In this document: positions 1-64,000 of the stretch, piece after piece
Position numbering within the stretch: position 1 is the first letter of the stretch
How the letters are laid out: every line of letters begins with the position of its first letter
From: a virus
UHGV virus genome: UHGV-1962423
Length of the DNA stretch: 64,000 nt
Direction: 5' to 3' (one strand)
Notes under the pieces: model-generated
Told to the model about the DNA's origin: nothing
Database searches by the model: none
What the model saw: the letters and a program-made list of their open reading frames with translations, nothing else
Position numbers and translations under genes: made by a program

Positions 1-2
1 CC

Positions 3-293
3 GACCGAGTAGACGTAATACATTTTGAAGAGTGTGAAACCGAGTATCAGGTTAAACGCACTGATTTACGTTTAGTTATTCCTAAGCTAAACGAACCTGA
101 GTGGAACGGCGAGCTGATGGTACCGCTTGCCGAACCAATTAAAACGGGGACAGGCGAGATTAATTATCTCCATTTAGAAGCCGCCGGACGCAAAGTAACC
201 GTTTGGCATCTTGCTGACGGTTACAAAACCAGTCAGCTTACACGTAAAGCATTTATTCGGAAATTAAGAAAGTCGACGGGAGTTGTGAAATGA
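3..293 (+). CDS. hypothetical protein, 5'-truncated at window edge
   Basis: Frame open from window start to TGA at 291-293, which overlaps the ATG of the next gene (ATGA coupling). Confidence 0.5.
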   Translation, partial: DRVDVIHFEECETEYQVKRTDLRLVIPKLNEPEWNGELMVPLAEPIKTGTGEINYLHLEAAGRKVTVWHLADGYKTSQLTRKAFIRKLRKSTGVVK

Positions 294-826
294 CAGTTAC
301 TGTATCTTTGATTGCGGCAGCGGGACTTAATAATGAAATAGGGAAAGACAATAAACTCCCTTGGCATATTCCCGATGACTTGAAGAACTTCAAAGCACTT
401 ACGTCAGGTAAGGTTATTGTGATGGGACGTAAGACGTGGGAGTCTTTGGGATGTAAACCTTTACCAAACCGACATCATTTTGTGCTAACAAGAAAGCCTG
501 ATGATTTGCCCACAATGAAAGGGGTAATTTATTCTAAAGGTAAAATGGAAGCGTTTATTGAATTTCTCAAAATAACGATCAAGGAAAAAGATTTTCCCAA
601 GGAAATTTTTATCATCGGGGGCGCAGAAATTTACCGCCAGGCGTTGCCATATGCGGATAAGATCTATCTGTCGCGCGTAGAAGCTAAAGTTGACGGTGCG
701 GATGCGTTCTTTCCTGAAATCGATCGCGATGAGTTTAAATTGGTTTATAACTTAACGCACTGCTCGAAACCAGAAAGTGGTATTCCGCGTTGGCATTATC
801 AGATTTGGAAAAGAGATGGGCACTGA
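290..826 (+). CDS. frd: dihydrofolate reductase
   Basis: 178 aa; N-terminal IAAAGLNNEIGKDNKLPW, GKVIVMGRKTWESLG and IIGGAEIYRQALPYADKIYLSRVEA match classic DHFR motifs; GGAG-type RBS before ATG 290. Confidence 0.9.
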   Translation: MTVTVSLIAAAGLNNEIGKDNKLPWHIPDDLKNFKALTSGKVIVMGRKTWESLGCKPLPNRHHFVLTRKPDDLPTMKGVIYSKGKMEAFIEFLKITIKEKDFPKEIFIIGGAEIYRQALPYADKIYLSRVEAKVDGADAFFPEIDRDEFKLVYNLTHCSKPESGIPRWHYQIWKRDGH

Positions 827-1112
827 GTTTGTAACCTTAGAAAAACTCTTTTTAGGCAGCGTCGCGAAAGGGAAGATAGCCAGTTTCACTTGGAACCGCA
901 CTCCCGTAAAATACGCGTTTCTACGTCGTTTACACTACGAGAAAAGCATCAAGCTGGTCTTGGTCGTGTTGTTCGAAAACAAGCGTGGATTGTTGATTAA
1001 TAATCATCGTTTTGCGGCGGAGATCTGGGCGACCACATCTGGCGGCGAGGAAGCATCTGTTGGCTTTGCTAACGATGAGGTTATCTTTGAGGGTATACCT
1101 TATCTGTTATAG
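816..1112 (+). CDS. hypothetical small protein
   Basis: ORF 777..1112 in track begins with GTG; first ATG at 816 overlaps end of DHFR gene; followed by hairpin plus T-run. Start uncertain. Confidence 0.35.
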   Translation: MGTEFVTLEKLFLGSVAKGKIASFTWNRTPVKYAFLRRLHYEKSIKLVLVVLFENKRGLLINNHRFAAEIWATTSGGEEASVGFANDEVIFEGIPYLL

Positions 1113-1125
1113 CACAGATAAACGT

Positions 1126-1160
1126 AAAAGGGGACTTCGGTTCCCTTTTATTTTTTTTTC
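1126..1160 (+). terminator. rho-independent terminator-like hairpin plus T-run
   Basis: aaaggggac-ttcg-gttcccttt followed by tatttttttttc. Confidence 0.55.
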
Positions 1161-1201
1161 ATTTCGCGCCTGTGATATGACTATAACGAAGGAACAAGCC
1201 A

Positions 1202-2710
1202 ATGCAACAGTATTTTGAAATTCCGTCGTTAGACGCGACCATTCGCAAACCGATAATCGATGGCGTTATACAACGTGTACTTAATGAATCAGGTATTGAT
1301 AAAGCAGCGGTTGTTTTCCTTGATGAATTCAATAGCGCTCATCAACCCGATTCCACGTTAGGCGACGGTACAGAAGTTGAGTACAGCTCGCCTGAAAAGG
1401 TGTATGTTGAAGTAGAAGAAGAACGCGATGAGTGGGCCAGAATCAATCGTCAGGTTGGTCAGCAAGCCGAACCGTACTTCTTTGAAAACTCCGTCGATCA
1501 GGTGCGTGCCTGGCCCGTTAGAACGATGTATAACGTAACGGTGACGTTACGACGTACCAGTGCTTCTCGCGATGAGTTATTGCGCTGGACAAACCGTTTA
1601 GACTCGTTAGTGGACATGGGTCGCTATTCGACAATGACCGAGTCAGAAGCGTTTTATTATATTCCGAAGCCAGCACTGAAATTGTTGAATGCCTGTTATG
1701 TCGCCGCAGGGACTCGTGTACCGACGTTTGACGATTTTAAAGCCTATCTCAAGGCGTACTTTACACCCGACGTGTTTCGCGCTGCTAACGTTGCCGGTGG
1801 ACAGGAATCTATTGCGGTTCGCTATGCACCTACTCGCTTAGAGACTGTATACGACGTTCAGACACCTGCCTGGGATAAAGACGAGAACCACTGGGAAGCT
1901 ACATTCGTCGTGCGTTTCTCTTATCAACGTCCTGAAGAGATTGTGGTTTCGTATCCGTATATCATCAACCAGACACCGCTTCCTGATGAATATTGGCCAG
2001 AGATAGATCCACCGTGGGTGTCTAACGAAGAACTGGTGTATCGTCATCCGCAACAAAAGAATCTCGATTCAACGTGGTGGATTAACGAAACCCGTCAGTA
2101 TATTCGTTTACCGTATCTACTGTCACCGACAGAACAGTTCCACCGTACACATTCCCCGTTAAAAGATAAACTCTTACACGTTTTCGGAACAGACGTTGTA
2201 TTTGATGAAGACAACATGAGCTCACCGAAAGTGTTATCTGTGGAGGATTTACCGTACGAGTGGAATCCAGATTTGTTGCCGTATATCGAACACTGTCGAG
2301 CAATAGACCCTACCGGGCAGACAGGTGTCTTCCGTGTGGAGCTGTTCGAAGAAGGACAAATCATCGAACCGCGTTTCTATCATTGGGAAGACAATACCTT
2401 CTTTTTGAAAGGACGTGATTTAAAAGTTAACAAGAGTTACTACCTAACCGAATCGGTGATGTTCGACTGGCGAGGGATGAACCTGTGGCCACTCCAGCTC
2501 TATCCTAAAGCTGCGAAGGTGTTGATAGAATGGTTATTTCCGAAATGGGATGTACCGGACTGGTGGTGGGATAAACCCGTATTACCGCCTAGTGTTGTCG
2601 ACGACATTAATAAACTGATTCCTAACGTAGAAGCCCGCGTCTTGCTGACGGTGCTGAACTCGACTGTGATTACCATGCGAGGGACAGAGAATGCTCAAAG
2701 CGAAGCGTGA
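1202..2710 (+). CDS. hypothetical protein (502 aa)
   Basis: Long ORF, AAGGAA RBS before ATG 1202; first of a tightly coupled five-gene block. Confidence 0.8.
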   Translation: MQQYFEIPSLDATIRKPIIDGVIQRVLNESGIDKAAVVFLDEFNSAHQPDSTLGDGTEVEYSSPEKVYVEVEEERDEWARINRQVGQQAEPYFFENSVDQVRAWPVRTMYNVTVTLRRTSASRDELLRWTNRLDSLVDMGRYSTMTESEAFYYIPKPALKLLNACYVAAGTRVPTFDDFKAYLKAYFTPDVFRAANVAGGQESIAVRYAPTRLETVYDVQTPAWDKDENHWEATFVVRFSYQRPEEIVVSYPYIINQTPLPDEYWPEIDPPWVSNEELVYRHPQQKNLDSTWWINETRQYIRLPYLLSPTEQFHRTHSPLKDKLLHVFGTDVVFDEDNMSSPKVLSVEDLPYEWNPDLLPYIEHCRAIDPTGQTGVFRVELFEEGQIIEPRFYHWEDNTFFLKGRDLKVNKSYYLTESVMFDWRGMNLWPLQLYPKAAKVLIEWLFPKWDVPDWWWDKPVLPPSVVDDINKLIPNVEARVLLTVLNSTVITMRGTENAQSEA

Positions 2711-4061
2711 TAAGCCGTCAACATTTGAACCCGTAGACCGGCCTATCCCCGAATTAAATAAACCACAGGACGGTGTAAAAGAAACCACCAATATCGTTAC
2801 GCAACCCACACGTACAACCGTTACTGATTTAGACCGTATTCCAAAGCAATACCTAATGAAGTATCTGGAGGGGTCAGCGTGGACGGTGGACTTCTTTAAC
2901 TTCCTGAAAGGAAGAAACGACGCCAAGAAGTTTTTCGATTCGAAAGTGCTTACACCTGACCAACAGGTGGAGAAAATCATCGGGTTGGAGCTGCGTGTAA
3001 CGTCACCTCTCGACCGAAGCCAAGACACCACGAACAAAACGTTCAGCATGTCAGGCGCTGCAACAATTGCAAACTCGATTATCCCTAACGAAGGTTGCTT
3101 TTTCATCGCCCCTATCGGTGACGGTCGTTTCGCGTTGTTTAACGTTACCAACGTTGTGCGTATGTCGAATAACAAAGTCGCGACGTACAACATTGAATAC
3201 ACGTTACTTTTCGAAGTTGACCCAGAAACCGCAGAAACGATTCGTCGTTGTACCGTACGTGAATACTACTACGTTGCAGAGCGTGCCTGGACAGGTGGTG
3301 ATACACTTCTCACACCGAAAGAGTACCGTGCGTTCCTGGAAGTCGTTGACGCGATTGAAGACATTGAACAGACATATGTGAAACGTTTCTACGACGGTGA
3401 AACGGCCACGTTGTTGTTCCCACACGATCGTCACAGCGACGGTTTGCGTAGCCGTGCTTACTACGACGTGTTCTTAGCGCTGTTTGTGCGTGCGGTGGGG
3501 TTACGTACCGTAGGTAAGGATATTCAGATTTATCCGCATCCACCGATGAACGTGGAAGACATTGAAACGGTGTGGACAGCGCTGCTGCAACAGTCGCCAA
3601 CGTTCTTAGCAGATTACAAACGTGACAGCACGGTGTGGCAAACGAAAACTTTCCGTACGATGCAACATCGTAACTCGGTAACGTGGTCGTTGATCTCTGA
3701 TACCCGGTTCTTTACGGAAGAGTTAAAGCCAGGTTACGGGATGGCGCAACGTTTCCCCGGTCAGTGGCCAGAATGGAAACCATTTGAACCGGTTGAAGTT
3801 GAAAACTATCGTGGGAACGAAGGGGAGTCTATTCCGGCCTTCCTACCACTGTCCTTTAAACCGTATTTGCTGAGCGAGACGTTCTACGACGGTTCTTACA
3901 GTTCGTTGTTGGAATACGGCTTGTACTTGTATCTGCATAAACGTCCGCTACCGTCGGTAATTGCGTTAAAACTGTTTGAGGAAGTTTATAAGCTCCCGAA
4001 AGACGCACAGTTCTATTACATTCCGATGGTGTATCTGCTTTTAAGATATTCGAGGGATTAA
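2691..4061 (+). CDS. hypothetical protein (456 aa)
   Basis: Long ORF; start overlaps end of upstream gene by 20 nt; GAGGGA RBS. Confidence 0.8.
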   Translation: MLKAKRDKPSTFEPVDRPIPELNKPQDGVKETTNIVTQPTRTTVTDLDRIPKQYLMKYLEGSAWTVDFFNFLKGRNDAKKFFDSKVLTPDQQVEKIIGLELRVTSPLDRSQDTTNKTFSMSGAATIANSIIPNEGCFFIAPIGDGRFALFNVTNVVRMSNNKVATYNIEYTLLFEVDPETAETIRRCTVREYYYVAERAWTGGDTLLTPKEYRAFLEVVDAIEDIEQTYVKRFYDGETATLLFPHDRHSDGLRSRAYYDVFLALFVRAVGLRTVGKDIQIYPHPPMNVEDIETVWTALLQQSPTFLADYKRDSTVWQTKTFRTMQHRNSVTWSLISDTRFFTEELKPGYGMAQRFPGQWPEWKPFEPVEVENYRGNEGESIPAFLPLSFKPYLLSETFYDGSYSSLLEYGLYLYLHKRPLPSVIALKLFEEVYKLPKDAQFYYIPMVYLLLRYSRD

Positions 4062-4062
4062 T

Positions 4063-4602
4063 GTGTCAGTGAAACGTAGTGCGGCATTTATGCTGTTCCA
4101 TAAGTGGGTAGCATGGCGGGTTCCTGAATGGACAACCATTACCCAGTATATGTCGCAAGAACACGGATTGTTCTTGCCGAATGACGAAAAGAAAGCACGA
4201 GCGATTTTGTTGAATAAGAAAACGGTGTATATGCGGCCATTTGAAGTGGCGGTGTATGCAGAGACCGGTGCTGCGTTAGATGTTCACGATCCGAATGATG
4301 GTATTATCGTTTACGGGTATATCATGGAACACCTAGCAGATTGGTTACATTACATGCAAGAGCCTCATCTGACGACGCGTAAAGTGCCGATAGAAGGACT
4401 CCGCCAGTTCAACGCCTTAGCATGTAAACTTTTTCCCGTTGCTAACCGATACGGTTATTTTAAGAAACCGGAAGTGACGATGGCGACGTCGGTACAAGCG
4501 TTATTTGGAGAGGTGCGTTTAGAAACGCAGCAACACCGTTTTAACGATACGATAATGCGTCGCATAGAAGCGATTTATCGTAAAAGGGGAGGTATACTGT
4601 AA
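4063..4602 (+). CDS. hypothetical protein (179 aa), GTG start
   Basis: GTG at 4063 directly after upstream TAA; GAGGG RBS upstream. Confidence 0.65.
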   Translation: MSVKRSAAFMLFHKWVAWRVPEWTTITQYMSQEHGLFLPNDEKKARAILLNKKTVYMRPFEVAVYAETGAALDVHDPNDGIIVYGYIMEHLADWLHYMQEPHLTTRKVPIEGLRQFNALACKLFPVANRYGYFKKPEVTMATSVQALFGEVRLETQQHRFNDTIMRRIEAIYRKRGGIL

Positions 4603-5921
4603 TGTCGTTTGGTCGGTTACAGAACATAGCAAACGTGCACATTGCACAAGCGGCGGGATTACCGGCCATCGAATACGTGCCTATCATTACGGTACGTGGC
4701 ACAGTTATCAGCGTATTCAAAACGTTGTCGATAATCCATGCCAGTAACTTCGCACAGGACTTAACGACTATCACCCATCTTACCGTGATGATACCGTTAA
4801 GCCAACAGCGTGTGTTAACGTCTTCCGCAGACGGGGATTTGTCCGTGAAAATTCTAATGCGGACAATGAACAAGAAAACCGTTGCGAAACTCGACTATCG
4901 GGGTATCGTCGTGAACAACCACGATCCCGATATGGAATCGCCCACGATGTTCTTAGGTGAGTCTGACCAGAAAGCGTTAGCGGTCGTCACCCTGGAGTTG
5001 ATGGACGAGTCGATGTGGTTCTTACGTTGCCGTCAAGTCGGTGGGATTTATCACGAGACAGATGGTCTTAGTGTTGTTCGTGCACTGCTGGCAGATACGT
5101 TACCTACTGGTGATGCGCCAGAAGGCCAGTTGGTGGGTGTGGAGTACGAGGAAGAGGAGCAACAGCCCTATCGGGATATTTTGATTCCTGACTCGGAAAG
5201 TTTCCTGTCCGTGTTCGATTACCTTCAGAATCGTTACGGGGTTTATAGTCAAGGTCTGGGGGTGTTCCTCTACAAACACCGTTGGTATATTTTCCAACCT
5301 TGGGACTCTAAGAAGTTTTCATCAGCGAAGAATAAGCTGGTGATTATAAACCTACCGAAAGAGAAAGCAGCGTATCTGAATAAGACCTGCCACATTGACG
5401 GTGACGTGATTTACCTGATATGTGGTGGTGATGTCCACACCTTCGAAGATAAAGACTCCTTAGCACTAAACCAAGGTACCGGTTATCGTGTGGGGTCTAT
5501 CCGTGCGTTGGATGGCCGTGCGTCTTCTTTCTCGTCAGGCGATGTTTCTGCTACAACGTCAGATTCGTTCGTGTCAGCGGCTGATCCGACGCAATATCCA
5601 GGTGGGGTAGTTAACGCACCAATAGACCCGAACCAACACTTCTCGGATACGGATAAACCGCAACGGTCTAAGTTGGCGGCGGCGAAAGGGACGCTAACAG
5701 CAACAACCTGGAACGCATCAACGTACGGCTTACTCCGTCCTGGGATGGCAGTAAAATACATTTATGCGAATAACTATGGTGTATACACGCGTTACGGAAC
5801 ATTAGTTGCAGAAGTTTTCCAAGGTGCAATTGATGGTGGTTCAGCGGCTTCACCACGGTTTAATACCATTAGTCAGTTGACGTTGTGGCTGACTAATGAA
5901 AATTTTACATCCACAACGTAA
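4602..5921 (+). CDS. hypothetical protein (439 aa)
   Basis: TAATG overlap with upstream gene; AAAAGGGGAGG RBS. Confidence 0.8.
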   Translation: MSFGRLQNIANVHIAQAAGLPAIEYVPIITVRGTVISVFKTLSIIHASNFAQDLTTITHLTVMIPLSQQRVLTSSADGDLSVKILMRTMNKKTVAKLDYRGIVVNNHDPDMESPTMFLGESDQKALAVVTLELMDESMWFLRCRQVGGIYHETDGLSVVRALLADTLPTGDAPEGQLVGVEYEEEEQQPYRDILIPDSESFLSVFDYLQNRYGVYSQGLGVFLYKHRWYIFQPWDSKKFSSAKNKLVIINLPKEKAAYLNKTCHIDGDVIYLICGGDVHTFEDKDSLALNQGTGYRVGSIRALDGRASSFSSGDVSATTSDSFVSAADPTQYPGGVVNAPIDPNQHFSDTDKPQRSKLAAAKGTLTATTWNASTYGLLRPGMAVKYIYANNYGVYTRYGTLVAEVFQGAIDGGSAASPRFNTISQLTLWLTNENFTSTT

Positions 5922-5953
5922 GTTATGTCGACAGCAACCTAAAGGATTTGTTA

Positions 5954-6754
5954 ATGAGCAATTTACTTACTTTCCGCATGTCTGGTCAAACGTTAATGCA
6001 GATTGACGAGTACGAAAAAGAACATTTCGCTAAACCGTCCAAACTGTTAGAACGTTGCTTAAAGGTTATTCCAGGCGGCGAGCACTGTCAGCTAGATTTC
6101 GTCATGGCGTCTTCTGCTGACAAAACGGTCTCTGTTATCTACACGGTTGACGGAGTACAGGGCCATCGCTTATTACCGATTGAAGAAAAAGGTTCTTTGG
6201 GTAATTTGTTGTTCTTGCACGCAATCACGACTGCGGTAGTGACGGGAGCACTGGGAGCGCAGTACGGTTTCGCCTATTGTTATTTCTACGCACAGAAGTT
6301 GGCGAATGCGGTAGTTCCAGGAGAACCAGAAACGTATCCGAAGTATATCGAACGTTTGCTTCCGACGCATTTTGCTGAGTCTGACGACTATGAGTTCAAT
6401 GCTTTCCGTTTCACGATGATTGGCGAAGCACGCGATCCTGAAAACACCATTGCGTTACGTGCTGTTGTTCGTTACGCAGTAATTTCGTCTGACAGCGGAA
6501 TGGCAAGCAACTTCAACGAAGTGTTCCCGGTTATGCAACTAGGTCCGTATATCACGTTTAACGCGTATGTACCGTTTACTTGTCAGTTAATCGGCCCGCA
6601 GGATAATGATTCTATCCTCCCGATTACTGAAGAGAAAGGTCTACATATTCGTGATGCCGTAGAAGTCATCAACGATAAACGTTTTACGATCTCATCGAAA
6701 AGCGGCATCGCCGATGAAGAACTTGCGGTTGTGAACAAAATGCAAGTGATGTAA
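5954..6754 (+). CDS. hypothetical protein (266 aa)
   Basis: Track ORF starts at TTG 5948; ATG at 5954 preceded by AAAGGA is the more plausible start. Confidence 0.75.
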   Translation: MSNLLTFRMSGQTLMQIDEYEKEHFAKPSKLLERCLKVIPGGEHCQLDFVMASSADKTVSVIYTVDGVQGHRLLPIEEKGSLGNLLFLHAITTAVVTGALGAQYGFAYCYFYAQKLANAVVPGEPETYPKYIERLLPTHFAESDDYEFNAFRFTMIGEARDPENTIALRAVVRYAVISSDSGMASNFNEVFPVMQLGPYITFNAYVPFTCQLIGPQDNDSILPITEEKGLHIRDAVEVINDKRFTISSKSGIADEELAVVNKMQVM

Positions 6755-6760
6755 AATTAT

Positions 6761-6796
6761 CCCGTTACCCACAAAGGTAACGGGATGTCCTTTTAT
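6761..6796 (+). terminator. rho-independent terminator
   Basis: cccgttacc-cacaaa-ggtaacggg followed by T-rich tract. Confidence 0.65.
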
Positions 6797-6917
6797 TTAC
6801 TCGTAAACGCGTCTTAGACGCTGTTTTACACCTTAAGACGATTAATGGTGTTTAAAAAATAAAAGGTCGTCAGAATGCGATACAGCGCGTTTTAGAGGGT
6901 GTTTTAATTAAAATATT

Positions 6918-6958
6918 TTCAGATATATATTACTTAGGTGAGAGAATTACGTAATACT
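6918..6958 (+). promoter_or_regulatory. conserved promoter-like box TTCAGATATATATTACTTAGGTGAGA plus palindromic hairpin
   Basis: One of five near-identical AT-rich boxes in the window; hairpin core attacgtaat at 6946-6955; about 45 nt upstream of ATG 6991. Confidence 0.6.
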
Positions 6959-6990
6959 CATTTATCGTATACCTAATTAGGAGCTATATC

Positions 6991-7134
6991 ATGATTTCTG
7001 TAAAACACAAAAAAGCTATCTTCGCTGTTGTTATCGCTGTTGTTCTGGGTTGCCTGTACCTGGATATCGACAAAGGCTACGACACTTGCATCGACAACGG
7101 TAATTCCGTTGCGCAGTGCACTGGTCGTGGTTAA
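6991..7134 (+). CDS. small hydrophobic protein, possible lipoprotein (47 aa)
   Basis: Not in ORF track (short). TAGGAG RBS; MISVKHKKAIFAVVIAVVLGCLYLD... has a signal/TM segment with LGC lipobox-like motif; codons look highly expressed; strong terminator follows. Confidence 0.6.
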   Translation: MISVKHKKAIFAVVIAVVLGCLYLDIDKGYDTCIDNGNSVAQCTGRG

Positions 7135-7138
7135 TGTA

Positions 7139-7170
7139 TAAGGCACCTTCGGGTGCCCTTAATTTTTTTA
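7139..7170 (+). terminator. rho-independent terminator
   Basis: aggcacc-ttcg-ggtgcct followed by aattttttta. Confidence 0.7.
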
Positions 7171-7188
7171 TTAATTGGAGCATAAACG

Positions 7189-8004
7189 ATGATTACTATT
7201 AAAGATTATTTTCCGCGTGGGTTGAGCAATGAAAACTTCGTTCCAACTGAAGACATTGCCATCGTTGCAGAGTCCAGCGATAAGTCTTTTAAACTCTACT
7301 TGAGTACGGCAGCAGGAAAATCCACTCTTATCCTTCGTGAACCTGAAGTGATAAGCATCTGCTCGTTTGGGGGTGGTGTAGAAGGAACGATTAACTGGTT
7401 GAAATCCAGAATGCATCGTTTGCTTATCGTGAATACCGATCCTGTGATTCGTTTACAGCAATTGAAATCGTTGAATGAAATTATCGTCGGATTATTGGAA
7501 CATGAAACGTTTGGTAATGCTGAGATTGCGGAAGCGATTAAATCTGTAGAACTAATCGAGTGGAGCGATATCGAATACGAACGTGCTGGGTTATTCGCAA
7601 TGTACGGTGATGATAATCCCGTTGCGTTTGCACAAACGTTGGATAATGTTACCGTAACAGCGCGCGTATTGTTTGGTTTACAACGTGTTGAGTTTGAACT
7701 GAAACACGTCTACGTGAGCAATAAACCGGAGATGGTGGAGACATTGATTCGTGCTTTCGCATACCCGTTAGACGGTGAATGGGAACAGCAGATTAATGAA
7801 GCGTTAGAAGCCATGCATTTCCTGGCTGAAACGTTAAGGAAGGATGAGAAATTGAAAGGTCGTGTTTATCCAGAACACGATTTTGTTTGTGAAGAATGTG
7901 GAGCACAGTATCAAATCCGTGTTCCTTTAACCGGCCTAACATTCCCGCAAGCCAACGTGCAATGTAAGGAATGTGGTCATGTTCAATACGTAGCGATTAA
8001 ATAA
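7189..8004 (+). CDS. hypothetical protein with C-terminal zinc ribbon (271 aa)
   Basis: GGAG RBS; C-terminal CEECG...(21 aa)...CKECG pair of CxxC motifs. Confidence 0.75.
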   Translation: MITIKDYFPRGLSNENFVPTEDIAIVAESSDKSFKLYLSTAAGKSTLILREPEVISICSFGGGVEGTINWLKSRMHRLLIVNTDPVIRLQQLKSLNEIIVGLLEHETFGNAEIAEAIKSVELIEWSDIEYERAGLFAMYGDDNPVAFAQTLDNVTVTARVLFGLQRVEFELKHVYVSNKPEMVETLIRAFAYPLDGEWEQQINEALEAMHFLAETLRKDEKLKGRVYPEHDFVCEECGAQYQIRVPLTGLTFPQANVQCKECGHVQYVAIK

Positions 8005-8010
8005 AAGCAA

Positions 8011-8055
8011 CCCCTAATCCCGAAAAGGATTAGGGGTACACTTTATTTATTTTCG
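8011..8055 (+). terminator. rho-independent terminator
   Basis: cccctaatcc-cgaaaa-ggattagggg followed by T-rich tract. Confidence 0.7.
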
Positions 8056-8076
8056 CTCTTAAAAGGAAATTGTGTC

Positions 8077-8232
8077 ATGAGAAATGTTAATGCAATGCTT
8101 AACCAGGCATTTGTTAACCAACAGCGTTTTCAGGAACGCTTAGCACAACTTAAAACACAACACAGACCACCACAACAAAGAGTGGTTAAGAGCAAGTTCG
8201 GCGAAATGGTTTTCGAAAGAAAATCTTTCTAA
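8077..8232 (+). CDS. small protein, tandem paralog 1 (51 aa)
   Basis: Not in track. MRNVNAMLNQAFVNQQRFQERLAQ...FGEMVFERKSF; AAGGAAA RBS; own terminator downstream. Confidence 0.5.
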   Translation: MRNVNAMLNQAFVNQQRFQERLAQLKTQHRPPQQRVVKSKFGEMVFERKSF

Positions 8233-8240
8233 TAACCGTT

Positions 8241-8265
8241 AGGGGTGTGACAGCACCCCTTTTTA
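8241..8265 (+). terminator. rho-independent terminator
   Basis: aggggtg-tgacag-cacccct followed by ttttt. Confidence 0.65.
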
Positions 8266-8382
8266 CGCTTTAACTTTTCCAAAGAGAAGTTAAAGCAGTA
8301 AGGACTGTTGGCGCAGTCCTTACTTGTCATCGCTATTACAGAAACGTGATAGCACAATTCTAATTTTTAGAGGCGATCAGAA

Positions 8383-8550
8383 ATGTTCGACAGTATTACA
8401 CAAATTTTTAACACTACCGTAAACAATCACGCTCAGCAAGCGAAGTTTAATGAACGATTAAGGGAAGTTCAACAATTAGGATTAAATAAAAGATTAAAAT
8501 CTTCCAATAATCCTCGAGTACAGATCTTCACCGAAAGGAGAAGTAACTGA
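8383..8550 (+). CDS. small protein, tandem paralog 2 (55 aa)
   Basis: Not in track. MFDSITQIFNTTVNNHAQQAKFNERLREVQQLGLNKRLKSSNNPRVQIFTERRSN; shares NKRLK...QIFTERRS tail with paralog 3. Confidence 0.55.
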   Translation: MFDSITQIFNTTVNNHAQQAKFNERLREVQQLGLNKRLKSSNNPRVQIFTERRSN

Positions 8551-8556
8551 TAAAAA

Positions 8557-8590
8557 CAAGGTGAGCTGTTGGAGCAGCTCACCTTTTACA
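8557..8590 (+). terminator. rho-independent terminator
   Basis: aaggtgagctg-ttgga-cagctcacctt followed by tta. Confidence 0.65.
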
Positions 8591-8646
8591 ACGCCATTAC
8601 GTTTCCGTAATGGATTTCTTTAATCACCCTACAAAGAGGGCTTACC

Positions 8647-8820
8647 ATGAACAATGGTTACTACTTTACTGACAAAATGCTTGCAGAACAATATGCAGCA
8701 AAAACCAATTTACAGCAACGTATCTACGAGTATAGTCAACTCGGTGCGAATAAACGATTAAAACCATCAACCAACCGTTTCACACAGATAATCACTGAAA
8801 AAAGGAGTGAACGCTACTAA
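8647..8820 (+). CDS. small protein, tandem paralog 3 (57 aa)
   Basis: Not in track. MNNGYYFTDKMLAEQYAAKTNLQQRIYEYSQLGANKRLKPSTNRFTQIITEKRSERY; AGAGGG RBS; hairpin gggggtg...caccccc downstream. Confidence 0.55.
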   Translation: MNNGYYFTDKMLAEQYAAKTNLQQRIYEYSQLGANKRLKPSTNRFTQIITEKRSERY

Positions 8821-8955
8821 CTAATAAAAGGGGGTGTGCTACCACCCCCTACTTAGTTCAGCAGTTGTCTTTCGTTCATAAATATTAGATGTCTTGTTTT
8901 TTTTTGCTTTTCGGGACGCATAAGGGGTCGTAGGGGGAGCCGAAGCTCCCCAGAC

Positions 8956-10518
8956 TCAAAAGAGTTCGTCACCCATACCGCCTGTAAAGACGTTAATCGA
9001 CGATGCAGTCACTGTTTCTTCTTTATCGCAATCCCATGGCAGAATGCCAACTTCACGGAAAGGTATTACTGTATAATGGTAAGCTTCTTTAGTATCGATA
9101 ATTGTACGGTGTTTACCACGTTGTACTTCTAAGTAACTATGCCCATTGACAACACGTTTGTTAAAATACATCTCACCGTCAGCTTCGTTATCCAAGCTGG
9201 AGCAGTTATCGTAAAGACCGCGACCTGGTAAGTTCTTACAGAAACTTGCTGGGTCTAACGCTTTTAATTTTTTGCCTTCTGGTGAGATTTGGTGTGGCGC
9301 TAACAAGAAACCACGGTTACGTACTACCTGGATGTTTCGAGCGATACGATAAATTTCTTTAATGTCGCTACCGGCAATCCCGTTACCGTGACCTGCTTTA
9401 CTGATAGTCCCGAAATAGTCTCCGCGAATCCCAGCTACATGATAACCTCGACGCTTTAAGTCCAGTATTAAGTCGTTTAAGTAATGTATTTTAAAATCTG
9501 AGTTTGTGTGTTTCTGAAAGATGTACTCCCAACCGTTAGCCCGCATTTTACTACAGAGGTAGTCCGACATTTTTGTGTTGTGTAAAGCTTTCTCTTCGTC
9601 GGTAGCGTTTTCAGAAGCAACCATAACCGGTGCTTCACCTTCAAAATGACCGTAGAGCGCTTGGTACGCATACGCCAAATTAACGTCCAGTTCGTTCTCT
9701 AAACTTAAATCGAGAATAACCGGCTGTAAATCCCCTTTAACGTTTTCCATTACCTTTTCAGGCGTATTGAATACCGGAATACTGATAGACAACAACAGAC
9801 TAAAAAGCGATTTACAGTTAAAGGGCAGTGCAGGCATTAGCCAAAGTTCTTCAGTAATCCCTTTGTTACAACCCAACATCTGGTTAATGGCTTTCCATCC
9901 GGTACGTAAACCATTACCCGCTGCTTTCTTACTGATTGAGTCGAACACATGTACGAACGGTGCACGGTTATCCGTAATAAGTTCACCTACGAGTGAGGGA
10001 ATCTTATTATGAGAGCGTTCACTGAACGTAGAGAGACTATCTCTGAGGTCGTTGAGCGCTGTTTGTAAATCAACGCGCGTTTCGGTTCCGTTCAGTGCGC
10101 CTAACGTACGACCTAATTTTTGTTTCAGTTGTACGCCTTGAATAGCTTGACGTAATTGGAAGTAGTATTGTGCTACTTGACGGTTAAGATGCTCGATGCG
10201 TGCTTCTGGTTCTTCTGGAATATCATCTTCCAGGAATTTGGTAATCGTATCGTATAGAGGACGTATTTGCGTAGTGGCCAGTTTCAAACGTTTCATGACG
10301 TTTGTGTGGTCGTAAGGCATACCGCCGTCTATGATGGATGTGATGATATCCTTGATTTCGACGAGGGCGGCACGTTCGTCACCTTCCTCTACGTAATCAG
10401 GAAGCTTAGCCTCTAACAGCACTTTTCTTATGACCTCGTGATCCTTCTCAGGGTCGGTCAGCAGACTTTCAGTGTATAGTGTGGCTAATGCGGTTATCAA
10501 CATCATTTTGTTATTCAT
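8956..10518 (-). CDS. hypothetical protein (520 aa)
   Basis: Long minus-strand ORF, one of only two reverse genes; AAGGATG RBS on minus strand; start lies 13 bp from the divergent + gene start. Confidence 0.75.
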   Translation of the reverse strand: MNNKMMLITALATLYTESLLTDPEKDHEVIRKVLLEAKLPDYVEEGDERAALVEIKDIITSIIDGGMPYDHTNVMKRLKLATTQIRPLYDTITKFLEDDIPEEPEARIEHLNRQVAQYYFQLRQAIQGVQLKQKLGRTLGALNGTETRVDLQTALNDLRDSLSTFSERSHNKIPSLVGELITDNRAPFVHVFDSISKKAAGNGLRTGWKAINQMLGCNKGITEELWLMPALPFNCKSLFSLLLSISIPVFNTPEKVMENVKGDLQPVILDLSLENELDVNLAYAYQALYGHFEGEAPVMVASENATDEEKALHNTKMSDYLCSKMRANGWEYIFQKHTNSDFKIHYLNDLILDLKRRGYHVAGIRGDYFGTISKAGHGNGIAGSDIKEIYRIARNIQVVRNRGFLLAPHQISPEGKKLKALDPASFCKNLPGRGLYDNCSSLDNEADGEMYFNKRVVNGHSYLEVQRGKHRTIIDTKEAYHYTVIPFREVGILPWDCDKEETVTASSINVFTGGMGDELF

Positions 10519-10531
10519 GGAGCATCCTTAA

Positions 10532-11056
10532 ATGCAAATTCGTTTTAGTCCACCGTGGGAAGTTCAGCCTAACATAGATAAAGGCGCTGCCGTTAAAAGT
10601 GTAGAATTGCTCCAGGCAGGGTTCTTTAACTGGTTATATGACTGTCCGAATGGTTTCAGTTCTATCATCTTACCTGAAGTAAGTCGTTCTGCTATTTATA
10701 AAGCGTTAATGGCTCCGCCTGTACTTCCAGGTAAATATTATGATCAGGTGTTACGTCTGGTCGAATCAGGCGAAAAGGTTTCCCTTGACGATTTATATGG
10801 GGAAACAATTCCTTGTCGCTTACGCTGGGTCTTTACCCAACGTGGTGATACGATTGTGGCGTCATTTGCAGAAGCGAAGTCCGGTTCGGGTTTTTCTTCG
10901 GGTGAAGACCACGCTGCGAAAAAGATGTTCTGCGCAGAACTTTTTAAATATATGCGTACCAAGACTCGCGTCGTGGATGACTGCTTCAGTACCTCAACGC
11001 AGTTTGCCGCTAACGAAGTGCTGACGCAATTATACGCATGTCATTTATCTCATTAA
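10532..11056 (+). CDS. hypothetical protein (174 aa)
   Basis: ATG 10532 with GGAG 9 nt upstream; immediately precedes the highly expressed 761-aa gene. Confidence 0.7.
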   Translation: MQIRFSPPWEVQPNIDKGAAVKSVELLQAGFFNWLYDCPNGFSSIILPEVSRSAIYKALMAPPVLPGKYYDQVLRLVESGEKVSLDDLYGETIPCRLRWVFTQRGDTIVASFAEAKSGSGFSSGEDHAAKKMFCAELFKYMRTKTRVVDDCFSTSTQFAANEVLTQLYACHLSH

Positions 11057-11068
11057 GGTATTAAACAA

Positions 11069-13354
11069 ATGAAAGATACCCGAATCTCTAATTTAGAGAA
11101 ACTCGTAGAAGCCGGTACTAGTCTGGCCCAAAACGTCATCGGCAACAACACCGCCAGCGAAATGTGGAAGACGATTGTTGCAGGCGAGTCCGTACGTAGC
11201 AACGCAAAAGTATTTGGCGCTCTGCGTGACGAAGCATCACAGCACTATGCCAACGCTTTTGGCGGCAAGAAAATGTCTCATGCTGCGACCGTCGCTTCCG
11301 CAATGATTCTGGGCGTAGCTAACCACGGTAAAGACCTGCAAGAACGTGTTGCCCAGGAATACGCTAAGCCGGAATTCCACACCAAGTATAACCTGGATAT
11401 TGGTATCCCTGGTGCGCAAGGTGGTGATTGGGGTCGTGAGCGTATGGTTGTTGCTCAGGAATACTACAGCAACAAAGACTACGACAAAAACTTGGGCCTG
11501 ACCTGGACCCTGAACGTACGTGCTCTGGAAACTCAGTCCAAGTTTGCTGAAACACTGTTCCCGACCATTACCGTTGACACCAACGATGTTGGTATTACCG
11601 TACGTACTAAAGTGACTACCGTTTCTCGCGGTATCATGAACGCGCTGCTGAGCAAAGACGTCGTTGAAGATCATCGTCGTCCGCTGCACAACGCACTGAC
11701 TGACCACACCGTTCTCCAGGACGAAGCGATCAACATCGTTCCTTACGTAATGGAAACCGGTGAAAACCAGGAATACTTCGTAAGCGAAGATCTGGTTCCG
11801 AACGAAAAAGTTCGCCTGGGTCGTGTACCTCCGTATCCGACTAACTACCTGAGCTTTGCAAACGACACGCTGAACCTGTTCCAGCTGTCTGCGCATCCGG
11901 GTATCGTTCAGGAAGGTTACGATGAAACTGATGAAATCGCACCGGGTTGTGCTCTGGGCAGCCTGCTGATTTCTGTACGTAAACCGGCCGAAGAAGCGAA
12001 AGCGGGTAAATTCATCAAACTGCACGTTCGTGACATGCAGTTCGCAACCTTCCAGCGTCCTGCTGAAGGTGACGGCCGTGAACTGGTTCTGCAATTCCGT
12101 CGTACCGCGTTCTCTCTGAATGCGAAAACCACTGACTGGAAAGGCGACGCTATTCCGGCACTGCAAGCACTGGGCCAGAACTCCTACACCCTGCGCTACG
12201 TTATCACCATCACCATGTCCCTGTTCACCAGCGGCCAGTTCGGTGGTAAAGTAGACATTTCCGGCCACAAACTGGAAATCGAAGGTCTGTACGATGCAAC
12301 TGGTAACAAAGTTGATACCAAGTCTGGTACCGGCAAAGTTATCCTGGATGGCCTGAAACTCGAACTGATGGGCTGGCGCTTCGATGGTACTCGTACCAAC
12401 GAAAACCGTCGTACCCAGGGTCTGCTGCTTGACCCAATTTGGGAACAGGAAAACTACAAACTGCAATACGGTTCTCCGATTCTGACCAAGTCTCCGGTTG
12501 GTGTTGAATACGACGACACTGAACGTCTGGATGACCTGATCTCTGCGGTGAACATCCGTAACGAACAGCTGGCTATTACTCAGACGCTGTCTTACACTGA
12601 AGCAGTACGTAACGCAGCCGCTGCGATGATCACTCCGTGGGACAAACCGGCTATCCGTGGTCTGGGCCGTCACTGGGTTGCTCCGTGGTTCAAAGAGTCT
12701 GACTACAAAGTCGATGAAGTTGTTCAGTCTCTGGATACCAAAGAAGCGCTGATCAACGCTCGTCAGGGTCTGTTGCAGCGTATCGGTAGCCAGGTAACTC
12801 AGGCTATCCAGGATTCTCGTTTCATTCCTGCACTGCGCCTGCTGACCGCTGATCCGGACATTCTTCCGAAAGTTATTATCGCAACTGACGAACCGACTGC
12901 ATCCATGCTGCTGCTGGTTCAGGGCGACCAACGTCTGCTGGGCGACCGTTATGAATACGAAGTCGTTACCACCAACGATGACCGCTGGCGTATCTACAAC
13001 GCAGCTGACGATTCCTGGACTCGTCGTCTGCAATGGTTCCTGAAAGTTCCGACTGCGGACGATGGTTCCTACTGCGTACTGAACTGGGGTAACCACTTCT
13101 GGTCTCCGATCATGGTTACCAACATCAACATTCAGCGTAACGGTTCTACTTCTAAAGAACTGGCTGTACAGCCGCGTAACGCGCATATCTGCCACTGCCC
13201 GATCACTGGTCTGATTTGGGTTAAAGGCATCACCAAACTGGTTGAAGAAAAACTGGCTTACAACGTTTCTGTAGAACAGAACGGCCAGAAACAAACCGAA
13301 GGTGGTGTAGCAGGTAACCTTGCTGTCGAAGGCAAAGCTACCGCTGGTAAATAA
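11069..13354 (+). CDS. highly expressed major virion structural protein, possibly major capsid protein (761 aa)
   Basis: Strongest codon bias in the window (CTG, CGT, GGT, AAC, GAA), strong terminator downstream. Capsid assignment is inference from size and expression signature only. Confidence 0.85.
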   Translation: MKDTRISNLEKLVEAGTSLAQNVIGNNTASEMWKTIVAGESVRSNAKVFGALRDEASQHYANAFGGKKMSHAATVASAMILGVANHGKDLQERVAQEYAKPEFHTKYNLDIGIPGAQGGDWGRERMVVAQEYYSNKDYDKNLGLTWTLNVRALETQSKFAETLFPTITVDTNDVGITVRTKVTTVSRGIMNALLSKDVVEDHRRPLHNALTDHTVLQDEAINIVPYVMETGENQEYFVSEDLVPNEKVRLGRVPPYPTNYLSFANDTLNLFQLSAHPGIVQEGYDETDEIAPGCALGSLLISVRKPAEEAKAGKFIKLHVRDMQFATFQRPAEGDGRELVLQFRRTAFSLNAKTTDWKGDAIPALQALGQNSYTLRYVITITMSLFTSGQFGGKVDISGHKLEIEGLYDATGNKVDTKSGTGKVILDGLKLELMGWRFDGTRTNENRRTQGLLLDPIWEQENYKLQYGSPILTKSPVGVEYDDTERLDDLISAVNIRNEQLAITQTLSYTEAVRNAAAAMITPWDKPAIRGLGRHWVAPWFKESDYKVDEVVQSLDTKEALINARQGLLQRIGSQVTQAIQDSRFIPALRLLTADPDILPKVIIATDEPTASMLLLVQGDQRLLGDRYEYEVVTTNDDRWRIYNAADDSWTRRLQWFLKVPTADDGSYCVLNWGNHFWSPIMVTNINIQRNGSTSKELAVQPRNAHICHCPITGLIWVKGITKLVEEKLAYNVSVEQNGQKQTEGGVAGNLAVEGKATAGK

Positions 13355-13368
13355 TATCGAATAAAAAG

Positions 13369-13410
13369 TGTCTAAGCCCCAAAAGGGCTTAGACCTTTTA
13401 TTTTTTTCTT
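13369..13410 (+). terminator. strong rho-independent terminator
   Basis: tctaagccc-caaaa-gggcttaga followed by ttttatttttttc. Confidence 0.8.
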
Positions 13411-13535
13411 TCTATTATTTTTCGGATAGATATTATTAAAGAGAGACTGTCAGTTGGTTTAAAGGAGAGTTTATGGAAAAATTACAGTTAAAACTAAAGA
13501 TATGTACCATTATTAAAACTTAATCTGGCCCTTAC

Positions 13536-14546
13536 ATGAACCGTCTTGATATTGATGTGGTACCCAGTGTTACTGACCGCTCGTTGTATCAAAAGTCAGG
13601 ACTACAAAAACTCATCACTTTTGAGAATAATACTGGTGTGCCAATTTACGTCACTGAAACCAGTGGCGGTAGCTTTATTTTAACTCCGTCCAAAAGCACG
13701 GCTGATGAGCATGGGGTTGTTGTTTATGTAACGTATCAATCGTTCGGAAATCTGGCTAACCTGAACGGGTTTGCAGAAGTCTTACCAGAAAAACAATTCA
13801 CTAAATTTTGTGCAGATTTAAAGGAGAAAGGAGAGGTCACACTCCGATACGTCGTCGACGATATCGGTGCTTTATTACGTGGGGACTTGGTTGTATTGAA
13901 GCAGTTAGGATTTGCATTTTCAATTACACCAGTTCGATTAGAAAGTACACCACCGAGTGTAAGGCCAGGAGGTGAGAGAACTGAATTTACATTGGGTGTT
14001 ATTGTTGTGCAGCGTTACGACGATCCCGAATTATATCGTTGGATTAGATTCTACGGAACGCGCATGGAAGTACAACCGATTCTATCGCGGTATTACGAAC
14101 CGGGTGTGTACATGGTAATAGGAGGAGGAGACAAAGTAGAAGGGAGCAGGATGATTCACTTTGAGTTCGATGACTTATTGTCACCGTTCCGTGTTTTTAA
14201 AGATAAAGAAACAGCCACTGCGTTTCGATGGCAAGAAACGTTACCGGATATTCACGAGATAAAGGAAAAGCTGGAAAGTCAATACAGAGAAAAATTAGAA
14301 AGTTTGGATTCGGCAAAAGACAAACTGGAATTAGAACACAAAAAACAACTACAGAATTTGGCTTTAGAAAAGGAGCGTTTGACTCTAGCGTATAAACAAC
14401 AAGAACTAGAAGCAAAGTCTCGGGCAGAGGCACGAAAAGAATTCTACGAGACTCGTTCTTACATTCGTAAAGATGGGTCAGACCTATTTAAATCAGTCCC
14501 TGCGTATCTGGCGGCGGGTGTCGCATTTATAGGGATGCTAAAGTAA
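13536..14546 (+). CDS. hypothetical protein with C-terminal coiled-coil and hydrophobic tail (336 aa)
   Basis: Heptad-like KLESQYREKLESLDSAKDKLELEHKKQLQNLALEKERL region; preceded by a 16-codon uORF with strong SD. Confidence 0.75.
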   Translation: MNRLDIDVVPSVTDRSLYQKSGLQKLITFENNTGVPIYVTETSGGSFILTPSKSTADEHGVVVYVTYQSFGNLANLNGFAEVLPEKQFTKFCADLKEKGEVTLRYVVDDIGALLRGDLVVLKQLGFAFSITPVRLESTPPSVRPGGERTEFTLGVIVVQRYDDPELYRWIRFYGTRMEVQPILSRYYEPGVYMVIGGGDKVEGSRMIHFEFDDLLSPFRVFKDKETATAFRWQETLPDIHEIKEKLESQYREKLESLDSAKDKLELEHKKQLQNLALEKERLTLAYKQQELEAKSRAEARKEFYETRSYIRKDGSDLFKSVPAYLAAGVAFIGMLK

Positions 14547-14556
14547 GGAGCGTGGC

Positions 14557-16332
14557 GTGTTTAAAGATGCAATCAGAAAGCTTAAAGAGGATGGCAAAAT
14601 AGTACCCTTTAACCGAGCGATTGCGGAAGGTGTCGGTTATACCCAGGCCAAAGATGGTATACACGAACGTGTTCAGATTATCTTGAAACGTGAGCTGGAT
14701 TATCATCCTGTTGATAATCCGCGTGTTCCTGAAGGGCTGGCTGTATTAGGTGTACGGTTAATGTCGCCGTTTGAAACGTTCATCTATAAGCTGTCTCGTT
14801 CTGAGAGCAGCAGAATGGATAGACGCCGTGGTGTGATGTCCATTGCGAACACCGATGCGTATATGGTCATGTCAACATTCCGTATTCCAGGAGATTCTCG
14901 ACCGATCTCAAGACCGATTAACTTACCCTTTATCCGTCGTGGTGGTTTAATGAACTATTACGGTACGACGTATCACGTTGCGCCGGTTATTCACCAGCCA
15001 GGTATCTGTCGCGAACACGGTGGGGTATTTGTTAACTTTGACTTTAAACGTAAAGCCTCGTTGAAATTCTGTAAGCAACCTGTCCGTGTGTTAGTCAACG
15101 GTAAAAAAGAGGAGCTATTCTTACCAGGAACCAAAAACCTGTTCAAAGCGAAGAACGCAACACATCCCGATACTGACGAGAAACCGTTAATGTATTGGTT
15201 GTTCGGACGTTACGGATTTAAAGAAGCGATTAAACGCTATACTGGTGTTGACGTAGAAATTTATCCATCGTTTAAGATCCCAGAACTCGATCTCAACGAG
15301 AAAGTTGTAATCAGTTCCGGTGAATCGAAATATAACCGTTCGATAATGTACGCGGTTGTCGTACCCGCAGAAGCATTGCCGAACGTGGATAAAGTCGGTT
15401 GGGATCAAAACGAGCATTTATTGCTGGCTGCAATTGCTGCGTTCTTCAAAGCTGCTCACTACTATTGCAGTAAACAATCTATTAAGAACGGTAACGTCAC
15501 ACCGCTGCCGCCGCTGTTTACCGCAATTAACGAGTTAGCGATGGAAGACGATATTGCTAATCTGAACTCTGCTCCGATTTGGCGTGAGATTCTGGGAAGA
15601 AGTATCGTAGGACTGAAACCTTCCGATATTGAGTTAGCGCACAGTATGGCGAAACACTATACTGAATGTGATCGCTATGTTAACTCAACGTTCCGTGCAG
15701 AACTGAAGATGACCGATCCCGACATTCCAGACGATATGGATATGTTTGATTTCTTCTGGTATGCAACGAAACTGATGGTACGTACCCGTTTGACCAAACA
15801 GGGCGACATTCCGTCGATGTACGGAAAACGTTTAACCGTAACTGACTACTTACTGTTAGGTGACCGTGGGTTTACACCAACGGTAGCGGCTATTCGTTTC
15901 CAGCTGGGACAAACGGAGAACCGTTCGCCGGAATCCTGCGCGAATATGATTCGTAGCGCACTCAATAAAGAAATTGTCACGAGTCTGGTACTGCGTAATA
16001 TCACCGGTAATGGCGGTGTAAGTTATTTTAACGCATCAACAGAATCCATGGTGTTAGGAGTATCCACACACGCGATCAGTCAAACTGAAACGGAATCTAA
16101 ACGCAACAGCAAGGGCGGTAAAACGGTTAACCTTAACGACCGTACGAAACACGCTTCTGCATCGCATCTGGAGTGTGGTAACGTTTATTATATTCCGAAA
16201 TCATCCCCGTTCAAATGGGGTGTCCTTAACCCGTATATGAAAACTAACCGTCAGTTAGTGATGGTTCGTAATCCAAAACTTGACGAGTTAATTCAAGCAA
16301 CTGAAGAAGACATTGCGAAGATTGGCCGTTAA
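14557..16332 (+). CDS. hypothetical protein (591 aa), GTG start
   Basis: GTG at 14557 with AAGGAG 6 nt upstream. Confidence 0.8.
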   Translation: MFKDAIRKLKEDGKIVPFNRAIAEGVGYTQAKDGIHERVQIILKRELDYHPVDNPRVPEGLAVLGVRLMSPFETFIYKLSRSESSRMDRRRGVMSIANTDAYMVMSTFRIPGDSRPISRPINLPFIRRGGLMNYYGTTYHVAPVIHQPGICREHGGVFVNFDFKRKASLKFCKQPVRVLVNGKKEELFLPGTKNLFKAKNATHPDTDEKPLMYWLFGRYGFKEAIKRYTGVDVEIYPSFKIPELDLNEKVVISSGESKYNRSIMYAVVVPAEALPNVDKVGWDQNEHLLLAAIAAFFKAAHYYCSKQSIKNGNVTPLPPLFTAINELAMEDDIANLNSAPIWREILGRSIVGLKPSDIELAHSMAKHYTECDRYVNSTFRAELKMTDPDIPDDMDMFDFFWYATKLMVRTRLTKQGDIPSMYGKRLTVTDYLLLGDRGFTPTVAAIRFQLGQTENRSPESCANMIRSALNKEIVTSLVLRNITGNGGVSYFNASTESMVLGVSTHAISQTETESKRNSKGGKTVNLNDRTKHASASHLECGNVYYIPKSSPFKWGVLNPYMKTNRQLVMVRNPKLDELIQATEEDIAKIGR

Positions 16333-16371
16333 CCACGAAAGACGTATTAAGACCTATTAGGAGAATTAAGA

Positions 16372-17982
16372 ATGGCAAGCTACAGCGAAACTCGTGAATT
16401 TATCTTGAAAGTTGTAATGGCTAAACAGGATCAGCTGTTGAACTATCTCGTCGATGCGATGAATGCGAAAGGGATAAAAGAAGATCCGTTTGTTAATGCA
16501 GCGTGCATTGTAGGTAACTGGTATCTGCAAAACCGTCGTCCTAACGACCAGACTAACGTTGCGGTTATCGAAACCTTTAAGGCAACGCTGTATAGCCGTC
16601 TGTTAGGTTTAGGCCTGACGCCGTTGCAGCCGGACATTCATAGCGCGTTAGAGAAAGCGTTTGTGCTGGCGAATCAACTTGCAGAAGAAGCTCGTCGTGC
16701 CGGGCAGGGTGGATTCGGTGTACGTACTGAACCAGTTAACTTCGGTATTCAGAATTCACAGAATGCGCAACCAACCGCACCGATTCAGGGTTCTTCTGTA
16801 CCAATGGCCAGCTATACTCCGGCAGGTGTAACAGTGCAACCTGTACAACCCGCTCCGGTATTCGGCGGTACTCCGCAACCTCAACCTCAGCCGCAATCGC
16901 AGCCTGCTATTATTCAGCCGGCTGTTCCGCAGGAAGTGATGAACAAAAGCAAGCCTGTGGATATGAATAAGGAAACGATGGATGATATCATTCAACGTGC
17001 TAACCGTCCTCACCATGACATTTTGCGGGTAGAAATTGTGGAAGACTATTTAGATCACGAGCTGAAAGAAAAGATTCAGCAAAACGTTGTTTCGCCGAAA
17101 GAAGCTAACACACGCGTCAAGAATTCTGTGTATGCAGAACATCGTGACTGGGGTGATAAGGTTAGTGAACTGGTTGAAGATAACGACAAACAATATTGCT
17201 CGTATGACGATGCGGGTATCATGGTGAAAGTCGAAAGCGAATATCGTCTGTATCCGATGGCACAGACTGAAACTTCTGCGGTGTATCTCCAGGAGTTTTA
17301 TAGTTCGGTTCGCCAGATTATCGACGATCTCGATACCGTACGTGATATTGACGATATTGAAAAGCTGATGGAGCGTGTTTCTAATGACGTCTTCAGACTG
17401 CGTGACCTTGCACAACGTTTGTTAATGTACTTCCTCACCAAATCTGATGAGAATGAAACGTATCGTAGCGAATGTTCAATGTTTACTCGTCGTTTCGTTG
17501 CAACATTAACCGTGCTGGTTCACAACGCTATCTCCGTGGCATCTGCTTACGGTAAAGACGTTCCGGGTACGAAATTCGTACAATTGGAATGCTGCCTGGA
17601 TGACATGACCTACTTTAAAGAGACAGTGTATGGTCGTACCATCGGTGAAAACGGCGTGAGCAAGTCTGCGGATTATTTCCGTGAAATGTTCCTGCTAATC
17701 GCACGTTCTCTGCGTAAGCTGCACATTCGTCTGACCTGCGATAATAAAGCCATTGAACTGTCTCAGGTAACGTACACGATTTCTCTGCAAGCAGATTATC
17801 AATCCGCTAACGATCGTCATATCGTGGAAATCTCTTCGTTTGGTAATAGCTTCGAACCGATTGTTTCAATCTACGAAGTCATTAACCAGAAAGCACCAGA
17901 AGCGTTCATTAAACTTAAGACCCCGTCTCACGTTTATTCGCTACTGAGCACAGGTGACGTTACTGCACCGGTTCGTTATTAA
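16372..17982 (+). CDS. hypothetical protein with Pro/Gln-rich linker (536 aa)
   Basis: TTAGGAG RBS; low-complexity QPVQPAPVFGGTPQPQPQPQSQPAIIQPAVPQ segment at about 16800-16930. Confidence 0.8.
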   Translation: MASYSETREFILKVVMAKQDQLLNYLVDAMNAKGIKEDPFVNAACIVGNWYLQNRRPNDQTNVAVIETFKATLYSRLLGLGLTPLQPDIHSALEKAFVLANQLAEEARRAGQGGFGVRTEPVNFGIQNSQNAQPTAPIQGSSVPMASYTPAGVTVQPVQPAPVFGGTPQPQPQPQSQPAIIQPAVPQEVMNKSKPVDMNKETMDDIIQRANRPHHDILRVEIVEDYLDHELKEKIQQNVVSPKEANTRVKNSVYAEHRDWGDKVSELVEDNDKQYCSYDDAGIMVKVESEYRLYPMAQTETSAVYLQEFYSSVRQIIDDLDTVRDIDDIEKLMERVSNDVFRLRDLAQRLLMYFLTKSDENETYRSECSMFTRRFVATLTVLVHNAISVASAYGKDVPGTKFVQLECCLDDMTYFKETVYGRTIGENGVSKSADYFREMFLLIARSLRKLHIRLTCDNKAIELSQVTYTISLQADYQSANDRHIVEISSFGNSFEPIVSIYEVINQKAPEAFIKLKTPSHVYSLLSTGDVTAPVRY

Positions 17983-18026
17983 GTTTGGATTGGGGGTGGA
18001 AACATCCCCATTTTTAAGGAGTGCGT

Positions 18027-18275
18027 ATGGCCGCTTATGTTGATTACAGTAAAGCCAAGATAGAGCTAAACGTAATTGATACCGTAGAGCGTTTAAAGCA
18101 ACAACTTTCTTTGGAGTTATATCAACTTCGCGTCCGTATTCACGAGCGTGAACAACTTATTGAGAAACATCCATTATTTATCGACGAGAAGCAGGTAAAA
18201 CTTATCACTGCGGAGTTAGAAGTTATGGCCGCAGAGAAACTGTTACTCGAAGAACGCATCGCTGCTATTGGTTAA
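18027..18275 (+). CDS. small coiled-coil protein (82 aa)
   Basis: Track start GTG 18021; ATG 18027 has AAGGAG 5 nt upstream. Confidence 0.65.
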   Translation: MAAYVDYSKAKIELNVIDTVERLKQQLSLELYQLRVRIHEREQLIEKHPLFIDEKQVKLITAELEVMAAEKLLLEERIAAIG

Positions 18276-18285
18276 TCATCACACA

Positions 18286-18320
18286 AGGAGAGCCGAAGCT
18301 CTCCTCCTTTATTTTTATTC
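18286..18320 (+). terminator. rho-independent terminator
   Basis: aggagagc-cgaa-gctctcct followed by cctttatttttatt. Confidence 0.7.
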
Positions 18321-18363
18321 CCCAATTTATTATAGCCGCCCACTATAGTGAGGGAATGAGGAA

Positions 18364-18669
18364 ATGATTAAATATGTTGTTATTAATGTAAACTACGAAC
18401 GTAGTCCACGTTTTCGCTTCGAATTACCTGAAACCAATGCAACCATGGAGTTTAATCGCTACTTTTTAGAGCATTCAAACACCAAAGTCAATCGCGGTAG
18501 ATACTAGCTTATCTACTATAATGCACGTAATGAGTTACTGAAAGCCGTCAAGAAATCAGGTCAGCAAGAATTGTTAGCGAAACTGATGGCGTTTGATAAC
18601 GATCCTTTAGCAATAGGAATTATGTTAGACCTTGTTATCAATAAAGACGAAATAGCGTGGTCCGAATAA
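18364..18669 (+). CDS. small ORF interrupted by in-frame TAG at 18505-18507
   Basis: ATG 18364 then 47 codons, TAG, then 53 further sense codons in the same frame to TAA 18667-18669; both halves look protein-like. Could be two genes, an amber allele, or readthrough. Confidence 0.35.
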
Positions 18670-18723
18670 AAAAGCTACTCCGACCCCAGAAGGGTCGGAG
18701 TAGGCTCGAATTATTTTTTTTTT
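18664..18723. terminator. bidirectional terminator between convergent genes
   Basis: ctactccgaccc-caga-agggtcggagtag flanked by A-run upstream and T-run downstream. Confidence 0.7.
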
Positions 18724-18728
18724 GCTAT

Positions 18729-21446
18729 TTAGAGAGTTTCATCGCTGTTGTCATCTGCACCGGTATCCGTCTCGTCCGTGCCTTCAGTTGAAACGTCTTC
18801 TTCCGTTGCCGTATCGGTTTCCGTCGTTTCATCGTCAGTCATGTCCAAGTCTTCATCACCGCCCAGATCGTCACCACCTAAGTCCTCATCGCCTCCTAAG
18901 CCGCCGTCATCTTCAGTGCCGCCGCCAAAGTCGCTGCTACCGCCGAAGTTATTGGCGTCTTCAGGATTCAGATCAGCCGCTTTTGCTAACGTTTCAACTT
19001 TCCCTGTTACACGTTTTGCCAACTGAATCAGTGTCTTAGATGCAGACGCAATTTCGTCAGAGATCATCTTAACGTTTTCACCGCGTTTCTCTTCATCGTA
19101 AATCAGGTCGAACATATCGTTCTCAATACCCTGACTACGTAACCAGTGGCGCGCGTAGAAGGTCTTAACCATCGTCTTGAGGTCATCAGGTGACATTTCA
19201 ATACCTTCGTTCTGAAGCATATTAGCAATGTCATCCGTGACCACCAGATCTGCAAGTTTCTCGATAAATTCATAGCGTTTATCGAAGAGATCAGCTTGAG
19301 ATGCTGTTGCAGAAGTATCAGGTGGTGGCAAGGTGACCTTCATACCGTTGATAAACTTCGCCATATACTCTGACGTTTGTTTTGTCATCTCTTCGCTAGA
19401 TACATTCGGATTCTGCTCACGGATATACTCAACGATAATACGGATGAGTTCTGCTTGCAGTTTCGGTGAAGCTTGCAGACTGTTTGTAACGTAGCGCGTA
19501 AGCGGGGTTGAGAGGATTTCCTGTTTCTTCACAATCTGTTGAGTAACCAACAGCGATTTAGAATAAATCTGAGAAGCAAACTCCAGGTTCTCCGGGGTAA
19601 GTACAAGGTCAGGATCAACACACGCGATGTGACATGTACGGCGTAACAGGTTCTCGTCAATTTGTTGATCAGGAACTTTATACTCCGGCGTGGTATCAGA
19701 CACAGACACTTTGTGGCTGGCGTAGTAATCGTTACCCGTTACGTTAAAGGCAATCCCCGCGTTAGCTCCCATTGCCCAAGCATCGTTAATATCCCCCCAC
19801 ATCGGTAAACGACGGTTGTAGGAGTTAAGGATATCTGATTTGGCTTGGTCGACAGTTTTTTGACCGTTTGCATCGTCCGGTGACAGCTCAATGTCGTACT
19901 GCATGTGACGTGCCGAGTTTAGTACAGATGAGTTCATTGTCGCAAACAGCAGTGCCATCCTGACGGTGGAGATGATAAAAGAGCGTTCAGTGATAGAAAC
20001 CCCGATACCATCTTCGTTAAAATCCGTTGCAAAATAGCATAGGTTATTAACCGGAATGTAAACCACTTGAGTATGACGTTTTGCGAGATGACGCGCTAAC
20101 AGAATACGGCCGAATGTTTCGGTAATATTCATGCTGATTTCTGCGCCACCTAGTGCCTGACTTAATGCGCGAGCAAATTCGTTTTCAGCGATTTCACCGC
20201 AACGTGTACTTAAACGGTTGGCGATTTCCGGGGTAATGCGAGAAGTGTTCCCTAAGCCCAGATTAGAACGGTTAATGATGCTGTCCGTCATCCCGTCGTT
20301 ATTCAGGTAGTTCATAAAGTTCGCATCGCCGTACAGCGAGGAGCGAGCATTGATGAAGTTACCCATGTCATCTACGATGGTCAGATAACCAATAGGGTTA
20401 CGAACGTCATCGCCAATTACCAGTGGCAGCGTTGACTCTGCGGGCAGTAAACGTTCGATGTATTCGATTTTGTTATTCTCATCCATTGAGATAATAGGAA
20501 TATCACCGTACGTTTGTGTTTTCGGTGTTGACTTATACGCCTCGTTTAAATCACCCAAGTTAATGAACCCTTTTTCAGCAGCGTCACGCTGACGGTCATC
20601 GAAAGATTGGTTAGGGTCGAACGGACTGCCACCGTTTGGTGTAGACGGCTTTTCATATGCGGCTTGCTCTAATTGCCCGTACAAACCCGTACGTGCGTTC
20701 TCATGCGCGATACGACGATACAAATCCGGCAGCATGGTAATGCGCGGGTTATCGGTAATCGTGATTTCCATCTGGAATTTATCCGAGAACATCGAATCGT
20801 GCTTACCGAAATCGATTTTCAACGTCTGAGGACCAGTAACGGCTCCGTGTAAACGGTTGAGAATTGATTCCACACCAACTCGCTGCCCTTCTTTCGGCGC
20901 ATTAATAGGCCCGAGAATACCAAGCTGTTGTTCGAAGAACGCCGTTTGGGAACGACGAATAGATTCAGTAGCGACCTTTGTATTCAGACCGAATAATTGG
21001 TCGAAGCCGGTATCCGAGATTATCATCACTGGACTTGCGCCTTTGGTTTTTAACGCATCGTAAATCCACTGATATAATTTCTTAGGTAGCTGACGAATGT
21101 TATCGTGATAATCACGGGTCGGTGTCAGTAGCGCGTTACGCAGATCAATGGGGATGTCCGCGAAGTTGTCGTAAATCAACGTCGTGTTGATTAAGTCTTT
21201 TGTTGATAACAGGCTCGAAGTTGCAATAGTAACGATTGTTTCGAGTTCAGGTAACGCATCAAAGATACGTTCCGCATTTTTGATAGTACGAATACGTGAA
21301 CTCGCAATTGCCGTGAGTTCTTGACGTGTTGGCGTAGAACCACCCTCGCTACGCGTACCGCGTTGTTGCTGAGGTGCTGGGCCCGTAGTTTTACGAAGAA
21401 TTGCAGCTACGGCGGGGTCGCCCGTTAATTTACTAATATCGTCCAT
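18729..21446 (-). CDS. large hypothetical protein with Gly/Asp-rich acidic C-terminal tail, possibly virion-associated (905 aa)
   Basis: Long minus-strand ORF; GGAG RBS on minus strand; C-terminal ~75 residues are GGDEDLGGDDLGGDEDL...TDETDT low complexity. Portal or structural role is speculation. Confidence 0.8.
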   Translation of the reverse strand: MDDISKLTGDPAVAAILRKTTGPAPQQQRGTRSEGGSTPTRQELTAIASSRIRTIKNAERIFDALPELETIVTIATSSLLSTKDLINTTLIYDNFADIPIDLRNALLTPTRDYHDNIRQLPKKLYQWIYDALKTKGASPVMIISDTGFDQLFGLNTKVATESIRRSQTAFFEQQLGILGPINAPKEGQRVGVESILNRLHGAVTGPQTLKIDFGKHDSMFSDKFQMEITITDNPRITMLPDLYRRIAHENARTGLYGQLEQAAYEKPSTPNGGSPFDPNQSFDDRQRDAAEKGFINLGDLNEAYKSTPKTQTYGDIPIISMDENNKIEYIERLLPAESTLPLVIGDDVRNPIGYLTIVDDMGNFINARSSLYGDANFMNYLNNDGMTDSIINRSNLGLGNTSRITPEIANRLSTRCGEIAENEFARALSQALGGAEISMNITETFGRILLARHLAKRHTQVVYIPVNNLCYFATDFNEDGIGVSITERSFIISTVRMALLFATMNSSVLNSARHMQYDIELSPDDANGQKTVDQAKSDILNSYNRRLPMWGDINDAWAMGANAGIAFNVTGNDYYASHKVSVSDTTPEYKVPDQQIDENLLRRTCHIACVDPDLVLTPENLEFASQIYSKSLLVTQQIVKKQEILSTPLTRYVTNSLQASPKLQAELIRIIVEYIREQNPNVSSEEMTKQTSEYMAKFINGMKVTLPPPDTSATASQADLFDKRYEFIEKLADLVVTDDIANMLQNEGIEMSPDDLKTMVKTFYARHWLRSQGIENDMFDLIYDEEKRGENVKMISDEIASASKTLIQLAKRVTGKVETLAKAADLNPEDANNFGGSSDFGGGTEDDGGLGGDEDLGGDDLGGDEDLDMTDDETTETDTATEEDVSTEGTDETDTGADDNSDETL

Positions 21447-21457
21447 TGGGGTCTCCG

Positions 21458-23641
21458 ATGCAGAGATTTAACATATTTCGTGAACAGAACATCGCGTTGG
21501 CGAAATCACTGATTATTAAATCAGAATCAATCGCACAACAGATGAATCTGGCAATAACCGAGAACGGCGGTTTCGTTTCCGATAACCGAAGTACGTGGCG
21601 ATACTACCTGCATTTAGCAGGACAACGTCACGAATGGGATAAGCCCATTTACATAACGTCGCTCGACACGCAAGAGCAGATAGAATTAACGACAGCCAAC
21701 CTGTCCCGTCATAAAAAGACCTCAAACGTATTTCGTTCGAACGGTGAGTACATTGAGGAGCTGATCAGAACGTATCCTGACTACGCGATTTATATCCGAG
21801 GTGTGTTTAATCCGGTGGATATAAACTACGCCATCCGTGTGGCTGATTGTTCTATTCTCTATTACGACAGTTCATTAGTGGAGTCGCAAGAGACGTCACT
21901 GATGTCGAGATTGGAAGACAGAATAAGGGCAGCTCACGTTCGCTATATGTCAGAAGGGTGGAAAGTTCACAACGATGCGTTCGTGTTAGCATTCTACTGT
22001 ATTCTGTATCCGCAGCTACCCGGCATTATCGGCTATATCCGTTCTTCTTTACAGCATACCACGGAAACACACTCGTTTTACGTGACAGAGTTCTTAGCAT
22101 CACACCAAGAACTTCACGAGTTTATGCCGTATCTGACCCAGAAACAGAAATTCATTCTTTATCGGAACATTCGTTACTGGGAACGTAACTCGGGGAAAGA
22201 GGAGATTTTCGACTGGCAGATTGATGCATTGCTGACAGGTTGGGGGATGCCTGCGGTTGGGTATAATGTTGCACAACAGATACACGAACCGAAGGATGAT
22301 GATGACTCCACGTTAACACCGTTACCGATCGGTTATCAGCAATCGCTTAACTATACGGAAAAGGATTCTGGTCGAGACCTTGACATTGTAACGACGACAG
22401 ACATTATCCAGAAGGAAGTCGCGTTAGCGTACAATAACCCGGCGTACGAACCGGAGTATCAGGAAGACTTAGATACCCGTTTAAGTTTAACGCAATACCC
22501 TAACCTGAAAACCAAACTCATTGAAGTTACAGCAGTCGACCCAGAAGCGATTGAGCGCTTCGAGTATCTGCATAACCTCTTTAACGAATGGGTACATCTC
22601 GTCGCGAAAGGGAAATACAACATTTACCACGAGATTCTTAACCCAACAAACGGGGATACCTTAAAGCTTAGCTCAAAAGAGTTATTGGCGCTGTTCTTAT
22701 ACGCGGCGTATAAAGGGTATTCTGACGTTGCGTTAGAAGAGATTCCTGCGTTCAACGTATTCGGGGTGTTAATCAAACGTTGGGTTTCGTTCGACGAAAT
22801 GGAACAACATTTAATCCCGAGCTGGGAAAACCGTTTCGAAGCGTTGATTAACTATTATACCGATACACACACAGAAGTCGTCGGAACGATTCTTAGTGCT
22901 GATGAACTCTACGACACGGTTAATGAAATCATTACCCAGAAACGTCGTCGTTGGCGTTATAGTCAAAACCGTCGGAAGATTCCTGACCGTGCTGCGGGCT
23001 TGATGCTGTTTAACTACCATTACCGTGATTATCGCTGCGATTTAAAACTGAACTACCGTAACTACGATGAGTTCTTTAAAACGTTCGGGTTAGATTATAC
23101 ATTGGTTTCGGCGGAGACGTGGCAAGACATTGCTATTGATGCGTTTAACACCGCGACTAACCTGGAAACCCGTGCAACGATTTCACAGTCTGAGATTCAG
23201 CGTGCAATGGTACGATTGATGACGAAGTTGTCATCCTACACCGTACATTTTGCTGCGCGAATGGGGTCAGATTCTTACGACGTTATGGACCCGCTCTGTC
23301 CCATCTTAGGGGATATCCCTATGAGTGGGGAGGGGACAATTACAATTATTGAACCCCTCTTAGGCGTACAGCAAGTTACGCGTCACCAGTATATATCCAC
23401 CGACACTGTGTTACCGGCAGCGCCTGTTATTAAAGAACTGTCGATGCCGCAGCACATCAAACTCAGGATGAACATTTACATGGGCATCCGAGTGAAAGTA
23501 ACACAGCAGGTTGTGGTGGATATTAACGAGCCGACTACCGGGGTTGTTAAAGTGAAATCTTCGCTTGACGATTGGACGTTAAACGAACAGGTGAAAATTA
23601 ACGATCTTGACGGCTTCACGCTTGACCAGCTACCTAAGTGA
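21458..23641 (+). CDS. hypothetical protein (727 aa)
   Basis: Track start TTG 21446; first ATG at 21458, 12 bp from the divergent minus-strand start. No Walker A motif seen. Confidence 0.75.
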   Translation: MQRFNIFREQNIALAKSLIIKSESIAQQMNLAITENGGFVSDNRSTWRYYLHLAGQRHEWDKPIYITSLDTQEQIELTTANLSRHKKTSNVFRSNGEYIEELIRTYPDYAIYIRGVFNPVDINYAIRVADCSILYYDSSLVESQETSLMSRLEDRIRAAHVRYMSEGWKVHNDAFVLAFYCILYPQLPGIIGYIRSSLQHTTETHSFYVTEFLASHQELHEFMPYLTQKQKFILYRNIRYWERNSGKEEIFDWQIDALLTGWGMPAVGYNVAQQIHEPKDDDDSTLTPLPIGYQQSLNYTEKDSGRDLDIVTTTDIIQKEVALAYNNPAYEPEYQEDLDTRLSLTQYPNLKTKLIEVTAVDPEAIERFEYLHNLFNEWVHLVAKGKYNIYHEILNPTNGDTLKLSSKELLALFLYAAYKGYSDVALEEIPAFNVFGVLIKRWVSFDEMEQHLIPSWENRFEALINYYTDTHTEVVGTILSADELYDTVNEIITQKRRRWRYSQNRRKIPDRAAGLMLFNYHYRDYRCDLKLNYRNYDEFFKTFGLDYTLVSAETWQDIAIDAFNTATNLETRATISQSEIQRAMVRLMTKLSSYTVHFAARMGSDSYDVMDPLCPILGDIPMSGEGTITIIEPLLGVQQVTRHQYISTDTVLPAAPVIKELSMPQHIKLRMNIYMGIRVKVTQQVVVDINEPTTGVVKVKSSLDDWTLNEQVKINDLDGFTLDQLPK

Positions 23642-23648
23642 GAAAACC

Positions 23649-24176
23649 ATGGCATATCGCGTCGACTTAACGAAAACTCCGAAACAAATTCTGGTAGATC
23701 GTATTAACTACGTTTTCGGGGTATCCTATACCACTGACAACATCGATTTTAACGATAAAGGTGTGCAACCACTGACGAAAGACGAAGCCCGTCGTTATGG
23801 ACTGGAATCGAAAGTGGCCGCTGACTTTAAAAACGGTGTTGCGGGGAACCAGGAATTCATCTTAACCCGTGTTGACCTGGCAGCGTTCTTAGCTGACGAA
23901 CCGGTTACGGTACCGAAAGGCGAAGTAACCAGCAGCCAAGAACTGGCAGACTATATCGTTGCTCAGACCGGTATTGATTTGACCAAAGACGACATTATGA
24001 TCGAGCCTATCAGTGAGGAACTCGATTCTTATGATGTTCGCTTAGTCCCGAATCACTTATCTTTTAAAGGAACGATTCCGGTCGTATTTACTGACCCCAC
24101 ACCACGTACGTTGGCGTCTCTCGTGACGAAACTTGCGCTGGACGGGTTCCGCCCTGGAGAATTAATCAATGTCTAA
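23649..24176 (+). CDS. hypothetical protein (175 aa)
   Basis: ATG 23649 follows upstream TGA; track ORF extends upstream into the previous gene. Confidence 0.65.
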   Translation: MAYRVDLTKTPKQILVDRINYVFGVSYTTDNIDFNDKGVQPLTKDEARRYGLESKVAADFKNGVAGNQEFILTRVDLAAFLADEPVTVPKGEVTSSQELADYIVAQTGIDLTKDDIMIEPISEELDSYDVRLVPNHLSFKGTIPVVFTDPTPRTLASLVTKLALDGFRPGELINV

Positions 24177-25056
24177 TGTCAAAGTTTACGACGGTAAACT
24201 CTCGACGGTAACACTTAATGCGATGCGTCTGGCTACCGCATTAATTACCGGTGCCGATGTGCAATACCCACAGAAGTCCACACTGAATGAGTTTTATAAG
24301 CTCATGCAAACCCCAGTGCCGGACGGTAAAGCACGTCCCCATTTGCAGTACATGGCGATTGGTAACCGTGGCCACATGGTCGACACATCAGATGTTGTTG
24401 CTGATGTTGTTCCTGTAGCTAAAGAACCTATCGCGTCCGGGATGTTTTCACGCGTTCCGTTTGTCCTGCGTACTAAAGACAACGATTTGTCTGATGAACA
24501 GCGTAAGAACTACGCTTTCCGTACTCTGGAAACCATCAACAAACGTGAGTATTGGGCGTACTATTTAAAACGCATTGACATGCGTGCAGTAAAAACTACC
24601 GACTACGACATTAAGCGTGAGAACGGTGTTGAAACTGTAGAAGACTTTGTTTATACGGACACTGAACTGAACCCAGTACCGAAAGTGTTGCCGGATTACG
24701 ATTACGATGATGACGGTACTGTTGCAATTCCAGATGGCCGTTATGTGGAATCAGGTGCAGACCTGGTTATCCCGTGGACGGACTTTGATGTTCAGGAGTA
24801 CATGAACGTGACCAGCATTATGCGCGGCAGCCCTCGTAGTTCGATTATCTCTGAACTGGCACTGTGCTCCGGTTTAGACCAGGTAACGTCTGGTGACTCT
24901 GCGACTGGTTCGAAGTTCAGTTACACTGAAGCTATTGGTGTACAAGCCCTGTATTACATTTCGATGTTTACTAACCTGGCGCAGACGAACGATAAATTGT
25001 CACTGACAATCCGTATCGGTCAACCTGCGCCGTTCTTCTTAGGGACAGCGAATTAA
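24169..25056 (+). CDS. hypothetical protein (295 aa)
   Basis: Start overlaps upstream stop (coupling). Confidence 0.75.
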   Translation: MSNVKVYDGKLSTVTLNAMRLATALITGADVQYPQKSTLNEFYKLMQTPVPDGKARPHLQYMAIGNRGHMVDTSDVVADVVPVAKEPIASGMFSRVPFVLRTKDNDLSDEQRKNYAFRTLETINKREYWAYYLKRIDMRAVKTTDYDIKRENGVETVEDFVYTDTELNPVPKVLPDYDYDDDGTVAIPDGRYVESGADLVIPWTDFDVQEYMNVTSIMRGSPRSSIISELALCSGLDQVTSGDSATGSKFSYTEAIGVQALYYISMFTNLAQTNDKLSLTIRIGQPAPFFLGTAN

Positions 25057-25700
25057 TGTTGATTCCTGAGCCGAGACTTCCCGATAAGATGGTCAGGATC
25101 GCGGCGATAGACCCCGGTACGAGCCATCTCGGGATGGCGGTGTTGGATTGGGAATATGGCAGCGACCAAGCCGAAGTGGTGTGGGCTGATACTATGCATG
25201 TATTAGACCCAACACATCCAAGTGCGTTTGCAGAATGTGTTGGTAAACGCGACGATCGCTTAGTAAAACTCGAAGCGTGCTACCGTGAGTTTCTTCGGAT
25301 TGCGCGTCCGACGTTCGTTGCAACAGAAACGCCGTTCATGCGGCGGGCAAAACTCTCCGCGTATGAATCTGGCGTAGAGTTACAGCTGATGCTGAGACGG
25401 GCGTTATGGGACGTGTTTCCAGAGAAGGTGCTACACGGGTTCAATCCGATTATTGTAAAATCATTCGTCGGTGTGGAAGCGAAAGGAACGGACAAAACAG
25501 ATATGTTTCGTGCCGTAACGAAGTTGTATCGCGACCACGCGTTGATTGACATTACGACTTTGGACGAGCACAGTATCGATGCCGTGGCGGTGGGGAATAT
25601 CTTTGTCAGGGTAAACCTGTTAAACTTGAATAGTCTCCTACCGCCAAAACAAAAGTCTATTAAGACAGCAAAACGGCGGAGAAGACGTCGGAGGAAATAG
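25056..25700 (+). CDS. ruvC: RuvC-like Holliday junction resolvase
   Basis: MVRIAAIDPGTSHLGMAV matches the RuvC N-terminal catalytic Asp motif; basic C-terminal KRRRRRRRK tail; TAATG coupling. Ends with TAG. Confidence 0.65.
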   Translation: MLIPEPRLPDKMVRIAAIDPGTSHLGMAVLDWEYGSDQAEVVWADTMHVLDPTHPSAFAECVGKRDDRLVKLEACYREFLRIARPTFVATETPFMRRAKLSAYESGVELQLMLRRALWDVFPEKVLHGFNPIIVKSFVGVEAKGTDKTDMFRAVTKLYRDHALIDITTLDEHSIDAVAVGNIFVRVNLLNLNSLLPPKQKSIKTAKRRRRRRRK

Positions 25701-25702
25701 CG

Positions 25703-26281
25703 ATGTCGCAACCAACACAAGACGTGTCGGCCGCAATTCTTGACATTCTTATCCAAGCGGGGAACAGAAAGTTAAGTAAAGAGCAGTCCGAAGAACTGTC
25801 TAAGATTCTCAAAGACAACTTCGGTGACGAAATCTCTGTAGACGTAACACGGTCGGGTACAAAGATTCTGTCGGAGTTACGTCCAACGCTTCTTGAGAAC
25901 CTCGGAAAGATGGCGGAAAACTTTCAGCAGCAAGCCACAAACGCTGTAGAGAGTTTAGGTGACGAAGTAAGCAAAGAAACGATGTTGACACTGTGGCCGA
26001 AACTTGCTGGCGCACAGAAGTTCATTATTGTTCTGCTTGCATTCGCCACTGTTGTCGTGACAGGCTTCTTAGCGTACGACACTCATCAGAACTTTCCAAA
26101 AGACAGCATGGAAGTGTTGTTTGTATCCTTACTTCCGCTGTTCGGATTGGTAGTGTTCTCAACGTGGCCAATTAAAACATTGGCTTACAAGTCGTTGGAG
26201 ATTGCTACCAAAGTCGTCGAGAAGAAACTTGAGAAATCAGGTCAGGTCATCGCGAAGCCAGAAACAAAGACAACGAAATAA
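25703..26281 (+). CDS. membrane protein with two predicted TM helices (192 aa)
   Basis: Hydrophobic stretches KFIIVLLAFATVVVTGFLAY and VLFVSLLPLFGLVVFSTW. Confidence 0.7.
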   Translation: MSQPTQDVSAAILDILIQAGNRKLSKEQSEELSKILKDNFGDEISVDVTRSGTKILSELRPTLLENLGKMAENFQQQATNAVESLGDEVSKETMLTLWPKLAGAQKFIIVLLAFATVVVTGFLAYDTHQNFPKDSMEVLFVSLLPLFGLVVFSTWPIKTLAYKSLEIATKVVEKKLEKSGQVIAKPETKTTK

Positions 26282-26284
26282 AAC

Positions 26285-26325
26285 CAACCTCTACCTTCGG
26301 GTAGAGGTTTTCTTCTTTTTATTTT
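26285..26325 (+). terminator. rho-independent terminator
   Basis: cctctacc-ttcg-ggtagagg followed by ttttcttctttttatttt. Confidence 0.75.
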
Positions 26326-26369
26326 ACAATTTTTGATCATACTGTGAGACTTCTAGCGAGGAGATTTAG

Positions 26370-27056
26370 ATGAAGGAATTGCAATTAAGAAAGCGTACTA
26401 CTCTTATCCCCCTTAAGGAACTAAAACAGTGTCCCGTTTTCTACTCACCGAAAGATCACCTAGATTTATCTAAAGAGAAAAAGATTATTATTTCTGCCTT
26501 CCGAGAAGTAATCAATCTTCGTTATTTCGCGGCACCAATGGATTGTGCTATCGAACATGCTATGTTGGATGGAAGAACGTCGCTTACAGTTTACGATTTG
26601 TTAGAAGAAAAGAATATCGGTATTGAAACTGGTATACTGAGAGTAAACAAAAATGAGTTATTAGAAAGTCAAAAACAACTAATGACAGGTGTTCAATTAC
26701 TCTTAGAGCAATATGGCTTCTATTCGGAAAAACCAACTTCTGCGGTATCTACACAACCCATCATCTGTGACCATGGGTTTGAGGTAGAATGGAAAACAAT
26801 TCGAGGGCAAGATTTTATTTTAATACATTGGTTCGTTCCCTATCTTTGGAAAGAGCGTACCACAGTTTATGCTTTACTTGAATTCGCTGTCTACTGGAGC
26901 ATTTATAAAAAAGAACGTGCTACTGCAATGAAAACGGTAATGACCACACCGTTAAATCAACTTTTTACCTCTGGGTTAGAAACAGATTTTAACGAACTAT
27001 GTACAACTATTTTCAAGATGGAGTATGGCTATGCACCAGTTGGATATAACCGCTGA
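26370..27056 (+). CDS. hypothetical protein (228 aa)
   Basis: GAGGAG RBS before ATG 26370. Confidence 0.75.
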   Translation: MKELQLRKRTTLIPLKELKQCPVFYSPKDHLDLSKEKKIIISAFREVINLRYFAAPMDCAIEHAMLDGRTSLTVYDLLEEKNIGIETGILRVNKNELLESQKQLMTGVQLLLEQYGFYSEKPTSAVSTQPIICDHGFEVEWKTIRGQDFILIHWFVPYLWKERTTVYALLEFAVYWSIYKKERATAMKTVMTTPLNQLFTSGLETDFNELCTTIFKMEYGYAPVGYNR

Positions 27057-27507
27057 TAAAATCTCCGCTAAATTTCCACAATTACGTGAATACATCAACG
27101 ACTTAAATTCAATTCGGGAAACACCGGTTAGAATTACGTTAGCAGTTGAAGATGATATTACTCACGGTATTGCGATCTGGGAGCCGGGGAATCTTATTTA
27201 TCTGGTGGTGGCGGAAGGTTCTCGACGTTTCGGTGTTGGTTCGTTTTTATTGCAATATGTTCAATTGAATTCCGATCGTCAAATGGTGACGTGCCGTGTC
27301 CACCCTTCGAACATTGACGGCCTGTGTTTCTTTTCGAAAAAGGGCTACCAGATTGACCGTTGGTATATCGCCAGCGACTCTCGTCGGTATTTTCGTATGA
27401 CGAACGGTAACGTTGTTTCGTCATACGCCCCGCCGGAAGAAGGATATTTGGTGGATTTTATCGAAAACACGCCCATCTTTCTCTCTGTTGCGGATAAAAT
27501 TTATTAA
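27025..27507 (+). CDS. GNAT-family acetyltransferase-like protein (160 aa)
   Basis: VVAEGSRRFGVGSFLL resembles the GNAT acetyl-CoA binding motif; start overlaps upstream gene. Confidence 0.45.
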   Translation: MAMHQLDITADKISAKFPQLREYINDLNSIRETPVRITLAVEDDITHGIAIWEPGNLIYLVVAEGSRRFGVGSFLLQYVQLNSDRQMVTCRVHPSNIDGLCFFSKKGYQIDRWYIASDSRRYFRMTNGNVVSSYAPPEEGYLVDFIENTPIFLSVADKIY

Positions 27508-27523
27508 CCGTTGAGAGTCTAAA

Positions 27524-28000
27524 ATGATACGTGTCGAATATGAGACGCGGTGCTTAGAAGACAATCGAGCAAAAGCATTACGTTGTGTTGAAATCGTCCC
27601 CGCACACGAACTGGATATTCAAGCTGGTAAGGTTCGGGGCGTTCCGGTTAAGATCGTACAACACAGCCATTGTTCGCAATATAAAGAGAAAGCTGTCCCA
27701 GTAGTACGTTCCAGTAAACGAGAAGACTTTTCAGAACTCCGTAAGTGTTTTCAACGACACTACCGCCGGAGTAAATGGAAGGTGTTGGTATTAATGTTAG
27801 TCGACGATTTCATTAAAGACCTGGTTTGGGAAGAAGTGCTTAAAGAGCGTGGTTTTCAACCCAAACCGTTCTCGTATCACTGGGAACGTTTCAAAAAGAA
27901 ATACCACGAGTCATTGCGTTGGTCTCCGAACACACGGAATATGATGCCACGTTTGGAATCAATGCCTTGGCTTCGTGTTTATCTCGATGAGGTAAACTGA
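27524..28000 (+). CDS. hypothetical basic protein (158 aa)
   Basis: ORF with ATGA coupling to the next gene. Confidence 0.65.
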   Translation: MIRVEYETRCLEDNRAKALRCVEIVPAHELDIQAGKVRGVPVKIVQHSHCSQYKEKAVPVVRSSKREDFSELRKCFQRHYRRSKWKVLVLMLVDDFIKDLVWEEVLKERGFQPKPFSYHWERFKKKYHESLRWSPNTRNMMPRLESMPWLRVYLDEVN

Positions 28001-28389
28001 TGAAACGTTTTATTACCCCCTTTCTAATGTTACTTTCGTTTTCTGTATTAGCGGATTTTAAACCTTGTGATATCAGTCGTTACGAACCCGCTGTTCCTGG
28101 TGATAAACCAGTCGTGTTTAAAGCAGGTGACCAACCCGTAACTGCGGTTCAAAACGAAGAGTTTGCAGTGGTGAACTACGGCAAAACGGAGTTATGCCCT
28201 GCGGGTGGATTTTATCTGGTGAACATCAAACGTCGGACTTACCAGTTTGTTGATCCGGGTAGCTGCTCTGCAACGGTTAAGGTAACGTTAGAAACCGTAC
28301 CTTACACGAATAAAAACATTAATATACAACGTTTAACCTTTTATGCGGGTGATGAAATCACAGCACGTTATCCGTTATACGGGTATTAG
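28000..28389 (+). CDS. secreted protein with N-terminal signal peptide (129 aa)
   Basis: MKRFITPFLMLLSFSVLA followed by DFKPCD. Ends with TAG. Confidence 0.7.
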   Translation: MKRFITPFLMLLSFSVLADFKPCDISRYEPAVPGDKPVVFKAGDQPVTAVQNEEFAVVNYGKTELCPAGGFYLVNIKRRTYQFVDPGSCSATVKVTLETVPYTNKNINIQRLTFYAGDEITARYPLYGY

Positions 28390-28412
28390 TGATTACCCCC
28401 CACGGAGTTCGT

Positions 28413-29051
28413 ATGTCTTTTGTAATTGATTTCGACGTTGGCCACAGACAGAACTTACTTAATCTCGTTAGTTATTGTAACAGCGACAGTGTACGGAAAA
28501 AGCTTTCGGCTGAAAAGGTGGATGTTACGCTCGTCGGTGCCCCAACACCGGAAGGGCGTTATAAGGTAAAGTTAACGAATCGTAATGATATTAACGATGC
28601 GGTAATGATTACCTACACAAAACTTCAACTGAACGACTTCCTTGAGATTCCTGCCAAGTATCTTGATTGGTTTGATTTCGAAAACGGACAACCTAAGAAC
28701 TACGATACGTGGGCAGCTTCCGCTAAAGTCGCCGTAGAGAAAATGTGCCAAGACCGAGGTATGGTGTTATCGCGAGCATGGGATACCGGTTCGCAATGCC
28801 ATATCGACTACGATGAATCAATCGAACGGTACGTGGTCATTTACGAGTGCGACTCTTTTATTTATAGTGCGAGAAACCGATTCATCTTACCTCTACACTT
28901 AGGGCAGGTGATTAAAGACACGACATTAGACGGTCTTGATTACAATAACGAACTGAACAAGAAACCTTTGGCGGATTTGGACGGCGAGTTAGAAGTGTGG
29001 ATGGGTCAGGCGCTGGTTGAGACAGTAGTCTTAAGCGGCCTGGAAGTGTAA
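28413..29051 (+). CDS. hypothetical protein (212 aa)
   Basis: Track start GTG 28389; ATG 28413 has GGAG 6 nt upstream. Confidence 0.7.
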   Translation: MSFVIDFDVGHRQNLLNLVSYCNSDSVRKKLSAEKVDVTLVGAPTPEGRYKVKLTNRNDINDAVMITYTKLQLNDFLEIPAKYLDWFDFENGQPKNYDTWAASAKVAVEKMCQDRGMVLSRAWDTGSQCHIDYDESIERYVVIYECDSFIYSARNRFILPLHLGQVIKDTTLDGLDYNNELNKKPLADLDGELEVWMGQALVETVVLSGLEV

Positions 29052-29063
29052 TAGTAACGGTGG

Positions 29064-29110
29064 GTAGAGAGAGCTTTCGGGCTCTCTCTACTTTTCTTTT
29101 TTTCATTATC
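29064..29110 (+). terminator. rho-independent terminator
   Basis: gtagagagagc-tttcg-ggctctctctac followed by ttttctttttttc. Confidence 0.8.
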
Positions 29111-29132
29111 GACGGTCTTTATGGAGGTGACT

Positions 29133-29687
29133 ATGAAAGAATATAGAATTGCGATCATCGGGTCTCGAGAAACGCCAGAAGACGTTATGCAGGAAATGTT
29201 AGAAACGTTACGGGAAGGGTTTCGAATCTTACGAAAGAAAGGCTATACGATTACCACCCGTTCTGGCGGGTGTTATAAAGGACCAGACCAACTTCAGTTT
29301 ATGTTAGCACGCACAGAGGACGTTAAGAGCGTTTGTTACCTGCCGGATGAAAAGAAAATGTGGTTAGGGAAAATACACCCTAAGGTAGAGTTCCGTTATA
29401 TCGCACAAGACGTTCAGTACCGCGCAATCGTTGCTTCACTTCACCCAAACCCAGATAAGCTCTCGCCGATTGCCTGGGCGTTACACGGGCGTAATCTGAA
29501 TATCATCGCAGGGGATTGTTTAGACGAGCCGGTAGACACAGTATATTACTTTAGCGACCACGACAAACACGGGAACGCAAAAGGTGGCACCGCAATGGGT
29601 GTGAAATACGCGAAGTCAATCGACGTTCCTTGTTATTATCATACCACCGATCGGGATAAGTGGTTGGAAAGCCTTCGTTTATTATGA
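29133..29687 (+). CDS. DprA/SLOG-like Rossmann-fold protein (184 aa)
   Basis: IAIIGSRETPEDV...TTRSGGCYKGPDQ resembles the GSR...SGG..G.D pattern of DprA/LOG-like folds. ATG 29133 has GGAGG 5 nt upstream. Confidence 0.35.
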   Translation: MKEYRIAIIGSRETPEDVMQEMLETLREGFRILRKKGYTITTRSGGCYKGPDQLQFMLARTEDVKSVCYLPDEKKMWLGKIHPKVEFRYIAQDVQYRAIVASLHPNPDKLSPIAWALHGRNLNIIAGDCLDEPVDTVYYFSDHDKHGNAKGGTAMGVKYAKSIDVPCYYHTTDRDKWLESLRLL

Positions 29688-29858
29688 ACTTGACTTTAAC
29701 CGCTTTACAAAGGAAACCTCGATAAGCGTCGTAGTTGAGTTCAGCGATTCACCGTGCGATGGGGTATATCCCCAATCTGATGGGAACAGAAGTTACTGCG
29801 TATCCGTTAGCAGGGTGAACTGGGTAAAAGTAAGATCAAAGCAAACGAGTAAATTATC

Positions 29859-30992
29859 ATGTCAACGTTAGATAGCGACTTAGAAGTGCTTTGTGACGAT
29901 TACGACCGACTCGTAGCGTTAGAATCCATTGGAGTAAAAGACAATTATCCGGCTATCGTTGCTATCCGTAAACGTTGGCTTTTGGATGATGTGGTTGTTG
30001 CGTCAGAGTCTGCGGCCATGATGCACCGTGCGCAGTTTTTGTCAGATACGGAACCTGATAAAGGGATTGGCAAAGCGGCGGCGCGACTCACCGGACGTGC
30101 GGTTCGTGGCGTAAGTCGGGTTGCAGGGCGTGCTGCTAGTGCAGGCGCAAAAGCATCAGCGAGTTTCGCAGGTAAACATTCCAAACAACTTGCTTTACGT
30201 TTTGTGGACTTTGCTGAAGCTGCGGGTAAAGAAGTCATTAAGGAATTAAAAGAAGCGACGTCTAAAGCAACGACCTTAGAACGCAAACTGCAAAGGTTAA
30301 ATGCACGTCTAAGTTTAATCGATGACAAAGACACCTTAAAACCGGTTGACTGCGACACGGGAAGCTGGACGACTAAAGTTTGTTTAGAAGACAAACCTAA
30401 CGTAAAAGCGTGTATTGAGTTCAGTAAGAACCTGAGCGCATTGGATGCGATGGTCAACGAGTACACCGTTAAAACGCGCACCATTATCGGTAAGAGCAAG
30501 AAAGTTACCGAGAGTGGTTTGGAGAAAGTAGGCCGGTCAACGAACTGGGCGATTAAACGTAGCGCAGGGTTGTTCGGTATTATTGATCCGTTTAAAACGG
30601 TGAAAGCGTATCCGTGGCCAGGTAACGTGGTGGTCGTTGAACACAACGGCGGTAAGATTGAGTGGGCGATTGCTCGTGATGGCGATTTTGGCCACACAAT
30701 CAAATCGCTGAACTTACACGAAATCGGTTCGGCGCTCGAAGCCGTTGAAAACATTATCCGTGCTTTACGTCATCGTGGTACGAAGCGACGTAGCGTTGGT
30801 TATACCGGTATTTACGATGAAATTCAGCGAATGAAAAAAGAACTGAAATCGTTAGACGGTCGTGAGTTACGCGATGCTACCGTTCGGTATAAAAACGCAC
30901 TGCGTTTAGAAGATGCGTTTACTACCTCGTTAGTGCGTGTTGCGGAGGGCTTACTGGAATGGTGCAGGTTATCGCTGATTGAGGTTAAATAA
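29859..30992 (+). CDS. hypothetical protein (377 aa)
   Basis: Long ORF with Ala/Arg-rich segment; ATGA coupling to next gene. Confidence 0.75.
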   Translation: MSTLDSDLEVLCDDYDRLVALESIGVKDNYPAIVAIRKRWLLDDVVVASESAAMMHRAQFLSDTEPDKGIGKAAARLTGRAVRGVSRVAGRAASAGAKASASFAGKHSKQLALRFVDFAEAAGKEVIKELKEATSKATTLERKLQRLNARLSLIDDKDTLKPVDCDTGSWTTKVCLEDKPNVKACIEFSKNLSALDAMVNEYTVKTRTIIGKSKKVTESGLEKVGRSTNWAIKRSAGLFGIIDPFKTVKAYPWPGNVVVVEHNGGKIEWAIARDGDFGHTIKSLNLHEIGSALEAVENIIRALRHRGTKRRSVGYTGIYDEIQRMKKELKSLDGRELRDATVRYKNALRLEDAFTTSLVRVAEGLLEWCRLSLIEVK

Positions 30993-31459
30993 TGCGTATC
31001 ACTATTATTCTCAAACCCGACAGTAAATACGGAAGGTTATACGGCGACCAGGTACTCAAACTGCACAACATGTTGTTCGCAGAAGAGAAACTGCGTATTA
31101 GTCAGTTAACCGGTCGTGACACGTTCAACCCAATTGAACACCTAGAAGAGATTTGGCCTCAAGATTATCTCTGTGCGTGTGCGGTGGATGACAACGAACA
31201 GCTTCTGGGATTTATGACGTTCTCATTGGGTTCTTGCTCAAAAGACACGTTTGTTTACATCGGGAATTACTATGTGATTCCTGAAGCACGTTCTCAAGGG
31301 GTAGGGCGTGCGCTTATGGACAAAGTCCGTGAATACGGAAAGTCCAAAGGTTGTGGTTGGATGAGTCTGGATGTGTTAGACAACAACGTTAAAGCTATCT
31401 CCTTGTATGAGAAAATGGGATTCCGTACCGAATGCAGGGAAATGATAAAGGAAATCTAA
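30992..31459 (+). CDS. GNAT-family N-acetyltransferase (155 aa)
   Basis: VIPEARSQGVGRALMDKVREY...ISLYEKMGF matches the GNAT Q/RxxGxG core. Confidence 0.6.
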   Translation: MRITIILKPDSKYGRLYGDQVLKLHNMLFAEEKLRISQLTGRDTFNPIEHLEEIWPQDYLCACAVDDNEQLLGFMTFSLGSCSKDTFVYIGNYYVIPEARSQGVGRALMDKVREYGKSKGCGWMSLDVLDNNVKAISLYEKMGFRTECREMIKEI

Positions 31460-31460
31460 A

Positions 31461-32093
31461 ATGGCTGTAAGATTCGTACCGTTTCACGACGGGTCTAGAT
31501 ATACTTTTGGTGTAGAGCGTTACGCTGTGGGTTTTCGTCCTGGTTGGAGAGTGGTACGAATCGATAAAACGTGTTGGTGTTTACCGACCAGCATTTTTGA
31601 TTACTTTACACCTGAAGCTTTAACGCGGTTTGTTTCTCTGGGTTCACCCACGCAACGTGCTGCGTGGGAAAAGAAAATTCGTTGCCGTTATTTGGGTAAA
31701 ACACGAAACGCGACGGTACGTGGTGTTTATCACGTAGGGAGTCGTTGGTTACACGTTGAATCAACACATCCCCGTTGTGCAGTTACACCCTTTAACGGTG
31801 AATATCACGGTCAGGTGTATACCGGAATACATTTTGCGTTCCCGGATAACCCTGACCTTAATTATTTTCTGGCTACCCCGAAAGACGTTACATTAGCCAC
31901 GTTCTATAAATACCTTTTGTTCTATCCTGCGTACGTCGTTGCAGAATACGAACACAAAGCATTTCCTCTGCCTTACGGTAGAGACAGGAGATTAGCAGGA
32001 TGTTCTATCGAGAACTTCAGCAATACACCGACGCTCTCCGAAAAGCGACCATCGATGCTCACAACAACCTCAGAGATGTCGTTAGCGTTATAG
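31461..32093 (+). CDS. hypothetical protein (210 aa)
   Basis: ORF immediately after upstream stop; 3' end overlaps next gene by 94 nt. Confidence 0.65.
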   Translation: MAVRFVPFHDGSRYTFGVERYAVGFRPGWRVVRIDKTCWCLPTSIFDYFTPEALTRFVSLGSPTQRAAWEKKIRCRYLGKTRNATVRGVYHVGSRWLHVESTHPRCAVTPFNGEYHGQVYTGIHFAFPDNPDLNYFLATPKDVTLATFYKYLLFYPAYVVAEYEHKAFPLPYGRDRRLAGCSIENFSNTPTLSEKRPSMLTTTSEMSLAL

Positions 32094-32371
32094 AACAGTG
32101 TTCGGATGTATTGTATGCGGAAACGATTGAAACGCCAACCCACGACGGTGTGAAATCGCTCCAGCTACACGTTTGTAGTAAACACGGCAGTCTGTCGTTA
32201 AACTTCCGTGTAGGTTTAGATTATTACATGGTTCGCAAGAGCTATTTAAGTTGTGACGGTGACCTCTATCCGGTTGTCTGGAACAACGACTATTCTAAGT
32301 TTGTTTATCCACTTGAAGAACACCGACGCACGGTTTATGAATTTGTGAAAGCTGTTCTCGAGGGGTTCTAA
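32000..32371 (+). CDS. hypothetical protein (123 aa)
   Basis: ATG 32000 with AGGAG RBS. Confidence 0.65.
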   Translation: MFYRELQQYTDALRKATIDAHNNLRDVVSVIEQCSDVLYAETIETPTHDGVKSLQLHVCSKHGSLSLNFRVGLDYYMVRKSYLSCDGDLYPVVWNNDYSKFVYPLEEHRRTVYEFVKAVLEGF

Positions 32372-32384
32372 AGAGGGTATTGTG

Positions 32385-32990
32385 ATGTCAGAGATGATTC
32401 TCGACTCATTACTGCTGATTACGGTGGCGTATATCAACAAAACCGGTAAGCTACCAAAGCGTGGGGTGACGATTGAGCGGGAGGGATTTAAGCACCGCTA
32501 CCCGTTAACGAAAGTTCTCGATTTGGCAGCGCGGTTAGCGAAGATGCGTAGACCGACGTCAGACGCAGCACCGAAGTACGTATTAGTGGTACTTCAACGT
32601 GCGATTTCTGAAGTTCGTCGTGCGCGTCGTCGTGCCTCGTTTCGCTTTTATCCAAACTCTACGCAACAGGTTGTGGGGGTCTATAACGAAATGGTTGTTG
32701 ATTTACGTGCCGAACACTGTAACGTTACGGGACTTGCGTATAACCGCCTCAAACGCATTCTGGACAACTCAGACGCGTTTACCACACCGCAAGAAGGTCA
32801 AGCGGCTTTAGCGCTTCTACGTGGCGCTGAGCTCGTTATTGTGGACACCGCAGTACAGGCCGCAAGAATGCAGCACTATCTTGCTAAGCAAGGGTTAGTT
32901 TTACTGTGTGTAGCGTCTGCACAGGCTGCTAATCTTACCGGACCGGAAAAGTCAGAAGTGTGGAGTGGTCCGATTGTTGACCATCAATAA
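32385..32990 (+). CDS. hypothetical protein (201 aa)
   Basis: Track start GTG 32382; ATG 32385 with AAGAGGG upstream. Confidence 0.7.
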   Translation: MSEMILDSLLLITVAYINKTGKLPKRGVTIEREGFKHRYPLTKVLDLAARLAKMRRPTSDAAPKYVLVVLQRAISEVRRARRRASFRFYPNSTQQVVGVYNEMVVDLRAEHCNVTGLAYNRLKRILDNSDAFTTPQEGQAALALLRGAELVIVDTAVQAARMQHYLAKQGLVLLCVASAQAANLTGPEKSEVWSGPIVDHQ

Positions 32991-32996
32991 AACCTT

Positions 32997-33030
32997 ACCC
33001 CTACCTAACGGTAGGGGCGGGTTTCTTTTT
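32997..33030 (+). terminator. rho-independent terminator
   Basis: cccctacc-taac-ggtagggg followed by cgggtttctttttt. Confidence 0.75.
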
Positions 33031-33128
33031 TATCCTAAAATTTATTACAACCAATAGCTATTATGTGAACGCCGGTATGGAATAAAGAAGTATCGGTTTA
33101 AATTTTTGTGCGTAAAGGTAAAACAATA

Positions 33129-33752
33129 ATGCTTAAGACAGTGTCTATTGATGGCCCTGACTTTTCTGGGAAATCGACGTTGTGCAAAATAGTAAAAGGT
33201 ATGCTGGAATCTGCGGGGTTAAAGGTCTGCATCCGTAATCACCCTACGACGGAGACCGAAGCGGGTATCCGCGCGCGCAGTTTAGTCGTTCAGTCCGCAG
33301 CAAAAGCAAAAATTGCCGAAGCGATGTGCGACGATTTCCTCCACACGCTAGACCATGTTGTTGACGATTACGATGTTGTTATTTTCGACAGGTTCTGTCC
33401 CTCTACAGTCGTTTACCAGGGCGTCGACGGTAAAGACGAAGTTTTCCGACGTAAGCTAACGCGTCATTTCCACGCACCAGATTTGTACGTTTGGACAGAT
33501 GTGGATTACGACGGCGCAGTAGCACGCTTTAAGAAACGGGTAGAAGAACAAGGTAAGAATTGGGACGATGAGGTTCTTACCGTTAAGTATTTAAAAGACA
33601 ACCAAAGCTGGGAAGCGTTACGTGATCACTACCGTTTCGCCCACCACATTCTCACTGAAGGCGGTTGTCTGCACCATTTATTACTCGTGAAGCAAGACGA
33701 CGATTACCGTTTAAAAGCGGCTGAAATCGTTGCTTGTATTTTAGAGAATTAA
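33129..33752 (+). CDS. tmk: thymidylate kinase
   Basis: P-loop IDGPDFSGKSTL and DRFCPSTVVYQG (the DRY..S..AYQ motif of dTMP kinases). Track start GTG 33108; ATG 33129 chosen. Confidence 0.75.
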   Translation: MLKTVSIDGPDFSGKSTLCKIVKGMLESAGLKVCIRNHPTTETEAGIRARSLVVQSAAKAKIAEAMCDDFLHTLDHVVDDYDVVIFDRFCPSTVVYQGVDGKDEVFRRKLTRHFHAPDLYVWTDVDYDGAVARFKKRVEEQGKNWDDEVLTVKYLKDNQSWEALRDHYRFAHHILTEGGCLHHLLLVKQDDDYRLKAAEIVACILEN

Positions 33753-33758
33753 TCACAT

Positions 33759-33795
33759 ACCCCTACCTTCGGGTAGGGGGTTATTTAATTTTTTC
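33759..33795 (+). terminator. rho-independent terminator
   Basis: cccctacc-ttcg-ggtagggg followed by T-rich tract. Confidence 0.75.
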
Positions 33796-33835
33796 TCAGA
33801 TATATATTACCTTAGTGAGATTACACAGTAATCTC
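33795..33835 (+). promoter_or_regulatory. conserved promoter-like box CTCAGATATATATTACCTTAGTGAGA plus hairpin
   Basis: Same box as at 6918, 53683 and 58071; hairpin gagattac-acag-gtaatctc; about 50 nt upstream of ATG 33870. Confidence 0.6.
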
Positions 33836-33869
33836 TTACGACTTGTTCTACAGATTAGGATTAATTATC

Positions 33870-34229
33870 ATGGCTTACAATCACAACTCTATTGTTTTAG
33901 CAAAACGTAAATTCGGTCTTCATCTTTCTTACGTGATTCGTCATTTGACAGCGAAAGACATTACACAGCGTGAACTTGCCCAGCTTGCGAAAGTTTCACA
34001 ACCGGTTATTTCATCTATTAAGAACGAACGCAGCGAATGCCTGAGTCTCCCAATAATGATGAAGGTTGCTGATGCGATTCGTCTGAAATATCAGATTACG
34101 TTTAATTCTGTTAAAGGGAGTTGCTCAGTAACGGTTCACGTAGAGTCTGCGTTGGACTACGTTGCAAATACGTCCCTTAAACGTACAGCGAAGAATATTC
34201 GTTTTGTTACTAACGGCGCAACACACTAA
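33870..34229 (+). CDS. helix-turn-helix transcriptional regulator (119 aa)
   Basis: ITQRELAQLAKVSQPVISSIKN matches an XRE/Cro-type HTH; track start is TTG 33843, ATG 33870 preferred. Confidence 0.55.
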   Translation: MAYNHNSIVLAKRKFGLHLSYVIRHLTAKDITQRELAQLAKVSQPVISSIKNERSECLSLPIMMKVADAIRLKYQITFNSVKGSCSVTVHVESALDYVANTSLKRTAKNIRFVTNGATH

Positions 34230-34250
34230 CCAACCTAAAGGAGTATTATC

Positions 34251-34937
34251 ATGGCACCGAAAACTAAGAAAACTGAAGTTAAAGAAACTGAAGAAAAACC
34301 GGTTAACTTCTATAATGACGAACAGGTTAAGCAGACTGAGCCTAGCAAGAAGCTTGCGCTTATGCCGCCTACCACAGAAATACACGGGGATAAAATCTTA
34401 AGTTACACTCCGCGCATGAGTTTAGCGATCGATATTTACCATTACCCGGTATTCGACCTGTACACGCTTGTCTGTCGACTCGACGATGAGATACTGGCAG
34501 TCGTTCCAGGTATCCACAAAGAAAAACTGCTTACGGGTTCAGTCATTAGCGAGATTTTCCTGCGCCTGATGTTTAAATCAGACGATAAGAGAATCAGCCA
34601 GATTGCTGGTAAAATGACTGACTTCTTTGTTGAGGCTTCAACGTGGTTAGGCTTTCACCCAACGGCTTATTTCATTTTCGACACCAAAATGTTGTATGCT
34701 GAAATGGGCGACAGCGTTAAGTATCCTATCTTACTTAATGAAGAAGTCGTTCCGTTTTCCCTTTCCAGTCCTAACAAACATCTTCGCTTTCATCCGGCGT
34801 TAGAAAGCCTGATCGAACACCAACGGTTGGAAAAATATTACGCTTATCATCGCATGTTCTTTGAGCTTCTGCGTGATAAATTAAGAGGCAAAGTTCCAGA
34901 TTCTAGTGTATCGTTCACTAGTTCTAAGCTTTGGTAG
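34251..34937 (+). CDS. hypothetical protein with acidic/lysine-rich N-terminus (228 aa)
   Basis: AGGAG RBS; N-terminal KTKKTEVKETEEKP low complexity. Confidence 0.75.
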   Translation: MAPKTKKTEVKETEEKPVNFYNDEQVKQTEPSKKLALMPPTTEIHGDKILSYTPRMSLAIDIYHYPVFDLYTLVCRLDDEILAVVPGIHKEKLLTGSVISEIFLRLMFKSDDKRISQIAGKMTDFFVEASTWLGFHPTAYFIFDTKMLYAEMGDSVKYPILLNEEVVPFSLSSPNKHLRFHPALESLIEHQRLEKYYAYHRMFFELLRDKLRGKVPDSSVSFTSSKLW

Positions 34938-34949
34938 TTTGTAACAAAC

Positions 34950-34978
34950 AGGGAGCTTCGGCTCCCTTTTTCTTTTTA
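34950..34978 (+). terminator. rho-independent terminator
   Basis: gggagc-ttcg-gctccc followed by tttttcttttt. Confidence 0.75.
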
Positions 34979-35023
34979 CAACTTTTTCTTTTGTTGTGAG
35001 GAAAGCCGATAAGGAGTATTAAA

Positions 35024-36010
35024 ATGGTATATCGTAAAACGATAGAAAGAACCTCTTCTGATTTAACAGTAGGACGCTTAGCCCGTAGAGATATTCGCAA
35101 TCCTCAACTTCAGGCATGTTTAATGGGTCCTAACGGTGCGGTGATTCGTGAAGCACTGTGTAATACCGAGCTGAATACGTTCTCTTTACAAAAAGGAAAA
35201 ACAATCCAAGGGTTTATCATCACAAAACACATTTACGGTGATCCAACGTTACACTGCTTGTATATGCACGAAATTGTACCAGGCTGTTTGAACAAACTGA
35301 GTCTTCTATTGGTACTTGACTATACGGGTTTTACGTACCTTAACCGAATTGCCAGAGGCGTGGAAGAAATTGCTGAGCTTAACGATTTAGGGTTTAGACA
35401 TACCCACACAGCATATCGTTTAGGTACACGTACGCTATCGGATGTCACTTTACCGACGAACGTGAAGAACGTCTCCGGCGACTTCTATAAAGACTTAACC
35501 GGAGCACAACGTGAGCAGCTCATGACATTGTTTGGCACTAGTGTCGTTGAAAATATCAATGCTGACCCTGTAACGCGTTCTCGACAAATAATGCCGCAAG
35601 TTGAAACATTGGTGGAGTTAGTGCGGCACGTCAATCACTACACTTACGTTTGGATGGGCGGTAATGACGTTGTGGGTGTGGTGCAAGTTAAATCACGTAA
35701 TCTTAGTGAGTGCGAACTAAAAGCCATTGCGGTAAGTGAATCACACCGGGGCCGTGGGATTGGGCGTGCGTTGCTGTATCGTGCTTTACAGATTGCATCG
35801 ACAACAGCGGCACCATTAGAAATAGGGTGTTACAATAACAATTCAGCATTTAGACACCTGGCTGTAGATTTGTTTAAATTCCGTCCCTACGAGTACGAAT
35901 TTGTTTTAGTGCGCGACGACGATGTCGTCAGTTGGGAGCGTCGGAAAAACCGCGTCGCGTTAGTGTTAGGCGACGAAATGTCAACGTTACAAGGCGGAAT
36001 TAATGCATAA
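35024..36010 (+). CDS. protein with C-terminal GNAT acetyltransferase domain (328 aa)
   Basis: AIAVSESHRGRGIGRALLYRALQIA matches the GNAT RGxGxG motif; AAGGAG RBS. Confidence 0.6.
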   Translation: MVYRKTIERTSSDLTVGRLARRDIRNPQLQACLMGPNGAVIREALCNTELNTFSLQKGKTIQGFIITKHIYGDPTLHCLYMHEIVPGCLNKLSLLLVLDYTGFTYLNRIARGVEEIAELNDLGFRHTHTAYRLGTRTLSDVTLPTNVKNVSGDFYKDLTGAQREQLMTLFGTSVVENINADPVTRSRQIMPQVETLVELVRHVNHYTYVWMGGNDVVGVVQVKSRNLSECELKAIAVSESHRGRGIGRALLYRALQIASTTAAPLEIGCYNNNSAFRHLAVDLFKFRPYEYEFVLVRDDDVVSWERRKNRVALVLGDEMSTLQGGINA

Positions 36011-36818
36011 ACCAATTATAAAGTGGATGGGTGGCAAATCGCGGATCATCGACACCTTACTACAAGTCTTACCTGAACGTACAACATTCGTTGAACCGTT
36101 TGTTGGTGCAGGGTCGGTGTTTTTGAACACACGTTATAAACGTTACATTCTTGCTGACTCTAACCCTGACTTAATACAGTTGCTGAACGTGGCGAAAGAC
36201 CAACCTGAAGAACTTATCTTAAAGTCGAAACCGCTATTCGAAGACGGTAACGATTGTATTAAGTATATGGAGAGACGAGAACTGTTTAATCGCGAAACGG
36301 ATATGGCCCCGTTAGACCGTGCTGCAATGTTTCTGTACTTAATGCGTCATGGTTTTAACGGGATGTGTCGTTACAACGGCGGCGGAGGTTTTAACGTTCC
36401 GTTTGGTCGCTATCCTAACGGTGTGTATTACCCGTTAGAAGAGATTCGTGGTTGGGCTAAACGTTGTCAAGAACCGGAATACTTAGAAATTGTTTGTGAA
36501 GATTTCCGAACAGTTTTAGAGCGTACACCGGAAGACAGCGTGATTTACGCAGACCCACCTTATATACCGCTCTCAGAGACCGCTAAACACGCCCAATACC
36601 ATCGGAAGGAGTTTTCCCAGGCTGACCATCGGGAACTCGCCAGAGCGCTGTTTAAGCAGGTTGAGAAGGGGAATAGCGTTGTGTTGTCCAATGCAGATAC
36701 GTTACTAACGCGTGAGATTTATTACGGGTTCGAATGGCGTTCTGTGGAAGTAGGGCGGTATATGGGTGCATCGGGCGCTGCTCGTAAAACGGTAACGGAA
36801 TTGTTAGGAGTGCTCTAA
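36003..36818 (+). CDS. dam: DNA N6-adenine methyltransferase, Dam family
   Basis: KWMGGKSRII, FVEPFVGAGSVF (AdoMet motif I) and YADPPYIP (catalytic DPPY). Confidence 0.85.
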   Translation: MHKPIIKWMGGKSRIIDTLLQVLPERTTFVEPFVGAGSVFLNTRYKRYILADSNPDLIQLLNVAKDQPEELILKSKPLFEDGNDCIKYMERRELFNRETDMAPLDRAAMFLYLMRHGFNGMCRYNGGGGFNVPFGRYPNGVYYPLEEIRGWAKRCQEPEYLEIVCEDFRTVLERTPEDSVIYADPPYIPLSETAKHAQYHRKEFSQADHRELARALFKQVEKGNSVVLSNADTLLTREIYYGFEWRSVEVGRYMGASGAARKTVTELLGVL

Positions 36819-37591
36819 TGCGTATAGTGGATATCCACGATTATCGTAATGACCATTTAGCGATTGGTGTAGAAGGTAAAATGGTTTCGTTAACCCGTGT
36901 ACGTAAAGGGTTAATGGAAAAGGAAATCATTCGGGAATCTGAAGACCCTACTTTTATCATCCTTTCGAATACTAACCAGTTACAGGGCATCTTTTCAGGG
37001 CGTGCAGACGGTAAGATTTTCTATATGTCCGCGATCGTTGTGTTTGCGAAGAAGAACATCAACTTCGCCCAACTCAAACGTTTGTTAAACGTGAAGATGT
37101 TCGATGTCACGTACCCTGCTAACGACCTAAAACGTCGTAATCAATTAATGACGTTTTTAGGTATGCAACCAACGTCTATCGATTATGACCTTACGATTAC
37201 TGAAAAGCCGGAAGTGCGCACTGACTTACCTGACGTAGACGATGTTGAATCCTTAACGTTAGAAGAGACGTTTACGATTCCTAAGGTTGTTAATGTCAAC
37301 CTGGACACGCACTGTTTAGGGTTGTTAGCCGTAGGTGCAGCAGAAGGGTTGTGTTGTCGTAAAGACGGTAAGGTTGAAGGTATCTTAGTCTATTCGAAAA
37401 TCAACGAAAAGACATTTGCCACCGAAGGCTTTTTCTATAACGATTGCACTTACGGAAACGCTCTACTAACCACGTATTTCCGTATTGCTTATCTGAAAGG
37501 CGCAACTGTACGCCTCACGTTTCCATACACAGCTCCACCGTCTATGGGTGGAGTTGAGGTAGAAGCATTAACCGGTCACTTTATCTTTTAA
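36818..37591 (+). CDS. hypothetical protein (257 aa)
   Basis: ATGA-type overlap with dam stop. Confidence 0.7.
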   Translation: MRIVDIHDYRNDHLAIGVEGKMVSLTRVRKGLMEKEIIRESEDPTFIILSNTNQLQGIFSGRADGKIFYMSAIVVFAKKNINFAQLKRLLNVKMFDVTYPANDLKRRNQLMTFLGMQPTSIDYDLTITEKPEVRTDLPDVDDVESLTLEETFTIPKVVNVNLDTHCLGLLAVGAAEGLCCRKDGKVEGILVYSKINEKTFATEGFFYNDCTYGNALLTTYFRIAYLKGATVRLTFPYTAPPSMGGVEVEALTGHFIF

Positions 37592-37600
37592 GGACGATGA

Positions 37601-37828
37601 ATGGAAATCAAACGTATTGTAACCAAAAACAAACAGATTGTTTACGTCGCAGGTGATAACGAATTCTCGGCGGTAATTAACAGCGAAAATGCGCTCATTA
37701 TCGGTTATCCGGGTAAAGTTATTACGCGCAGTCACCAACGTGCGATTGACAAACTTATCGCGAAAGCGAAAGCGCGCGACGGTGTTGGTTCAGTACAAAC
37801 CCACACAGGGTTAACGCTGACCCTCTAG
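37601..37828 (+). CDS. hypothetical small protein (75 aa)
   Basis: ORF with GGACGATGA context before ATG. Confidence 0.55.
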   Translation: MEIKRIVTKNKQIVYVAGDNEFSAVINSENALIIGYPGKVITRSHQRAIDKLIAKAKARDGVGSVQTHTGLTLTL

Positions 37829-37867
37829 TCAGCAGGTAATATGACCTCTTAACTGGAGACTTTAATA

Positions 37868-38374
37868 ATGAGTGAGACTCTGGATTTTAATCAGCTCGAA
37901 CAACACGATTTTGATCTCGGTGTTCGTGATATCGATGCTGATCATGAAACACGTTGTAAAGAGCTGTTTAACCGTTACGGTCAGCTCATCACCGGTGCCT
38001 CTGATGACACCGAATTCAGTTTAGATGAGTTTGAAAAAGTTTTGTCGTGTTTTATCACCGATTGCCTGGCGAAGAAAGCGTTACTTGTAGAACTGAACTT
38101 AGACTCCGTCGAACCTACCGATGCCCACGCGGTGTTGAAAGAATCCATTATCCCAACTGATGAGATTATGGACACGGTAGCAGGTATTCGTGGTACGTTT
38201 GAAACCGCTGTAGATGAATACACGGAACAGCTTCGTGAGTCAGGACTGACGTTGTGTGCGCCAGCAGGCGAGCAATTACCGTCCGACGCAGAAACTGAAG
38301 AAGCGCGTAGCCGCTTAGCACGTTATGTTATCACGTCTATCTTGGTAGATGATCGCGAAGAGAATCTGCTGTAA
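37868..38374 (+). CDS. strongly acidic protein, candidate DNA mimic (168 aa)
   Basis: Asp/Glu-rich throughout (DFDLGVRDIDADHE, DDTEFSLDEFE, ETEEARS); function is inference. Confidence 0.65.
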   Translation: MSETLDFNQLEQHDFDLGVRDIDADHETRCKELFNRYGQLITGASDDTEFSLDEFEKVLSCFITDCLAKKALLVELNLDSVEPTDAHAVLKESIIPTDEIMDTVAGIRGTFETAVDEYTEQLRESGLTLCAPAGEQLPSDAETEEARSRLARYVITSILVDDREENLL

Positions 38375-38377
38375 GCT

Positions 38378-38416
38378 GCACCCTCTCTCCAGACGGAGAG
38401 AGGGTGTATTTTTTTA
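38378..38416 (+). terminator. rho-independent terminator
   Basis: caccctctctcc-agac-ggagagagggtg followed by tattttttt. Confidence 0.8.
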
Positions 38417-38470
38417 CGCGTATAGCCGTAGTTATGCACAAGTAAACAAAATTAATTGAGGAACAATCTG

Positions 38471-38788
38471 ATGTGGTTAAGTGCTATTCATCGCGATTTA
38501 CCGAAAACGGCAGTGAGTTTTGCTAAGAAAACTCCTGTTCCTAACGTTGGTGTTGCTAAATTTGAACGAGTGGAAGAGGGGCAATTCGTTGTAACGGATC
38601 ATAAAGAAAACGAATTTATGTTGTATCATCCAGAAGTGGATACCTCTGAAATTTGTGAGGGTGTTTTTTTATTGTCCTGGCAAGACCCTGAAACTAAAGA
38701 GTGGAAGTGGTGCACCGCTAAACCATTAAAAGAAATCGAAAACGGTTATGGGATTGGAGAAATTTATGTCGAACCAGAACCACACTAA
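38471..38788 (+). CDS. hypothetical protein (105 aa)
   Basis: Track start TTG 38456; ATG 38471 with GAGGA 8 nt upstream. Confidence 0.6.
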   Translation: MWLSAIHRDLPKTAVSFAKKTPVPNVGVAKFERVEEGQFVVTDHKENEFMLYHPEVDTSEICEGVFLLSWQDPETKEWKWCTAKPLKEIENGYGIGEIYVEPEPH

Positions 38789-38833
38789 TTTCGATATAAC
38801 ATCAGCATTGCGTTGTTAACGGTCTAAAAAATT

Positions 38834-38866
38834 TAAGATATATTTCATCTATGTGAGAATTCTCAC
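38834..38866 (+). promoter_or_regulatory. variant promoter-like box AAGATATATTTCATCTATGTGAGA plus palindrome gtgagaattctcac
   Basis: Degenerate copy of the conserved box; perfect 14-bp palindrome 38853-38866; upstream of ATG 38890. Confidence 0.45.
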
Positions 38867-38889
38867 TTAACTAAATGGAGTAATCTAAA

Positions 38890-39159
38890 ATGGCTAAGAT
38901 TTACATTGTTGAAAAACGTTCAGGTAATGTTCTTTCTTATCACGAAGAAGGCAAACCCGAAAGAGTTAAAACGCTCAAGCTTGAAGGTTTTGATGTGAAA
39001 AGCCTGCGTAAAGGCGTGAAGATTACTTTCAAAGGTTTGATTCGTGCAAGTAACTTACACATCATTAAAACGGACGGAACGATGGTTGCATTAGCACCGG
39101 CTACCGCTGCGAAAACGACAGCCGGTCGGGGTTGCTACGGCAGCAGTCGTAAGATTTAA
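38890..39159 (+). CDS. hypothetical small protein (89 aa)
   Basis: GGAG RBS; terminator downstream. Confidence 0.65.
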   Translation: MAKIYIVEKRSGNVLSYHEEGKPERVKTLKLEGFDVKSLRKGVKITFKGLIRASNLHIIKTDGTMVALAPATAAKTTAGRGCYGSSRKI

Positions 39160-39164
39160 GCAGT

Positions 39165-39205
39165 GCCCCTCTCTCCTAGCGGAGAGAGGGTACTTTTATT
39201 TTTCT
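39165..39205 (+). terminator. rho-independent terminator
   Basis: cccctctctcc-tagc-ggagagaggg followed by tacttttatttttc; stem sequence almost identical to the terminator at 38378. Confidence 0.8.
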
Positions 39206-39217
39206 TCGAGGTGTGTG

Positions 39218-39706
39218 ATGACAACGGTATTAGTAACAAAGGATTACATTTTAGCTGATCGTTTAGTGGAATATAGTGGAACAGTTAAAGAATTGCCCAA
39301 ACTACACAAACACAAAAACAAGTTTGTTTTCTACACGGGGGAACGTGTACTGGACACCGAGTTTTGGAAAATGTCGATGACCGTTACTATAGAAAAATAT
39401 TTAGACGAGGATAAACGCAAGAAAGTTGAGCCGTTGCTTGTGGAACTTTTCGAAAAAGAGCAATTGTTTGATCAAATCGTCATTTTTACGGTCAGAGAAA
39501 CCTATTGGCTAGGATTAGTATCAGATAAGTTTAAAACGTTTGTAATAAATAAAAATGCGGTCTGGACGACGGGATCTGGTGGCGGCTTTGCGCGGGCAGC
39601 TTGGGCAACAGGAATATCAGAAAAGAAAATTATGCCATTGGTAGGATCAATTGATACAGCATCATCACAAACGTACGACTTGTTTTACAGGAAGCATTTA
39701 CGATGA
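39218..39706 (+). CDS. hypothetical protein (162 aa)
   Basis: ATG 39218 (track start is the adjacent GTG 39215). Confidence 0.65.
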   Translation: MTTVLVTKDYILADRLVEYSGTVKELPKLHKHKNKFVFYTGERVLDTEFWKMSMTVTIEKYLDEDKRKKVEPLLVELFEKEQLFDQIVIFTVRETYWLGLVSDKFKTFVINKNAVWTTGSGGGFARAAWATGISEKKIMPLVGSIDTASSQTYDLFYRKHLR

Positions 39707-40224
39707 AAATAAATGCGGTTTTAATTGGCGATGAAATATTCGTTAATACAAAAACACAATATATGTGTTACGAAGGTATTACTGTAATAGACGATTATTA
39801 CGGTAAATACGGTTGGTGGGTTCCGTCTCCTAATTCTTTACGATTAGAAGAGGCATTAACTGCCGAAGAGAACAAACTGGATGACGAATGGACTTATATC
39901 AGCTCCGTAATTGACGTCAGTGGACGAATTAAAGACGTCTTCTGGGCTAAAGATATAGGGTGGCGTGTTACACTACACCAACCAACCCCGGTAAGATTGC
40001 TCTACGACCACGCCGATACTTCAGAGTTAGCGTTTACCATTGAGACGCTCTCGGTACGTAAAGATTTAGATAACGTAGGTAAAGGGAAGTGGTCTATTGA
40101 ACGCGTAGAGGAAATTCTTAGTCACTTTAAAGCCAACAACAAATTTAAACGTTGGTGCACGTTACCTGAATTAGTAGAGGAGTTGAAAAAGCGGGATTGC
40201 AAGCCGCTACCTTTTAATCCGTAA
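39703..40224 (+). CDS. hypothetical protein (173 aa)
   Basis: ATGA coupling with upstream gene. Confidence 0.7.
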   Translation: MKINAVLIGDEIFVNTKTQYMCYEGITVIDDYYGKYGWWVPSPNSLRLEEALTAEENKLDDEWTYISSVIDVSGRIKDVFWAKDIGWRVTLHQPTPVRLLYDHADTSELAFTIETLSVRKDLDNVGKGKWSIERVEEILSHFKANNKFKRWCTLPELVEELKKRDCKPLPFNP

Positions 40225-40268
40225 CTTTTTACGAATGTAGCTATTTTAATGATTAGGAGAATATAGAG

Positions 40269-40664
40269 ATGACAGCAATACTAGGTGTAATGACAAGAAA
40301 AGCCGATGCCATTGAAACGTTTATTGAACAATACAACAACTCACCGTATACGCGTTTTAGATTGCATAAACCGAAGAATAGTACAGAATGGGTTCGTTGG
40401 TTTAGGATTTGGGATAAAACAATAAGTAAAATTGATCCGTTATTTAGAATAACGGTTGAACCTGCTTATTGGATAGTAATGGAAATTTCGCTATTGCGTA
40501 TTATCGAAAAACGTCCTATTGACACAAAGACGATGTTTGGGAATGATACGTATAAAATGTTGACTAACGGTTTTGTAGGTAATGGAGAACACACTTTGTA
40601 TCAGGCGATGCTGGAAATGTGTTTGTTCGATTTAGTTACATACGAATTGGAGATTTCAAAATGA
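40269..40664 (+). CDS. hypothetical protein (131 aa)
   Basis: AGGAG RBS before ATG 40269. Confidence 0.7.
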   Translation: MTAILGVMTRKADAIETFIEQYNNSPYTRFRLHKPKNSTEWVRWFRIWDKTISKIDPLFRITVEPAYWIVMEISLLRIIEKRPIDTKTMFGNDTYKMLTNGFVGNGEHTLYQAMLEMCLFDLVTYELEISK

Positions 40665-41125
40665 ATTGCTTCGAATCTAAAGAAATTGTTGAGTTGTTTA
40701 AACAGCGTGAGAAAACCTCTTTCCGTGACTTGTACGATTCTGATTATCGTCCACTATTTGCGGTATTGTTGAAACTGGATAAAGAACCCGAAATCGCGTT
40801 AGCAGAAGTCCAACACCATCATGTCAGTTTCGTGTTAACTGAAAACAAGGAACGTTGGGTAGATGACATACTGAACCGTATCGCGCTTTTGGAAACGCCA
40901 CATCGCTGGGAAGTGGTTATTCAGAAATCGTTGTTCCCGCGTGAAGACATTTTCAACAACTATCGTCCGAAACAATATTACAACCACGATGGGTCGCCAA
41001 AACGTGCTTTCCTGGCACCCCAGCATTTCGTAACCTACGTAACGTTGCGTTACAAAGACACCGTGGTGCCGTTTGACACCTATTTGGAAATGCGTGAGAT
41101 AATTTTAGGGAAGAATCCGATATGA
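40661..41125 (+). CDS. hypothetical protein (154 aa)
   Basis: Track start GTG 40619; ATG 40661 has GGAG 8 nt upstream and ATGA overlap with upstream stop. Confidence 0.65.
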   Translation: MNCFESKEIVELFKQREKTSFRDLYDSDYRPLFAVLLKLDKEPEIALAEVQHHHVSFVLTENKERWVDDILNRIALLETPHRWEVVIQKSLFPREDIFNNYRPKQYYNHDGSPKRAFLAPQHFVTYVTLRYKDTVVPFDTYLEMREIILGKNPI

Positions 41126-41604
41126 TTCAATTTTGTGTTGACGCAGAAAGATTGGCGTCATTTAAAGAGCGTGCTCAGTTTGCAGTTAAAAACGGTTACA
41201 TTGAGAAAGGTGTTCGTGATACTTGTAAACTAATCAACGACCATCCGCACCTGGCGACAATGTGGAGCTGTGAAGGCCACGGTATGTATTCTAAGTCGCC
41301 TGGAATTCTGCACATTGTTTTTGCAACAGATGCTATTGGAAGCCAGCTTCCAATGCAGATTACGTCTGAACTTGCAAAATGCGATCTGCCCAATTTCTGG
41401 AATCTTAGTTTGCGTCGCCTTTTTTTACCTGACGAATTTTCGGATTTGGTATATCTTGAACCCGATTACGGGTTAAACACAGACGACACTTCCTACTGGG
41501 CTTGGAGAGTCGGATACATGCGCTTGATTAATCGTCCTGCGTTAGTTGAAGCACGACAAGCTCTTTATAAAGCATTTCACACAGTATTAGTTGAGAATAA
41601 ATAA
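41122..41604 (+). CDS. hypothetical protein (160 aa)
   Basis: ATGA coupling. Confidence 0.7.
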   Translation: MIQFCVDAERLASFKERAQFAVKNGYIEKGVRDTCKLINDHPHLATMWSCEGHGMYSKSPGILHIVFATDAIGSQLPMQITSELAKCDLPNFWNLSLRRLFLPDEFSDLVYLEPDYGLNTDDTSYWAWRVGYMRLINRPALVEARQALYKAFHTVLVENK

Positions 41605-42296
41605 TGGCTACCAAGCAAAAGAAACCTCGTAACAAAAAGTATAACCCGAAAGCAGCTGCTAACCGTACAGCACACGCCATTGCTGAAAATGCGCTAAACC
41701 GCATTACTTTCGTCGGTAGCTCTATTCGCCCCATCGGCCCGTATGCAGGACGCGGTTTCCAGTTTACAACGTCGCCGCGTATGCGCATGGCAGCCACCGA
41801 TATGTTAATCGGTGGTTTGTTTGATGAACCGCGTAATTGGAAGCTATGGGTTGCGCATTTGTACGAGATGGATAATGGCGTACAAGCAGAAACCATCGTT
41901 GCAACACTTGACGATTATACGTTGGGTGATTTCTGTCAACATGGTGATAAAATCATTAAGTCGCTACGTGAGACAGAAGAAAATTACTTCGGTTATGCTT
42001 TTGTTGCTGCACCTAACGAACGTTATGATTTCGACCAGGGAGAAGAGCGCTTACTGGAAAACTTCATGCATTCTGGACTGTTAGACAAATCCTTACACTT
42101 ACCTGAAGAAGAACTGGTGGTTACGCGTAAGGATATGGTAACGTTGCTACTAGCCGATCGTGGTCGTTTTGATATTACTGAACCCCATGTACGTAAAGTA
42201 CAGAAACTCGTGGATAAAGTAGACGAAACTGACCTGGACACTAACGAAGTCGCAACACGACTTCAGTCTGTGGTAAACCAGATTGAGGATTACTAA
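41604..42296 (+). CDS. hypothetical protein (230 aa)
   Basis: Start at stop of upstream gene; basic N-terminus KQKKPRNKKYNPK. Confidence 0.7.
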   Translation: MATKQKKPRNKKYNPKAAANRTAHAIAENALNRITFVGSSIRPIGPYAGRGFQFTTSPRMRMAATDMLIGGLFDEPRNWKLWVAHLYEMDNGVQAETIVATLDDYTLGDFCQHGDKIIKSLRETEENYFGYAFVAAPNERYDFDQGEERLLENFMHSGLLDKSLHLPEEELVVTRKDMVTLLLADRGRFDITEPHVRKVQKLVDKVDETDLDTNEVATRLQSVVNQIEDY

Positions 42297-42298
42297 AC

Positions 42299-42829
42299 GT
42301 GATAGCGAGACTTATGAGTTGGTTTAAGCAATGTCGGGCAAAGGCGGTCGAATGGCCGCCTATTACGCACGATGAAAAGGTGGTTGCTTTTCTGAATTAT
42401 AACAAAGACTTGAAGAGATTAGGCGAGTTAATGCGCTTAACGGAATGTCAGGTTTTTGCTAAGATTTCAAGTAGTGCTTTACGTAAACAGGTAATTCCCT
42501 ACCTATCCTTTTCAGGGCAGGTTTATGCAATAACAGCAGAAGAATTTTTATCGATGGTGGGCAATGAAACCCCACGTATACGGTACTCGGTTGCGGGTTC
42601 ATCTGATGCGGTCGGTACAGTTGATTTCGGACGGTTGTATCAGAGCATTAAAAGTGTGGGGCATATACATGTTAAGCGATTATCAGAAACTTCTGTAGTG
42701 ATTTATCATCGCACTGAGCACGATTTGTTAGGGTGTGTTATAAGGCTAACAAATTTACATAGTTTTTACGTTGATTTACTTACAGAGTTTTATCCAGAAT
42801 CATGGTGCTATATAGATGAAAATAAATGA
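42299..42829 (+). CDS. hypothetical protein (176 aa), probable GTG start
   Basis: GTG 42299 with GAGGA 10 nt upstream; alternative ATG at 42314. Confidence 0.6.
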   Translation: MIARLMSWFKQCRAKAVEWPPITHDEKVVAFLNYNKDLKRLGELMRLTECQVFAKISSSALRKQVIPYLSFSGQVYAITAEEFLSMVGNETPRIRYSVAGSSDAVGTVDFGRLYQSIKSVGHIHVKRLSETSVVIYHRTEHDLLGCVIRLTNLHSFYVDLLTEFYPESWCYIDENK

Positions 42830-43028
42830 CGGATATATCATCTCAGCAATTGTTTCAACTGCGTTGATTGTAGCGATGTTGATGTTCTACGTTAAGACGT
42901 TCGACGAATCACGTAGAGAGTCCCTTTATCGTGAATGTATGTCAGGTACTACTGTAGATAACCCACGTTACGCTGAATTAGTAATGGCGTGTACGGAATA
43001 CGCTAAACGAATGGGAGGCGGACGATGA
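42816..43028 (+). CDS. small membrane protein (70 aa)
   Basis: TM segment IISAIVSTALIVAMLMFYV; Cys-containing C-terminal part similar to the next gene. Confidence 0.6.
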   Translation: MKINDGYIISAIVSTALIVAMLMFYVKTFDESRRESLYRECMSGTTVDNPRYAELVMACTEYAKRMGGGR

Positions 43029-43222
43029 AAATTTGGTTGCCGATTGTAGTTTTTATCCTTATCGCAGGGGCACTAGCGAACGCCGAGTACGAGAGTCGTG
43101 TTTTAGAAACGAAACGCATGTTGTATCTGAATTGTATAAAGGATTATACACCAGGCACAGAGCTTCATGCACAGGCTGTAAAAAGCTGTGCATTGATGGC
43201 TGAATCACAGACTCGCTCCTAA
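43025..43222 (+). CDS. small membrane/secreted protein (65 aa)
   Basis: MKIWLPIVVFILIAGALANA signal/TM segment; ATGA coupling; weak similarity to upstream small membrane protein. Confidence 0.6.
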   Translation: MKIWLPIVVFILIAGALANAEYESRVLETKRMLYLNCIKDYTPGTELHAQAVKSCALMAESQTRS

Positions 43223-43596
43223 TGCGTATCTGGACGCTACAACTTGCTAAGTGGCGGTTAGCTAAGCAGAAAGGATTTCACGCAGTGGATATTACTGTGA
43301 AGTCAGGGCGAAAGGAACTCGCCCCCGACTGGGATTTCCTAATGGCGTATAAAGTTTCTGCCCAGGACGCTACCGCTGAACGTGAGTACACGATAAAGTA
43401 TTTGTACAAACTCGAACAACTGTTAGATACTGATGCCGAAGTTTTAGTGTCGTTACTCAGGCACGATGACTTGGTTTTGATGTGTTATTGTCCCGCAGGT
43501 AAGTTTTGTCATCGTTACTTACTGGCGAACAAACTTCAAGAAGTAGGAATGATATTCGGTATCGACGTTGAGTTATGTGGAGAATTAACCGAATGA
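43222..43596 (+). CDS. hypothetical protein with CYCP...C.HR motif (124 aa)
   Basis: LVLMCYCPAGKFCHRYLL cysteine/histidine cluster; family not identified. Confidence 0.65.
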   Translation: MRIWTLQLAKWRLAKQKGFHAVDITVKSGRKELAPDWDFLMAYKVSAQDATAEREYTIKYLYKLEQLLDTDAEVLVSLLRHDDLVLMCYCPAGKFCHRYLLANKLQEVGMIFGIDVELCGELTE

Positions 43597-44030
43597 AAGT
43601 AAAAGCAGCAGTAGAAGTTATTCCCAAAAAAGAAATCGTAGTGTGTTCCGGTTTAGTATTCGAGCTGCCGCGCACTGAATGTTATAATAGCACCAATCCT
43701 GAAACGATAATTAGACGCCTTTCAAGACATTGCCTAAACTACTGTCAAGTTGTTACACCGACAAAGGATGGCGATATAGTCCAAGAACATTTGATTATTA
43801 ATGAACTCGTGGGCGGTGTCCTTAACGGAATGGAGCTTGAAGAAGTGAATGGTTCGTTAAAGCTTTATGCCAACTTTCGTCCATGTGGACCACTGGGCAA
43901 TAAAGTAAATGAATTTATTCAGTCACACGGGTATGTAAAGCTTAAACCACGTTTACACTATATCGATTCTAAAGTAGCTATGATTTCAGCTATCGATATT
44001 GACCTATCAAAACCTTCTGAAAATCACTAA
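43593..44030 (+). CDS. hypothetical protein (145 aa)
   Basis: ATG 43593 with GGAGA RBS and ATGA overlap; track start 43575 is an upstream in-frame ATG. Confidence 0.65.
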   Translation: MKVKAAVEVIPKKEIVVCSGLVFELPRTECYNSTNPETIIRRLSRHCLNYCQVVTPTKDGDIVQEHLIINELVGGVLNGMELEEVNGSLKLYANFRPCGPLGNKVNEFIQSHGYVKLKPRLHYIDSKVAMISAIDIDLSKPSENH

Positions 44031-44060
44031 CCGTCCTTGATTTTCAGCTACAGATTAGTT

Positions 44061-44108
44061 TCCTACCGCCCGATTCTATGGGCGGTAGGTGTTTTATTTT
44101 TTTTTTTG
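44061..44108 (+). terminator. rho-independent terminator
   Basis: cctaccgccc-gattctat-gggcggtagg followed by tgttttatttttttttttt. Confidence 0.8.
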
Positions 44109-44123
44109 ATCTTGGAGGGTTAA

Positions 44124-44687
44124 GTGGCCACATCTTACGTACCTGATTTGAGTCTGACCTCAGCAGAGCTAGTGGTCGCTTTAATCAATCATGATAACGG
44201 GTTACAGCTTACGCTAAACGAAATCCGTATTAGCGGAACCGTAACAAACCCATCACCAACAACTTCGCGTCGTAACACCATCACCGAAATCAGTAAAATC
44301 AGAAAACCGGATGGTGCGTCTGTTGTGGTCTACTACGACAGACTTGACGCCGATGAGGTATTAACGTCTGAACCTATTTTGATTTCGTTAGACGGTACCG
44401 AAGCGAATATCCGTGACGTTCTGAGTGTTGTAAATGAACACTGCGGTACGAACTTACAGCCTGAAGACTTACGCGTTTCTGATATTACTTCAGGTAACGA
44501 TCCTATTGCCGTTAACGTTGCCGACGATTCACCTGCGTGGATGAATGCGTTTATGGTGACGTTATTTGATAAAACTGAGCGTGCGTTAGCGAACGAAGAA
44601 GATGAAATCTTCTGCATCGGTGACGATAGCGTTCTTACCTTTGAGGTTCCAGATGACGACTCAGCTGAAGAAAACCCGACTACATGA
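44124..44687 (+). CDS. small protein paired with downstream tail fibre, module A (187 aa)
   Basis: GTG start with GGAGGG RBS; clear paralog of 50418..50930 (PDLSLTS...V.L.NHD..LQL...NE, shared C-terminal CGIGDDSV.LTF); both sit directly upstream of a receptor-binding gene. Confidence 0.7.
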   Translation: MATSYVPDLSLTSAELVVALINHDNGLQLTLNEIRISGTVTNPSPTTSRRNTITEISKIRKPDGASVVVYYDRLDADEVLTSEPILISLDGTEANIRDVLSVVNEHCGTNLQPEDLRVSDITSGNDPIAVNVADDSPAWMNAFMVTLFDKTERALANEEDEIFCIGDDSVLTFEVPDDDSAEENPTT

Positions 44688-44892
44688 ACTTGATGATTTT
44701 TACCGGTAATGGAGGACAAAGCAAACTTTTATCAAGACTTAGCAAACCAAAATCATGAAAACGCGAAATTGAACATCGCTTTCACGTTAGAAGATGATGT
44801 ATTAAAACCAGGGCAATAGTAACCCGCTTATAAAAAATTGGGGGGTAAACTACTCTCCTGATCTTTTAGCTCCCGATAGAGAATTAAATATC

Positions 44893-47800
44893 ATGGCTAA
44901 AGCGGTAAAGAAAATTCGTTTACACGATTTACGTCCATACACCGGTGATATCGGTGAAGGCGTTTTACTTTTCTCCAAGGATGAGAAAGATTATAAGTTA
45001 CCAGTCCGTGAGGTTATTGCAGATATTGACACCGTACGTAATGCGGTGGCTGATGCACAAACAGCAGCAGCACAATCACAAGAAGCTGCAACTCAGGCTA
45101 CGCAAGCAAAAGTTTTAGCAGAAGCAGCAAAACAACAAACTGACACAGTTGCGGCAACGGTTGCACAACAAGCGCAAACCGTAACCGAAAAAGCAACAGA
45201 AGTCAGTACAAAACATACCGAAGTGTTAGCCGCGAAAACGGCGGTAGACGCTCAGGCTGTGTCCATTAATGAGAAAGCACAAGCGGTAGCGACAAGTGAG
45301 GCAAACGTCACACAAGCAGAAACTACCGTTACGAAGAAAGCAGAAACTGTTGCCACACAAGCCGGGCGGGTCGAACAGTCACTTACGGCAGTTAACGAAG
45401 CTGTTGCGTCGGTAGAGTCGTCGAAAGCTGCCGTAGAAGCTAAAGCAACACAAGTTACTTCAGACAAAGAAACCGCAGAGAATGCGGCAACTCGTTCTGA
45501 GGCAGCCGCTAAGCGTGCGGAAGAAATCGTTGCTCAAGGTACTGTTGATGCAACAACGACCAGTAAAGGTGTCGTTAAACTTAATAATACCTTAACCAGT
45601 GACTCTGTTACTGAAGCGGCTACACCGTCAACGGTTAAGCAGTTAAATGATGAATTGCAGTTAAAAGCAAACCGTCACAACCCAACTTTTACCGGTGTGG
45701 TAAAAGCACCGACTCCTGCTTCGGATTCTAACGACACGAGCGTCTCAACGACTGCATGGGTACGGCAAGCGATTGCTGAATTAGTGGACTCTTCACCCGA
45801 GACGTTAGATACGTTATCAGAAATTGCAGCCGCGTTAGGAAACGATCCTAACTTTGCGACAACGATAACGAACCAACTAGCGGGTAAACAGCCGTTAAGT
45901 CCGTTACTGACAGCGATTGCCGCAGTCACCACCGCTGCAAACAAACTCCCTTACTTTACCGGTAGTAATCAGGTAGGGTTAGCGGATTTCACCTCGACTG
46001 CTCGCGAATTATTAGCGAAAGGGTCGACGGCCGATATCATCAGCTTCCTGGGGTTGAAAACCACCGTTGATAAAGCTGCGGGCGCTATGCAACGTAGTTC
46101 TAACGGTGCCGATATTCCCGATAAAGCCACCTTCGCGAAGAACATCGGGTTGTCAGCAGAGACGTACCTGAAGTTTAATGGGGAGATGCCAGTAGATGCA
46201 GACATCAACACCTTCGGCCCGGTTGAAGCGTTTATGGGCGTTTGGTCTAAAGCCACGTCTACGAACGCAACAGTTGCAAAGAATTTTCCAGAAGAAAACG
46301 CAGTTGGTTGTTTAGAAGTTTTCAAAGCGGGTAACTACAGCGGAAGTCAACGTTTTACTGTACGTAACGGTAACATCTATACACGTCATCTTACTGCTGC
46401 ATGGAATGGGACAAACGGTCCTTGGTCAGAATGGCGTAATGTTGCTGGTTCCGCCAGAACGTTGAACGAACAAAATAATCTGAATGACTTGGGTGGTGAG
46501 GCCGCACTAGGTGTTTGGAGAAACAGTTCGAGTACATTAGCAACAACCGCGCTGAATTATCCTGAAGAAGGCTCTTTTGCCCAGGGCGTATTAGAAGTTC
46601 TCAAAGGTGGCAACTATAGTTACACACAACGCTACACTACCCGCAGAGGCAATGTATACGTTCGTTGTCTACAAGCCACGTGGGACGCTTCAAACCCGCA
46701 ATGGGAAGAATGGCGCTGTGTTGGTCATCAATCTGTCAGCACATATTTCGAAGGCGATCTCGACACGTTAACTTCGCCTAACCGTTATAGCATTACTGAT
46801 AAAGCGACAAACGTTCCTTTAATCGACGGTACTAAAATTATCGGTATCTTGGACGTCAGTCGTCGTTTTGATAACATTAGTGTCGAACAAAAATTCACCT
46901 CGTTTGGTTCTGGGAGCAAAACTACAGGGCGTATTTTCACACGTGTATTCTCCGGTCAATCAAACGGTAAATGGAGTGAGTGGCGAGAGGTTTTCACCTC
47001 GTATTCACTTCCGTTAGTTTTAGGTATCGGTGGGGTTGCAGCTAAGGTTGACCCGTTAGACTGGCAAACCTACGACTTCGTTCCTGGACAGATGTTAACG
47101 ACGCCGTTGAACACCATGAAAAACATTCCTGCAGGAATGGATTGGGGTACTATTGACGGTAACTTAGTTAACATCCTTGTAGGGCCGTCTGACGACACCG
47201 GTACTGGTCGGAGTATGCTGGTTTGGCGTAGCACAGTGTCTGTTGCTAACTATCGCTTCTTTGCGGTACGTATCGCTGGTGAGAAGGGTAGTCGTACGAT
47301 TACGCCGCGTCAGATGCCTGTGTTGAACGCAGCGCACACCTGGTCAGAGAAACAAACGTTCTCTAAAGGTTTAGCGGGTGAATTAACCGGTAATGCTTCT
47401 TCAGCAACGAAACTTCAAACAGCCCGTTTAATCGGCGGCGTAAGTTTCGACGGCACCAAGGACATTGCACTCCCTGGCGTTAACGCACAAGGTACGCAGA
47501 ACACCACTGGGAATGCGGCTACCGCAACCAAATTACAAACGGCTAGAAATATCAACGGTGTGAAATTCGATGGCTCTGGAGACATCAATATCAACACCTT
47601 AGTAGGTCGTGGACGTGTCACTGCTCTGGCTGGATCAAACAAAGGTACACCTGGTATCCAGATGTACGAGGTTTACAATAACGGTTATCCGACCGCGTAT
47701 GGTAATTTACTGCATTTAGGTGGTGCTACTGCCGTAGGTGAAGGTGAACTACTGATCGGTTGGTCTGGTACCAGTGGCGCACACGCACCTGTTTATATCC

Positions 47801-49209
47801 GTAGTCGTCGAGACACTACAGATGCGCCGTGGTCAGAATGGGCGCAAGTTTATACTGCACGAGACAGCATTCCGGGTGTCAACACCACAGGTAATCAGGA
47901 TACGACCGGAAACGCAGCTACCGCTACAAAACTTAAAACCACACGTAAAATAGGCGGGGTTAATTTTGACGGAACGGGTGATATTAACCTACCAGGTGTA
48001 AACCAGCAGGGCAACCAGAACACAACAGGTAACGCTGCGACAGCGACTAAACTCCAGACTGCCCGAAATATTGGTGGTGTGGCTTTCGATGGTACTAAAG
48101 ACATCAGTTTACCTGGGGTAAACCAAACAGGGAATCAGTCAACTACGGGGAACGCTGCTACTGCAACGAAGTTGCAGACAGCAAGAAGTATCAACAACGT
48201 ACCATTCGATGGTTCGAAAGATATTACTCTAACGCCAAGTAATATCGGTGCGGCTGCCTCCTCAATGACTTGGTTAAATACCGGGGATAATGGTGCAGCG
48301 CTTAGTACAGATTCTTTTATTACTTTGTTGCAAAATAACGGGGCTTTTAATTCCAGAACTTGGATAGCCCGATGCTCTTGGGCGTATGCTCAAAATGGCG
48401 TGATTCCAGATAGTGAAACAAAGTGCGGTACTATTCCACTTGCAGGCTCAGTTATTGAAGTTGTAAGTTTTGGGATGACCAACTACACCATTCGTATCAC
48501 AACCCCTACGACGACATCGGTTAGCGGAGCAAAAACCAACTCTGAGTTTATTTATTGCTATAATGGTAAAGATTATTCTCCAGGTTGGCGACGGCAGTAT
48601 AACACTGTTAATAAACCGTCTGCTAGTGACGTTGGCGCTCTACCAACTGGTGGCGGTACTGTCAGTGGCGATTTGACGGTTAATGGTAAACTGGTTACGA
48701 AAAATGCCGATTTTCGAATTGCTTACGGTAGTTACGGTTTCATTTTACGTAACGATGGCAATAGCACCTATTTCTTAGTAACAGCATCTGGTCAAGCTGC
48801 AACGGGTTCCTGGAATAACTTACGACCGATGTATTTTAGCAACTCTACCGGTCAAGTAACCTTCGGGCACAACGTTACTGGTAACGGGAACGGTTCGTTT
48901 AACGACGTACAGATTCGTTCTGACCGTCGTAACAAACGTAATCTGGTGAAACTGGATAATGCATTAGACCGTTTAGAACTCCTTACCGGGTATCTGTACG
49001 AAGTTCAACATCCTGACGATGGATGGAATACTTCGGTAGGCTTAATTGCCCAGGATGCATTAGTTGCGTTACCTGAATTGGTTACTGAAGACGATGACGC
49101 TATTTCTGGTGAAAAACGTTTACGTTTGAACTATAATGGTGTTATTGCGTTGTTGGTAGAGGGCATTAAAGACCTTCGTCGTGAGCTTAAGGAACTCAAG
49201 GGGAAATAA
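44893..49209 (+). CDS. long tail fibre protein with C-terminal intramolecular chaperone domain (1438 aa)
   Basis: N-terminal anchor shared with 50934 gene; Ala/Thr/Gln-rich coiled-coil; tandem TGNAATATKLQTAR.IGGV.FDGTKDI.LPGVN repeats like T4 gp12/gp34/gp37 fibre repeats; C-terminus SDRRNKRNLVKLDNALDRLELLTGYLYEV...GLIAQDALVALPELV matches the self-cleaving chaperone of endosialidase/L-shaped fibre proteins. Confidence 0.85.
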   Translation: MAKAVKKIRLHDLRPYTGDIGEGVLLFSKDEKDYKLPVREVIADIDTVRNAVADAQTAAAQSQEAATQATQAKVLAEAAKQQTDTVAATVAQQAQTVTEKATEVSTKHTEVLAAKTAVDAQAVSINEKAQAVATSEANVTQAETTVTKKAETVATQAGRVEQSLTAVNEAVASVESSKAAVEAKATQVTSDKETAENAATRSEAAAKRAEEIVAQGTVDATTTSKGVVKLNNTLTSDSVTEAATPSTVKQLNDELQLKANRHNPTFTGVVKAPTPASDSNDTSVSTTAWVRQAIAELVDSSPETLDTLSEIAAALGNDPNFATTITNQLAGKQPLSPLLTAIAAVTTAANKLPYFTGSNQVGLADFTSTARELLAKGSTADIISFLGLKTTVDKAAGAMQRSSNGADIPDKATFAKNIGLSAETYLKFNGEMPVDADINTFGPVEAFMGVWSKATSTNATVAKNFPEENAVGCLEVFKAGNYSGSQRFTVRNGNIYTRHLTAAWNGTNGPWSEWRNVAGSARTLNEQNNLNDLGGEAALGVWRNSSSTLATTALNYPEEGSFAQGVLEVLKGGNYSYTQRYTTRRGNVYVRCLQATWDASNPQWEEWRCVGHQSVSTYFEGDLDTLTSPNRYSITDKATNVPLIDGTKIIGILDVSRRFDNISVEQKFTSFGSGSKTTGRIFTRVFSGQSNGKWSEWREVFTSYSLPLVLGIGGVAAKVDPLDWQTYDFVPGQMLTTPLNTMKNIPAGMDWGTIDGNLVNILVGPSDDTGTGRSMLVWRSTVSVANYRFFAVRIAGEKGSRTITPRQMPVLNAAHTWSEKQTFSKGLAGELTGNASSATKLQTARLIGGVSFDGTKDIALPGVNAQGTQNTTGNAATATKLQTARNINGVKFDGSGDININTLVGRGRVTALAGSNKGTPGIQMYEVYNNGYPTAYGNLLHLGGATAVGEGELLIGWSGTSGAHAPVYIRSRRDTTDAPWSEWAQVYTARDSIPGVNTTGNQDTTGNAATATKLKTTRKIGGVNFDGTGDINLPGVNQQGNQNTTGNAATATKLQTARNIGGVAFDGTKDISLPGVNQTGNQSTTGNAATATKLQTARSINNVPFDGSKDITLTPSNIGAAASSMTWLNTGDNGAALSTDSFITLLQNNGAFNSRTWIARCSWAYAQNGVIPDSETKCGTIPLAGSVIEVVSFGMTNYTIRITTPTTTSVSGAKTNSEFIYCYNGKDYSPGWRRQYNTVNKPSASDVGALPTGGGTVSGDLTVNGKLVTKNADFRIAYGSYGFILRNDGNSTYFLVTASGQAATGSWNNLRPMYFSNSTGQVTFGHNVTGNGNGSFNDVQIRSDRRNKRNLVKLDNALDRLELLTGYLYEVQHPDDGWNTSVGLIAQDALVALPELVTEDDDAISGEKRLRLNYNGVIALLVEGIKDLRRELKELKGK
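47385..48240 (+). repeat. tandem in-frame coding repeats of the fibre motif
   Basis: At least five copies of the ~25-50 aa unit; nucleotide copies differ at synonymous positions. Confidence 0.7.
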
Positions 49210-49212
49210 AGG

Positions 49213-49755
49213 ATGGCAGTTGTTGAAGTTCCAGGTTATATCGGTTCTTCTGCAAAGGAAGTTACTGGCGAAGAGATGATGTCTGAAGCGATGACCGAAC
49301 TCGGCGTTGTCGTACCAGGGATGATGTCTGAAATGGCAGGTCTGTCAATGGGTTGCTATGTAACGTTTGAGGAGTGGACTACCGTTGAAGATGGCCTTGA
49401 TGTTCGATGGATCGGTGCGTCTACTTCCGAGTGGACAGACGGCTACGGCAAACCGGTCGTTAAAGGAAAAATATCCGGGGCGAAGATGTTTGGTTTGAAT
49501 GTCGAAGCGGAGCTGATCGGAATGCACTATAAAAAGCATCCGCGATTCCCTTGGTCAGTCGAACTAAAATGTCGCTGCGAAAAAGGTAGCAATTTCAGTT
49601 ATACGTTAGACGGTGTAAGCGGTTCTGTATCGAGTGATGGTACCGGTACAACCGGAATGCAAATTCGTACATTCAAATTTAACAATTTCAGTGCAGCATT
49701 TAAGGAAAAGATAGAGCAAGTTGGTGTCAAGATGCCAACATCACGTAAATATTAA
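49213..49755 (+). CDS. hypothetical protein downstream of tail fibre, paralog 1 (180 aa)
   Basis: MAVVEVPGYIGSSAKEVTGEEMMSE...MGC; paralogous N-terminus to 49812 gene (MAV....G..GSSAK.ETGE..MS.A...LG...P.MMS.M.G.SMGC). Confidence 0.7.
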   Translation: MAVVEVPGYIGSSAKEVTGEEMMSEAMTELGVVVPGMMSEMAGLSMGCYVTFEEWTTVEDGLDVRWIGASTSEWTDGYGKPVVKGKISGAKMFGLNVEAELIGMHYKKHPRFPWSVELKCRCEKGSNFSYTLDGVSGSVSSDGTGTTGMQIRTFKFNNFSAAFKEKIEQVGVKMPTSRKY

Positions 49756-49799
49756 AAGAGTAGCGTAGGGGTGACCTCCCCCCTACGCGAATCTTAACA

Positions 49800-49809
49800 G
49801 GGGGGGGGG
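49800..49809. repeat. G10 homopolymer tract immediately upstream of start codon 49812
   Basis: Ten consecutive G directly read in sequence, 2 nt before the ATG; preceded by hairpin gcgtagggg...cccctacgc at 49763-49788. Confidence 0.9.
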
Positions 49810-49811
49810 TA

Positions 49812-50315
49812 ATGGCGGTTAACTCGGGTTGGGTCGGTTCTTCGGCTAAGAGCGAAACGGGCGAACAGTGGATGAGCGCTGCGGGTGCCAAATTGGGATT
49901 GGGTAAACCTTTTATGATGAGTCAAATGGTGGGACGATCTATGGGCTGTAAAATTTCAACTGCTGCATATAGTGATTCTTTAGGTAAGAAATGGGGTGCT
50001 GTGGGATCAAGTTGGCCATTAACTCAGAAAAATCAGGGAACCATTCAAAACGCGGGTAACTGCGGGGTGGGAACTTTAGTAGGTATAGAGTTACAATTAA
50101 CGACGGTAGTTGCCAACGCAACGCCTACTCTAGCGGTCTATTTACAAGGCGGCAGGGCCTCTAACATCACTGCAAATCTAGGCGGTAACACTTGTGCGCT
50201 GACCTATCAGCAGGTTATTAATGGCCAACATTATTACTGGACCAATAACATTAGTGCCGCGTTCCAAAACGTGATGAAATCGACCGGTACACTAAGAGAT
50301 TTCAAAATTAGTTAA
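49812..50315 (+). CDS. hypothetical protein downstream of tail fibre, paralog 2 (167 aa)
   Basis: Paralog of 49213 gene; start codon directly after the G10 tract. Confidence 0.65.
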   Translation: MAVNSGWVGSSAKSETGEQWMSAAGAKLGLGKPFMMSQMVGRSMGCKISTAAYSDSLGKKWGAVGSSWPLTQKNQGTIQNAGNCGVGTLVGIELQLTTVVANATPTLAVYLQGGRASNITANLGGNTCALTYQQVINGQHYYWTNNISAAFQNVMKSTGTLRDFKIS

Positions 50316-50352
50316 TTATTTTTCAAACGAATGTGTTTGAAAACGTAATCGA

Positions 50353-50362
50353 GGGGGGGGGG
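50353..50362. repeat. second G10 homopolymer tract in intergenic region
   Basis: Ten consecutive G, 55 nt upstream of GTG 50418. Confidence 0.9.
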
Positions 50363-50417
50363 TGAAGTGTTTTTAGCCAACATTTTATGTCTCCCCAACC
50401 GTAGGAGGTAAATATAC

Positions 50418-50930
50418 GTGGAACAATTCACGCCAGATTTGTCGTTAACTTCACTTAACATGGTTATTTCACTGGTTAACCATGACCTCCAACTTGACTT
50501 GCAAGAGAATGAGGTCGAAGTCAGTGACGTAAAGACCAGTGACGAAATGGAACGTGACACCACTGCTGTTGTAAAGATAAAACGTTCTGGTAACAGAACG
50601 TTACAAATCTACTACAACCGTTTAACTGCAGAGCGGTGGTTAAACCGACAACCTGTACTTGTAAAAGTAACAGGCGAAGGGTTTAATGCGCACGATCTAA
50701 TCGAATCCATCAACACCGTTTGTGGTGCTAACTTACAAACCGACGATTTAACCGACCAGTCGTTCACGGTGGGTAAAGACGCGGTAATATTTAGCATCGC
50801 TCCGAGTTCCCTCGGCTACAAAGGTCAGTTCTCCGTGGTGGTTTTCGGTCCAGATGAAACACCGTGTGGTATCGGTGACGATTCTGTCGTGCTAACGTTT
50901 GACAATAAAATCTTAACCTTTGGAGAGTAA
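50418..50930 (+). CDS. small protein paired with downstream receptor-binding protein, module B (170 aa)
   Basis: GTG start with AGGAGG RBS; paralog of 44124..44687. Confidence 0.7.
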   Translation: MEQFTPDLSLTSLNMVISLVNHDLQLDLQENEVEVSDVKTSDEMERDTTAVVKIKRSGNRTLQIYYNRLTAERWLNRQPVLVKVTGEGFNAHDLIESINTVCGANLQTDDLTDQSFTVGKDAVIFSIAPSSLGYKGQFSVVVFGPDETPCGIGDDSVVLTFDNKILTFGE

Positions 50931-50933
50931 TAG

Positions 50934-53066
50934 ATGAGTCAGCCAATTGGAAAGAAGCGTATTCATGAGCTGGAAACATTTGAAGGTGAATTAGCAGGAG
51001 TCGTTCTGCTGATGTCCAAAGACGACAAAGAATATAAACTTGACGCATCTCGTTTACAAAACGATAAGCTGTATCTAGCTTGCGGTACACCTTTTCCTAA
51101 ACTAGTATTCCAAAACGATAAAACACTTTACAATATTAATCCGTACAGTGACTACGACACTTATGAAGTTTCTGCAAATAAAGGTCGGGTATCTAAAGTT
51201 ACTCGTGCCACATTTAGCGTGATGGCTGGGTCTTTATCGGTTGGCGAGAAAATACAACTTACAGTTACGCGCAATGGCGTACCATTTCAATTTGAAGTTA
51301 CCGTATCGGGACCGCGTATCACTACTCCCACTTGGACACTTCCAGTTAATGGCGGTAAATTGAGCGTAACGCCAACCTTTGAAGTAACTGACTATCAAGC
51401 CTATCCATATACCAACACCGGTAATCAACAGACCGCTGCCAGTTGGGAAATTTCCACTAGTGAAGATTTCTCAACTACAGTTTTCCAATCACTGAACGAC
51501 ACCGTCAACAAAACAACCATCAGTATCCCAGAAGGTAAGTTAGAACCAGGTCAAACTTACTACGCACGTGTTCGCTTCCATAACGCAGTAACCGAAAGTG
51601 ATTGGTCCGTTGTTCAATTCTCAGTCGGCGAAGCATTTATTCAGCGTCCTGCACTGATCGAACCCACCGTAGACATGGTGTTAAGCGCATCGAATATTAC
51701 ACTTAAAACTGATGTTTTTAAATGGGTCGGTGACGAACCTGCGGAGACCCACGTATCGACTGACTGGCAGGTTACTTACGGTAGCAACGATTTTGACGAA
51801 ATGAATAATCTCGTTAACCAATTAGAAGATGCGATTAACCTGACGTCGCTTAAATTACCGTCTGATCGGGTTTACGTTAATAACAGTTATCGTGCACGCG
51901 TGCGTTTTCGTGGTGAGAGAAGCGTCAGTGATTGGTCTGAACCTTTAACGTTCCGTGTAAGTCGCGGGAACGTACCAACAAGTGAATTCCAGTCAATTTC
52001 TGCTTCTGGATTTACAGGTAATTCAATCGGTGCTGAGTTGGCATGTACTGACGACGGTTTGCTGTTTGCTGCTACTGGCGTTGCACAGAAAGCGAAATTC
52101 TTACATATCTTTAAGAAAGACTTCCCGTCTTACAACAAAGTTGCCTCTTTAACAGCTGCTACTGAGGTTGACGCAGACAGAGATGGTCGCTGTCCGGTCA
52201 GTATGTCAGCCGACGGTAAGATTATTGTTGTCGGTGTTAGCGCATCTAAAGCTAACGAAGACCACGGCGAAGTTATCGTTTACCGTAACCCAGATAACGC
52301 TGAGTGGAGTACAATCAACGGAATAACTTTAGCGGGATTACCCACAGAAGGGTTCCATGGCCTTGCAGTAAAACTGTCAAAAGACGGCAATCGTTTGATT
52401 GTGGGTAACGGTACGAAAGTGCTGTCTATGTATTCCAATACCGATCAATTTGCTACACGTACGGCTGTGTCGCCGACACTAAGTGCCGAAGACGCCACTT
52501 GTGGTGGTATTGGTAGCATTGCAATGTCTGAAGACGGTAACGGTTTAGTGCTTGGCGAAACTAACGGAACGAAATTCCACGTACTGGCTTGGGAATCGGA
52601 TAGTTGGGTGACTAAGGCATCTATTACACCAAAAGACTTGACTGAGAAAGCAACGATTAAAGTCGCTGCTTCTTCTGACTTGTCTACGATTCTTGTTTCT
52701 GTAGTTGAGACACACAAATACTACGTTTACAAGAAAACCGGTGATAGTTGGTCTCTGTTCCAAACCTTGGATTATACCGAACTGGATTACTCCATTACTT
52801 CTACCCGTTACCCGACGGGAGACATTAATGTTGCGCCTTCCGGAAGCTGGTTAATTTTCGGTATGGTGGGTTCGTTGGGTTCTATTTTCGAATTTCGTAA
52901 TAGTACCTACCAACGACAAAATAGCATTTACGGCAGTAGTCTTAGCGATCCTGAGAATTACCACTTCTATACGTCACAAGCCATCAGTGCACAAAACGAT
53001 TTGTTCGTCGGTGCTGATGTTAAAGAAAGTGCTTCGTACTTCCCACAAATCAAAGTTTACATGTAA
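50934..53066 (+). CDS. second receptor-binding protein (tail fibre/spike) with shared N-terminal anchor (710 aa)
   Basis: N-terminus KKRIHELETFEGELAGVVLLMSKDDKEYKL parallels KKIRLHDLRPYTGDIGEGVLLFSKDEKDYKL of the 1438-aa fibre; central Ig/FN3-like stretches; C-terminal repeated ..DG..IVVG.. units suggestive of a beta-propeller (inference). Confidence 0.6.
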   Translation: MSQPIGKKRIHELETFEGELAGVVLLMSKDDKEYKLDASRLQNDKLYLACGTPFPKLVFQNDKTLYNINPYSDYDTYEVSANKGRVSKVTRATFSVMAGSLSVGEKIQLTVTRNGVPFQFEVTVSGPRITTPTWTLPVNGGKLSVTPTFEVTDYQAYPYTNTGNQQTAASWEISTSEDFSTTVFQSLNDTVNKTTISIPEGKLEPGQTYYARVRFHNAVTESDWSVVQFSVGEAFIQRPALIEPTVDMVLSASNITLKTDVFKWVGDEPAETHVSTDWQVTYGSNDFDEMNNLVNQLEDAINLTSLKLPSDRVYVNNSYRARVRFRGERSVSDWSEPLTFRVSRGNVPTSEFQSISASGFTGNSIGAELACTDDGLLFAATGVAQKAKFLHIFKKDFPSYNKVASLTAATEVDADRDGRCPVSMSADGKIIVVGVSASKANEDHGEVIVYRNPDNAEWSTINGITLAGLPTEGFHGLAVKLSKDGNRLIVGNGTKVLSMYSNTDQFATRTAVSPTLSAEDATCGGIGSIAMSEDGNGLVLGETNGTKFHVLAWESDSWVTKASITPKDLTEKATIKVAASSDLSTILVSVVETHKYYVYKKTGDSWSLFQTLDYTELDYSITSTRYPTGDINVAPSGSWLIFGMVGSLGSIFEFRNSTYQRQNSIYGSSLSDPENYHFYTSQAISAQNDLFVGADVKESASYFPQIKVYM

Positions 53067-53075
53067 GGAAACGCG

Positions 53076-53636
53076 ATGAAATATGCTTATTTAAAAGACG
53101 GTAATGTGATCGACTGGAATGTTACCGAAGACATGATTGCTTTGCGTGGCCACACTGTAGATATTTATACGCCTGTAGTAGAATCTGCTAAACCGGTTGT
53201 TAACCCTGATTGTTATATCGTGTTCGAAACAACACCAAAACTGGTAAAAGGCAAGCTGGTTCAACAGTGGGTGACTGAAGTGCTGCCTAAAGAAACGGTA
53301 GTACGTAACCAGAAGGCACGTTTAGCGGAAATTCGTTATGCGAAAGAAACTGCCGGGATTACGTTTAAAGACCAAACTATTCCTACGACACGTGATGTAC
53401 GTTATCAGTTAATTCAGTCTAAACACGTTGATTCTACGCAACCTATTAACTGGAAGCTAGGCGATACGTGGCTAAGTCTTACTCAGGAAGACATTGATGC
53501 GCTGCTGGTTGCAATCGCAACTTATGTTGAGAAATGCTACGCGGCAGAACGCACAGTCTCCGAGAAAATCACTAAGGTGAAAGCACCTGAAAAACTGGAT
53601 GTAGAAACCTTATTTAACGACGCTTTCGCAGCGTAA
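53076..53636 (+). CDS. hypothetical protein, possible fibre assembly or accessory factor (186 aa)
   Basis: Immediately downstream of the second receptor-binding gene; role inferred from position only. Confidence 0.6.
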   Translation: MKYAYLKDGNVIDWNVTEDMIALRGHTVDIYTPVVESAKPVVNPDCYIVFETTPKLVKGKLVQQWVTEVLPKETVVRNQKARLAEIRYAKETAGITFKDQTIPTTRDVRYQLIQSKHVDSTQPINWKLGDTWLSLTQEDIDALLVAIATYVEKCYAAERTVSEKITKVKAPEKLDVETLFNDAFAA

Positions 53637-53640
53637 CACG

Positions 53641-53683
53641 GTAGCAGGGGCTAAGCCCCTGCTACCTTTTTCTTTATTTTTTC
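53641..53683 (+). terminator. rho-independent terminator
   Basis: gtagcagggg-ctaa-gcccctgctac followed by ctttttctttatttttt. Confidence 0.8.
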
Positions 53684-53728
53684 TCAGATATATATTACCT
53701 AGAGGAGAGTGAAATTTACATTCACTCC
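53683..53728 (+). promoter_or_regulatory. conserved promoter-like box CTCAGATATATATTACCTAGAGGAGAG plus hairpin
   Basis: Box plus hairpin gagtgaa-atttaca-ttcactc; about 30 nt upstream of ATG 53757. Confidence 0.6.
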
Positions 53729-53756
53729 ATTAGTTATAGCCGAAAAGGAGGATTAG

Positions 53757-54608
53757 ATGTATCACCCGTATTATCTCCCGCACATTCTAGCAAATAGAGA
53801 CCCTGGTTATTACTACGAACAAACAAAAGGATCTTTTAATCGGCTCTACATTCGCGAATTTAATACTGATGAAATGACCGATGACCAGTATCTGGAGTAT
53901 CTAAAAGACCTCTACGGTTTTTCAAAATCGAATAAAGGTGGCTTTGGACGTTCCGCAGTTATTAGAGTTGGTGAATATCGTCATTTGGCTAAGCCCGTTA
54001 CGTATCCTATTGTTACACGCGCTTATACATCGGATAGGCAATATATTGCTGAACTAAAATTTCCTTTACGGATAGACGGGCCACAAATTAGCGCTATAGA
54101 AGTAGAAATTCAACCAATTGCTGAAGACTATATTGAAGTCTACTTCAAGAAAGCTAAAGAGGTACTCGAGGAGGGTTTAAGCTACTATGAAGAAGGAACG
54201 ATTTGTCTTCTTTCGTTACTCACGAAGGCTTATGTCACAGCAAATTTCCGTATCTCCGACTCCAGTGACTATAACACATTTACCCCCTCTAAGGCAAAAC
54301 CTGTTTATTGGGACGATCAGTTAGTCGACAGACAACGCTGGCTTACTATCTTAGATAAAGTAAAATTCGAACCCCCTAAACACACTGAAGACAACTTTAT
54401 TCTATCCCACAACTTCGAACCGATCTATATTCCGACGCATTTTGAGCAAGCCTTACGTCATCGATTGAAGTATGTGTTGGAATTACGGTACGGGAAGATA
54501 AATGGGCTAACTTGTTCTGGTGAATTGAGTGAAGAAGAACGCGAGAAGATAAAAATCGTGTTTGATAAGTTGGTTGAAGATTACATTAAGAAGGAAGGAC
54601 AGTTATGA
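53757..54608 (+). CDS. hypothetical protein (283 aa)
   Basis: AAAGGAGG RBS; first gene after promoter box. Confidence 0.8.
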   Translation: MYHPYYLPHILANRDPGYYYEQTKGSFNRLYIREFNTDEMTDDQYLEYLKDLYGFSKSNKGGFGRSAVIRVGEYRHLAKPVTYPIVTRAYTSDRQYIAELKFPLRIDGPQISAIEVEIQPIAEDYIEVYFKKAKEVLEEGLSYYEEGTICLLSLLTKAYVTANFRISDSSDYNTFTPSKAKPVYWDDQLVDRQRWLTILDKVKFEPPKHTEDNFILSHNFEPIYIPTHFEQALRHRLKYVLELRYGKINGLTCSGELSEEEREKIKIVFDKLVEDYIKKEGQL

Positions 54609-55048
54609 AACCAAATACTACTAACGGCATTATGTTACTTTGTGATTCTGAAACGTTAGCAAACCGTATTCGTGGTTTGATGCAAGTACGTTGGCAGCAA
54701 AAGGTTCGCGTGGATTATGCTGCTCCGTTTGTTCACGTTAGTTGGTTGCCAGAAGCTAACGATTTCAAAGAAAATATCACCACGAAAAGAATTAAAAATT
54801 GGTTAATGGCAATCATTAACAAACAGATTACCGTTATCAATTTCCAGTTGTTCGGTAGTAAAGAGGAACATGATACCTTAAAACGCTGTTTAAGGGGATT
54901 GGATCTTGCCTTTTCTGTTCGTGGAAATTGTTACACAGCGTTCTTCATCGGTTCTCTCGAGTTATTTCAGGGAACATTAAACATTCAACTAAAAGAAGAT
55001 TACGGGATTGTAAATAAGATTGATTTCGAATTCCCAGCAATGATTTAA
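54605..55048 (+). CDS. hypothetical protein (147 aa)
   Basis: ATGA coupling. Confidence 0.7.
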   Translation: MKPNTTNGIMLLCDSETLANRIRGLMQVRWQQKVRVDYAAPFVHVSWLPEANDFKENITTKRIKNWLMAIINKQITVINFQLFGSKEEHDTLKRCLRGLDLAFSVRGNCYTAFFIGSLELFQGTLNIQLKEDYGIVNKIDFEFPAMI

Positions 55049-55059
55049 GGAGTAGTAGC

Positions 55060-55887
55060 ATGTTACAGTTCGAACTCACCGAAGAAAGAAAAGTCGTTAA
55101 CGAGTTTAAAATTTCCCCTATCCCTACCGAAAAACAAATTAAAGAAATCGCTGAGTTACAAAATAAGTACAGCTTTTACTATAAAGTTAAATCGGAAACA
55201 TTTAATATTTTCTGGACCGAAGACGAGGTCAATTTCCCTAACAAACTCATTAATGCGGCTCTAGATATTTTAGTACGGCCTGTTGAGACGTCTAAAGATC
55301 CAGAACAAACCACTTGTAGGTTGAAAGTCGAGCGCCCAGCGAAGGATGTTGCTTACTTCACAGACGAGATTCTACTTACCTCCAAACAGGCAGGTAAAAT
55401 TGGATCAATATTATACCTTTTTTACAGCGACAAATTCACTTATCTGGTTGAAAACAACGTACTTAAAGTGAACTATGAATATGCTAGTTATCGTGTTCTT
55501 TTAAATCAACTATTGGAAGACATAGAGGGAGAAAATGTTCTGGTATTTACAGTTGAATATATTAGCAAAGCCGATGCTGGCGAGTTTATCCGCCGCGTGA
55601 AAGATGAACTCGAAGACCGTGAATTTATGATTTATCAAAGCAAATATCTTGAAGGTAACTTGAATCTCTTGATCAGAAACGAATCATGGATTCTTAAAGT
55701 TTTGGAATCCCATGCGCAGAAAATTAAGAGAGGCAGTGATTGTTTTAAACAAATTTTCGAGAAATACGAAACGGAAATTAGACAACGGCTTGCATCCCAC
55801 TGGGCCGTAGATCAGGATGTGGAATACGCCCAGCTATTTGATAAGTTTTATAACGAGATGAGGAGGGTTTGGGATCTTAAACAATAG
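55060..55887 (+). CDS. hypothetical protein (275 aa)
   Basis: AGGAG RBS. Confidence 0.75.
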   Translation: MLQFELTEERKVVNEFKISPIPTEKQIKEIAELQNKYSFYYKVKSETFNIFWTEDEVNFPNKLINAALDILVRPVETSKDPEQTTCRLKVERPAKDVAYFTDEILLTSKQAGKIGSILYLFYSDKFTYLVENNVLKVNYEYASYRVLLNQLLEDIEGENVLVFTVEYISKADAGEFIRRVKDELEDREFMIYQSKYLEGNLNLLIRNESWILKVLESHAQKIKRGSDCFKQIFEKYETEIRQRLASHWAVDQDVEYAQLFDKFYNEMRRVWDLKQ

Positions 55888-55967
55888 GCCGAAGATCATT
55901 TCCGTAAGTATTAAACAGGGGGATTTACGTCCCCTCAACACAGAGCAAACCCCTAAAGGAGCATTAA

Positions 55968-56483
55968 ATGTCAGTAAATATTAACATGAATCTTTATACT
56001 AAACGTGAACGTCAGATTCTGGCGAATCAACCCGGTGTTACGACTATTGACGGTAAACCCATTGACCGTTTAAAAGTTATCGTTGCGCGAAATTGCCATG
56101 AACGCGATTGGGACATTACCTACTTCCGTTGTTGTTCGGTCGCAAACGCGCTTACCCAACTCTCCAACTACCACCCAGGGCCGTTATTAAAAGACTGGGT
56201 TTGGTTAGTACCCAAAACACCTTCGGCGATTGAATACCCCTCAGGGTTGGTTTATATCCGTCCTGTTGCTTATCCAGAACGTCTGAAAGAGTATCTTGAA
56301 GTTATCTGGAACCGTCCTCGTAAAGAGCTGGTGACGATCATTAATTTACTGCAACAGATCGATATCCCCGGAGTTTTGAATTTGAAACTCACGTCTCGCG
56401 ATATTAACCAGGCTTACTGGGAACTAGAGTGGACAGAACCGAAATTCGAAAACACTAACCGTATTTTCTTGCACCGGGGGTAA
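55968..56483 (+). CDS. hypothetical protein (171 aa)
   Basis: AAAGGAG RBS. Confidence 0.75.
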   Translation: MSVNINMNLYTKRERQILANQPGVTTIDGKPIDRLKVIVARNCHERDWDITYFRCCSVANALTQLSNYHPGPLLKDWVWLVPKTPSAIEYPSGLVYIRPVAYPERLKEYLEVIWNRPRKELVTIINLLQQIDIPGVLNLKLTSRDINQAYWELEWTEPKFENTNRIFLHRG

Positions 56484-56485
56484 AA

Positions 56486-56767
56486 ATGTTAAATTGGTTG
56501 TTGGGTTTAATTAACTCACGTCAACAGGAGCTTTATAAAGAAAACACACGATTACGGCAGGAACTTAATAACAATCGTCAGACCAAACGACAATTAATTC
56601 GGATGGTAAAACAACAGGCGCGTTGTATACGGGATATCGATTATCAGTATCACCGTCTGAATACCTTAGACCCAACAACAAAAGCTTTAGGTAGTACGAT
56701 TGGACACGCACGTAAAGTCAGTCACGATGCGTTAGTTCGAATCGATACAATAGAAGAGAAACTGTGA
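56486..56767 (+). CDS. hypothetical basic coiled-coil protein (93 aa)
   Basis: Followed by hairpin ctccctcgg-tttt-ccgagggag. Confidence 0.65.
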   Translation: MLNWLLGLINSRQQELYKENTRLRQELNNNRQTKRQLIRMVKQQARCIRDIDYQYHRLNTLDPTTKALGSTIGHARKVSHDALVRIDTIEEKL

Positions 56768-56810
56768 TTAGCACTCCCTCGGTTTTCCCGAGGGAGATAA
56801 GGTGTTTTGC

Positions 56811-57200
56811 ATGAAGCGTTTATCTTACTTAAAAAGACGTTTGTTACTAAAGGTCCAATTATTCATCAATGGGAAAGTTAAAAACTGGCTATGTGGTGAA
56901 AGGGTACAACGTATCGTCAGTGAGGGCGACTGGTATACGGAAATCGTGGTTTCCCCAAATGGCGAGCTTATAAACGTTACCATTCGTGACGTTTTGGTTA
57001 AGATTGGCAGGGAAGGTGGTTTGCTGTTTGAATCGGAAACTACAAAAGTCGTTGCTAAACAATTGAAAGAAGGTCGGATTATATTCAACGTTGCTGCCCA
57101 AAAATACTACGACAATTTATTCGAATGTCAACGAGCAATAGGCAGAATGACTCGTGAGATGCGAAGAATGCACATCACGGAGATCACTATAGGAGTTTAA
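56811..57200 (+). CDS. hypothetical protein (129 aa)
   Basis: Track start GTG 56802; ATG 56811 with AAGGTG 6 nt upstream. Confidence 0.65.
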   Translation: MKRLSYLKRRLLLKVQLFINGKVKNWLCGERVQRIVSEGDWYTEIVVSPNGELINVTIRDVLVKIGREGGLLFESETTKVVAKQLKEGRIIFNVAAQKYYDNLFECQRAIGRMTREMRRMHITEITIGV

Positions 57201-57202
57201 CG

Positions 57203-57511
57203 ATGGAAAATAAAATCGCAAACACAACGGCACCTGAGAACATCGTCAACTATATTCTCAGTGGCGGGTTATTAGAAGACAACAAAGAAACGTGCGATAA
57301 ACTCGTTTCACAACTACTGCCTATTCGTTCAGAATACTGCGAAATCGTTATCTTAGGTTCTGAGTATTGCGTACGTTCTTACTGTCGTCGTTTCGAAGCC
57401 TTACGCGTTCCACGTACGTTAGGTGGCGTGATACTCTTAGTCTCTAACTTTCACAGTGCACACGTTCGTGTTGCAACCTGGATTGCAAACGGTGGCGATA
57501 ATGGTTTTTAA
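57203..57511 (+). CDS. hypothetical protein (102 aa)
   Basis: GGAG RBS; ORF starts 2 nt after upstream stop. Confidence 0.7.
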   Translation: MENKIANTTAPENIVNYILSGGLLEDNKETCDKLVSQLLPIRSEYCEIVILGSEYCVRSYCRRFEALRVPRTLGGVILLVSNFHSAHVRVATWIANGGDNGF

Positions 57512-57612
57512 TTTATTTAAACGTAAGGAATGTCCTGTCTGCGAAACCTGCGAAAAAAATTATCTCTACGCAAGATGAGCTAATCAAACAGCAAGATAAG
57601 TTGCTCACTGAA

Positions 57613-57789
57613 ATGGGCGAACTCTATTTTAAACTTTGTGCTATTACCGAACTGGTTAGTGAAGGTGTGTTAACGAAAGACGGTGGATTAGAGTTGGTCA
57701 AGAAGGCAACGATTCACTGTCGTCCTGAAGTAGAAAAATATAAACTTGAAGTGAAACGTGAAATGTGGGAGATTATTAATGAAGCGTGA
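57613..57789 (+). CDS. hypothetical small protein (58 aa)
   Basis: Frame open from 57502; first ATG at 57613, weak RBS; start uncertain (TTG 57601 in track). Confidence 0.4.
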   Translation: MGELYFKLCAITELVSEGVLTKDGGLELVKKATIHCRPEVEKYKLEVKREMWEIINEA

Positions 57790-58060
57790 AACAGTTGTAT
57801 TTCGTAGTAATGGTGATGTGGTTTTGTATCGTGGTAAGAAACGTATTCGTACGTTAGAATACCGTGAAGCAAAACGTTTTGTTGAAGAGTGTGCATGGTT
57901 AATGCATTACGAAGGGAACTATCGTGCTATCTTAGAAGCTCCGCGTTTAGAACGTGCGGTTGCACAGATGGCAATAGGTAATCCTAAGAACTGTTACCTG
58001 GCCCGTAAGCCAAAATACTTACAGCGTCTTTCGTTAGGCAGCTTTATTGCTGGATTTTAA
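57779..58060 (+). CDS. hypothetical protein (93 aa)
   Basis: ATG 57779 with GGGAG 8 nt upstream; track start GTG 57758. Confidence 0.6.
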   Translation: MKRETVVFRSNGDVVLYRGKKRIRTLEYREAKRFVEECAWLMHYEGNYRAILEAPRLERAVAQMAIGNPKNCYLARKPKYLQRLSLGSFIAGF

Positions 58061-58070
58061 TAAAAATAAT

Positions 58071-58112
58071 TTCAGATATATATTACCTAGGTGAGAGTTC
58101 AGTTACTCTCAC
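58071..58112 (+). promoter_or_regulatory. conserved promoter-like box TTCAGATATATATTACCTAGGTGAGAG plus hairpin
   Basis: Hairpin gtgagagt-tcagtt-actctcac; about 30 nt upstream of ATG 58143. Confidence 0.6.
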
Positions 58113-58142
58113 TTAACCAAAACCATTTTAGGAGCATATACC

Positions 58143-58637
58143 ATGAACTTCACTAGACTTGACTACACTAACGAATTAGTCGACAAAGAAAAATACAAAT
58201 TCACCGTTGGCTTGGGTTACGGATTACTGGACGTAGAAAAAGACGTCCTGCACAAAGAATTCCGTGAACAGTTCGGTGCTCTGTTCTGCGCAGGTTTCCG
58301 CAGAAACACTATCGATATCGGTTATAGCGCAACAGCGTATACCGACGAAGAAATGTTTAAGCTGGTAACACAGATTATCGGTACGCGTGGAGCCAAACGA
58401 CTCAACTATTCCAACGAACTTGTTTCGAAAGAACATTACAAGTTCACCGTTAGACTACCTGTTCCCCTCACAGAAGAGGATAAGAACATCCTCTATAAAG
58501 CCCTTCAAACCGAATTCGGTAAAACGCTCAAAGTAGGGTTCCGTAATCGTAGTATCGATATCGGAATTAGTGTAGACGTATGCAGTGACGATGACCTTTA
58601 CGAACTAGTTTCGGAAGTTATCGGAAAACATCTTTAA
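58143..58637 (+). CDS. hypothetical protein made of two tandem ~80-aa homologous domains (164 aa)
   Basis: TAGGAG RBS; halves align (LDYTNELVDKEKYKFTVGL...GFRRNTIDIGYS vs LNYSNELVSKEHYKFTVRL...GFRNRSIDIGIS). Confidence 0.8.
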   Translation: MNFTRLDYTNELVDKEKYKFTVGLGYGLLDVEKDVLHKEFREQFGALFCAGFRRNTIDIGYSATAYTDEEMFKLVTQIIGTRGAKRLNYSNELVSKEHYKFTVRLPVPLTEEDKNILYKALQTEFGKTLKVGFRNRSIDIGISVDVCSDDDLYELVSEVIGKHL

Positions 58638-58680
58638 CGTAAATTAACACTTCGACTTGTAAATCTAAAAGGAAAATAAA

Positions 58681-59472
58681 ATGGCTACTTTAACTATTGC
58701 TAATACTCTTACTCCTCGTAAAATGAAACGTCTTACGACTTTTATCTCTCGCTGCACACCTAGCGTCAAATTGGAAACGACCTCTGACAAAATCACGTTT
58801 TGGACTTATAGTGACGTAGAACTTGAAACTGTGAAAGGGTTTGTTAATGGGCTAGTTGAAAATACCGCATCATCACTCGTTATTAGCTTCACTAGCGAAA
58901 ATAGCGAGATGAACGAAGCAACAATTTCGGATGCAATCTATTACGCGACTGGCAATAATTTTGATACCGCCGACAGACTTAATCTTTCTAATAACCTTTG
59001 TAAAATCGACGACAAGACTTACATCCTGTATTTTAATAGTCCGTTCCCACAAATCGGAGGTTTTAAACATTATCTTTCAATGAAACCTATCTTGGGTATA
59101 GAAGTTTTCTCTACGGATCTTGAAGACAATGTACAGCTAAACCGTATTCGTTATCGTGGTAAACGTCCAACCGAAACAGATTCTGAATACGGTGCTTGTG
59201 CTGAATGTATTCTGGTTCATAAAGATCGCTTCGCTTACTACAACCAAGACGATATTGAACGTCTTGTAGAAGCCGTCAATTTATACACTCGCGATTTTGC
59301 ATTCCGATTGGTTTATAACACTTATCCGAATGGTGTAACGGCTTTCTATATCCCTCCCTACCTTTTCGACAAGGTTTATTGTATTCTGTCTAAAGAACTG
59401 GAAAAAATTAAACCGGTTTTCGTGGGCGAAGACGCTATGGCTTATATCAGGAGTGGTGCTAATGTCCTCTAA
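58681..59472 (+). CDS. hypothetical protein (263 aa)
   Basis: AAAGGAAAA RBS. Confidence 0.75.
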   Translation: MATLTIANTLTPRKMKRLTTFISRCTPSVKLETTSDKITFWTYSDVELETVKGFVNGLVENTASSLVISFTSENSEMNEATISDAIYYATGNNFDTADRLNLSNNLCKIDDKTYILYFNSPFPQIGGFKHYLSMKPILGIEVFSTDLEDNVQLNRIRYRGKRPTETDSEYGACAECILVHKDRFAYYNQDDIERLVEAVNLYTRDFAFRLVYNTYPNGVTAFYIPPYLFDKVYCILSKELEKIKPVFVGEDAMAYIRSGANVL

Positions 59473-59893
59473 ACTTAAAGATGAATTGCGTGATTACATT
59501 CGTAAATACCCAGCCAGTATTCCGGTACTGGCTTCACTCTCTCTGTCGGGTATGGACCTTAATACCTTAACGGTAGAAAAATTCCACGAAGTGGTAAAAT
59601 CATCGTACCAAATTGTTACCGATATGTCAGTGCGGAAACGTGCTGACTACCCAGACGGTGATTTCGGTACGGAGATGTTCACAGACTACGCAGTTGCGTA
59701 TCTGATGGGACGTCACTTTATCGATAAACTCAATACGGCTGTAGAAGGAGAAACAGTTTCGGAAATTGTCAATGCTTGGCAACAACGTACTGTGAGTGAT
59801 GCTTACTGTCGTCAAGCCTTAAAGAAAATGTCGGCAGTAGCGCTAACCAATGACCAACGTGCTTTAGAGTTCCTTAAGCACAATTACGAATAA
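59462..59893 (+). CDS. hypothetical protein, paralog of 61177..61608 (143 aa)
   Basis: ATG 59462 with AGGAG 9 nt upstream (track start GTG 59453); LKDELRDYIRKYP vs LKDDIRNYIRNNP in the paralog. Confidence 0.7.
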   Translation: MSSKLKDELRDYIRKYPASIPVLASLSLSGMDLNTLTVEKFHEVVKSSYQIVTDMSVRKRADYPDGDFGTEMFTDYAVAYLMGRHFIDKLNTAVEGETVSEIVNAWQQRTVSDAYCRQALKKMSAVALTNDQRALEFLKHNYE

Positions 59894-59914
59894 TTTACCA
59901 AAAGGAAAAGTACC

Positions 59915-61099
59915 ATGTTTAATATTGAAATTACCCCGCTCGTTAAAACTAAAATCCGTCCGGTTCCCGAAGCACAATTACTCGTACAGCTTTATCATGT
60001 ATTCCTAGATAAAGGTGTGGATTTCCGTGTAGAACAGGTCAACGATGAAAGCATCGTATTCTACTGGACTCACAGCAATGATTACCTTTACACTATCGTG
60101 AAAGAAATCGGTGAGTTACTCAACCCAGTAGCCACGAACGCCTGGGTAGAATCGACCGAGACTGAACAACCGAAAGTCGAAGAACAGCAACAGTCTATAA
60201 ACAAGAGTCACGACCCGTACGTTTGCCGATATGATGTCGAAACGATCGAGAAAATTAAAGAAGTGTTAGAGATCTTCTATCCTGATGACTTATACATCAG
60301 TCGGCAATACGACATGTTAGCTGTCAGTATGAAGGAATTCGATCCTAAGATCATGAAAGATATTCGTAGCATCATTGCTTCGATTGTTTACGACACCGTT
60401 CGACTTATTTCGTTTCAAGGTATCGGAAAAGGTGAAGCGGACGAATTCATGCGTATGGCTGTTCACGAACACAAGGAGAAAATTCGCCAGTCTAATTACG
60501 CTAACGATACTTTAACTGTGCTTGTTGATAATGACCCTGTTGTTATTAACCAGCTGAACATCCGTATGCGTCAGTTAACAAAGAAAATTTTTCTTAAAGA
60601 GGAGCAATCGCTTGAAGAGTCCAAAGTGTCGAAAGTCTTTACTTACACTGGCCCAGATGCCAAAGCGATTGACGATACTTTGACAGCTTTCTATTCTAGC
60701 AAAGTGGAGACTAAACTCGAGGGCGAAGAACTCACTATTAAATGGAAATGGTGGGACATTGCTCTTGAAGAAGAAATTCATAGTCTCATTAAAGAGATTG
60801 TTGACGACCGTCTACGTCTTCTAACAATCACTACTATTGGGAAAGAAGATGCCGATACGTTTATGCGTGGTATCACTCGTTGGTTCCCTGAGAAAGTCCG
60901 TCAGTGGACTTACACAAACGATACACTTACCATTCTGCTCAATTATGAACCCGGTATTATTGGAAAGTTAAAAACTCATCTGCGTGACTTGTGGTCAGTT
61001 CGTTTTCTTAATAATAACGAGCACTTACTCGACGCGTACTTTAGAGAAATATCTTCTGGCGTAGGTTGCAACTGCCCTAACTGTCAAAAACGTCGTTAA
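59915..61099 (+). CDS. hypothetical protein with internal duplication and C-terminal Cys cluster (394 aa)
   Basis: Repeated ADEFMRMAVHEHKEKIRQSNYANDTLTVLV / ADTFMRGITRWFPEKVRQWTYTNDTLTILL units; C-terminal GVGCNCPNCQKRR. Confidence 0.8.
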   Translation: MFNIEITPLVKTKIRPVPEAQLLVQLYHVFLDKGVDFRVEQVNDESIVFYWTHSNDYLYTIVKEIGELLNPVATNAWVESTETEQPKVEEQQQSINKSHDPYVCRYDVETIEKIKEVLEIFYPDDLYISRQYDMLAVSMKEFDPKIMKDIRSIIASIVYDTVRLISFQGIGKGEADEFMRMAVHEHKEKIRQSNYANDTLTVLVDNDPVVINQLNIRMRQLTKKIFLKEEQSLEESKVSKVFTYTGPDAKAIDDTLTAFYSSKVETKLEGEELTIKWKWWDIALEEEIHSLIKEIVDDRLRLLTITTIGKEDADTFMRGITRWFPEKVRQWTYTNDTLTILLNYEPGIIGKLKTHLRDLWSVRFLNNNEHLLDAYFREISSGVGCNCPNCQKRR

Positions 61100-61176
61100 T
61101 TAACGACTTTCTAAATTCATCTAGAGGGGTGGTTTACCACCCCTCTATTATTGTATTTACCTAAAGGAGTATTAAA

Positions 61177-61608
61177 ATGTTTTTCGTATTAAAAGATGAT
61201 ATCCGTAACTACATTCGTAACAACCCTATTGCTCTGGGCGTTTTAGCAGGTTTCTGTCGTCCAAATACTGATTTCGATTTAGTTAAGTTAGAAGAATATC
61301 AGGAAATTGTGAATACTAACTACATGCACATCTGTAGCTGGGGTAAACGTCCTCGCGAAGAGTACCCTGTAGGTGAGTTAGGTGACACTATGCATCGTGA
61401 CCAGAATCTGATGCACGAATTCGTTGAATACACACTGGAAAATCTTAACTATCCGCTTCTGGTCGACACTGTACCAGAAATGGTTGACGAATGGTTAAGT
61501 CGTGTTTACAATGACCCTACTGCCAGCACTCTACTGAGTCAGATGTCGCAAACTTCTCGTGATATCGACACCCGGACCCTGATGTACCTAGCACACAACG
61601 TTCGCTAA
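61177..61608 (+). CDS. hypothetical protein, paralog of 59462..59893 (143 aa)
   Basis: AAAGGAG RBS; same length and N-terminal motif as the paralog. Confidence 0.75.
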   Translation: MFFVLKDDIRNYIRNNPIALGVLAGFCRPNTDFDLVKLEEYQEIVNTNYMHICSWGKRPREEYPVGELGDTMHRDQNLMHEFVEYTLENLNYPLLVDTVPEMVDEWLSRVYNDPTASTLLSQMSQTSRDIDTRTLMYLAHNVR

Positions 61609-61614
61609 CCTTAC

Positions 61615-61680
61615 TCCGCTATAGGCTTCGGTCTATAGCGGAATTAATTTTCTTTCCCTTTTCTTTTTTGTTATTTTGAC
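61615..61680 (+). terminator. rho-independent terminator
   Basis: ccgctatag-gcttcggt-ctatagcgg followed by T-rich tract. Confidence 0.7.
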
Positions 61681-61774
61681 ACCACTTTACTTACACCCTA
61701 CCCGACTATTCCTATGCTGGCTGAGGGATGTAAAACGACCTCTTAAACCTTTTTACTTACTGTGAGTTAACGCG

Positions 61775-62623
61775 ATGTCTCTTACGTCAAAACAGAAACT
61801 GCTAAAACTCATCAACACTGAAAACAATATTAGTCCACCGTTGACTTTCAGTGATGTTGATATCGGAGAACCTACTGGTACTGGGGTTGATACCCAGGTG
61901 GTTCTGACCTCTAAACTCAAAGGCGATGAGTCTACTACTTTAACAGTGACTTACCACCGTCGTAATTTACCTGACTACTTAACCGGTGAGTTGGTTTTCG
62001 GTAACGACAGTGTGGTAACCGCATCAGATTTGCTTAATGCGATCAACGCAAAATACAACCTAAATATTTTACCCTCGGATATCGTTGACGCAAAAGTTGA
62101 AGGTGAAACCCATCAGCTTACCGCTAACGAGAAATCTTACGAGTGGTGCGGTGTAGTAACACTTACGCTGCGTGATCCTATTGACCTGACTGAACTGTTA
62201 CCAGTTACTCAATTAGAGAATCTGGTAGAGTATCCGTCCACTAAGAAAGGTAACGCTGCGGTTTATTCTCACCCGATCGATTTCACCGCAGAAAAAGATT
62301 ACCTTGACCCGATTACTATCAACGACACCGTAGACTTGGTCGAGTTAGCCGCTAAACTGGATGGCGTCGTTGACGAGAAATGGGTAAGTGTGCCTAAGAA
62401 CGCGACTAACAACCTGTACGGTGCGAAGGTTATTTACGATGGCCCAACCGCAGGTTACGAAGGCGCAAATACGAAGTTCACTCGTGTGTTGGTGCTGACG
62501 CTCAGCCCGCTGTGTTCTAACCTGACAGGTAATCTGTTAATCCACTTTAACGGTACCGATCGTCCGAAGTCGAAGATTGAATTAGCACAGACTAATCCGG
62601 TCTTACCGGGATTCTTAGATTAA
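61775..62623 (+). CDS. hypothetical protein (282 aa)
   Basis: Long ORF; paralogous to the following truncated gene. Confidence 0.75.
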   Translation: MSLTSKQKLLKLINTENNISPPLTFSDVDIGEPTGTGVDTQVVLTSKLKGDESTTLTVTYHRRNLPDYLTGELVFGNDSVVTASDLLNAINAKYNLNILPSDIVDAKVEGETHQLTANEKSYEWCGVVTLTLRDPIDLTELLPVTQLENLVEYPSTKKGNAAVYSHPIDFTAEKDYLDPITINDTVDLVELAAKLDGVVDEKWVSVPKNATNNLYGAKVIYDGPTAGYEGANTKFTRVLVLTLSPLCSNLTGNLLIHFNGTDRPKSKIELAQTNPVLPGFLD

Positions 62624-62636
62624 GAGGATTACAGTA

Positions 62637-63161
62637 ATGACCAATCAAGAAACTATCTTCGACCTTATTAAAAAGGCTAACCCAGACGCTGAGTTCGACA
62701 CCACCAAAGTCACACTGGGTGACCCGGTCGTAACCACCGGTACGTACAATACCGAAATCACAGTTGCGTCAATTAAGAATCTCGGTTATACTAACGAACA
62801 AACGTTCCAGTATAACCGGATCGACGCAGGTTTGTATTTCCTGAACGTATTACCGAAACTGTTGGTGGAATCGGCAACAACGACCGCTGACTTACTGCCT
62901 GTCATTAACGAGCAGTACAGCCTAACCCTTACAGAAGACGATGTATGGGTAGAGCAGGTTGGTGAGTTACCGTTAGACGGAAGCGCAATCGAACACGGTA
63001 TTTTCTTCCGTCCTGAGTGTCTGACCTGGGTTGGCGGTTTTACAGTGCGAGTTGCGCGTAAACCGGCTGGCGCTACGCCACCCGAGACATGGAGGAGCCC
63101 CAGACCGCCGAATCCTGGCGCACCATGCCCCAGAAGGCGGCCGAGTGGTGGAAAAAGGTAA
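62637..63161 (+). CDS. paralog of 61775 gene, disrupted at the composition junction near 63070
   Basis: First ~145 codons are phage-like and align to the upstream paralog; the remaining frame runs into high-GC DNA with implausible Pro/Arg-rich translation. Confidence 0.5.
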   Translation: MTNQETIFDLIKKANPDAEFDTTKVTLGDPVVTTGTYNTEITVASIKNLGYTNEQTFQYNRIDAGLYFLNVLPKLLVESATTTADLLPVINEQYSLTLTEDDVWVEQVGELPLDGSAIEHGIFFRPECLTWVGGFTVRVARKPAGATPPETWRSPRPPNPGAPCPRRRPSGGKR

Positions 63162-63229
63162 ACGCAGGTGAAATTGAGAACCCGTTTATTTTCGAGCACA
63201 GCAACGAGCCGGAGGACTACGAGTTTTAA
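63089..63229 (+). CDS. small hypothetical ORF in high-GC segment (46 aa)
   Basis: Not in track. ATG 63089 to TAA 63227-63229; followed by a 10-bp-stem hairpin (63241-63273). Weak evidence. Confidence 0.25.
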   Translation: MEEPQTAESWRTMPQKAAEWWKKVNAGEIENPFIFEHSNEPEDYEF

Positions 63230-63304
63230 TTCCAAAGCGCGGAAGAAGGGGCGGCCGGTACGTCCCTTCTTCCTGTGCATTGCTTATAAAGGAGTGTCAC
63301 AGCT

Positions 63305-64000
63305 ATGGCAAAGACCATCATCACCGCCGCGCTGACCGGCGCGGTCACCCCCGCGGGCTACAAGATCCCCGAGACGCCCCAGCAGATCGCCAACGAGGCT
63401 TACGACGCCTGGAAGCTGGGCGCCGCCGTGGTACACCTGCACATGCGGGCCGACGACGGCCTGGGTGCCATGGACAAGGAGAAATTCCGGGAGACCATCC
63501 GGCTTATCCGCAGCCACCAGGACTGTGATGTCATTATCAACTGCACCTCCTCCGGCGCTTCTGCCGAGCATCCCGCCACGGATGAGGAGCGGATGGCCCA
63601 TCACCGGGAGCTGGAGGGCATCGAGATGGGTTCCTATGATGCCGGTACCTTCAACTGGATGCCCGGCGGCGTGTTCGTCAACTCCCCCCAGTTCCTCGAG
63701 AAGCTGGGCGATCTTTACATGGAGAAGGGCATCAAGCCGGAGCTGGAGATCTTTGACGCTGGCATGCTGGGCGTGGCCAGCTACTTCGTGAAGAAGGGCC
63801 ACCTGTCCACCCCCTGCCACTACCAGTTCTGCCTGGGCGTGCTGGGCGGCATGCCCGCCACGGTGGAGAACCTGCTCTACCTGGTGCAGCACATCCCCGC
63901 CGGTTCCACCTGGTCGGCCTTCGGCGTGGGCAAGGGCCCCCTGCCCATCCTGTTCGCCTCCCTGGCCCTGGGCGGCCACATCCGCGTGGGCATGGAGGAC
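63305..64000 (+). CDS. kce: 3-keto-5-aminohexanoate cleavage enzyme-like protein (BKACE/DUF849), 3'-truncated at window edge
   Basis: Not in track because no stop in window. AAAGGAG RBS then MAKTIITAALTGAVTP..., HLHMRADDG, GGHIRVGMED; GC-rich third codon positions; frame open to the end of the window. Confidence 0.7.
   Translation, partial: MAKTIITAALTGAVTPAGYKIPETPQQIANEAYDAWKLGAAVVHLHMRADDGLGAMDKEKFRETIRLIRSHQDCDVIINCTSSGASAEHPATDEERMAHHRELEGIEMGSYDAGTFNWMPGGVFVNSPQFLEKLGDLYMEKGIKPELEIFDAGMLGVASYFVKKGHLSTPCHYQFCLGVLGGMPATVENLLYLVQHIPAGSTWSAFGVGKGPLPILFASLALGGHIRVGMED

Follow-up and report, generated by a model that had tools for sequence, protein, structure and literature searches.

Conserved codon adaptation of the major capsid protein gene in a jumbo phage of the SPN3US/phiKZ lineage

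One gene of the virus genome UHGV-1962423 uses synonymous codons in a manner that sets it apart from its neighbours, raising the question of which protein it encodes and of what has shaped its coding sequence. We analysed a 64,000-nt stretch of this genome (hereafter the window), in which the open reading frame occupies positions 11069..13354 of the plus strand (761 codons plus stop), exactly as reported in a first-pass annotation. That annotation proposed the major capsid protein (MCP) of a large-headed phage and kept a tail sheath as an option. The capsid assignment holds: we give a probability of about 0.93 to the overall reading, in which the gene encodes the MCP of a jumbo myovirus of the SPN3US/phiKZ lineage, owes its codon bias to translational selection and is followed by a hairpin terminator. 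The capsid identity and the codon pattern of this gene were already known and understood, and the finding is in this respect an ordinary one.

The 761-residue protein matches the Pfam family PF25620 (PhiKZ_MCP) with 689.3 bits (E 5e-207; Pfam cut-off 27), residues 72-726 aligning with profile positions 2-634 of 635, and PHROG 3231, the “major head protein” family, with an E-value of 1e-278 over residues 1-750. It is matched by 203 phage records, which are labelled as major capsid or head proteins. Sequence searches against the PDB retrieved the jumbo-phage capsid chains 11bt (E 1.6e-49) and 36za (E 4e-49), followed by 8y6v (phiKZ gp120; E 6e-33 by phmmer) and 8bfl (phiKp24; E 2e-32), each match spanning ~580-630 residues, with the PDB matches covering residues about 124-734. 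An AlphaFold2 (AF2) model computed from 30 sequences was mediocre (mean pLDDT 62.8, pTM 0.53), so that the fold assignment rests mainly on homology to the solved capsid proteins. With this model, the best Foldseek matches were the capsid proteins of phiKZ (8y6v), phiKp24 (8bfl) and S6 (7x30), with probabilities of 0.96-1.00 and with TM-scores of only 0.16-0.39 and an rmsd >24 Å. An identical protein has already been deposited as DAY64645.1, under the name “MAG TPA: major capsid protein [Caudoviricetes sp.]”.

The source phage is read as a jumbo myovirus with a genome of about 222-226 kb; its lineage, that of SPN3US and phiKZ, consists of Seoulvirus-like phages of Enterobacterales that form a nucleus of the chimallin type. 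The window displays the gene order of this lineage, namely a DnaB-like helicase gene on the minus strand, a small ORF and the MCP gene on the plus strand and an RNA-polymerase-like gene, and this arrangement recurs in SPN3US, Asesino, SNUABM_29, SPAsTU, ChrisDB, Machina, Kwan, CR5, EarlPhillipIV and Phobos. Comparisons across the lineage were made between the window and 10 relatives, that is 11 phages from five genera.

Among these relatives, the Salmonella phage SPN3US (Seoulvirus) carries gp75, which shares 78% amino acid identity with the window protein over 733 residues (766 aa versus 761 aa here). The two phages share the succession of a minus-strand helicase gene, a 174-aa ORF, the MCP gene, a 336-aa ORF and the RNA-polymerase-like gene, and the SPN3US MCP gene is similarly biased (ENC 33.2, CAI 0.72) with a terminator at the matching place. 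They differ at both ends of the protein, the N-terminal propeptide (residues 1-130) and the C-terminal tail beginning at residue 734 being far more diverged than the core, and in the intergenic space 3' of the gene, which in SPN3US measures 182 nt rather than 333 nt. With an overall DNA identity of only about 80%, the window phage is a species other than SPN3US and probably belongs to another genus. The top match among isolated phages, at 80% identity, is found in the Erwinia phages Asesino (gp91) and phiEaH2 (Erskinevirus), whose synteny, codon bias and terminator resemble those of the window; Asesino harbors an extra 269-aa gene (gp92) past the terminator, a place occupied in the window by no more than a 16-codon mini-ORF. 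More distant is phiKZ gp120, the founding member of PF25620, which aligns with residues 96-727 in the phmmer search and gives a Foldseek E-value of 8e-26; structurally aligned, the two proteins are only about 20% identical. Closest of all are two 222-kb circular “plasmids”, NZ_CP134650.1 from Enterobacter ludwigii and NZ_CP173450.1 from E. coli 98232, and their 98% DNA identity over the capsid gene, together with the same neighbours, places them in the same phage species as the window. These are phage genomes filed as plasmids, in which the capsid gene is labelled only “hypothetical protein”; Seoul-like jumbo phages in isolate assemblies have been described (bioRxiv 10.1101/2024.12.31.630880).

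The homology extends to the predicted maturation site of the protein. In SPN3US, mass spectrometry (MS) showed that 130 residues of gp75 are taken off at an AXE motif (PMC5694885), and phiKZ gp120 loses 163 N-terminal residues by cleavage after a Glu, leaving a subunit with the HK97-type N-arm, P and A domains and an I domain that builds a T=27 shell (PMC11297242). The A129-Q130-E131|Y132 segment of the window protein aligns with A128-T129-E130|Y131 of gp75, and both E131 and Y132 are kept without exception across 30 homologs. By this alignment, a scaffold-like propeptide of ~131 residues (residues 1-131; 11069..11461, plus strand) would be removed by the phage prohead protease after A129-Q130-E131, at the AXE| motif, making it shorter than that of gp120. 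The predicted mature shell subunit (residues 132-761, 630 aa; 11462..13351, plus strand) would by homology adopt the HK97-type fold, with N-arm, P and A domains and an insertion domain. By MS, SPN3US gp75 is the most abundant virion protein, and the T=27 shell that it builds contains about 1,560-1,615 copies (PMC5694885, PMC10052503), and by the same homology about 1,560-1,620 copies of the subunit would tile a T=27 head in the window phage.

The codon bias was quantified against the other ORFs of the window. With an ENC of 33.4, the capsid gene ranks lowest of the 66 ORFs of >=100 aa (mean 49.8, sd 5.8). Its CAI, which is approximate and is based on the Sharp & Li weights of E. coli as a proxy for the true host, reaches 0.703, versus 0.291±0.058 for the other 65 ORFs (maximum 0.421; z=7.2). 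ENC needs no reference set and ranks the gene in the same way, which independently supports the CAI result. Synonymous usage differs from that of the remaining ORFs with G=485 (G-test, df 41, p=3e-77), and 2,000 synonymous redraws of the same amino acids with the usage of the other ORFs yielded a CAI of 0.290±0.014 (maximum 0.338), placing the gene at z=30. All six codons that the first-pass annotation had singled out as a bacterial high-expression set are indeed preferred over the rest of the window: CTG (87% vs 20%), CGT (83% vs 57%), GGT (62% vs 48%), AAC (95% vs 61%), GAA (92% vs 71%) and TTC (80% vs 50%). The adaptation is uneven along the gene, with a CAI of 0.75 in the mature part, 0.51 in the propeptide region and 0.43 in the first 76 codons.

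This codon pattern is not peculiar to the window copy but runs through the entire phage lineage, a point that had been missed earlier. All 10 relatives from the five genera have a biased MCP gene (ENC 32.5-35.5, CAI 0.64-0.72), in contrast to their helicase gene (ENC 47-51, CAI 0.30-0.36). The gene has the signature of a translationally selected, host-adapted and highly expressed phage gene, in that its CAI, with E. coli weights as a proxy, exceeds what amino acid content and GC3 provide, and 11/11 orthologs are biased. A bias towards host-preferred codons has been documented for phage head and tail genes (PMC2266997). A search for phage tRNA genes found none within the window, and such tRNAs were set aside as a reason for the codon usage. 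We propose that the capsid protein, being needed in more copies per virion than any other protein, would have had its synonymous sites driven to the highly expressed enterobacterial codon set, and that this translational selection would have raised the GC content of the gene to 51% and removed the codons TTA, CTA and TCA.

The loss of these three codons bears on a 685-codon ORF on the minus strand (11237..13294), which is present exactly as noted earlier and had been regarded as a spurious product of the bias. The antisense frame is aligned codon for codon with the sense frame, so that its stops would arise from sense TTA, CTA and TCA. Only two such codons occur in the capsid gene, at codons 9 and 57, the TCA at 11237 being the antisense stop, and none follows codon 57; at the 4.7% frequency of the neighbours, 685 codons without one would have a probability of 4e-15. 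Depletion of TTA, CTA and TCA in the sense strand therefore opens a long in-register antisense frame as a by-product, and the ORF is a codon-bias artefact rather than a gene.

Several other explanations of the locus were weighed against this reading. The size of the protein and its high-expression codon signature would suit a tail sheath, or some other abundant virion protein, as well as a shell protein. However, the Pfam and PHROG matches are full-length and exclusively to capsid families, with no sheath family matched in either collection, and the PDB entries matched by sequence are capsid chains; the sheath/tube structure of phiKZ, 9xpf, obtained a Foldseek E-value of 0.34 and a probability of 0.03, against up to 1.00 for capsid proteins, and the sheath of SPN3US is a separate gene, gp256 (PMC5694885). 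The family and structure matches thus rule out the sheath option that had been left standing, and its residual probability is negligible. Nor is the antisense frame a real overlapping gene that would partly shape the sense codons, an idea to which we likewise attach almost no probability. A stop-free frame of 558-770 codons does exist in 9/10 relatives, but avoidance of three rare codons in an exactly complementary register accounts for it fully, and in Kwan it is broken, the longest run being 203 codons. Substitutions between the window and SPN3US fall at sense codon positions 1/2/3 in a ratio of 124/115/303, and are thus concentrated at what are first positions of the antisense frame, whose product is 56% identical between the two phages versus 77% for the sense protein. 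The antisense translation is of odd composition (rich in V, F, T, Q and R) and has no match in Pfam or PHROG; neither purifying selection in the antisense frame nor homology speaks for a genuine gene.

The origin of the bias itself could be sought elsewhere. The capsid gene forms a local GC peak (51% vs about 44%), as would be expected of a recent horizontal acquisition from a higher-GC donor without any selection for expression. This is very improbable and we discard it, since the helicase/small ORF/MCP arrangement is the same in five genera with all orthologs biased, so that the capsid gene is ancestral, and since the shift concerns particular codons and not GC content as such: third positions carry more C and less A (0.17 vs 0.25), with G and T unaltered, the T-ending codons GGT, CGT, GTT, GCT and TCT are preferred, and the G-ending GTG, ACG, TCG, GGG and CGG are depleted. 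The bias could also have been selected mainly for a property of the mRNA, such as stability towards RNases, low structure or a lack of internal signals to which the phage RNA polymerase would respond. The strong depletion of third-position A, the far lower adaptation of the first 76 codons and the conserved RNA-level signals on both sides of the gene would agree with this, and selection on mRNA stability or structure would leave a similar trace. We nevertheless consider it unlikely, because the preferred codons correspond one-for-one to the enterobacterial highly-expressed set (CAI 0.70), as predicted by tRNA-matched translational selection, and because phage structural genes have been documented to show just such a host-codon bias (PMC2266997). 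Translational selection, the standard reading of such a bias, is the one that we infer for the window phage.

Downstream of the gene lies an intrinsic terminator (13370..13409, plus strand) formed by a 10-bp GC-rich hairpin (13370..13394; dG about -19.3 kcal/mol) and a T-run, which would end the capsid transcript 16 nt past the stop codon. As an A-run precedes the hairpin, the terminator is possibly bidirectional. A hairpin with T-run is found 3' of the MCP stop codon in 11/11 phages, with differing stem sequences. The first-pass annotation had called this terminator the strongest in the region; the hairpin is there, but within ±5 kb it is equalled by 8004..8043, and across the window it is surpassed by roughly eight to ten others, e.g. 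38373..38408 at -26.7. Upstream, a weak Shine-Dalgarno-like TAAGGT (11054..11059, plus strand) overlaps the stop codon of the preceding ORF, 10 nt 5' of the capsid ATG, and its AAGGT is kept in 7/11 relatives. A scan for sigma-70 promoters around the capsid gene gave 12 sites, no excess over the 14.4±3.9 of shuffled sequence; the scan is uninformative, which is no surprise in phages that transcribe with RNA polymerases of their own.

The preceding ORF (10532..11056, plus strand; 174 aa, phrog_8266), which is co-oriented and ends 12 nt 5' of the capsid ATG, contains a 23-nt element, GTTCTGCGCAGAACTTTTTAAAT (10927..10949, plus strand), made of a 14-nt perfect palindrome, GTTCTGCGCAGAAC, and T5. 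The element sits 120-142 nt 5' of the capsid start and is invariant in the 11 phages of five genera; around it (10919-10963), synonymous third-position identity in the ORF rises to 0.96, versus 0.675 gene-wide. A search for further copies in the window found none, which argues for a gene-specific candidate cis-element and rules out a recurring promoter consensus or general late-promoter motif. RNAalifold predicts a candidate structured leader at 10921..11072 (plus strand), headed by this element, with 98% of cells paired and 6 pairs with compensatory changes, a level attained by 2/500 shuffles; this is weak evidence, as it reflects few independent events and a structure derived from the same alignment. 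In the last helix of this model, TCATTT at the end of the upstream ORF pairs with AAATGA at the capsid start codon, and would thereby sequester it. Tentatively, the final ~170 nt of the upstream ORF may have a second role as a cis-regulatory leader of the capsid gene, a suggestion that we rate as possible but somewhat doubtful. The 23-nt element could act as a late-promoter or 5'-end determinant, as an mRNA stabiliser or as a translational-coupling switch, and any such role, if true, would help set the very high capsid output.

In itself, the assignment of the capsid gene is of little weight, with some practical value. It confirms that a pronounced peak of codon adaptation points reliably to the capsid gene when a jumbo-phage genome lacks annotation, and implies that the long antisense ORF produced by such a peak should stay unannotated. 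The capsid genes of the RefSeq “plasmids” NZ_CP134650.1 and NZ_CP173450.1 could now be named. To our knowledge, the late transcription signals of such phages are poorly defined, and the invariant 23-nt element could give a handle on capsid expression in SPN3US-like phages.

The product of the 761-aa gene at 11069..13354 (+) matches the Pfam family PF25620, ‘Bacteriophage PhiKZ major capsid protein gp120’, with 689 bits across positions 2-634 of the 635-position profile, and PHROG 3231, ‘major head protein’, with an E-value of 1e-278. A tblastn search with this protein retrieved 203 phage records, the best of which, all labelled major capsid or head protein, belong to the Erwinia phages phiEaH2, Stratton and Asesino (80%) and to Salmonella phage SPN3US and its relatives (78%). 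The gene is surrounded by a divergent DnaB-like helicase gene on the opposite strand, a 174-aa ORF, a 336-aa ORF and an RNA-polymerase-like gene, and this gene order is identical in SPN3US, Asesino and eight more phages. Sequence matches were also obtained to four sets of solved capsid chains, including phiKZ gp120 (8y6v) and phiKp24 (8bfl). An AlphaFold2 model based on 30 homologs was of moderate quality (mean pLDDT 62.8), and its significant Foldseek matches were solely jumbo-phage capsid proteins (phiKZ, phiKp24 and S6), with probabilities of 0.96-1.00 and TM-scores of just 0.16-0.39. The first-pass annotation had favoured a major capsid protein (MCP) while leaving room for a sheath or another abundant protein; family assignments, phage homologs, gene order and solved chains support its preferred reading, and since the matches are to capsid families and structures, with a Foldseek probability of 0.03 for the phiKZ sheath/tube entry, the sheath is ruled out.

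Codon usage was compared among the 66 non-overlapping ORFs called in the window, each 100 aa or longer. The capsid gene has the lowest ENC (33.4; mean 49.8, sd 5.8) and the highest CAI (0.703; other ORFs 0.291±0.058, maximum 0.421, z=7.2), the latter an approximate value computed with the E. coli weights of Sharp & Li (1987) and in agreement with the reference-free ENC. Its synonymous usage departs from that seen elsewhere in the window (G=485, df 41, p=3e-77), and 2,000 synonymous redraws from the usage of the other ORFs, with amino acids fixed, gave a CAI of 0.290±0.014 (maximum 0.338), placing the observed value 30 sd away. The extreme bias proposed earlier is thus real, as is the preference for each codon then named (share among synonymous codons in brackets): CTG for Leu (87%), CGT for Arg (83%), GGT for Gly (62%), AAC for Asn (95%), GAA for Glu (92%) and TTC for Phe (80%). 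A mere rise in GC does not account for the shift: C gains and A loses share at third positions, with G and T unchanged, and the gene shuns GC-rich GTG, ACG, TCG, GGG and CGG and prefers T-ending GGT, CGT, GTT, GCT and TCT. Along the gene, CAI is 0.43 in the first 76 codons, 0.51 in the predicted propeptide and 0.75 in the mature part.

This bias is a trait of the lineage. Across 11 phages and five genera (the phage studied here, Seoulvirus, Erskinevirus, Machinavirus, Wellingtonvirus and Derbicusvirus), every capsid gene has an ENC of 32.5-35.5 and a CAI of 0.64-0.72, the adjoining helicase gene having values of 47-51 and 0.30-0.36, respectively. A hairpin followed by a T-run lies behind the capsid gene in all 11 phages, with a stem sequence that varies among genera. 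Because the bias is common to the 11 phages, horizontal acquisition as its source is unnecessary and does not fit. Published work shows that phage head and tail genes in general lean towards the codons preferred by the host (PMC2266997).

ORF listing confirmed both the 761-aa gene and a 685-aa ORF on the opposite strand at 11237..13294 (-). The latter lies in the exact complement register of the sense codons, so that its stops can arise only from sense TTA, CTA or TCA; the capsid gene contains just two of these, at codons 9 and 57, and the TCA at 11237 forms the antisense stop. At the neighbours’ frequency of these codons (4.7%), a 685-codon stop-free run would have a probability of 4e-15. Nucleotide differences from SPN3US fall on sense codon positions 1/2/3 in the numbers 124/115/303, and the antisense translation is 56% identical to that of SPN3US versus 77% for the sense protein. 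Pfam and PHROG searches with the antisense translation gave no match, and the stop-free frame, found in most relatives, is interrupted in phage Kwan. The ORF is therefore a shadow of the capsid gene, as had been suspected.

In SPN3US, the homolog gp75 has the highest normalised spectral count among virion proteins; the T=27 head contains 1,560-1,615 copies of it, and the prohead protease gp245 removes its first 130 residues by cutting at an AXE motif (PMC5694885, PMC10052503). PhiKZ gp120, which comprises an HK97 N-arm, P and A domains and an insertion domain, loses 163 residues by a cut after Glu163 (PMC11297242). When the two proteins are aligned, A128-T129-E130|Y131 of SPN3US falls opposite A129-Q130-E131|Y132 of our protein, and E131 and Y132 are invariant among 30 homologs with identity as low as 41%. 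From this alignment, the conserved residues and the processing of both relatives, we predict that the propeptide spans 131 residues (11069..11461) and the mature subunit 630.

Upstream of the capsid start, synonymous change is suppressed inside the 3’ end of the 174-aa ORF (in the region 10919..11072), whose DNA is much more conserved there than in the remainder of the gene. In a codon alignment of the 11 phages, third-position identity of same-amino-acid pairs reaches 0.96 at 10919-10963, versus 0.675 over the whole gene and 0.41-0.65 in its body. A 23-nt core at 10927..10949, GTTCTGCGCAGAACTTTTTAAAT, contains a perfect palindrome of 14 nt with T5 directly behind it and is invariant across the 11 phages and five genera; no second copy was found within the window. 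For positions 10921 to 11072, RNAalifold proposes a structure with 98% of cells paired, whose final helix pairs TCATTT with AAATGA of the capsid start. Its six compensatory pairs, matched by 2 of 500 shuffles, reflect few independent events and a structure derived from the same alignment, and we regard this predicted conserved RNA structure as no more than a lead. The GTTCTGCGCAGAACTTTTTAAAT zone could be a 5’ determinant, stabiliser or coupling device of the capsid mRNA. The divergent helicase gene (start 10518, - strand) and 174-aa ORF (start 10532) are 13 nt apart (10519..10531), and synonymous conservation is also raised (0.80-0.88) over that ORF’s first ~25 codons; the start signals of the two genes must therefore lie within coding sequence.

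The terminator hairpin behind the capsid gene (13370..13394) starts 16 nt past the stop codon and has a GC-rich 10-bp stem with an A-run before it and a T-run after it. It is real and strong, but the claim that it is the strongest of its region holds only loosely: its folding energy of ~-19.3 kcal/mol equals that of 8004..8043, and about eight to ten other sites in the window exceed it, such as 38373..38408 at -26.7. A motif, tttcaGATATATATTACctaggtGAGAg, has exact 12-nt cores at 6922..6933, 33799..33810, 53687..53698 and 58075..58086 (four versus 0.2 expected by chance), all intergenic on the + strand, with a T-rich stretch on their 5’ side and an SD and ATG 60-75 nt downstream. A variant at 13425..13436, behind the capsid terminator, is conserved in SPN3US and Asesino. 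The motif probably serves a phage RNA polymerase as promoter and may resemble the phiKZ early-promoter type. Right behind the capsid terminator and this promoter-like variant comes a 16-codon mini-ORF at 13473..13523 (+) (MEKLQLKLKICTIIKT), preceded by a strong SD, AAAGGAGAG. Its place is taken by the 269-aa gene gp92 in Asesino and by an unannotated 27-codon ORF in SPN3US; it may be a lost gene’s remnant or a small leader peptide.

Elsewhere, a 1,438-aa tail-fibre protein (44893..49209, +) shows mosaic matches to 62 PHROG tail-fibre families and is probably a host-range determinant; AT skew is unusually high in this segment (0.26 at 45-46 kb). GC rises suddenly to ~62% at 63070..64000, apparently through a chimeric join in the assembly or the concatenation of unrelated DNA: in the final ~700 nt, the first 232 residues of a beta-keto acid cleavage enzyme (PF05853, E 2.5e-72) are encoded, which is not phage-like, the last phage ORF (62637..63161, DUF7941) is truncated, and homology to the phage copy in the E. 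coli ‘plasmid’ record NZ_CP173450.1 ends at 63069.

That record (E. coli 98232) and NZ_CP134650.1 (Enterobacter ludwigii) are the same jumbo phage at 97-98% DNA identity in complete assemblies. Both are circular 222-kb, non-mobilizable ‘plasmids’ with nearly all genes ‘hypothetical’; the capsid gene is 98% identical to both in DNA, and over its first 25 kb the window shares 96.8% identity with the E. coli record. An identical protein is public as DAY64645.1 (‘MAG TPA: major capsid protein [Caudoviricetes sp.]’) and is also encoded on metagenome contigs 200-226 kb long. Among the 378 members of its 90% cluster, many derive from isolate assemblies of Salmonella, Shigella and Enterobacter, where they are labelled hypothetical. 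Seoul-like jumbo phages in isolate assemblies have been described (bioRxiv 10.1101/2024.12.31.630880). With the protein, the phage and its isolate occurrence on record, the capsid-gene finding is already known, in kind and in particular, and the ‘plasmid’ records and isolate cluster members fit the published picture of persistent virulent jumbo phages in isolates.

Follow-up and report, generated by a model that had tools for sequence, protein, structure and literature searches.

A stretch of 64,000 nucleotides from the virus genome UHGV-1962423, hereafter called the window, carries on its plus strand a short open reading frame in which a TAG codon is followed, in the same frame, by a further run of protein-like codons. 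The question raised by this locus is whether the TAG is the end of a gene, a codon that is read through, or a lesion within a single gene. As described in the earlier note, the frame opens with the ATG at 18364-18366, runs for 47 codons (MIKYVV...NRGRY) to the TAG at 18505-18507 and continues for 53 codons (LIYYNARNELL...EIAWSE) to a TAA at 18667-18669; all of these positions were confirmed in the sequence. The statement that no plausible restart follows the TAG was likewise borne out, the next in-frame starts being TTG 18571 and ATG 18586, both without a Shine-Dalgarno sequence, from which peptides of 32 and 27 amino acids, respectively, would be made. The minus strand across the region contains only a 26-amino-acid open reading frame. 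In the public annotation the part before the TAG is listed as a 47-amino-acid hypothetical protein (NCBI DAY64696.1).

Judged by their sequence, the two parts are one gene, the orthologue of gene 80 of Salmonella phage SPN3US (SPN3US_0080, AEP83913.1). When the joined sequence was used as a tblastn query, one continuous alignment across the stop was obtained to a single annotated gene of approximately 100 amino acids in 69 jumbo-phage records, from the SPN3US-like Seoulvirus phages of Salmonella, the Erskinevirus phages of Erwinia, Machinavirus and others. The best match of the joined protein had an E value of 4e-24 and approximately 50 % identity over 97 % of the query length. Because the alignment runs unbroken across the stop into single annotated genes, the open frame after the TAG is not a product of chance. 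Open reading frames of six relatives align through position 18505 at 89-98 % identity. The orthologue is a single coding sequence of 99-102 codons in SPN3US, pEa_SNUABM_29, phiEaH2, Huxley and the phage copies of E. coli 98232 and Enterobacter ludwigii 51A:C, and in these six the gene order is the same, 3' of the orthologues of genes 78 and 79 and convergent with a portal-like gene of approximately 905 amino acids (the gene 81 orthologue). The possibility, mentioned in the earlier note, that orthologues might consist of two independent genes at this locus was examined, and each orthologue proved to be one open reading frame, not two. The features of the locus are as follows.

18286-18315, plus strand: terminator-like hairpin (18286-18305) and T-run after the gene 79 orthologue (18021-18275); the stem is conserved and the loop varies among relatives
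18331-18347, plus strand: palindromic TATAG-N7-CTATA 5' of the gene 80 ribosome-binding site; the half-sites are kept across genera and the centre varies
18350-18354, plus strand: Shine-Dalgarno-like GAGGG, 9 nt 5' of the ATG; GAGG is kept in relatives
18364-18507, plus strand: 5' part of the gene 80 orthologue, with start codon, 47 codons and premature TAG; aligns to residues 1-47 of the SPN3US gp80 family
18505-18507, plus strand: amber codon TAG in place of an invariant TGG (Trp48); the changed base is 18506, A in the window and G in all relatives
18508-18669, plus strand: 3' part of the gene 80 orthologue, with 53 in-frame codons and TAA; contains two helices (51-65 and 68-79) and, at residues 82-89, the most strongly conserved strand, LAIGIMLD
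18675-18703, no strand assigned: 13-bp GC-rich hairpin with T-runs on both strands, a bidirectional terminator between gene 80 (plus strand) and the portal-like gene (18729-21446, minus strand)

The half-sites of the palindrome are conserved in Seoulvirus and Erskinevirus relatives (SPN3US, phiEaH2 and pEa_SNUABM_29). Searched for as a general promoter consensus, the palindrome gave 3 matches in the window where 1.4 were expected, which does not amount to recurrence, and it therefore looks like a gene-specific element, which may be a promoter or an operator. With terminators on both sides, gene 80 appears to be monocistronic, and no polar effect on other genes is expected.

The protein matches the family phrog_10389, annotated as 'unknown function', with an E value of 2.8e-30 over residues 1-95. 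It has the full-length similarity and the conserved genomic position of a family member, and shares with SPN3US gp80 the upstream palindrome and the downstream terminator as well, but the open reading frame in the window is broken by the TAG at codon 48. With the TAG repaired, a search of 5.8 billion proteins gave 22 clusters, all of 98-101 amino acids and with up to 99 % identity (P0001), and these clusters and all loci compared span 98-102 amino acids. The gene 80 family is restricted to SPN3US-like nucleus-forming jumbo phages, in which it belongs to the head-morphogenesis region and is specific to the clade. Among 1.84 billion representatives, a profile search returned just four proteins (representatives at 50 % identity), and DNA-level searches with the 751-bp region gave no match among deposited phages, for which the protein-level search was needed. 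One insignificant match and no domain were found in Pfam, a Foldseek search of the PDB with the gene 80 model gave nothing at E <= 0.001, and the fold matches in BFVD were all uncharacterised jumbo-phage proteins. No mention of the family was found in the searchable literature; the 'gp80' in a paper which also names SPN3US is gp80 of phiKZ, a virion RNA polymerase subunit, and is irrelevant here. Two proteins of 583 amino acids which share a cluster with the 47-amino-acid fragment at a nominal '90% identity' (P0023-P0025) have unrelated sequences and were rejected as a clustering artefact, as a result of which the fragment is hidden from homology searches.

Genomes of the same species as the phage in the window (96-98 % nucleotide identity) are found in IMG/VR contigs and in two bacterial assemblies. 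The copy in E. coli 98232, a urine isolate, is a circular 'plasmid' of 221,873 bp (NZ_CP173450.1, L093-L098), and that in Enterobacter ludwigii 51A:C, a gull isolate, is a complete circular 'plasmid' of 222,441 bp (NZ_CP134650.1, L105). Phages of this kind are also present in assemblies of Shigella and Salmonella isolates. The proposed 'Bapsvirus' group of Chimalliviridae likewise occurs in bacterial assemblies, and a carrier-like state has been suggested for it (PMC12768965; bioRxiv 10.1101/2024.12.31.630880). Judged by the published descriptions, the phage in the window appears to fit this group: genomes of approximately 222-226 kb, syntenic with Seoulvirus but diverged from it, and found in the same hosts. 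Among the 225 features of the E. coli 98232 copy one is flagged by PGAP as a pseudogene.

In both protein and DNA alignments with more than 20 relatives, at identities from 40 % to 99 %, the TAG aligns with an invariant TGG, the codon of Trp48. Base 18506 is G in every other locus compared, L005-L012, L014-L017, L019-L021 and L030-L033 among them; these loci cover at least nine distinct close alleles, each with TGG, and four other genera. The codon is also TGG in the two complete genomes derived from isolates, E. coli 98232 and E. ludwigii 51A:C, within a 24-nt context that is otherwise identical. Comparison of orthologous loci, which the earlier note had named as a check, thus gave a sense codon in every relative. 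The lesion is very probably an ordinary, recent nonsense mutation of natural origin, a single G-to-A transition at 18506 which changed TGG to TAG. The transition would have arisen in the phage population of one human gut sample, and translation would stop at the TAG to give a 47-residue fragment; the 3' part (18508-18669) is probably untranslated in this genome. Among the four options put forward in the earlier note, the recent pseudogene or nonsense mutation is supported, because the amber codon stands in place of an invariant TGG, is confined to one sample and has been followed by no further damage; a laboratory amber stock, programmed readthrough and a pair of small genes are rejected. Codon 48 lies in the 6-nt loop of a hairpin formed by an 8-bp inverted repeat at 18496-18517 (GGTAGATA / TATCTACT), which is lineage-specific and absent in SPN3US and is thus probably coincidental.

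Gene 80 is under purifying selection in the relatives in both of its halves, with dN/dS of 0.12 for codons 1-47, 0.14 for codons 49-98 and approximately 0.13 overall. In the window, 18506 is the sole base of the gene that is common to no relative. Besides this base, the window differs from its nearest allele, L005, at five positions, all shared with other lineages; four of them fall on third codon positions, and at the fifth (Leu/His) it is the L005 lineage that has the derived state. The mutation appears recent, since there is no sign of decay after the stop, that is, no other private change in the gene. Neither further disabling mutations nor the relaxed constraint of a decaying pseudogene were found. 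When private substitutions were counted over 37,718 nt against at least three agreeing same-species genomes, 628 were obtained, with 454 synonymous, 133 nonsynonymous, 38 intergenic and one genuine nonsense, the change at 18506. Without selection, and with the observed spectrum, 454 synonymous changes should be accompanied by approximately 979 nonsynonymous and 55 nonsense ones; one nonsense change against some 55 indicates that such changes are normally purged efficiently.

The region 18300-18700, which contains gene 80, forms a mosaic patch that matches the L005-L012 lineage at 99-100 % identity. The flanks of that lineage are just 60-85 % identical to the window, and the same-species relatives, 97 % identical overall, are only 91-95 % identical to the window here. 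This patch points to recent recombination between co-circulating lineages at gene 80. Elsewhere in the window, the 228-amino-acid open reading frame at 26370-27056 has no similarity to the 217-amino-acid gene that takes its place in the same-species relatives, with both flanks conserved, and is a replaced gene cassette or variable locus. The 1438-amino-acid open reading frame at 44893-49209 is only 74-82 % identical to the same-species relatives and has partial relatives in dozens of unrelated phage contigs of 45-100 kb; its counterpart in the E. coli record carries annotations of tail fibre and phage tail proteins, and the frame is likely a mosaic host-range determinant. At approximately 43026-43220, a small open reading frame (MKIWLPIVVFILIAGALANAEYESRV..., approximately 64 amino acids) with a predicted N-terminal hydrophobic segment, conserved in three relatives, lies between the open reading frames ending at 42829 and starting at 43222.

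All six contigs with the exact 47-amino-acid product derive from run ERR525924 (SAMEA2580141) of PRJEB6456, the Bäckhed infant/mother gut cohort. At least five assemblies are represented among the contigs with the TAG, and the name of one SPAdes contig includes 'cov 23.7' (approximately 24x). A JGI contig of 200,862 bp matches the window at 100 % identity over 20,144 nt, and ENA OBXH01000029.1 does so over 10,641 nt. The A at 18506 is a robust consensus, though all of its support comes from the one sequencing run.

This common origin of every TAG-bearing contig could point to a sequencing or consensus artefact, with G as the true base at 18506, as could the position of the wild-type site in a GGC motif and in the loop of the inverted repeat, since GGC motifs and inverted repeats are triggers of Illumina sequence-specific errors. 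Such errors are strand-specific, however, and seldom flip a consensus, the same base was obtained by at least five assemblers, with approximately 24x coverage in one contig name, and G stands at this site in more than ten further assemblies of the Illumina era in which the local sequence is otherwise exactly the same, so that an artefact is quite improbable. Far less credible is an origin in a laboratory phage stock, as a hydroxylamine-type amber mutant like those of the SPN3US amber collection, for which hardly any probability remains. The phage is related to SPN3US, and TGG to TAG by G:C>A:T is one of the two changes expected from hydroxylamine (PMC5105663). The window thus has the same type of lesion (Trp to amber, G:C>A:T) as the SPN3US laboratory ambers, in the same phage lineage, but in another gene, in a phage from a human gut metagenome where it arose naturally, and with no sign of propagation on a suppressor host. 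This provenance, the Bäckhed cohort rather than a mutagenised stock, excludes a laboratory stock as the source. The gene 80 protein is, in addition, only approximately 50 % identical to that of SPN3US, and the 31 amber sites published for SPN3US, which defined essential genes in a screen that was not saturating, do not include gene 80 (Thomas et al. 2016, PMC5105663). Nor do the private substitutions have the excess of G:C>A:T alone that would mark such a stock: their spectrum is natural, two-way and transition-rich, with 270 G:C>A:T against 206 A:T>G:C changes, and 152 transversions.

Explanations in which the TAG is not a lesion, namely reassignment of TAG in the whole genome or in late genes, conserved programmed readthrough, or two independent small genes, account for an in-frame TAG with an open frame behind it, and for nothing else; their probability is negligible. 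TAG ends 7 of the 77 genes predicted in the window (9 %), including the open reading frame at 25056-25700, which the earlier note had cited as an example of TAG as a normal stop. For six of these seven genes every relative with an alignment over the stop keeps the TAG, often with the start of the next gene directly after it, which upholds the earlier judgement that genome-wide recoding is unlikely. When open frames of relatives were translated against the window, 18505 was the sole stop inside a conserved coding frame in the approximately 60 kb that could be compared. A search for loci related to 50934-53063 gave no relatives. Other candidate interruptions were rejected, those at 43201 (TGA) and 57731/57752 because the stops lie 5' of the true starts, and those at 7592 and 27054 as alignment artefacts (a divergent N-terminus and the replaced gene cassette, respectively). 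No tRNA was detected in the window, and no suppressor tRNA with a CUA anticodon in the window or in the complete, 97 % identical same-species genome of 221,873 bp, the sole tRNA of which is tRNA-Ile(AAT); the search for suppressor tRNAs suggested earlier for the full genome was thus carried out on the window and on this relative, and was negative in both. None of the marks of a recoded genome, which are many in-frame TAGs, avoidance of TAG as terminator and a phage suppressor tRNA, was found in the sequence covered. Readthrough is contradicted by the orthologous codon, which is TGG everywhere rather than a conserved stop, and a pair of genes by the orthologues, which are single open reading frames, and by the lack of a start or ribosome-binding site after the TAG. 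More plausible than these, and slightly more so than a sequencing artefact, though still unlikely, is a TAG that is suppressed or leaky in the natural host, by a host amber-suppressor tRNA or by near-cognate readthrough at a weak UAG-C, so that the gene stays functional. The 3' half is intact and without further private changes, the gene is under purifying selection in relatives, and the stop is followed by a C, which makes for weaker termination in E. coli. A very recent mutation would, however, leave the 3' half just as intact, natural amber suppressors are uncommon in wild Enterobacteriaceae, and a suppressor tRNA in the same-species phage genome and a stimulatory structure are both lacking. 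Specifically, no stimulatory RNA structure was found 3' of the TAG (fold z = 0.24 against shuffles), the only local hairpin being the 8-bp one, with the TAG in its loop rather than upstream of it, and no Rfam family reached threshold around the TAG. Since no orthologue has the stop, there is no indication that it is selected for.

The tRNA-Ile with the unusual anticodon AAT in the E. coli 98232 copy (L096, 820-896) adjoins approximately 2 kb without an annotated gene (1405-3492); the region corresponds to NZ_CP173450.1 150820-153492.

The recent natural nonsense mutation would be expected to abolish the function of the protein. In the AlphaFold2 model (pLDDT 80, pTM 0.73) the full-length protein has the order beta-beta-alpha-beta-alpha-alpha-beta, with W48 opening strand 3 and the invariant LAIGIMLD motif forming the last strand. 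Half of the four beta-strands and all but one of the three helices of this model are missing from the 47-residue fragment, which for this reason is likely non-functional. Survival of the allele presumably has one of three causes: the mutation is too recent for purging, gene 80 is dispensable under the conditions of that gut, or the defect is complemented or shielded, either by wild-type genomes in a co-infection or through the carrier-like persistence that has been described for phages of this group. The conservation of the gene under purifying selection sits awkwardly with simple dispensability. It is doubtful, at about the same level as a sequencing artefact, that the knockout is tolerated or even favoured instead of being a transient defect, in that loss or conditional expression of gene 80 could damp virion production and favour the carrier-like persistence in which this phage group appears to live inside Enterobacteriaceae, or that the allele is kept by a natural suppressor host; if either were true, the human gut would harbour a jumbo phage that is by nature a conditional 'amber' mutant.

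In stop-codon-recoded phages, TAG is read as an amino acid with the help of phage suppressor tRNAs. The window has in common with them an in-frame TAG inside a conserved phage gene, but here the site is single, TAG is otherwise a normal terminator, a suppressor tRNA is lacking in the window and in the same-species genome, and the ancestral codon is TGG. The locus may therefore serve as a worked example of how a private nonsense mutation can be told from stop-codon recoding. For the annotation the consequence is that DAY64696.1 is the front half of a broken gene of 101 codons. Taken alone, one nonsense allele in an uncharacterised small gene of one metagenome-assembled jumbo phage is of little importance. 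The occurrence of a knockout in a phage abundant enough to be assembled into contigs of 200-226 kb is nevertheless a weak hint that gene 80 may not be strictly essential.

Follow-up and report, generated by a model that had tools for sequence, protein, structure and literature searches.

A tightly spaced, conserved head-to-head portal/baseplate-wedge gene pair in a phiKZ/SPN3US-like giant phage, with candidate promoters inside the divergent neighbours

The window analysed here is the whole 64,000-nt stretch of viral genome UHGV-1962423, whose source is a giant phage of the phiKZ/SPN3US type. Two virion genes lie head to head in it, a portal protein gene on the minus strand and a baseplate wedge protein gene on the plus strand (Table 1). 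As the sequence-only reading had reported, the start codons read from the sequence are 12 nt apart, counted between first bases: the portal start appears as CAT at 21444-21446 and the wedge ATG occupies 21458-21460, leaving an untranslated gap of 11 nt (21447-21457, TGGGGTCTCCG). The portal homologue carries the label 'portal protein' in the annotation of Proteus phage 7. The portal is present in 12 copies per virion (PMC5694885; phiKZ structure PMC13250141) and that of SPN3US has an N-terminal propeptide (PMC5694885). In phiKZ, gp128 forms a wedge heterotrimer with two gp87 subunits, one wedge protein per heterotrimer and 6 per virion (PMC13250141). The wedge gene heads a plus-strand block containing further virion-protein genes. 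Since a terminator-like hairpin follows the portal stop codon, the portal gene is read as a single-gene transcription unit.

A second head-to-head pair, also pointed out before, is real: at 10518/10532 a DnaB-like helicase gene and a 174-aa ORF diverge from a 13-nt spacer (GGAGCATCCTTAA), and the corresponding spacer measures 11-14 bp in 16 related loci. A relationship of the 174-aa ORF to phiKZ gp119 was considered and no similarity was detected by BLASTP; the ORF is thus only a positional counterpart. The statement that the window holds exactly two reverse-strand genes stands in part, as a third minus-strand ORF is present at 63284-63979; this ORF has no family match and may not be a gene.

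Table 1. Coordinates of genes, spacers and candidate signals at the two head-to-head junctions
Feature	Position	Strand	Remarks
DnaB-like helicase gene	8956..10518	-	phrog_3213, E=7.5e-199
Second plus-strand TATG in helicase gene	G at 10011	+	16/16 genomes
Plus-strand TATG in helicase gene, ACTTTTCTTATGACC	10429-10432	+	16/16 genomes; 100 nt upstream of 174-aa ORF
13-nt spacer GGAGCATCCTTAA	10519..10531		one Shine-Dalgarno per strand: plus GGAG, minus AAGGA
174-aa ORF, phrog_8266	10532..11056	+	precedes major head protein gene
Minus-strand TATG in 174-aa ORF	10573-10576	-	conserved; 55-nt leader to helicase ATG
Sense TATGs in 174-aa ORF, upstream of head protein gene	starting 10739 and 10796	+	conserved
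Major head protein gene	11069-13354	+	downstream of 174-aa ORF
Intrinsic-terminator-like hairpin, strong, 13-bp stem then T run	18675..18703	-	26 nt past portal stop codon
Portal protein gene, 905 aa, homologue of phiKZ gp129 / SPN3US gp81	18729..21446	-	phrog_3004, E=0; PDB 9xpe_M PHIKZ129, E=1.5e-41
Plus-strand TATG in portal gene, CTTTTCATATGCGG, palindrome CATATG; candidate wedge promoter core	20656..20659	+	14/14 genomes
Portal codons 1-10, plus strand CCGTTAATTTACTAATATCGTCCAT	21417..21446	-	top synonymous-site conservation in gene
11-nt spacer TGGGGTCTCCG	21447..21457		two ribosome-binding sites only, one per strand
Baseplate wedge protein gene, 727 aa, phiKZ gp128 homologue	21458..23641	+	phrog_3222, E=1.8e-281; PDB 9xqs_C PHIKZ128, E=6.4e-82
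Proximal minus-strand TATG	21472..21475	-	4/14 genomes; 26-nt leader to portal ATG
Minus-strand TATG, best candidate portal promoter core, context GGTCTTTTTATGACGG	21710..21713 (context 21720-21705)	-	14/14 genomes
Downstream virion-protein family match	23607-24176	+ (block)	phrog_2935

Related viral contigs were fetched from IMG/VR with the wedge protein, and in all 47 loci obtained a divergent portal homologue lies immediately upstream of the wedge gene. The divergent pair was found in every annotated relative checked and its orientation is kept throughout the phiKZ-like family. The spacer measures 11-15 bp in SPN3US-like genera and about 27-53 bp elsewhere, annotated values ranging from 11 to 71 bp between SPN3US-like phages and Bacillus phage AgentSmith; in deposited annotations it is 11 bp in phiEaH2, Proteus phage 7 and Asesino, 12 bp in Wellington, and 15 bp in pEa_SNUABM_8, Phobos and EarlPhillipIV. 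Both head-to-head junctions are held at 11-15 bp across at least five genera in DNA that is only 54-89% identical. The comparison with related genomes thus upholds the earlier suspicion that the layout is not accidental and, judged by sequence relationships, the pair is a member of the conserved divergent portal/baseplate-wedge pair of phiKZ-like (nucleus-forming) jumbo phages.

Each start codon is preceded, at a normal distance, by its own Shine-Dalgarno sequence. That of the wedge gene is GGGG at 21448-21451 on the plus strand, with the ATG 6 nt further on, and that of the portal gene is GGAGA, the complement of 21452-21456 on the minus strand, with the ATG 5 nt further on. A GGAG-type sequence precedes the portal ATG in 16/16 SPN3US-like loci, and the GTCTCC core of the spacer is unvarying together with both ATGs in alignments of 8 and of 14 related genomes. 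The extended plus-strand ORF of the ORF list would place the wedge start at a TTG at 21446; no Shine-Dalgarno sequence stands before this codon, and Wellington-like genomes, with CATCGGG here, lack the TTG. Since the short spacer is kept in relatives, the portal and wedge start codons are genuine and no promoter-sized spacer separates them. It is scarcely credible that the spacing is an annotation artefact, with one or both real starts farther downstream and a conventional intergenic region remaining between them. ORF-based starts can be wrong in general, and the deposited portal start of PhiPA3 lies 254 bp from its neighbour; by tblastn, however, residue 1 of the phiKZ portal aligns in PhiPA3 about 44 bp from the wedge start. 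Further against an artefact, the ATGs and the Shine-Dalgarno sequences do not vary in 14 genomes, protein similarity extends in both directions from the first residue, PHROG profile alignments begin at residues 1-2, and peptides of the N-terminal propeptide region of the portal were detected by mass spectrometry of SPN3US (PMC5694885). Other true starts set apart by a promoter-sized spacer, for which the sequence-only reading had left room, are ruled out by the conserved start codons, each with its Shine-Dalgarno sequence.

The 11-nt spacer consists of just the two ribosome-binding sites and therefore leaves no room for a promoter. A classical bidirectional sigma-70 promoter region needs space for the -35 and -10 elements of both genes, which 11 nt do not provide. 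Scanning the portal/wedge region for sigma-70 promoters returned 8 matches where 11.5 were expected from shuffles, and around the 10518/10532 junction the same scan likewise gave no excess over shuffles; independence from the host polymerase is expected for such phages. With a promoter-free spacer, the transcription start of each gene must fall within the coding sequence of its divergent neighbour, which makes the 5' leaders mutually antisense. Transcripts arriving on the plus strand meet terminator-like hairpins at 17991, 18286 and 18675-18707, and the portal gene fills all DNA from there up to the spacer, so that the promoters must be embedded. An early-promoter motif nearly identical to that of phiKZ (CAGATATATATTACYTAGGTGAGA) has four clear sites in the window; none lies near either junction, hence the portal/wedge pair is not early.

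Middle and late genes of phiKZ-like phages are transcribed by the phage's own non-virion RNA polymerase, as established for phiKZ, and the late promoters used by this enzyme have a TATG core with the start at the G (Yakunina et al. 2015, PMC4666361; review PMC7598289). Within the window, 14557-16332 encodes a homologue of gp123, a subunit of the phiKZ non-virion polymerase (E=2e-21; phrog_2943 'polymerase'); the other four subunits would lie outside the window. The homologous phiKZ genes gp128 and gp129, which have the same head-to-head orientation, were included in a map of phiKZ transcripts made by ONT-cappable-seq (Putzeys et al., 10.1101/2023.10.13.562163 = PMC10914365); the positions given here combine its supplementary tables with the phiKZ annotation. 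Transcription from the late promoter P070 (AAATTTTATGA) begins at 130258, a position 70 nt into gp128 that leaves 106 nt to the gp129 ATG, and produces TU100, a portal-only unit ending at T060 (10.1101/2023.10.13.562163). This single-gene unit ends at an intrinsic terminator, and the terminator is placed likewise in the window. The phiKZ portal leader is antisense to the 5' end of the wedge coding sequence, in which its TATG-type promoter lies, and the window wedge gene also carries a conserved antisense TATG. The two loci differ in the spacer, which is 35 bp in phiKZ and 11 bp in the window, and in the distance to the start, measured at gp128 codon 24 in phiKZ (106-nt leader) and predicted at wedge codon 85 in the window (264-nt leader). 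The window codons corresponding to gp128 codon 24 (ATTATTAAA) contain no TATG; the predicted promoter is not positionally homologous to P070. In the same phiKZ data no start site was reported for gp128, while P062 starts (117303) 147 nt inside the divergent helicase gene and P072 and P073 give divergent transcripts with a 9-nt overlap (10.1101/2023.10.13.562163). The phiKZ helicase/gp119 junction (P062, P063 (P119L)) resembles the second window junction in that a DnaB-like helicase gene diverges from a small ORF followed by the major head protein operon, and P062 is intragenic in the helicase gene as is predicted for the window site at 10432. In phiKZ the two genes are separated by a 211-bp spacer with the main late promoter P119L, whereas the window has only 13 bp, and all promoters at this junction must therefore be intragenic. 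Searches of the literature found no mapped transcription starts or time-course data for SPN3US-like phages, so every start site given for the window is a prediction.

The TATG core is avoided genome-wide in this phage, as it is in phiKZ. In the window, CATA occurs 60 times against 128.9 expected and TATG 174 times against 263.8 expected, which makes them the most depleted non-palindromic 4-mers and, on the plus strand, second and third behind GATC. Loci of phiKZ, Goslar, PhiPA3, SPN3US, Phobos and Wellington likewise have TATG/CATA among their most depleted 4-mers. Plus-strand TATGs show no overall enrichment in intergenic DNA (17 of 174 sites within 8.1% of the sequence), and 12 of these 17 sit 20-60 nt ahead of a start codon. 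Within the four junction genes, 5 of the 12 antisense TATGs are invariant in 14-16 genomes, compared with 1.9% of all 4-mers (binomial 1.5e-6). Conservation in these genes is bimodal, a TATG being present either in all genomes or in five at most. At the conserved sites all four bases are evolutionarily invariant and are kept by non-preferred codons (Ile ATA in 16/16 genomes at two sites, His CAT in 14/14); the sites share a T-rich TTnTTATGA context resembling phiKZ late promoters. The window TATGs have in common with the phiKZ promoters the four-base core, a T/A-rich upstream context and an A or G after the G; late-promoter function is known for phiKZ, whereas here it is deduced solely from conservation and depletion. 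On these grounds we infer that TATG is a signal in this phage as well.

The strongest codon evidence comes from the helicase/174-aa-ORF junction, where conserved TATGs lie 86 nt inside the helicase gene and 42 nt inside the 174-aa ORF. Ile30 of the helicase is encoded by the rare ATA in 16/16 genomes, a codon that accounts for 8.4% of Ile codons, and Ile15 of the 174-aa ORF is likewise ATA in 16/16 genomes.

At the portal/wedge junction alone, statistical support is moderate, with one invariant site per gene. The candidate portal promoter shares with phiKZ-type late promoters a TATG core in a T/A-rich context, upstream of the portal gene on the transcribed strand. Transcription would start at G 21710 and give a 264-nt leader antisense to wedge codons 1-84. 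In the first 600 nt of the aligned wedge genes, no other antisense TATG than this one occurs in 5 or more of the 14 genomes, and no other is conserved anywhere in the wedge gene. It is made by His85, which is CAT in 14/14 genomes though CAC is preferred (171:101); the other 9 conserved His columns of the wedge gene are of mixed codon, unlike His85. Of 73 ten-codon windows, the one with this TATG has the second-highest synonymous identity. An antisense TATG in the wedge gene is not universal in the wider family, as many clades, PhiPA3 and Goslar among them, have none in the first 450 nt. The whole portal gene has just two plus-strand TATGs, and one of them is the candidate core for the wedge gene at 20656-20659. 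Its GCA-TAT does not vary at either synonymous site, and in the Derbicusvirus group, where Ser replaces Ala (GCA to TCA), the motif is retained. As GCA-TAT-GAA encodes A-Y-E, which resembles the A-x-E type of protease site, part of this conservation is at the protein level. A start predicted at G 20659 would give a 799-nt leader; no plus-strand terminator-like site was found between 20659 and 21458, and the assignment of this site to the wedge gene is weak. The predicted leaders (264 nt and especially 799 nt) are long: that of phiKZ measures 106 nt, and those predicted at the first junction 55-100 nt.

A different view places initiation in or next to the spacer, from signals in the first codons of the neighbouring gene, with leaders of 0-20 nt; the distant TATGs would then serve other transcripts. 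Among 94 windows of the portal gene, codons 1-10 rank first in synonymous codon identity, at 0.71 where the gene averages 0.486 (sd 0.085), and codons 3-8 contain a candidate, TTAATTTACTAATAT, that resembles both the phiKZ middle-promoter AAanTTAC and a local motif, TTAC-N16-GTGA. This 'middle-like' motif is enriched at exactly 16-nt spacing, with 8 plus-strand sites, three of which sit directly after terminators and before genes, and the TTAC at 21430-21433 would put the equivalent start point near 21450. However, a start near 21450 would strip the conserved Shine-Dalgarno sequence from the mRNA. The match at the junction is also partial, and its TTTAC is missing in two lineages, the Wellington-like genomes and L030, despite an equally tight spacer; we did not adopt it as the wedge promoter and retain it as a rival. 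More generally, alignment showed that the sequence of portal codons 1-10 is not kept in Wellington-like genomes or L030. The conservation of these codons may reflect either a translation-initiation constraint, which by itself is also expected to conserve first-codon synonymous sites, or an overlapping proximal wedge signal. For the portal gene, the TATG at 21475-21472 would provide the short leader, and the wedge Ile6 codon at this site is the rare ATA in 9/14 genomes; the TATG itself is present in just 4 of 14, which makes it lineage-restricted and at most a secondary candidate. We regard initiation close to the spacer as unlikely.

We consider it fairly likely that the locus is best explained as a compacted, ancient head-to-head pair with embedded TATG promoters, and not as a mutually exclusive device. 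A late-promoter core with its start at the G could be written into coding sequence through codon choice, since a motif of only TATG is small enough to be embedded in codons. The portal would be made from a single-gene transcript running from the minus-strand TATG 21713-21710, at wedge codon 85, to the hairpin at 18703-18675. Less certainly, the wedge gene would be driven by the plus-strand TATG at 20656-20659 in the portal gene or by an unrecognised proximal signal in portal codons 1-10. The helicase/174-aa-ORF pair appears to be built alike, with conserved TATGs within the neighbours.

Face-to-face convergent promoters cause transcriptional interference in coliphage 186 (pR/pL), and systems of this kind choose between alternative developmental fates and involve repressors. 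If the predictions hold, the window promoters would resemble them in firing toward each other, each transcribing across the other, at distances of 142 bp (10432/10573) and up to 1052 bp (20659/21710). With start codons 12 nt apart, a leader that carries the Shine-Dalgarno sequence is necessarily complementary to the initiation region of the opposite gene. Such an organisation might constitute a switch, in which antisense leaders over each other's ribosome-binding sites cause collisions or RNA duplexes that make expression exclusive or damp it, for portal against wedge and for helicase against head operon, and which could set timing or low copy numbers (12 portal, 6 wedge). In favour of this, the layout is found at two conserved junctions, and portal and wedge are both low-copy virion proteins. 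However, the two are parts of the same virion and not alternative outputs; being required in one particle, both have to be produced late in a single infected cell, which speaks against the mutually exclusive expression proposed in the sequence-only reading. The locus differs from coliphage 186 in this respect and in that no regulator is evident in the window. In phiKZ, overlap with gp128 did not keep the portal transcript from being detected readily, as a late unit. Scans of the window against Rfam and for tRNAs returned nothing, and no repressor, attenuator or conserved RNA structure was found. Helicase and head operon serve other functions than portal and wedge and are probably timed differently, which leaves no evident switch logic common to both pairs. 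We regard a switch as improbable. The more specific proposal, that both tight junctions are conserved face-to-face promoter modules whose collisions or RNA duplexes balance low-copy proteins or order helicase versus head-operon timing, is in our estimate just as doubtful; if true, it would be a transcription-factor-free way to hold down or balance expression of proteins needed at 12 (portal) and 6 (wedge) per virion. Some mutual interference from the face-to-face predicted promoters with overlapping transcripts would be physically plausible. The layout can be explained without a switch-like function and appears to be real but fairly ordinary genome compaction.

The tight spacing is already visible in the deposited annotations of SPN3US, phiEaH2 and relatives, and the principle of a late promoter inside the divergent neighbour is already documented for phiKZ in a supplementary table. 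What is added here is the conservation of both junctions across several genera, the strong genome-wide avoidance of TATG in this phage and its relatives, and the handful of junction-adjacent antisense TATGs fixed by rare codons. Taken together, these results provide what are, to judge from the literature searched, the first specific and testable promoter predictions in the SPN3US-like group, which serves as a genetic model for giant phages, and they show how such phages can delete intergenic DNA yet keep promoters. Phage engineers who recode the 5' region of the wedge, portal, helicase or 174-aa gene with synonymous codons could inactivate the promoter of the neighbouring gene unnoticed.

By its sequence, the window derives from a phiKZ/SPN3US-like jumbo phage, and at the DNA level it matches Erwinia phage phiEaH2 and Salmonella SPN3US-like phages best (~74% identity). 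The minus-strand 905-aa gene was identified as the portal gene (phrog_3004, E=0); its product matches the solved phiKZ gp129 chain 9xpe_M (E=1.5e-41) and its homologue in Proteus phage 7 carries the annotation 'portal'. The portal is present in 12 copies per virion, and that of SPN3US has a long N-terminal propeptide removed by cleavage (PMC5694885). The plus-strand 727-aa gene encodes a homologue of phiKZ gp128 (9xqs_C, E=6.4e-82); a wedge protein 99% identical to the window's is encoded on an IMG/VR contig. In phiKZ, gp128 is a baseplate wedge protein, one copy of which forms the wedge heterotrimer with two gp87 (2026 structural atlas, PMC13250141); it had zero insertions in a transposon study in which the portal gp129 was among the apparently essential genes (PMC12676376).

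The head-to-head start codons about 12 bp apart that the sequence-only reading had noted were confirmed: on the plus strand the junction reads ...ATCGTC CAT TGGGGTCTCCG ATG CAGAGA..., with a spacer of 11 nt. As GGGG and, on the opposite strand, GGAGA occur at normal distance from the two ATGs, the spacer consists of two back-to-back ribosome-binding sites and has no other content. Depositors annotated the same starts in seven related phages, and alignments of 8 and of 14 genomes, which share only 54-89% nucleotide identity, show no change in either ATG or in the GTCTCC core (the portal Shine-Dalgarno sequence read on the opposite strand). Protein similarity to relatives starts at residue 1 on both sides. 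TTG at 21446, the ORF lister's choice for the wedge, was rejected, being unconserved and without a Shine-Dalgarno sequence. These comparisons indicate that the annotated ATGs of both genes are correct; rather than other starts separated by a promoter-sized spacer, they revealed conserved starts with conserved Shine-Dalgarno sequences.

Features of the two divergent junctions, candidate promoters and portal/wedge spacers in related phages
Feature	Position	Strand	Remark
Portal start codon (CAT on plus strand)	21444-21446	-	opens 905-aa ORF 18729..21446
Wedge start codon ATG	21458-21460	+	opens 727-aa frame, end at 23641
Wedge ribosome-binding site GGGG	within spacer	+	6 nt before ATG
Portal ribosome-binding site GGAGA	within spacer	-	5 nt before portal ATG
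Candidate portal promoter TATG	21713-21710	-	predicted start G 21710
Candidate wedge promoter TATG	20656-20659	+	799 nt upstream of wedge start
Candidate promoter, conserved TATG	G at 10432	+	100-nt leader to 174-aa ORF
Candidate promoter, conserved TATG	G at 10573	-	55-nt leader to helicase
Early-promoter-like motif CAGATATATATTACYTAGGTGAGA	6920-6943, 33797-33820, 53685-53708, 58073-58096	+	all intergenic; 0 expected in shuffles
Annotated spacer, phiEaH2, Proteus phage 7, Asesino			11 bp
Annotated spacer, Wellington			12 bp
Annotated spacer, pEa_SNUABM_8, Phobos, EarlPhillipIV			15 bp
Deposited spacer, Goslar			27 bp
Deposited spacer, Special G			32 bp
Deposited spacer, phiKZ			35 bp
Deposited spacer, LucasX			46 bp
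Deposited spacer, Bacillus phage AgentSmith			71 bp

A divergent portal homologue lies immediately upstream of the wedge gene in 47/47 viral contigs retrieved from IMG/VR by a wedge-protein profile. By most probable starts, the spacer measures 11-15 bp in 16 SPN3US-like loci and ~27-53 bp in other clades. In PhiPA3 (NC_028999, 2310-2563) the deposited portal start is 254 bp from its divergent neighbour. In tblastn, residue 1 of the phiKZ portal falls on an ATG that has a Shine-Dalgarno sequence and lies only ~44 bp from the wedge start, so the portal was probably annotated too far downstream, the 254-bp gap being the likely product of a mis-called start. Since all 47 loci are divergent and the spacers are shortest in SPN3US-like phages, the comparison indicates that the pair is ancestral to the family and most compacted in this clade.

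Hairpin terminators at 17991-18010 and 18286-18305, and a strong bidirectional one at 18675-18707, face incoming plus-strand transcripts. The DNA from the last hairpin to the spacer is wholly occupied by the portal gene, and that to the right of the spacer by the wedge gene, with other plus-strand genes after it. As the spacer itself is too small, we infer from this layout that both promoters must be embedded in opposite-strand coding sequence, unless the mRNAs are leaderless. The measured phiKZ portal/wedge junction provides a precedent. There, ONT-cappable-seq placed the start of late promoter P070 (…AAATTTTATGA) at 130258 on the portal strand (supplement of 10.1101/2023.10.13.562163), and the gp128 start codon and the gp129 ATG are annotated at 130328 and 130364; combined, these positions mean that the portal transcript begins 70 nt within gp128 and has a 106-nt leader. 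This transcript is the unit TU100, which contains only the portal and stops at terminator T060; in the same mapping P062 starts 147 nt within the divergent helicase gene, the divergent gp130/gp131 transcripts share a 9-nt overlap, and no start site was reported for gp128 (10.1101/2023.10.13.562163). For the SPN3US-like clade, a literature search found no measured transcription start sites.

Late promoters of phiKZ, recognised by the phage non-virion RNA polymerase, comprise little beyond TATG, with the start at G (PMC4666361; PMC7598289); TATG by itself is insufficient as a promoter in phiKZ. Three independent lines of sequence evidence indicate that TATG acts as a signal in the window's phage. 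Under a maximal-order Markov model of the plus strand, CATA occurs 60 times (128.9 expected, z = -6.1) and TATG 174 times (263.8 expected, z = -5.5), which places them second and third for depletion among 4-mers, behind GATC. With nearly all genes on the plus strand, the lower CATA count means that depletion of TATG is stronger on the antisense strand. Both also rank with the most strongly depleted 4-mers of the loci sampled from phiKZ, Goslar, PhiPA3, SPN3US, Phobos and Wellington, and this avoidance fits selection against spurious late-promoter cores. The window also strongly avoids GATC (128 against 268 expected) and CTAG (52 against 109 expected).

The window encodes a homologue of phiKZ gp123, a non-virion polymerase subunit, and the four strong CAGATATATATTACYTAGGTGAGA sites differ little from the mapped early promoters of phiKZ (…AAGATATATATTAC…) and probably serve the virion RNA polymerase as early promoters. 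Given this homologue and the matching motif, promoter specificity appears conserved between the two phages. Weaker variants of the motif lie near 13425 and 38835.

Codon alignments were made for portal and wedge (14 genomes) and for the helicase and 174-aa ORF of the other divergent junction (16 genomes). Of the 12 sense CATA sites (antisense TATG) in the window's four junction genes, five occur without change in every genome, an excess that no other 4-mer comes near (0.22 expected; binomial 1.5e-6 given an invariant fraction of 1.9% for all 4-mers), and TATG-site conservation is bimodal, sites being present in all genomes or in <=5. The codons indicate that invariant antisense TATGs are maintained through non-preferred choices: helicase Ile30 and 174-aa ORF Ile15 are ATA in 16/16 genomes (ATA being 8.4% of Ile codons), and wedge His85 is CAT in 14/14 (against a 171:101 preference for CAC, and with mixed codons in each of the other nine conserved His columns). 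At the portal site GCA-TAT both third positions are unchanged, and the site outlasts an Ala-to-Ser replacement. The T-rich context of the seven conserved TATG sites (ACTTTTCTTATGACC, ATCTTATTATGAG, TTTATCTATGTT, AAATATTATGAT, GATTTATATGGG, GTCTTTTTATGACG and CTTTTCATATGCG) resembles listed phiKZ late promoters.

For the portal, the balance tips slightly towards transcription starting at G 21710; the 10-codon window with this site ranks 2nd of 73 for synonymous conservation in the wedge gene. The 264-nt leader of this transcript would run antisense to wedge codons 1-84; after the coding sequence, transcription would end at the 13-bp-stem terminator at 18703-18675. For the wedge, the TATG at 20656-20659 is the only conserved plus-strand TATG upstream of the gene, and neither terminator-like sites nor another plus-strand TATG was found between it and the wedge start; it is a tentative and rather doubtful choice of promoter. 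Alternatively, the wedge promoter may be a proximal non-TATG signal within codons 1-10 of the portal (plus strand: TTAATTTACTAATATCGTCCAT), which top the portal gene's 94 windows for synonymous conservation (0.71 vs mean 0.486) and contain a TTTAC similar to the middle-promoter motif of phiKZ as well as to TTAC-N16-GTGA, a local motif; however, the element is absent from two lineages, and N-terminal codons are under translation constraint in any case. The local motif, with a sharp peak at exactly 16-nt spacing (8 plus-strand sites), is a candidate middle-type promoter resembling phiKZ AAanTTAC; at 26324, 33045 and 34976 (+), T-rich TTACAA, 14 nt and GTGA stand immediately behind terminator hairpins, with a gene start 40-60 nt further on.

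The distal candidate at 20656-20659 belongs to a palindrome, CATATG (20654-20659), which also provides a portal-sense TATG in 11/14 genomes; this could start an internal portal transcript, reminiscent of phiKZ P071 within gp129. The conserved site encodes A-Y-E (portal residues 263-265), which is similar to the A-x-E type of prohead-protease site and lies in the same protein region as the inferred SPN3US propeptide cleavage site (AQE-254).

On sequence evidence, the promoter picture is cleaner at the first junction, where a DnaB-like helicase gene (8956..10518, -) opposes the 174-aa ORF (10532..11056, +) and then the major head protein gene. The spacer is 13 nt (GGAGCATCCTTAA), and 11-14 bp among 16 related loci, whereas in phiKZ the same neighbours, also divergent, are 211 bp apart. 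The predicted promoters at 10432 and 10573 are face to face, 142 bp apart. Inside the 174-aa ORF, ahead of the major head protein gene (ATG 11069), two sense TATGs (10739-10742 and 10796-10799, +) are preserved in 16/16 genomes; they parallel phiKZ start sites P064-P067 in gp119, which yield head-protein-only transcripts. Portal and helicase, held earlier to be the only reverse-strand genes, are both on the minus strand; a third minus ORF at the window edge (63284-63979, 231 aa, GTG start, no PHROG match) contradicts 'only' if real.

Three small ORFs on the plus strand (8077-8232, 8383-8550 and 8647-8820; 51-57 aa) lie in a 951-bp gap (8005-8955) between convergent gene ends. Their C-terminal stretches look alike (…NKRLK…TE(R/K)RS) and a separate GC-rich hairpin comes after each ORF, which gives them the look of small paralogues arrayed in tandem, each with its own terminator. 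Two intergenic G10 runs (49800-49809 and 50353-50362, +; 0.05 expected) lie upstream of gene starts at 49812 and, ~55 nt further on, 50418; they may represent slippage-prone tracts, ribosome-binding regions of an unusual kind or artefacts of assembly.

The sequence-only reading suggested a deliberate layout, for example for mutually exclusive expression. The layout is conserved across relatives and in that sense deliberate, but the simplest reading is compaction: intergenic DNA would have been deleted down to two ribosome-binding sites, which is possible because a four-base promoter core can be encoded through codon choice. Mutual exclusion is at odds with portal and wedge being components of one virion. 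Should the predictions prove right, each promoter would fire towards the other and the two leaders would be complementary over both initiation regions, so some interference is conceivable, perhaps keeping two low-copy proteins low; we regard this putative role as a minority possibility beside compaction. The tight junction was already present in public annotations, and phiKZ provides a documented case of the embedded-promoter principle. What is new is the conservation of both junctions across genera, the depletion of TATG throughout the family, and codon-level evidence leading to specific promoter predictions for the SPN3US-like group.

Follow-up and report, generated by a model that had tools for sequence, protein, structure and literature searches.

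A poly-acidic C-terminal tail on the predicted portal protein of an uncultured jumbo phage

A 905-residue protein encoded on the minus strand of the virus genome UHGV-1962423 ends in a long acidic segment from which lysine and arginine are missing. The locus raises two questions: what the protein is, and what such a tail might do. They are addressed here for a window of 64,000 nucleotides, the whole stretch of DNA that was analysed. The heads of giant phages load, organise and eject tens of megadaltons of internal protein via the portal, and the subject touched is how inner-body and ejection proteins are positioned relative to it during the assembly of phiKZ-like phages.

Identity and maturation of the protein

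Identification of the 905-residue protein was based on PHROGs, PDB sequences and phage records. The ORF matches phrog_3004 (head and packaging) over its full length (E=0, residues 2–902), as well as the sequences of solved portals: phiKZ gp129 (9xpe_M, E 1.5e-41), Goslar gp36 (11ed_J, 1.2e-28) and 36za_o8 (1.5e-23). PDB entries 9xpe and 36za contain 12 chains each. SPN3US gp81 (SPN3US_0081), which has been assigned as the portal by experiment (PMC5694885), is 72% identical over residues 1–834, and the gene order around the portal gene agrees with that of SPN3US_0078–0085 and of three metagenomic relatives (L001, L003 and L005). Judged by sequence and synteny, the ORF encodes the portal of a phiKZ/SPN3US-type jumbo phage, an uncultured member of the Chimalliviridae. 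With a mean pLDDT of 60.5, the AF2 model is only modest in quality; in a Foldseek search its best match was 9xpe_M (E 2.1e-21, prob 1.00, TM 0.41/0.56), ranks 2–22 were all portals of other phages, matched weakly (E at least 0.03), and nearly all weaker matches were portals. The fold, as modelled, is that of a portal with clip, stem, wing and crown. Solely by analogy with its homologues, the protein would be expected to form a dodecameric ring at a single capsid vertex.

A preliminary description of this DNA had suggested either a portal or an internal virion protein, and had proposed a structure or sequence search for a portal fold. The first suggestion is borne out by the matches above, that search included. 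The second finds no support: homology to known inner-body or ejection proteins and a high copy number inside the head would be expected, whereas every significant match is a portal, and SPN3US gp81 is a low-abundance protein of 12 copies (PMC5694885). Homology to a non-virion enzyme, which had been named as evidence to the contrary, was not found in these searches, and no family model in Pfam-A or NCBIfam matches the protein at permissive thresholds. Most related records call the gene just ‘virion structural protein’ or ‘hypothetical’. Its identity as a portal settles this annotation and thereby anchors the head-assembly module of an uncultured jumbo phage of the E. coli/Salmonella/Erwinia type. 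The portal gene itself is ordinary; the tail is an under-studied yet family-wide feature.

The N-terminal part of the precursor carries two putative prohead-protease sites (Table 1). They align with sites cleaved by gp245 in SPN3US, namely ATE-161 and AQE-254, the latter corresponding to AHE-249 here, and residues A247 and E249 are invariant in 39 of 39 sequences. The cleavage sites of SPN3US gp81 are listed in a published supplement (PMC10052503), which gives no coverage at the level of peptides for its C-terminus. The published mature mass of that protein, 72.3 kDa, was calculated for the chain that runs from residue 255 to its C-terminal end and agrees with its gel migration (PMC5694885; PMC10052503), with the caveat that acidic proteins migrate anomalously on SDS-PAGE. 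In the window, the mature portal is predicted to comprise residues 250–905 (72.4 kDa), tail included, and the tail is probably kept in the mature virion.

Table 1. Features of the portal locus (positions in the 64,000-nucleotide window)
Feature	Coordinates	Strand	Description
Portal protein gene	18729..21446	minus	905 aa, 100.1 kDa precursor; orthologue of SPN3US gp81, phiKZ gp129 and Goslar gp36
N-terminal propeptide (putative)	20700..21446	minus	residues 1–249; conserved prohead-protease sites after VATE161 (before S) and after AHE249 (before N)
Last predicted crown/barrel helix, origin of the tail	18981..19085	minus	residues 788–822 (AF2 helix 788–823, 36 residues)
Poly-acidic K/R-free C-terminal tail, predicted disordered	18729..18980	minus	residues 823–905 and stop; net charge –32, 39% D/E, 18% Gly
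Acidic-hydrophobic motif GGDEDLDM	18840..18863	minus	residues 862–869; best-aligned tail element across the clade, consensus G-G-D-[DE]-D-Phi-x-Phi
Bidirectional intrinsic-terminator hairpin	18675..18703	both	13-bp stem, 8 G-C pairs, T-runs on either strand; between the convergent portal gene and a small plus-strand gene

Composition, disorder and conservation of the tail

The last 76 residues of the portal read DANNFGGSSDFGGGTEDDGGLGGDEDLGGDDLGGDEDLDMTDDETTETDTATEEDVSTEGTDETDTGADDNSDETL. They comprise 30 D/E, 15 G, 12 T and no K/R (D 26%, G 20%, T 16%, E 13%), with a net charge of –30, which confirms the acidic end first described for this minus-strand ORF. The span originally given for it, 18729–18960, covers the right region, with an upper coordinate that is trivially out of frame by one base (232 nt, or the stop, 76 codons and one base). 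The wording that the segment consists almost entirely of G, D, E and T slightly overstates a share of 75%; nine hydrophobic residues are interspersed. The last K/R of the protein is K822, so that the basic-free tail is really 83 residues long (823–905); it holds 32 D/E and 15 Gly and ends in ...SDETL. Given the composition of the body, the probability of no K/R in 83 residues is 1e-4, and that of at least 32 D/E among 83 is 6e-9. The most negative 76-residue window of the protein carries –31, against –14.3 ± 2.0 (minimum –22) across 2000 shuffles of the protein. A comparable acidic segment is absent from all other ORFs of at least 100 residues within the 64-kb window, and a PDB search with the tail by itself gave no match at E≤10.

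The terminator hairpin lies 25 nt past the TAA stop codon, which argues that the C-terminus of the portal is genuine. The coding strand of the tail is purine-rich (63%), and two plus-strand ORFs antisense to it (18722..19039, 105 aa; 18748..19026, 92 aa) were rejected as by-products of this strand; their products are S/P/R/L-rich and of low complexity, and selection is seen in the portal frame. TRF detected no tandem repeat over 18600–19200 even at score 30; the quasi-repeat LGGDEDLGGDDLGGDEDL is therefore not a recent DNA repeat.

In the AF2 model, residues 824–905 have no secondary structure and a pLDDT of about 27 (82 residues of coil, 18% Gly), and the tail is predicted to be disordered. 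Of phiKZ gp129, 633 of 896 residues are modelled in 9xpe_M. The crown is the innermost component of the portal (PMC4493910) and faces the capsid interior. If the protein is arranged like its solved homologues, the twelve tails should therefore surround the inner opening of the DNA channel and extend into the head. A helical barrel of the P22 type, a C-terminal coiled-coil segment of >100 residues, is not predicted, since AF2 gives a 36-residue helix followed by coil; this is a monomer prediction, and folding that depends on oligomerisation is possible.

Tails of this kind are found throughout the family. All 55 of 55 full-length close homologues have one, with lengths of 64–113 residues, net charges of –24 to –53 and 0–3 K/R. 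Among 136 non-redundant representatives (23–60% identity), the net charge of the last 60 residues is –10 or lower in about 95% and above –5 in one, and virtually no family member lacks the tail in 1,115 clusters formed at 50% identity. K/R make up 0–3% of tails vs 10.8% of the body. An acidic, K/R-poor tail is proposed here, as a criterion of this analysis and not a published one, to be a hallmark of the Chimalliviridae portal family. The dN/dS ratio is 0.12–0.18 in the tail and 0.04–0.05 in the portal body, values which indicate that the tail is under purifying selection. Each comparison contains 8–9 tail replacements, all of them conservative and none adding K/R; one D->G change has a G->D counterpart three positions off. 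Between clades the tails are rich in indels, with 201 alignment columns for ~90 residues. The sequence diverges fast and Gly content varies from 4 to 37%, a pattern as compatible with a purely compositional (brush) role as with binding.

Hydrophobic residues within the tails are not placed at random. An acid-flanked Phi-x-Phi occurs in 48 of 141 non-redundant tails vs 7.0 ± 2.3 (maximum 14) in shuffles, a comparison from which phylogenetic non-independence is not fully removed. Strict i, i+2 hydrophobic spacing by itself is weakly supported (z = 1.9). Because clustering of hydrophobic residues is seen at several spacings, the claim is kept to enrichment of the acid-flanked form. The strict motif is present in about a third of non-redundant tails, so that it may be specific to some clades. 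The last residue is hydrophobic in 69% of close-clade tails, with no fixed motif.

No description of this tail was found in the literature on acidic or negatively charged portal C-termini. The tail is invisible to both methods that have characterised these portals, to cryo-EM because it would be disordered and to tryptic proteomics because it has no K/R, and a conserved, selected module has thus gone undiscussed.

Possible roles of the tail

In the mechanism proposed here, the prohead protease would remove about 249 N-terminal residues from each portal subunit, and each of the twelve subunits would keep a C-terminal extension of ~83 residues after the last crown/barrel helix. Around the inner channel mouth there would be twelve such tails with about –380 charges in sum, acting as intrinsically disordered polyanionic tethers that bear a docking motif, GGDEDLDM. 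Both while the prohead assembles and in the virion, internal head proteins may be caught by the tails through basic or hydrophobic surfaces; candidates include scaffold or core, ejection or inner-body proteins, which would be held on the portal axis. The charge of the tails would also stop packaged DNA from sticking to the crown and the channel entrance. This combination of docking and DNA repulsion is favoured tentatively, at a little short of an even chance. Binding to basic partners is plausible, and the conserved charge, purifying selection and embedded motif are consistent with it. Among the basic ORFs of the window, most of which are artefacts (antisense or overlapping) or unrelated genes, no candidate for a basic partner emerged. 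Ejection proteins of P22 find binding sites on the disordered part of its portal's C-terminal barrel (PMC4992974), and portals are known to nucleate procapsids via scaffold contacts (PMC12005531). If the tail is a tether or gate for cargo, its 83 residues and one 8-residue motif provide a concrete handle for mutation.

The alternative which survives best, although it is rather unlikely, is that the tails have no partner and form an electrostatic or entropic brush, a DNA-repelling polyanionic cushion over the crown that would keep the genome, especially its last-packaged end, off the channel mouth and might aid the sensing of head filling. Composition is conserved rather than sequence; at identities as low as 23%, K/R exclusion and net charge still hold, while the tails can no longer be aligned and vary in length over 64–113 residues. 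Negative upper surfaces of portals have been read as a means of DNA avoidance in work on the T4 portal (PMC4493910), and a negatively charged loop of the P22 scaffold has been implicated in the response to incoming DNA (PMC12005531). However, a brush needs no hydrophobic or aromatic residues, yet aromatics are present in 85–92% of tails and such residues are placed non-randomly and flanked by acids, and the dN/dS of the tail points to constraint at the level of residues and not on charge alone. Furthermore, a genome of ~240 kb carries roughly 480,000 phosphates, against which about 380 charges are negligible; any such effect would have to be strictly local.

A bolder reading, and a distinctly unlikely one, is that the tail is a dedicated functional module of the portals of nucleus-forming jumbo phages. 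In that case the twelve arms, polyanionic, disordered and bearing the docking motif, might anchor and order a very large cargo of internal proteins at the exit channel (virion RNA polymerase, inner-body or ejection proteins). They might instead form an entropic gate that mimics DNA, contains FG and keeps the unusually wide prohead channel sealed until DNA is delivered by the terminase at the phage nucleus. If true, each of these would be a portal-based mechanism undescribed for classical phages.

It is improbable that the tail is a C-terminal propeptide, which would serve assembly only (for example in monomer solubility or ring formation), would then be removed by the prohead protease and would be absent from virions. 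The protease of this family cuts after Glu and itself loses a C-terminal propeptide; the tail in the window contains one A-x-E (ATE882) and six [SAG]-x-E motifs, and the tail is unresolved in solved portal structures. Nevertheless, A-x-E is missing from most homologous tails and the site in the window is kept in 1 of 39 sequences, on which grounds conserved removal of the tail by the protease was rejected. Extensive mass spectrometry of SPN3US lists N-terminal gp81 sites alone, with the caveat that an 83-residue K/R-free segment gives no tryptic peptides, and the tail-inclusive mature mass agrees with gel migration.

Polyanionic tails are well known as DNA mimics in other systems. Such a role is conceivable for the portal tails, but quite improbable: they would fold back into the unusually wide channel before packaging and close off the prohead so that internal proteins are not lost, or reach outside to the terminase or a docking site on the phage nucleus, until displaced by incoming DNA. 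A fully extended tail of 83 residues could measure up to ~30 nm, more than the length of the portal channel; the Goslar channel is reported to be ~60–74 Angstrom wide, and FG/GF dipeptides are common, being found in 66–69% of tails. Against this, the tail begins at the top of the crown and heads away from the exit of the channel, mutual repulsion would be expected among twelve chains of like charge in one channel, and the phiKZ and Goslar portal papers report no such channel density.

Functionless, neutral expansion of low-complexity sequence by replication slippage in GA-rich codons, which the low complexity, the many indels and the purine-rich coding strand might suggest, is disfavoured by the data and very improbable, given the absence of a DNA tandem repeat, the near-universal presence of the tail, a dN/dS well below 1 and the exclusion of K/R.

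Comparison with known systems

The tail recalls those of ssDNA-binding proteins, among them E. coli SSB (...DDDIPF), T7 gp2.5 and T4 gp32, in which a disordered Gly-rich linker and an acidic tail with a hydrophobic tip dock other proteins. Some relatives of the portal end in ...DDDIPL, ...EEDIPQ or ...DEIPMV, a resemblance that is compositional and not homologous. An SSB-type protein was rejected as an identity: there is no OB-fold or SSB family match in Pfam-A or NCBIfam and no role in binding DNA, the core has a portal fold, and the hydrophobic tip is not a fixed motif.

Among classical portals, T4 gp20 is regarded by the phiKZ, Goslar and SPN3US authors as the closest structurally, and its upper surface is negative. 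It differs in having just ~8 disordered residues after the crown, no proteolytic processing and no poly-acidic tail. The P22 portal gp1 has a C-terminal barrel (residues 601–725) which, like the tail, extends past the crown into the capsid; it lacks structure in the procapsid and stays partly disordered in the virion, and its disordered portion has been proposed as a binding site for ejection proteins (PMC12005531, PMC4992974). In contrast to the tail, which is predicted to be coil, Gly-rich and of extreme negative charge, the P22 extension is able to fold into a long alpha-helical barrel, and the two are unrelated in sequence.

The dodecamers of phiKZ gp129 (9XPE) and Goslar gp36 (11ED) are homologous to the window portal over nearly its full length, with clip, stem, wing and crown, although identity is about 16–25%. 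N-terminal residues 5–519 form part of the wing in the Goslar structure, whereas ~250 N-terminal residues are cleaved off in the SPN3US clade. Neither the phiKZ nor the Goslar portal paper describes the tails, and both proteins also end in acidic tails rich in G/S/D/E/T and containing F/L/M (for example ...DEDEVDMEGL... and ...DDFGGGDDFGDTDFDTETMEE...).

The closest system is SPN3US (Seoulvirus, Chimalliviridae). The tail of gp81 cannot be aligned with that of the window portal by BLAST past residue 834; tails of the SPN3US type (P0008–P0013) have more Gly and fewer D/E (20–27 Gly and 24–31 D/E in 87–94 residues, vs 15 Gly and 32 D/E in 83). No published statement on the C-terminus of gp81 was found in the literature. 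In other respects the two proteins agree: they share neighbouring genes and orientation, both gp245 sites and a mature mass (72.3 kDa vs 72.4 kDa predicted), and gp81 likewise ends in an acidic, K/R-free tail of similar length.

Identity as a portal

The 905-residue protein matches the PHROGs family phrog_3004 ('virion structural protein', head and packaging) over its full length (E=0). Among PDB sequences it matches phiKZ gp129 (9xpe, 12 chains; E 1.5e-41), 'Portal protein gp36' (11ed; E 1.2e-28) and, third, another 12-chain entry, 36za (E 1.5e-23). 9XPE is the portal–adaptor complex of the phiKZ structural atlas, in which gp129 is the dodecameric portal (PMC13250141), and phage Goslar has gp36 as its portal (preprint 10.64898/2026.04.21.720040). 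An AlphaFold2 model, built with 39 homologues as input, averages only 60.5 in pLDDT and has low confidence outside the core; in Foldseek it retrieves 9xpe_M at E 2e-21 with probability 1.00, and ranks 2–22 are weak hits, every one of them to the portal of another phage.

Among cultured phages, phiEaH2 (74.8% identity) comes closest, together with the SPN3US group (~72–74%); proteins at 98% identity are confined to metagenomic or Logan assemblies and a single partial E. coli record. Seoulvirus is a member of the Chimalliviridae. SPN3US_0081 has the same gene order and orientation as the window gene and shares 72% identity with its product across residues 1–834; SPN3US gp81 has been assigned by experiment as the portal, present in 12 copies (PMC5694885). 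The PDB matches, the Foldseek result, the identity and synteny with SPN3US_0081 and the assignment of gp81 therefore identify the protein as a portal, as the preliminary description had guessed; no homology to a non-virion enzyme emerged from these searches. We regard it as close to certain both that the protein is a portal and that its C-terminal tail is disordered and under selection. The gene is a new member, from an uncultured lineage, of the known family that includes SPN3US gp81, phiKZ gp129 and Goslar gp36. Neither Pfam-A nor NCBIfam has a model for the protein or its family, despite the 1,115 clusters at 50% identity found by exhaustive phmmer search of 1.84 billion representatives (E<=1e-3), and most database records consequently read 'hypothetical' or 'virion structural protein'.

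Extent of the tail and neighbouring genes

The span first flagged, 18729–18960 (232 nt), comprises the stop codon, 76 codons and one surplus base. The acidic, G/D-rich C-terminus described there is borne out: the last 76 residues (D 26%, G 20%, T 16%, E 13%) contain 30 acidic and no basic residues, a net charge of -30. 'Almost entirely G, D, E and T' was a slight overstatement, as these account for 75%, and the nine interspersed hydrophobic residues turn out to matter. The final K/R is K822, so that the basic-free tail spans residues 823–905 (83 residues). At the amino-acid frequencies of the protein's body, a run of 83 residues free of K/R has a chance probability of 1e-4, and at least 32 D/E in 83 residues one of 6e-9; the most negative 76-residue segment carries -31, whereas 2000 shuffles give -14.3 +/- 2.0 (minimum -22). 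Among the window's other ORFs of at least 100 aa, none has a comparable segment, and Tandem Repeats Finder detects no DNA repeat in the tail region.

Features of the portal region
Feature	Coordinates	Strand	Description
Portal ORF	18729..21446	minus	905 residues
Hairpin	18675-18703		13-bp stem, 8 G-C pairs; A-run upstream and T-run downstream (T-runs on both strands)
Small gene	18364..18669	plus	convergent with portal; equivalent to SPN3US_0080
536-aa neighbour	16372..17982	plus	phrog_8185 (unknown function)
Virion structural protein gene	23607..24176	plus	phrog_2935; two genes upstream of portal

The hairpin, a strong bidirectional intrinsic terminator between the convergent portal and small genes, lies 25 nt beyond the portal's TAA stop, so the C-terminus is genuine. 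The small gene is a 99-aa ORF in L001 and L003, two metagenomic loci with the same portal neighbourhood; in the window an amber TAG replaces the relatives' TGG (Trp48), leaving ORFs of 47 and 32 aa. This may be a naturally occurring nonsense mutation, or the gene may be a pseudogene; an error in sequencing would also account for it. The listed TTG start of a 731-aa ORF, at 21446, shares 1 nt with the portal ATG; relatives are called at 727 aa, with a start 11 nt away from that of the portal, so the ORF probably begins at the ATG at 21458. As only ~11 nt separate the divergent portal and 727-aa genes, their promoters must lie inside coding DNA. Relatives of the phrog_2935 gene (L001 271..798) carry DUF7941, a module linked to abundant fibre-forming virion proteins (Goslar preprint 10.64898/2026.04.21.720040). 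The phrog_8185 neighbour contains a Q/P-rich low-complexity linker that includes PQPQPQPQSQPAIIQPAVPQ; the protein differs in length between relatives (536, 545 and 550 aa).

Conservation of the tail and maturation of the portal

A word-indexed search found tails in 55/55 full-length homologues, with lengths of 64–113 residues, net charges of -24 to -53 and 0–3 K/R. Tails contain 26–54% D/E and 0–3% K/R, against 13–15% and 10–12% in bodies, while Gly ranges from 4 to 37%. Across 136 near-full-length representatives, mostly 23–35% identical to the query, the last 60 residues have a net charge of <=-10 in 95% and <=-15 in 82%, and above -5 in only one. HMMER alignments show tails of the same kind in the phiKZ and Goslar portals. 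Within the tail, column identity drops to about 0.28, and the 83 residues of the reference occupy 201 columns of the alignment: sequence thus drifts but composition is kept.

In codon-level comparison, tail dN/dS is 0.18 against L003 (98% identical protein) and 0.12 against L001 (90%), based on 8–9 non-synonymous and 11–17 synonymous differences, compared with 0.05 and 0.04 for the body. Every tail replacement is conservative (S/G/T/A/N, D/E, L/M), K/R is never introduced, and one D-to-G change is paired with a G-to-D three residues off. Between the window and L001 (3001..5718), the portal gene varies widely in dS, from 0.41 in the tail and 0.65 in the propeptide to 2.27 in the mature body, and the propeptide is near-identical to that of L003 (dS 0.05), which suggests recombinational mosaicism or saturation. 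The tail is a conserved, selected disordered module, and probably a functional one.

When the last 135 residues of 39 homologues were re-aligned, one element aligned across the clade: G-G-D-[DE]-D-Phi-x-Phi, where Phi is hydrophobic. It reads GGDEDLDM in the window protein (862–869) and GGDDDLNL, GGDEDDFDM, GGDDDFSF and similar elsewhere. When only the last 70 residues are counted, acid-flanked Phi-x-Phi, the strict motif, is present in 48/141 non-redundant tails (no more than about a third), against 7.0 +/- 2.3 (maximum 14) in composition-preserving shuffles, and the looser [DE][DE]-Phi-x-Phi in 56/141, against 15.5 +/- 3.6, phylogenetic non-independence being reduced, not removed, in both tests. 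Aromatic residues occur in 85–92% of tails, FG/GF dipeptides in 66–69%, and a hydrophobic final residue in 69% of close-clade tails (ETL, DDDIPL, NPDNVL, PPV, DLKF); Asp is preferred before hydrophobic residues and Gly after them. Such features are typical of acidic-hydrophobic docking motifs within disordered regions.

In SPN3US, the prohead protease gp245 cuts gp81 after ATE-161 and AQE-254, giving a mature portal of 72.3 kDa (PMC5694885; PMC10052503 and supplement). VATE161|S and AHE249|N of the window protein align with these sites, A247 and E249 being invariant in 39/39 homologues, and the predicted mature portal (250–905) has a mass of 72.4 kDa and a net charge of -55. A-x-E motifs in the tail are sporadic and missing from most homologues (ATE882 is conserved in 1/39 sequences), and the published SPN3US mature mass, which counts the tail in, agrees with gel migration; we infer from this that the tail remains on the mature portal. 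Being free of K/R, the 83-residue segment yields no tryptic peptides. Processing differs between lineages: SPN3US gp81 loses ~254 N-terminal residues, at sites that the window protein keeps, whereas the structure of the Goslar portal has residues 5–519 in its wing domain (preprint 10.64898/2026.04.21.720040).

Possible role and comparison with other portals

In the AlphaFold2 model the last helix spans 788–823, beyond which there is no secondary structure and pLDDT is about 27 to the end. The segments given alongside the tail's location in the PDB sequence matches include DDFGGGDDFGDTDFDTETMEE and a T/E-rich stretch, and of the 896 residues that make up phiKZ gp129, just 633 are modelled in 9xpe_M. 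By homology, the tails, twelve per portal and together carrying about -380 charges, would be expected to extend into the head around the channel's inner mouth. There they may act as flexible polyanionic tethers that capture proteins of the head interior at the portal axis and would also hold DNA off the crown. We tentatively favour this combination of tethering and repulsion, which has precedents in its support: the P22 C-terminal barrel lacks structure in the procapsid, contacts with scaffold let portals nucleate procapsids, and a scaffold loop bearing negative charge has been implicated in freeing the scaffold as DNA enters (PMC12005531). A tether at the channel mouth would make functional sense because SPN3US-type heads hold >40 MDa of ejection proteins that have to exit via the portal (PMC7411985).

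A DNA-repelling brush with no partner is a less likely account: a brush of charge alone would not need the motif, the aromatics, the FG/GF dipeptides, the hydrophobic ends or the placement of Asp before and Gly after. That the tail is a C-terminal propeptide removed at maturation is improbable, and a DNA-mimicking plug threading the channel is slightly more so. Neutral low-complexity expansion is very unlikely in view of the low tail dN/dS, the conservative replacements and the lack of new K/R.

No description of an acidic portal tail was found in the literature searched, and the phiKZ (PMC13250141) and Goslar (preprint 10.64898/2026.04.21.720040) structure papers leave it unmentioned; it appears under-described, not new in kind. 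The gene is an ordinary portal gene whose tail is of modest interest and open to testing. By fold, the classical portal closest to it is T4 gp20, which is unprocessed and has only about eight disordered residues after the crown; the P22 extension is helical-capable, unlike the Gly- and Asp-rich tail described here, and the acidic tails of SSB type offer an analogy only.
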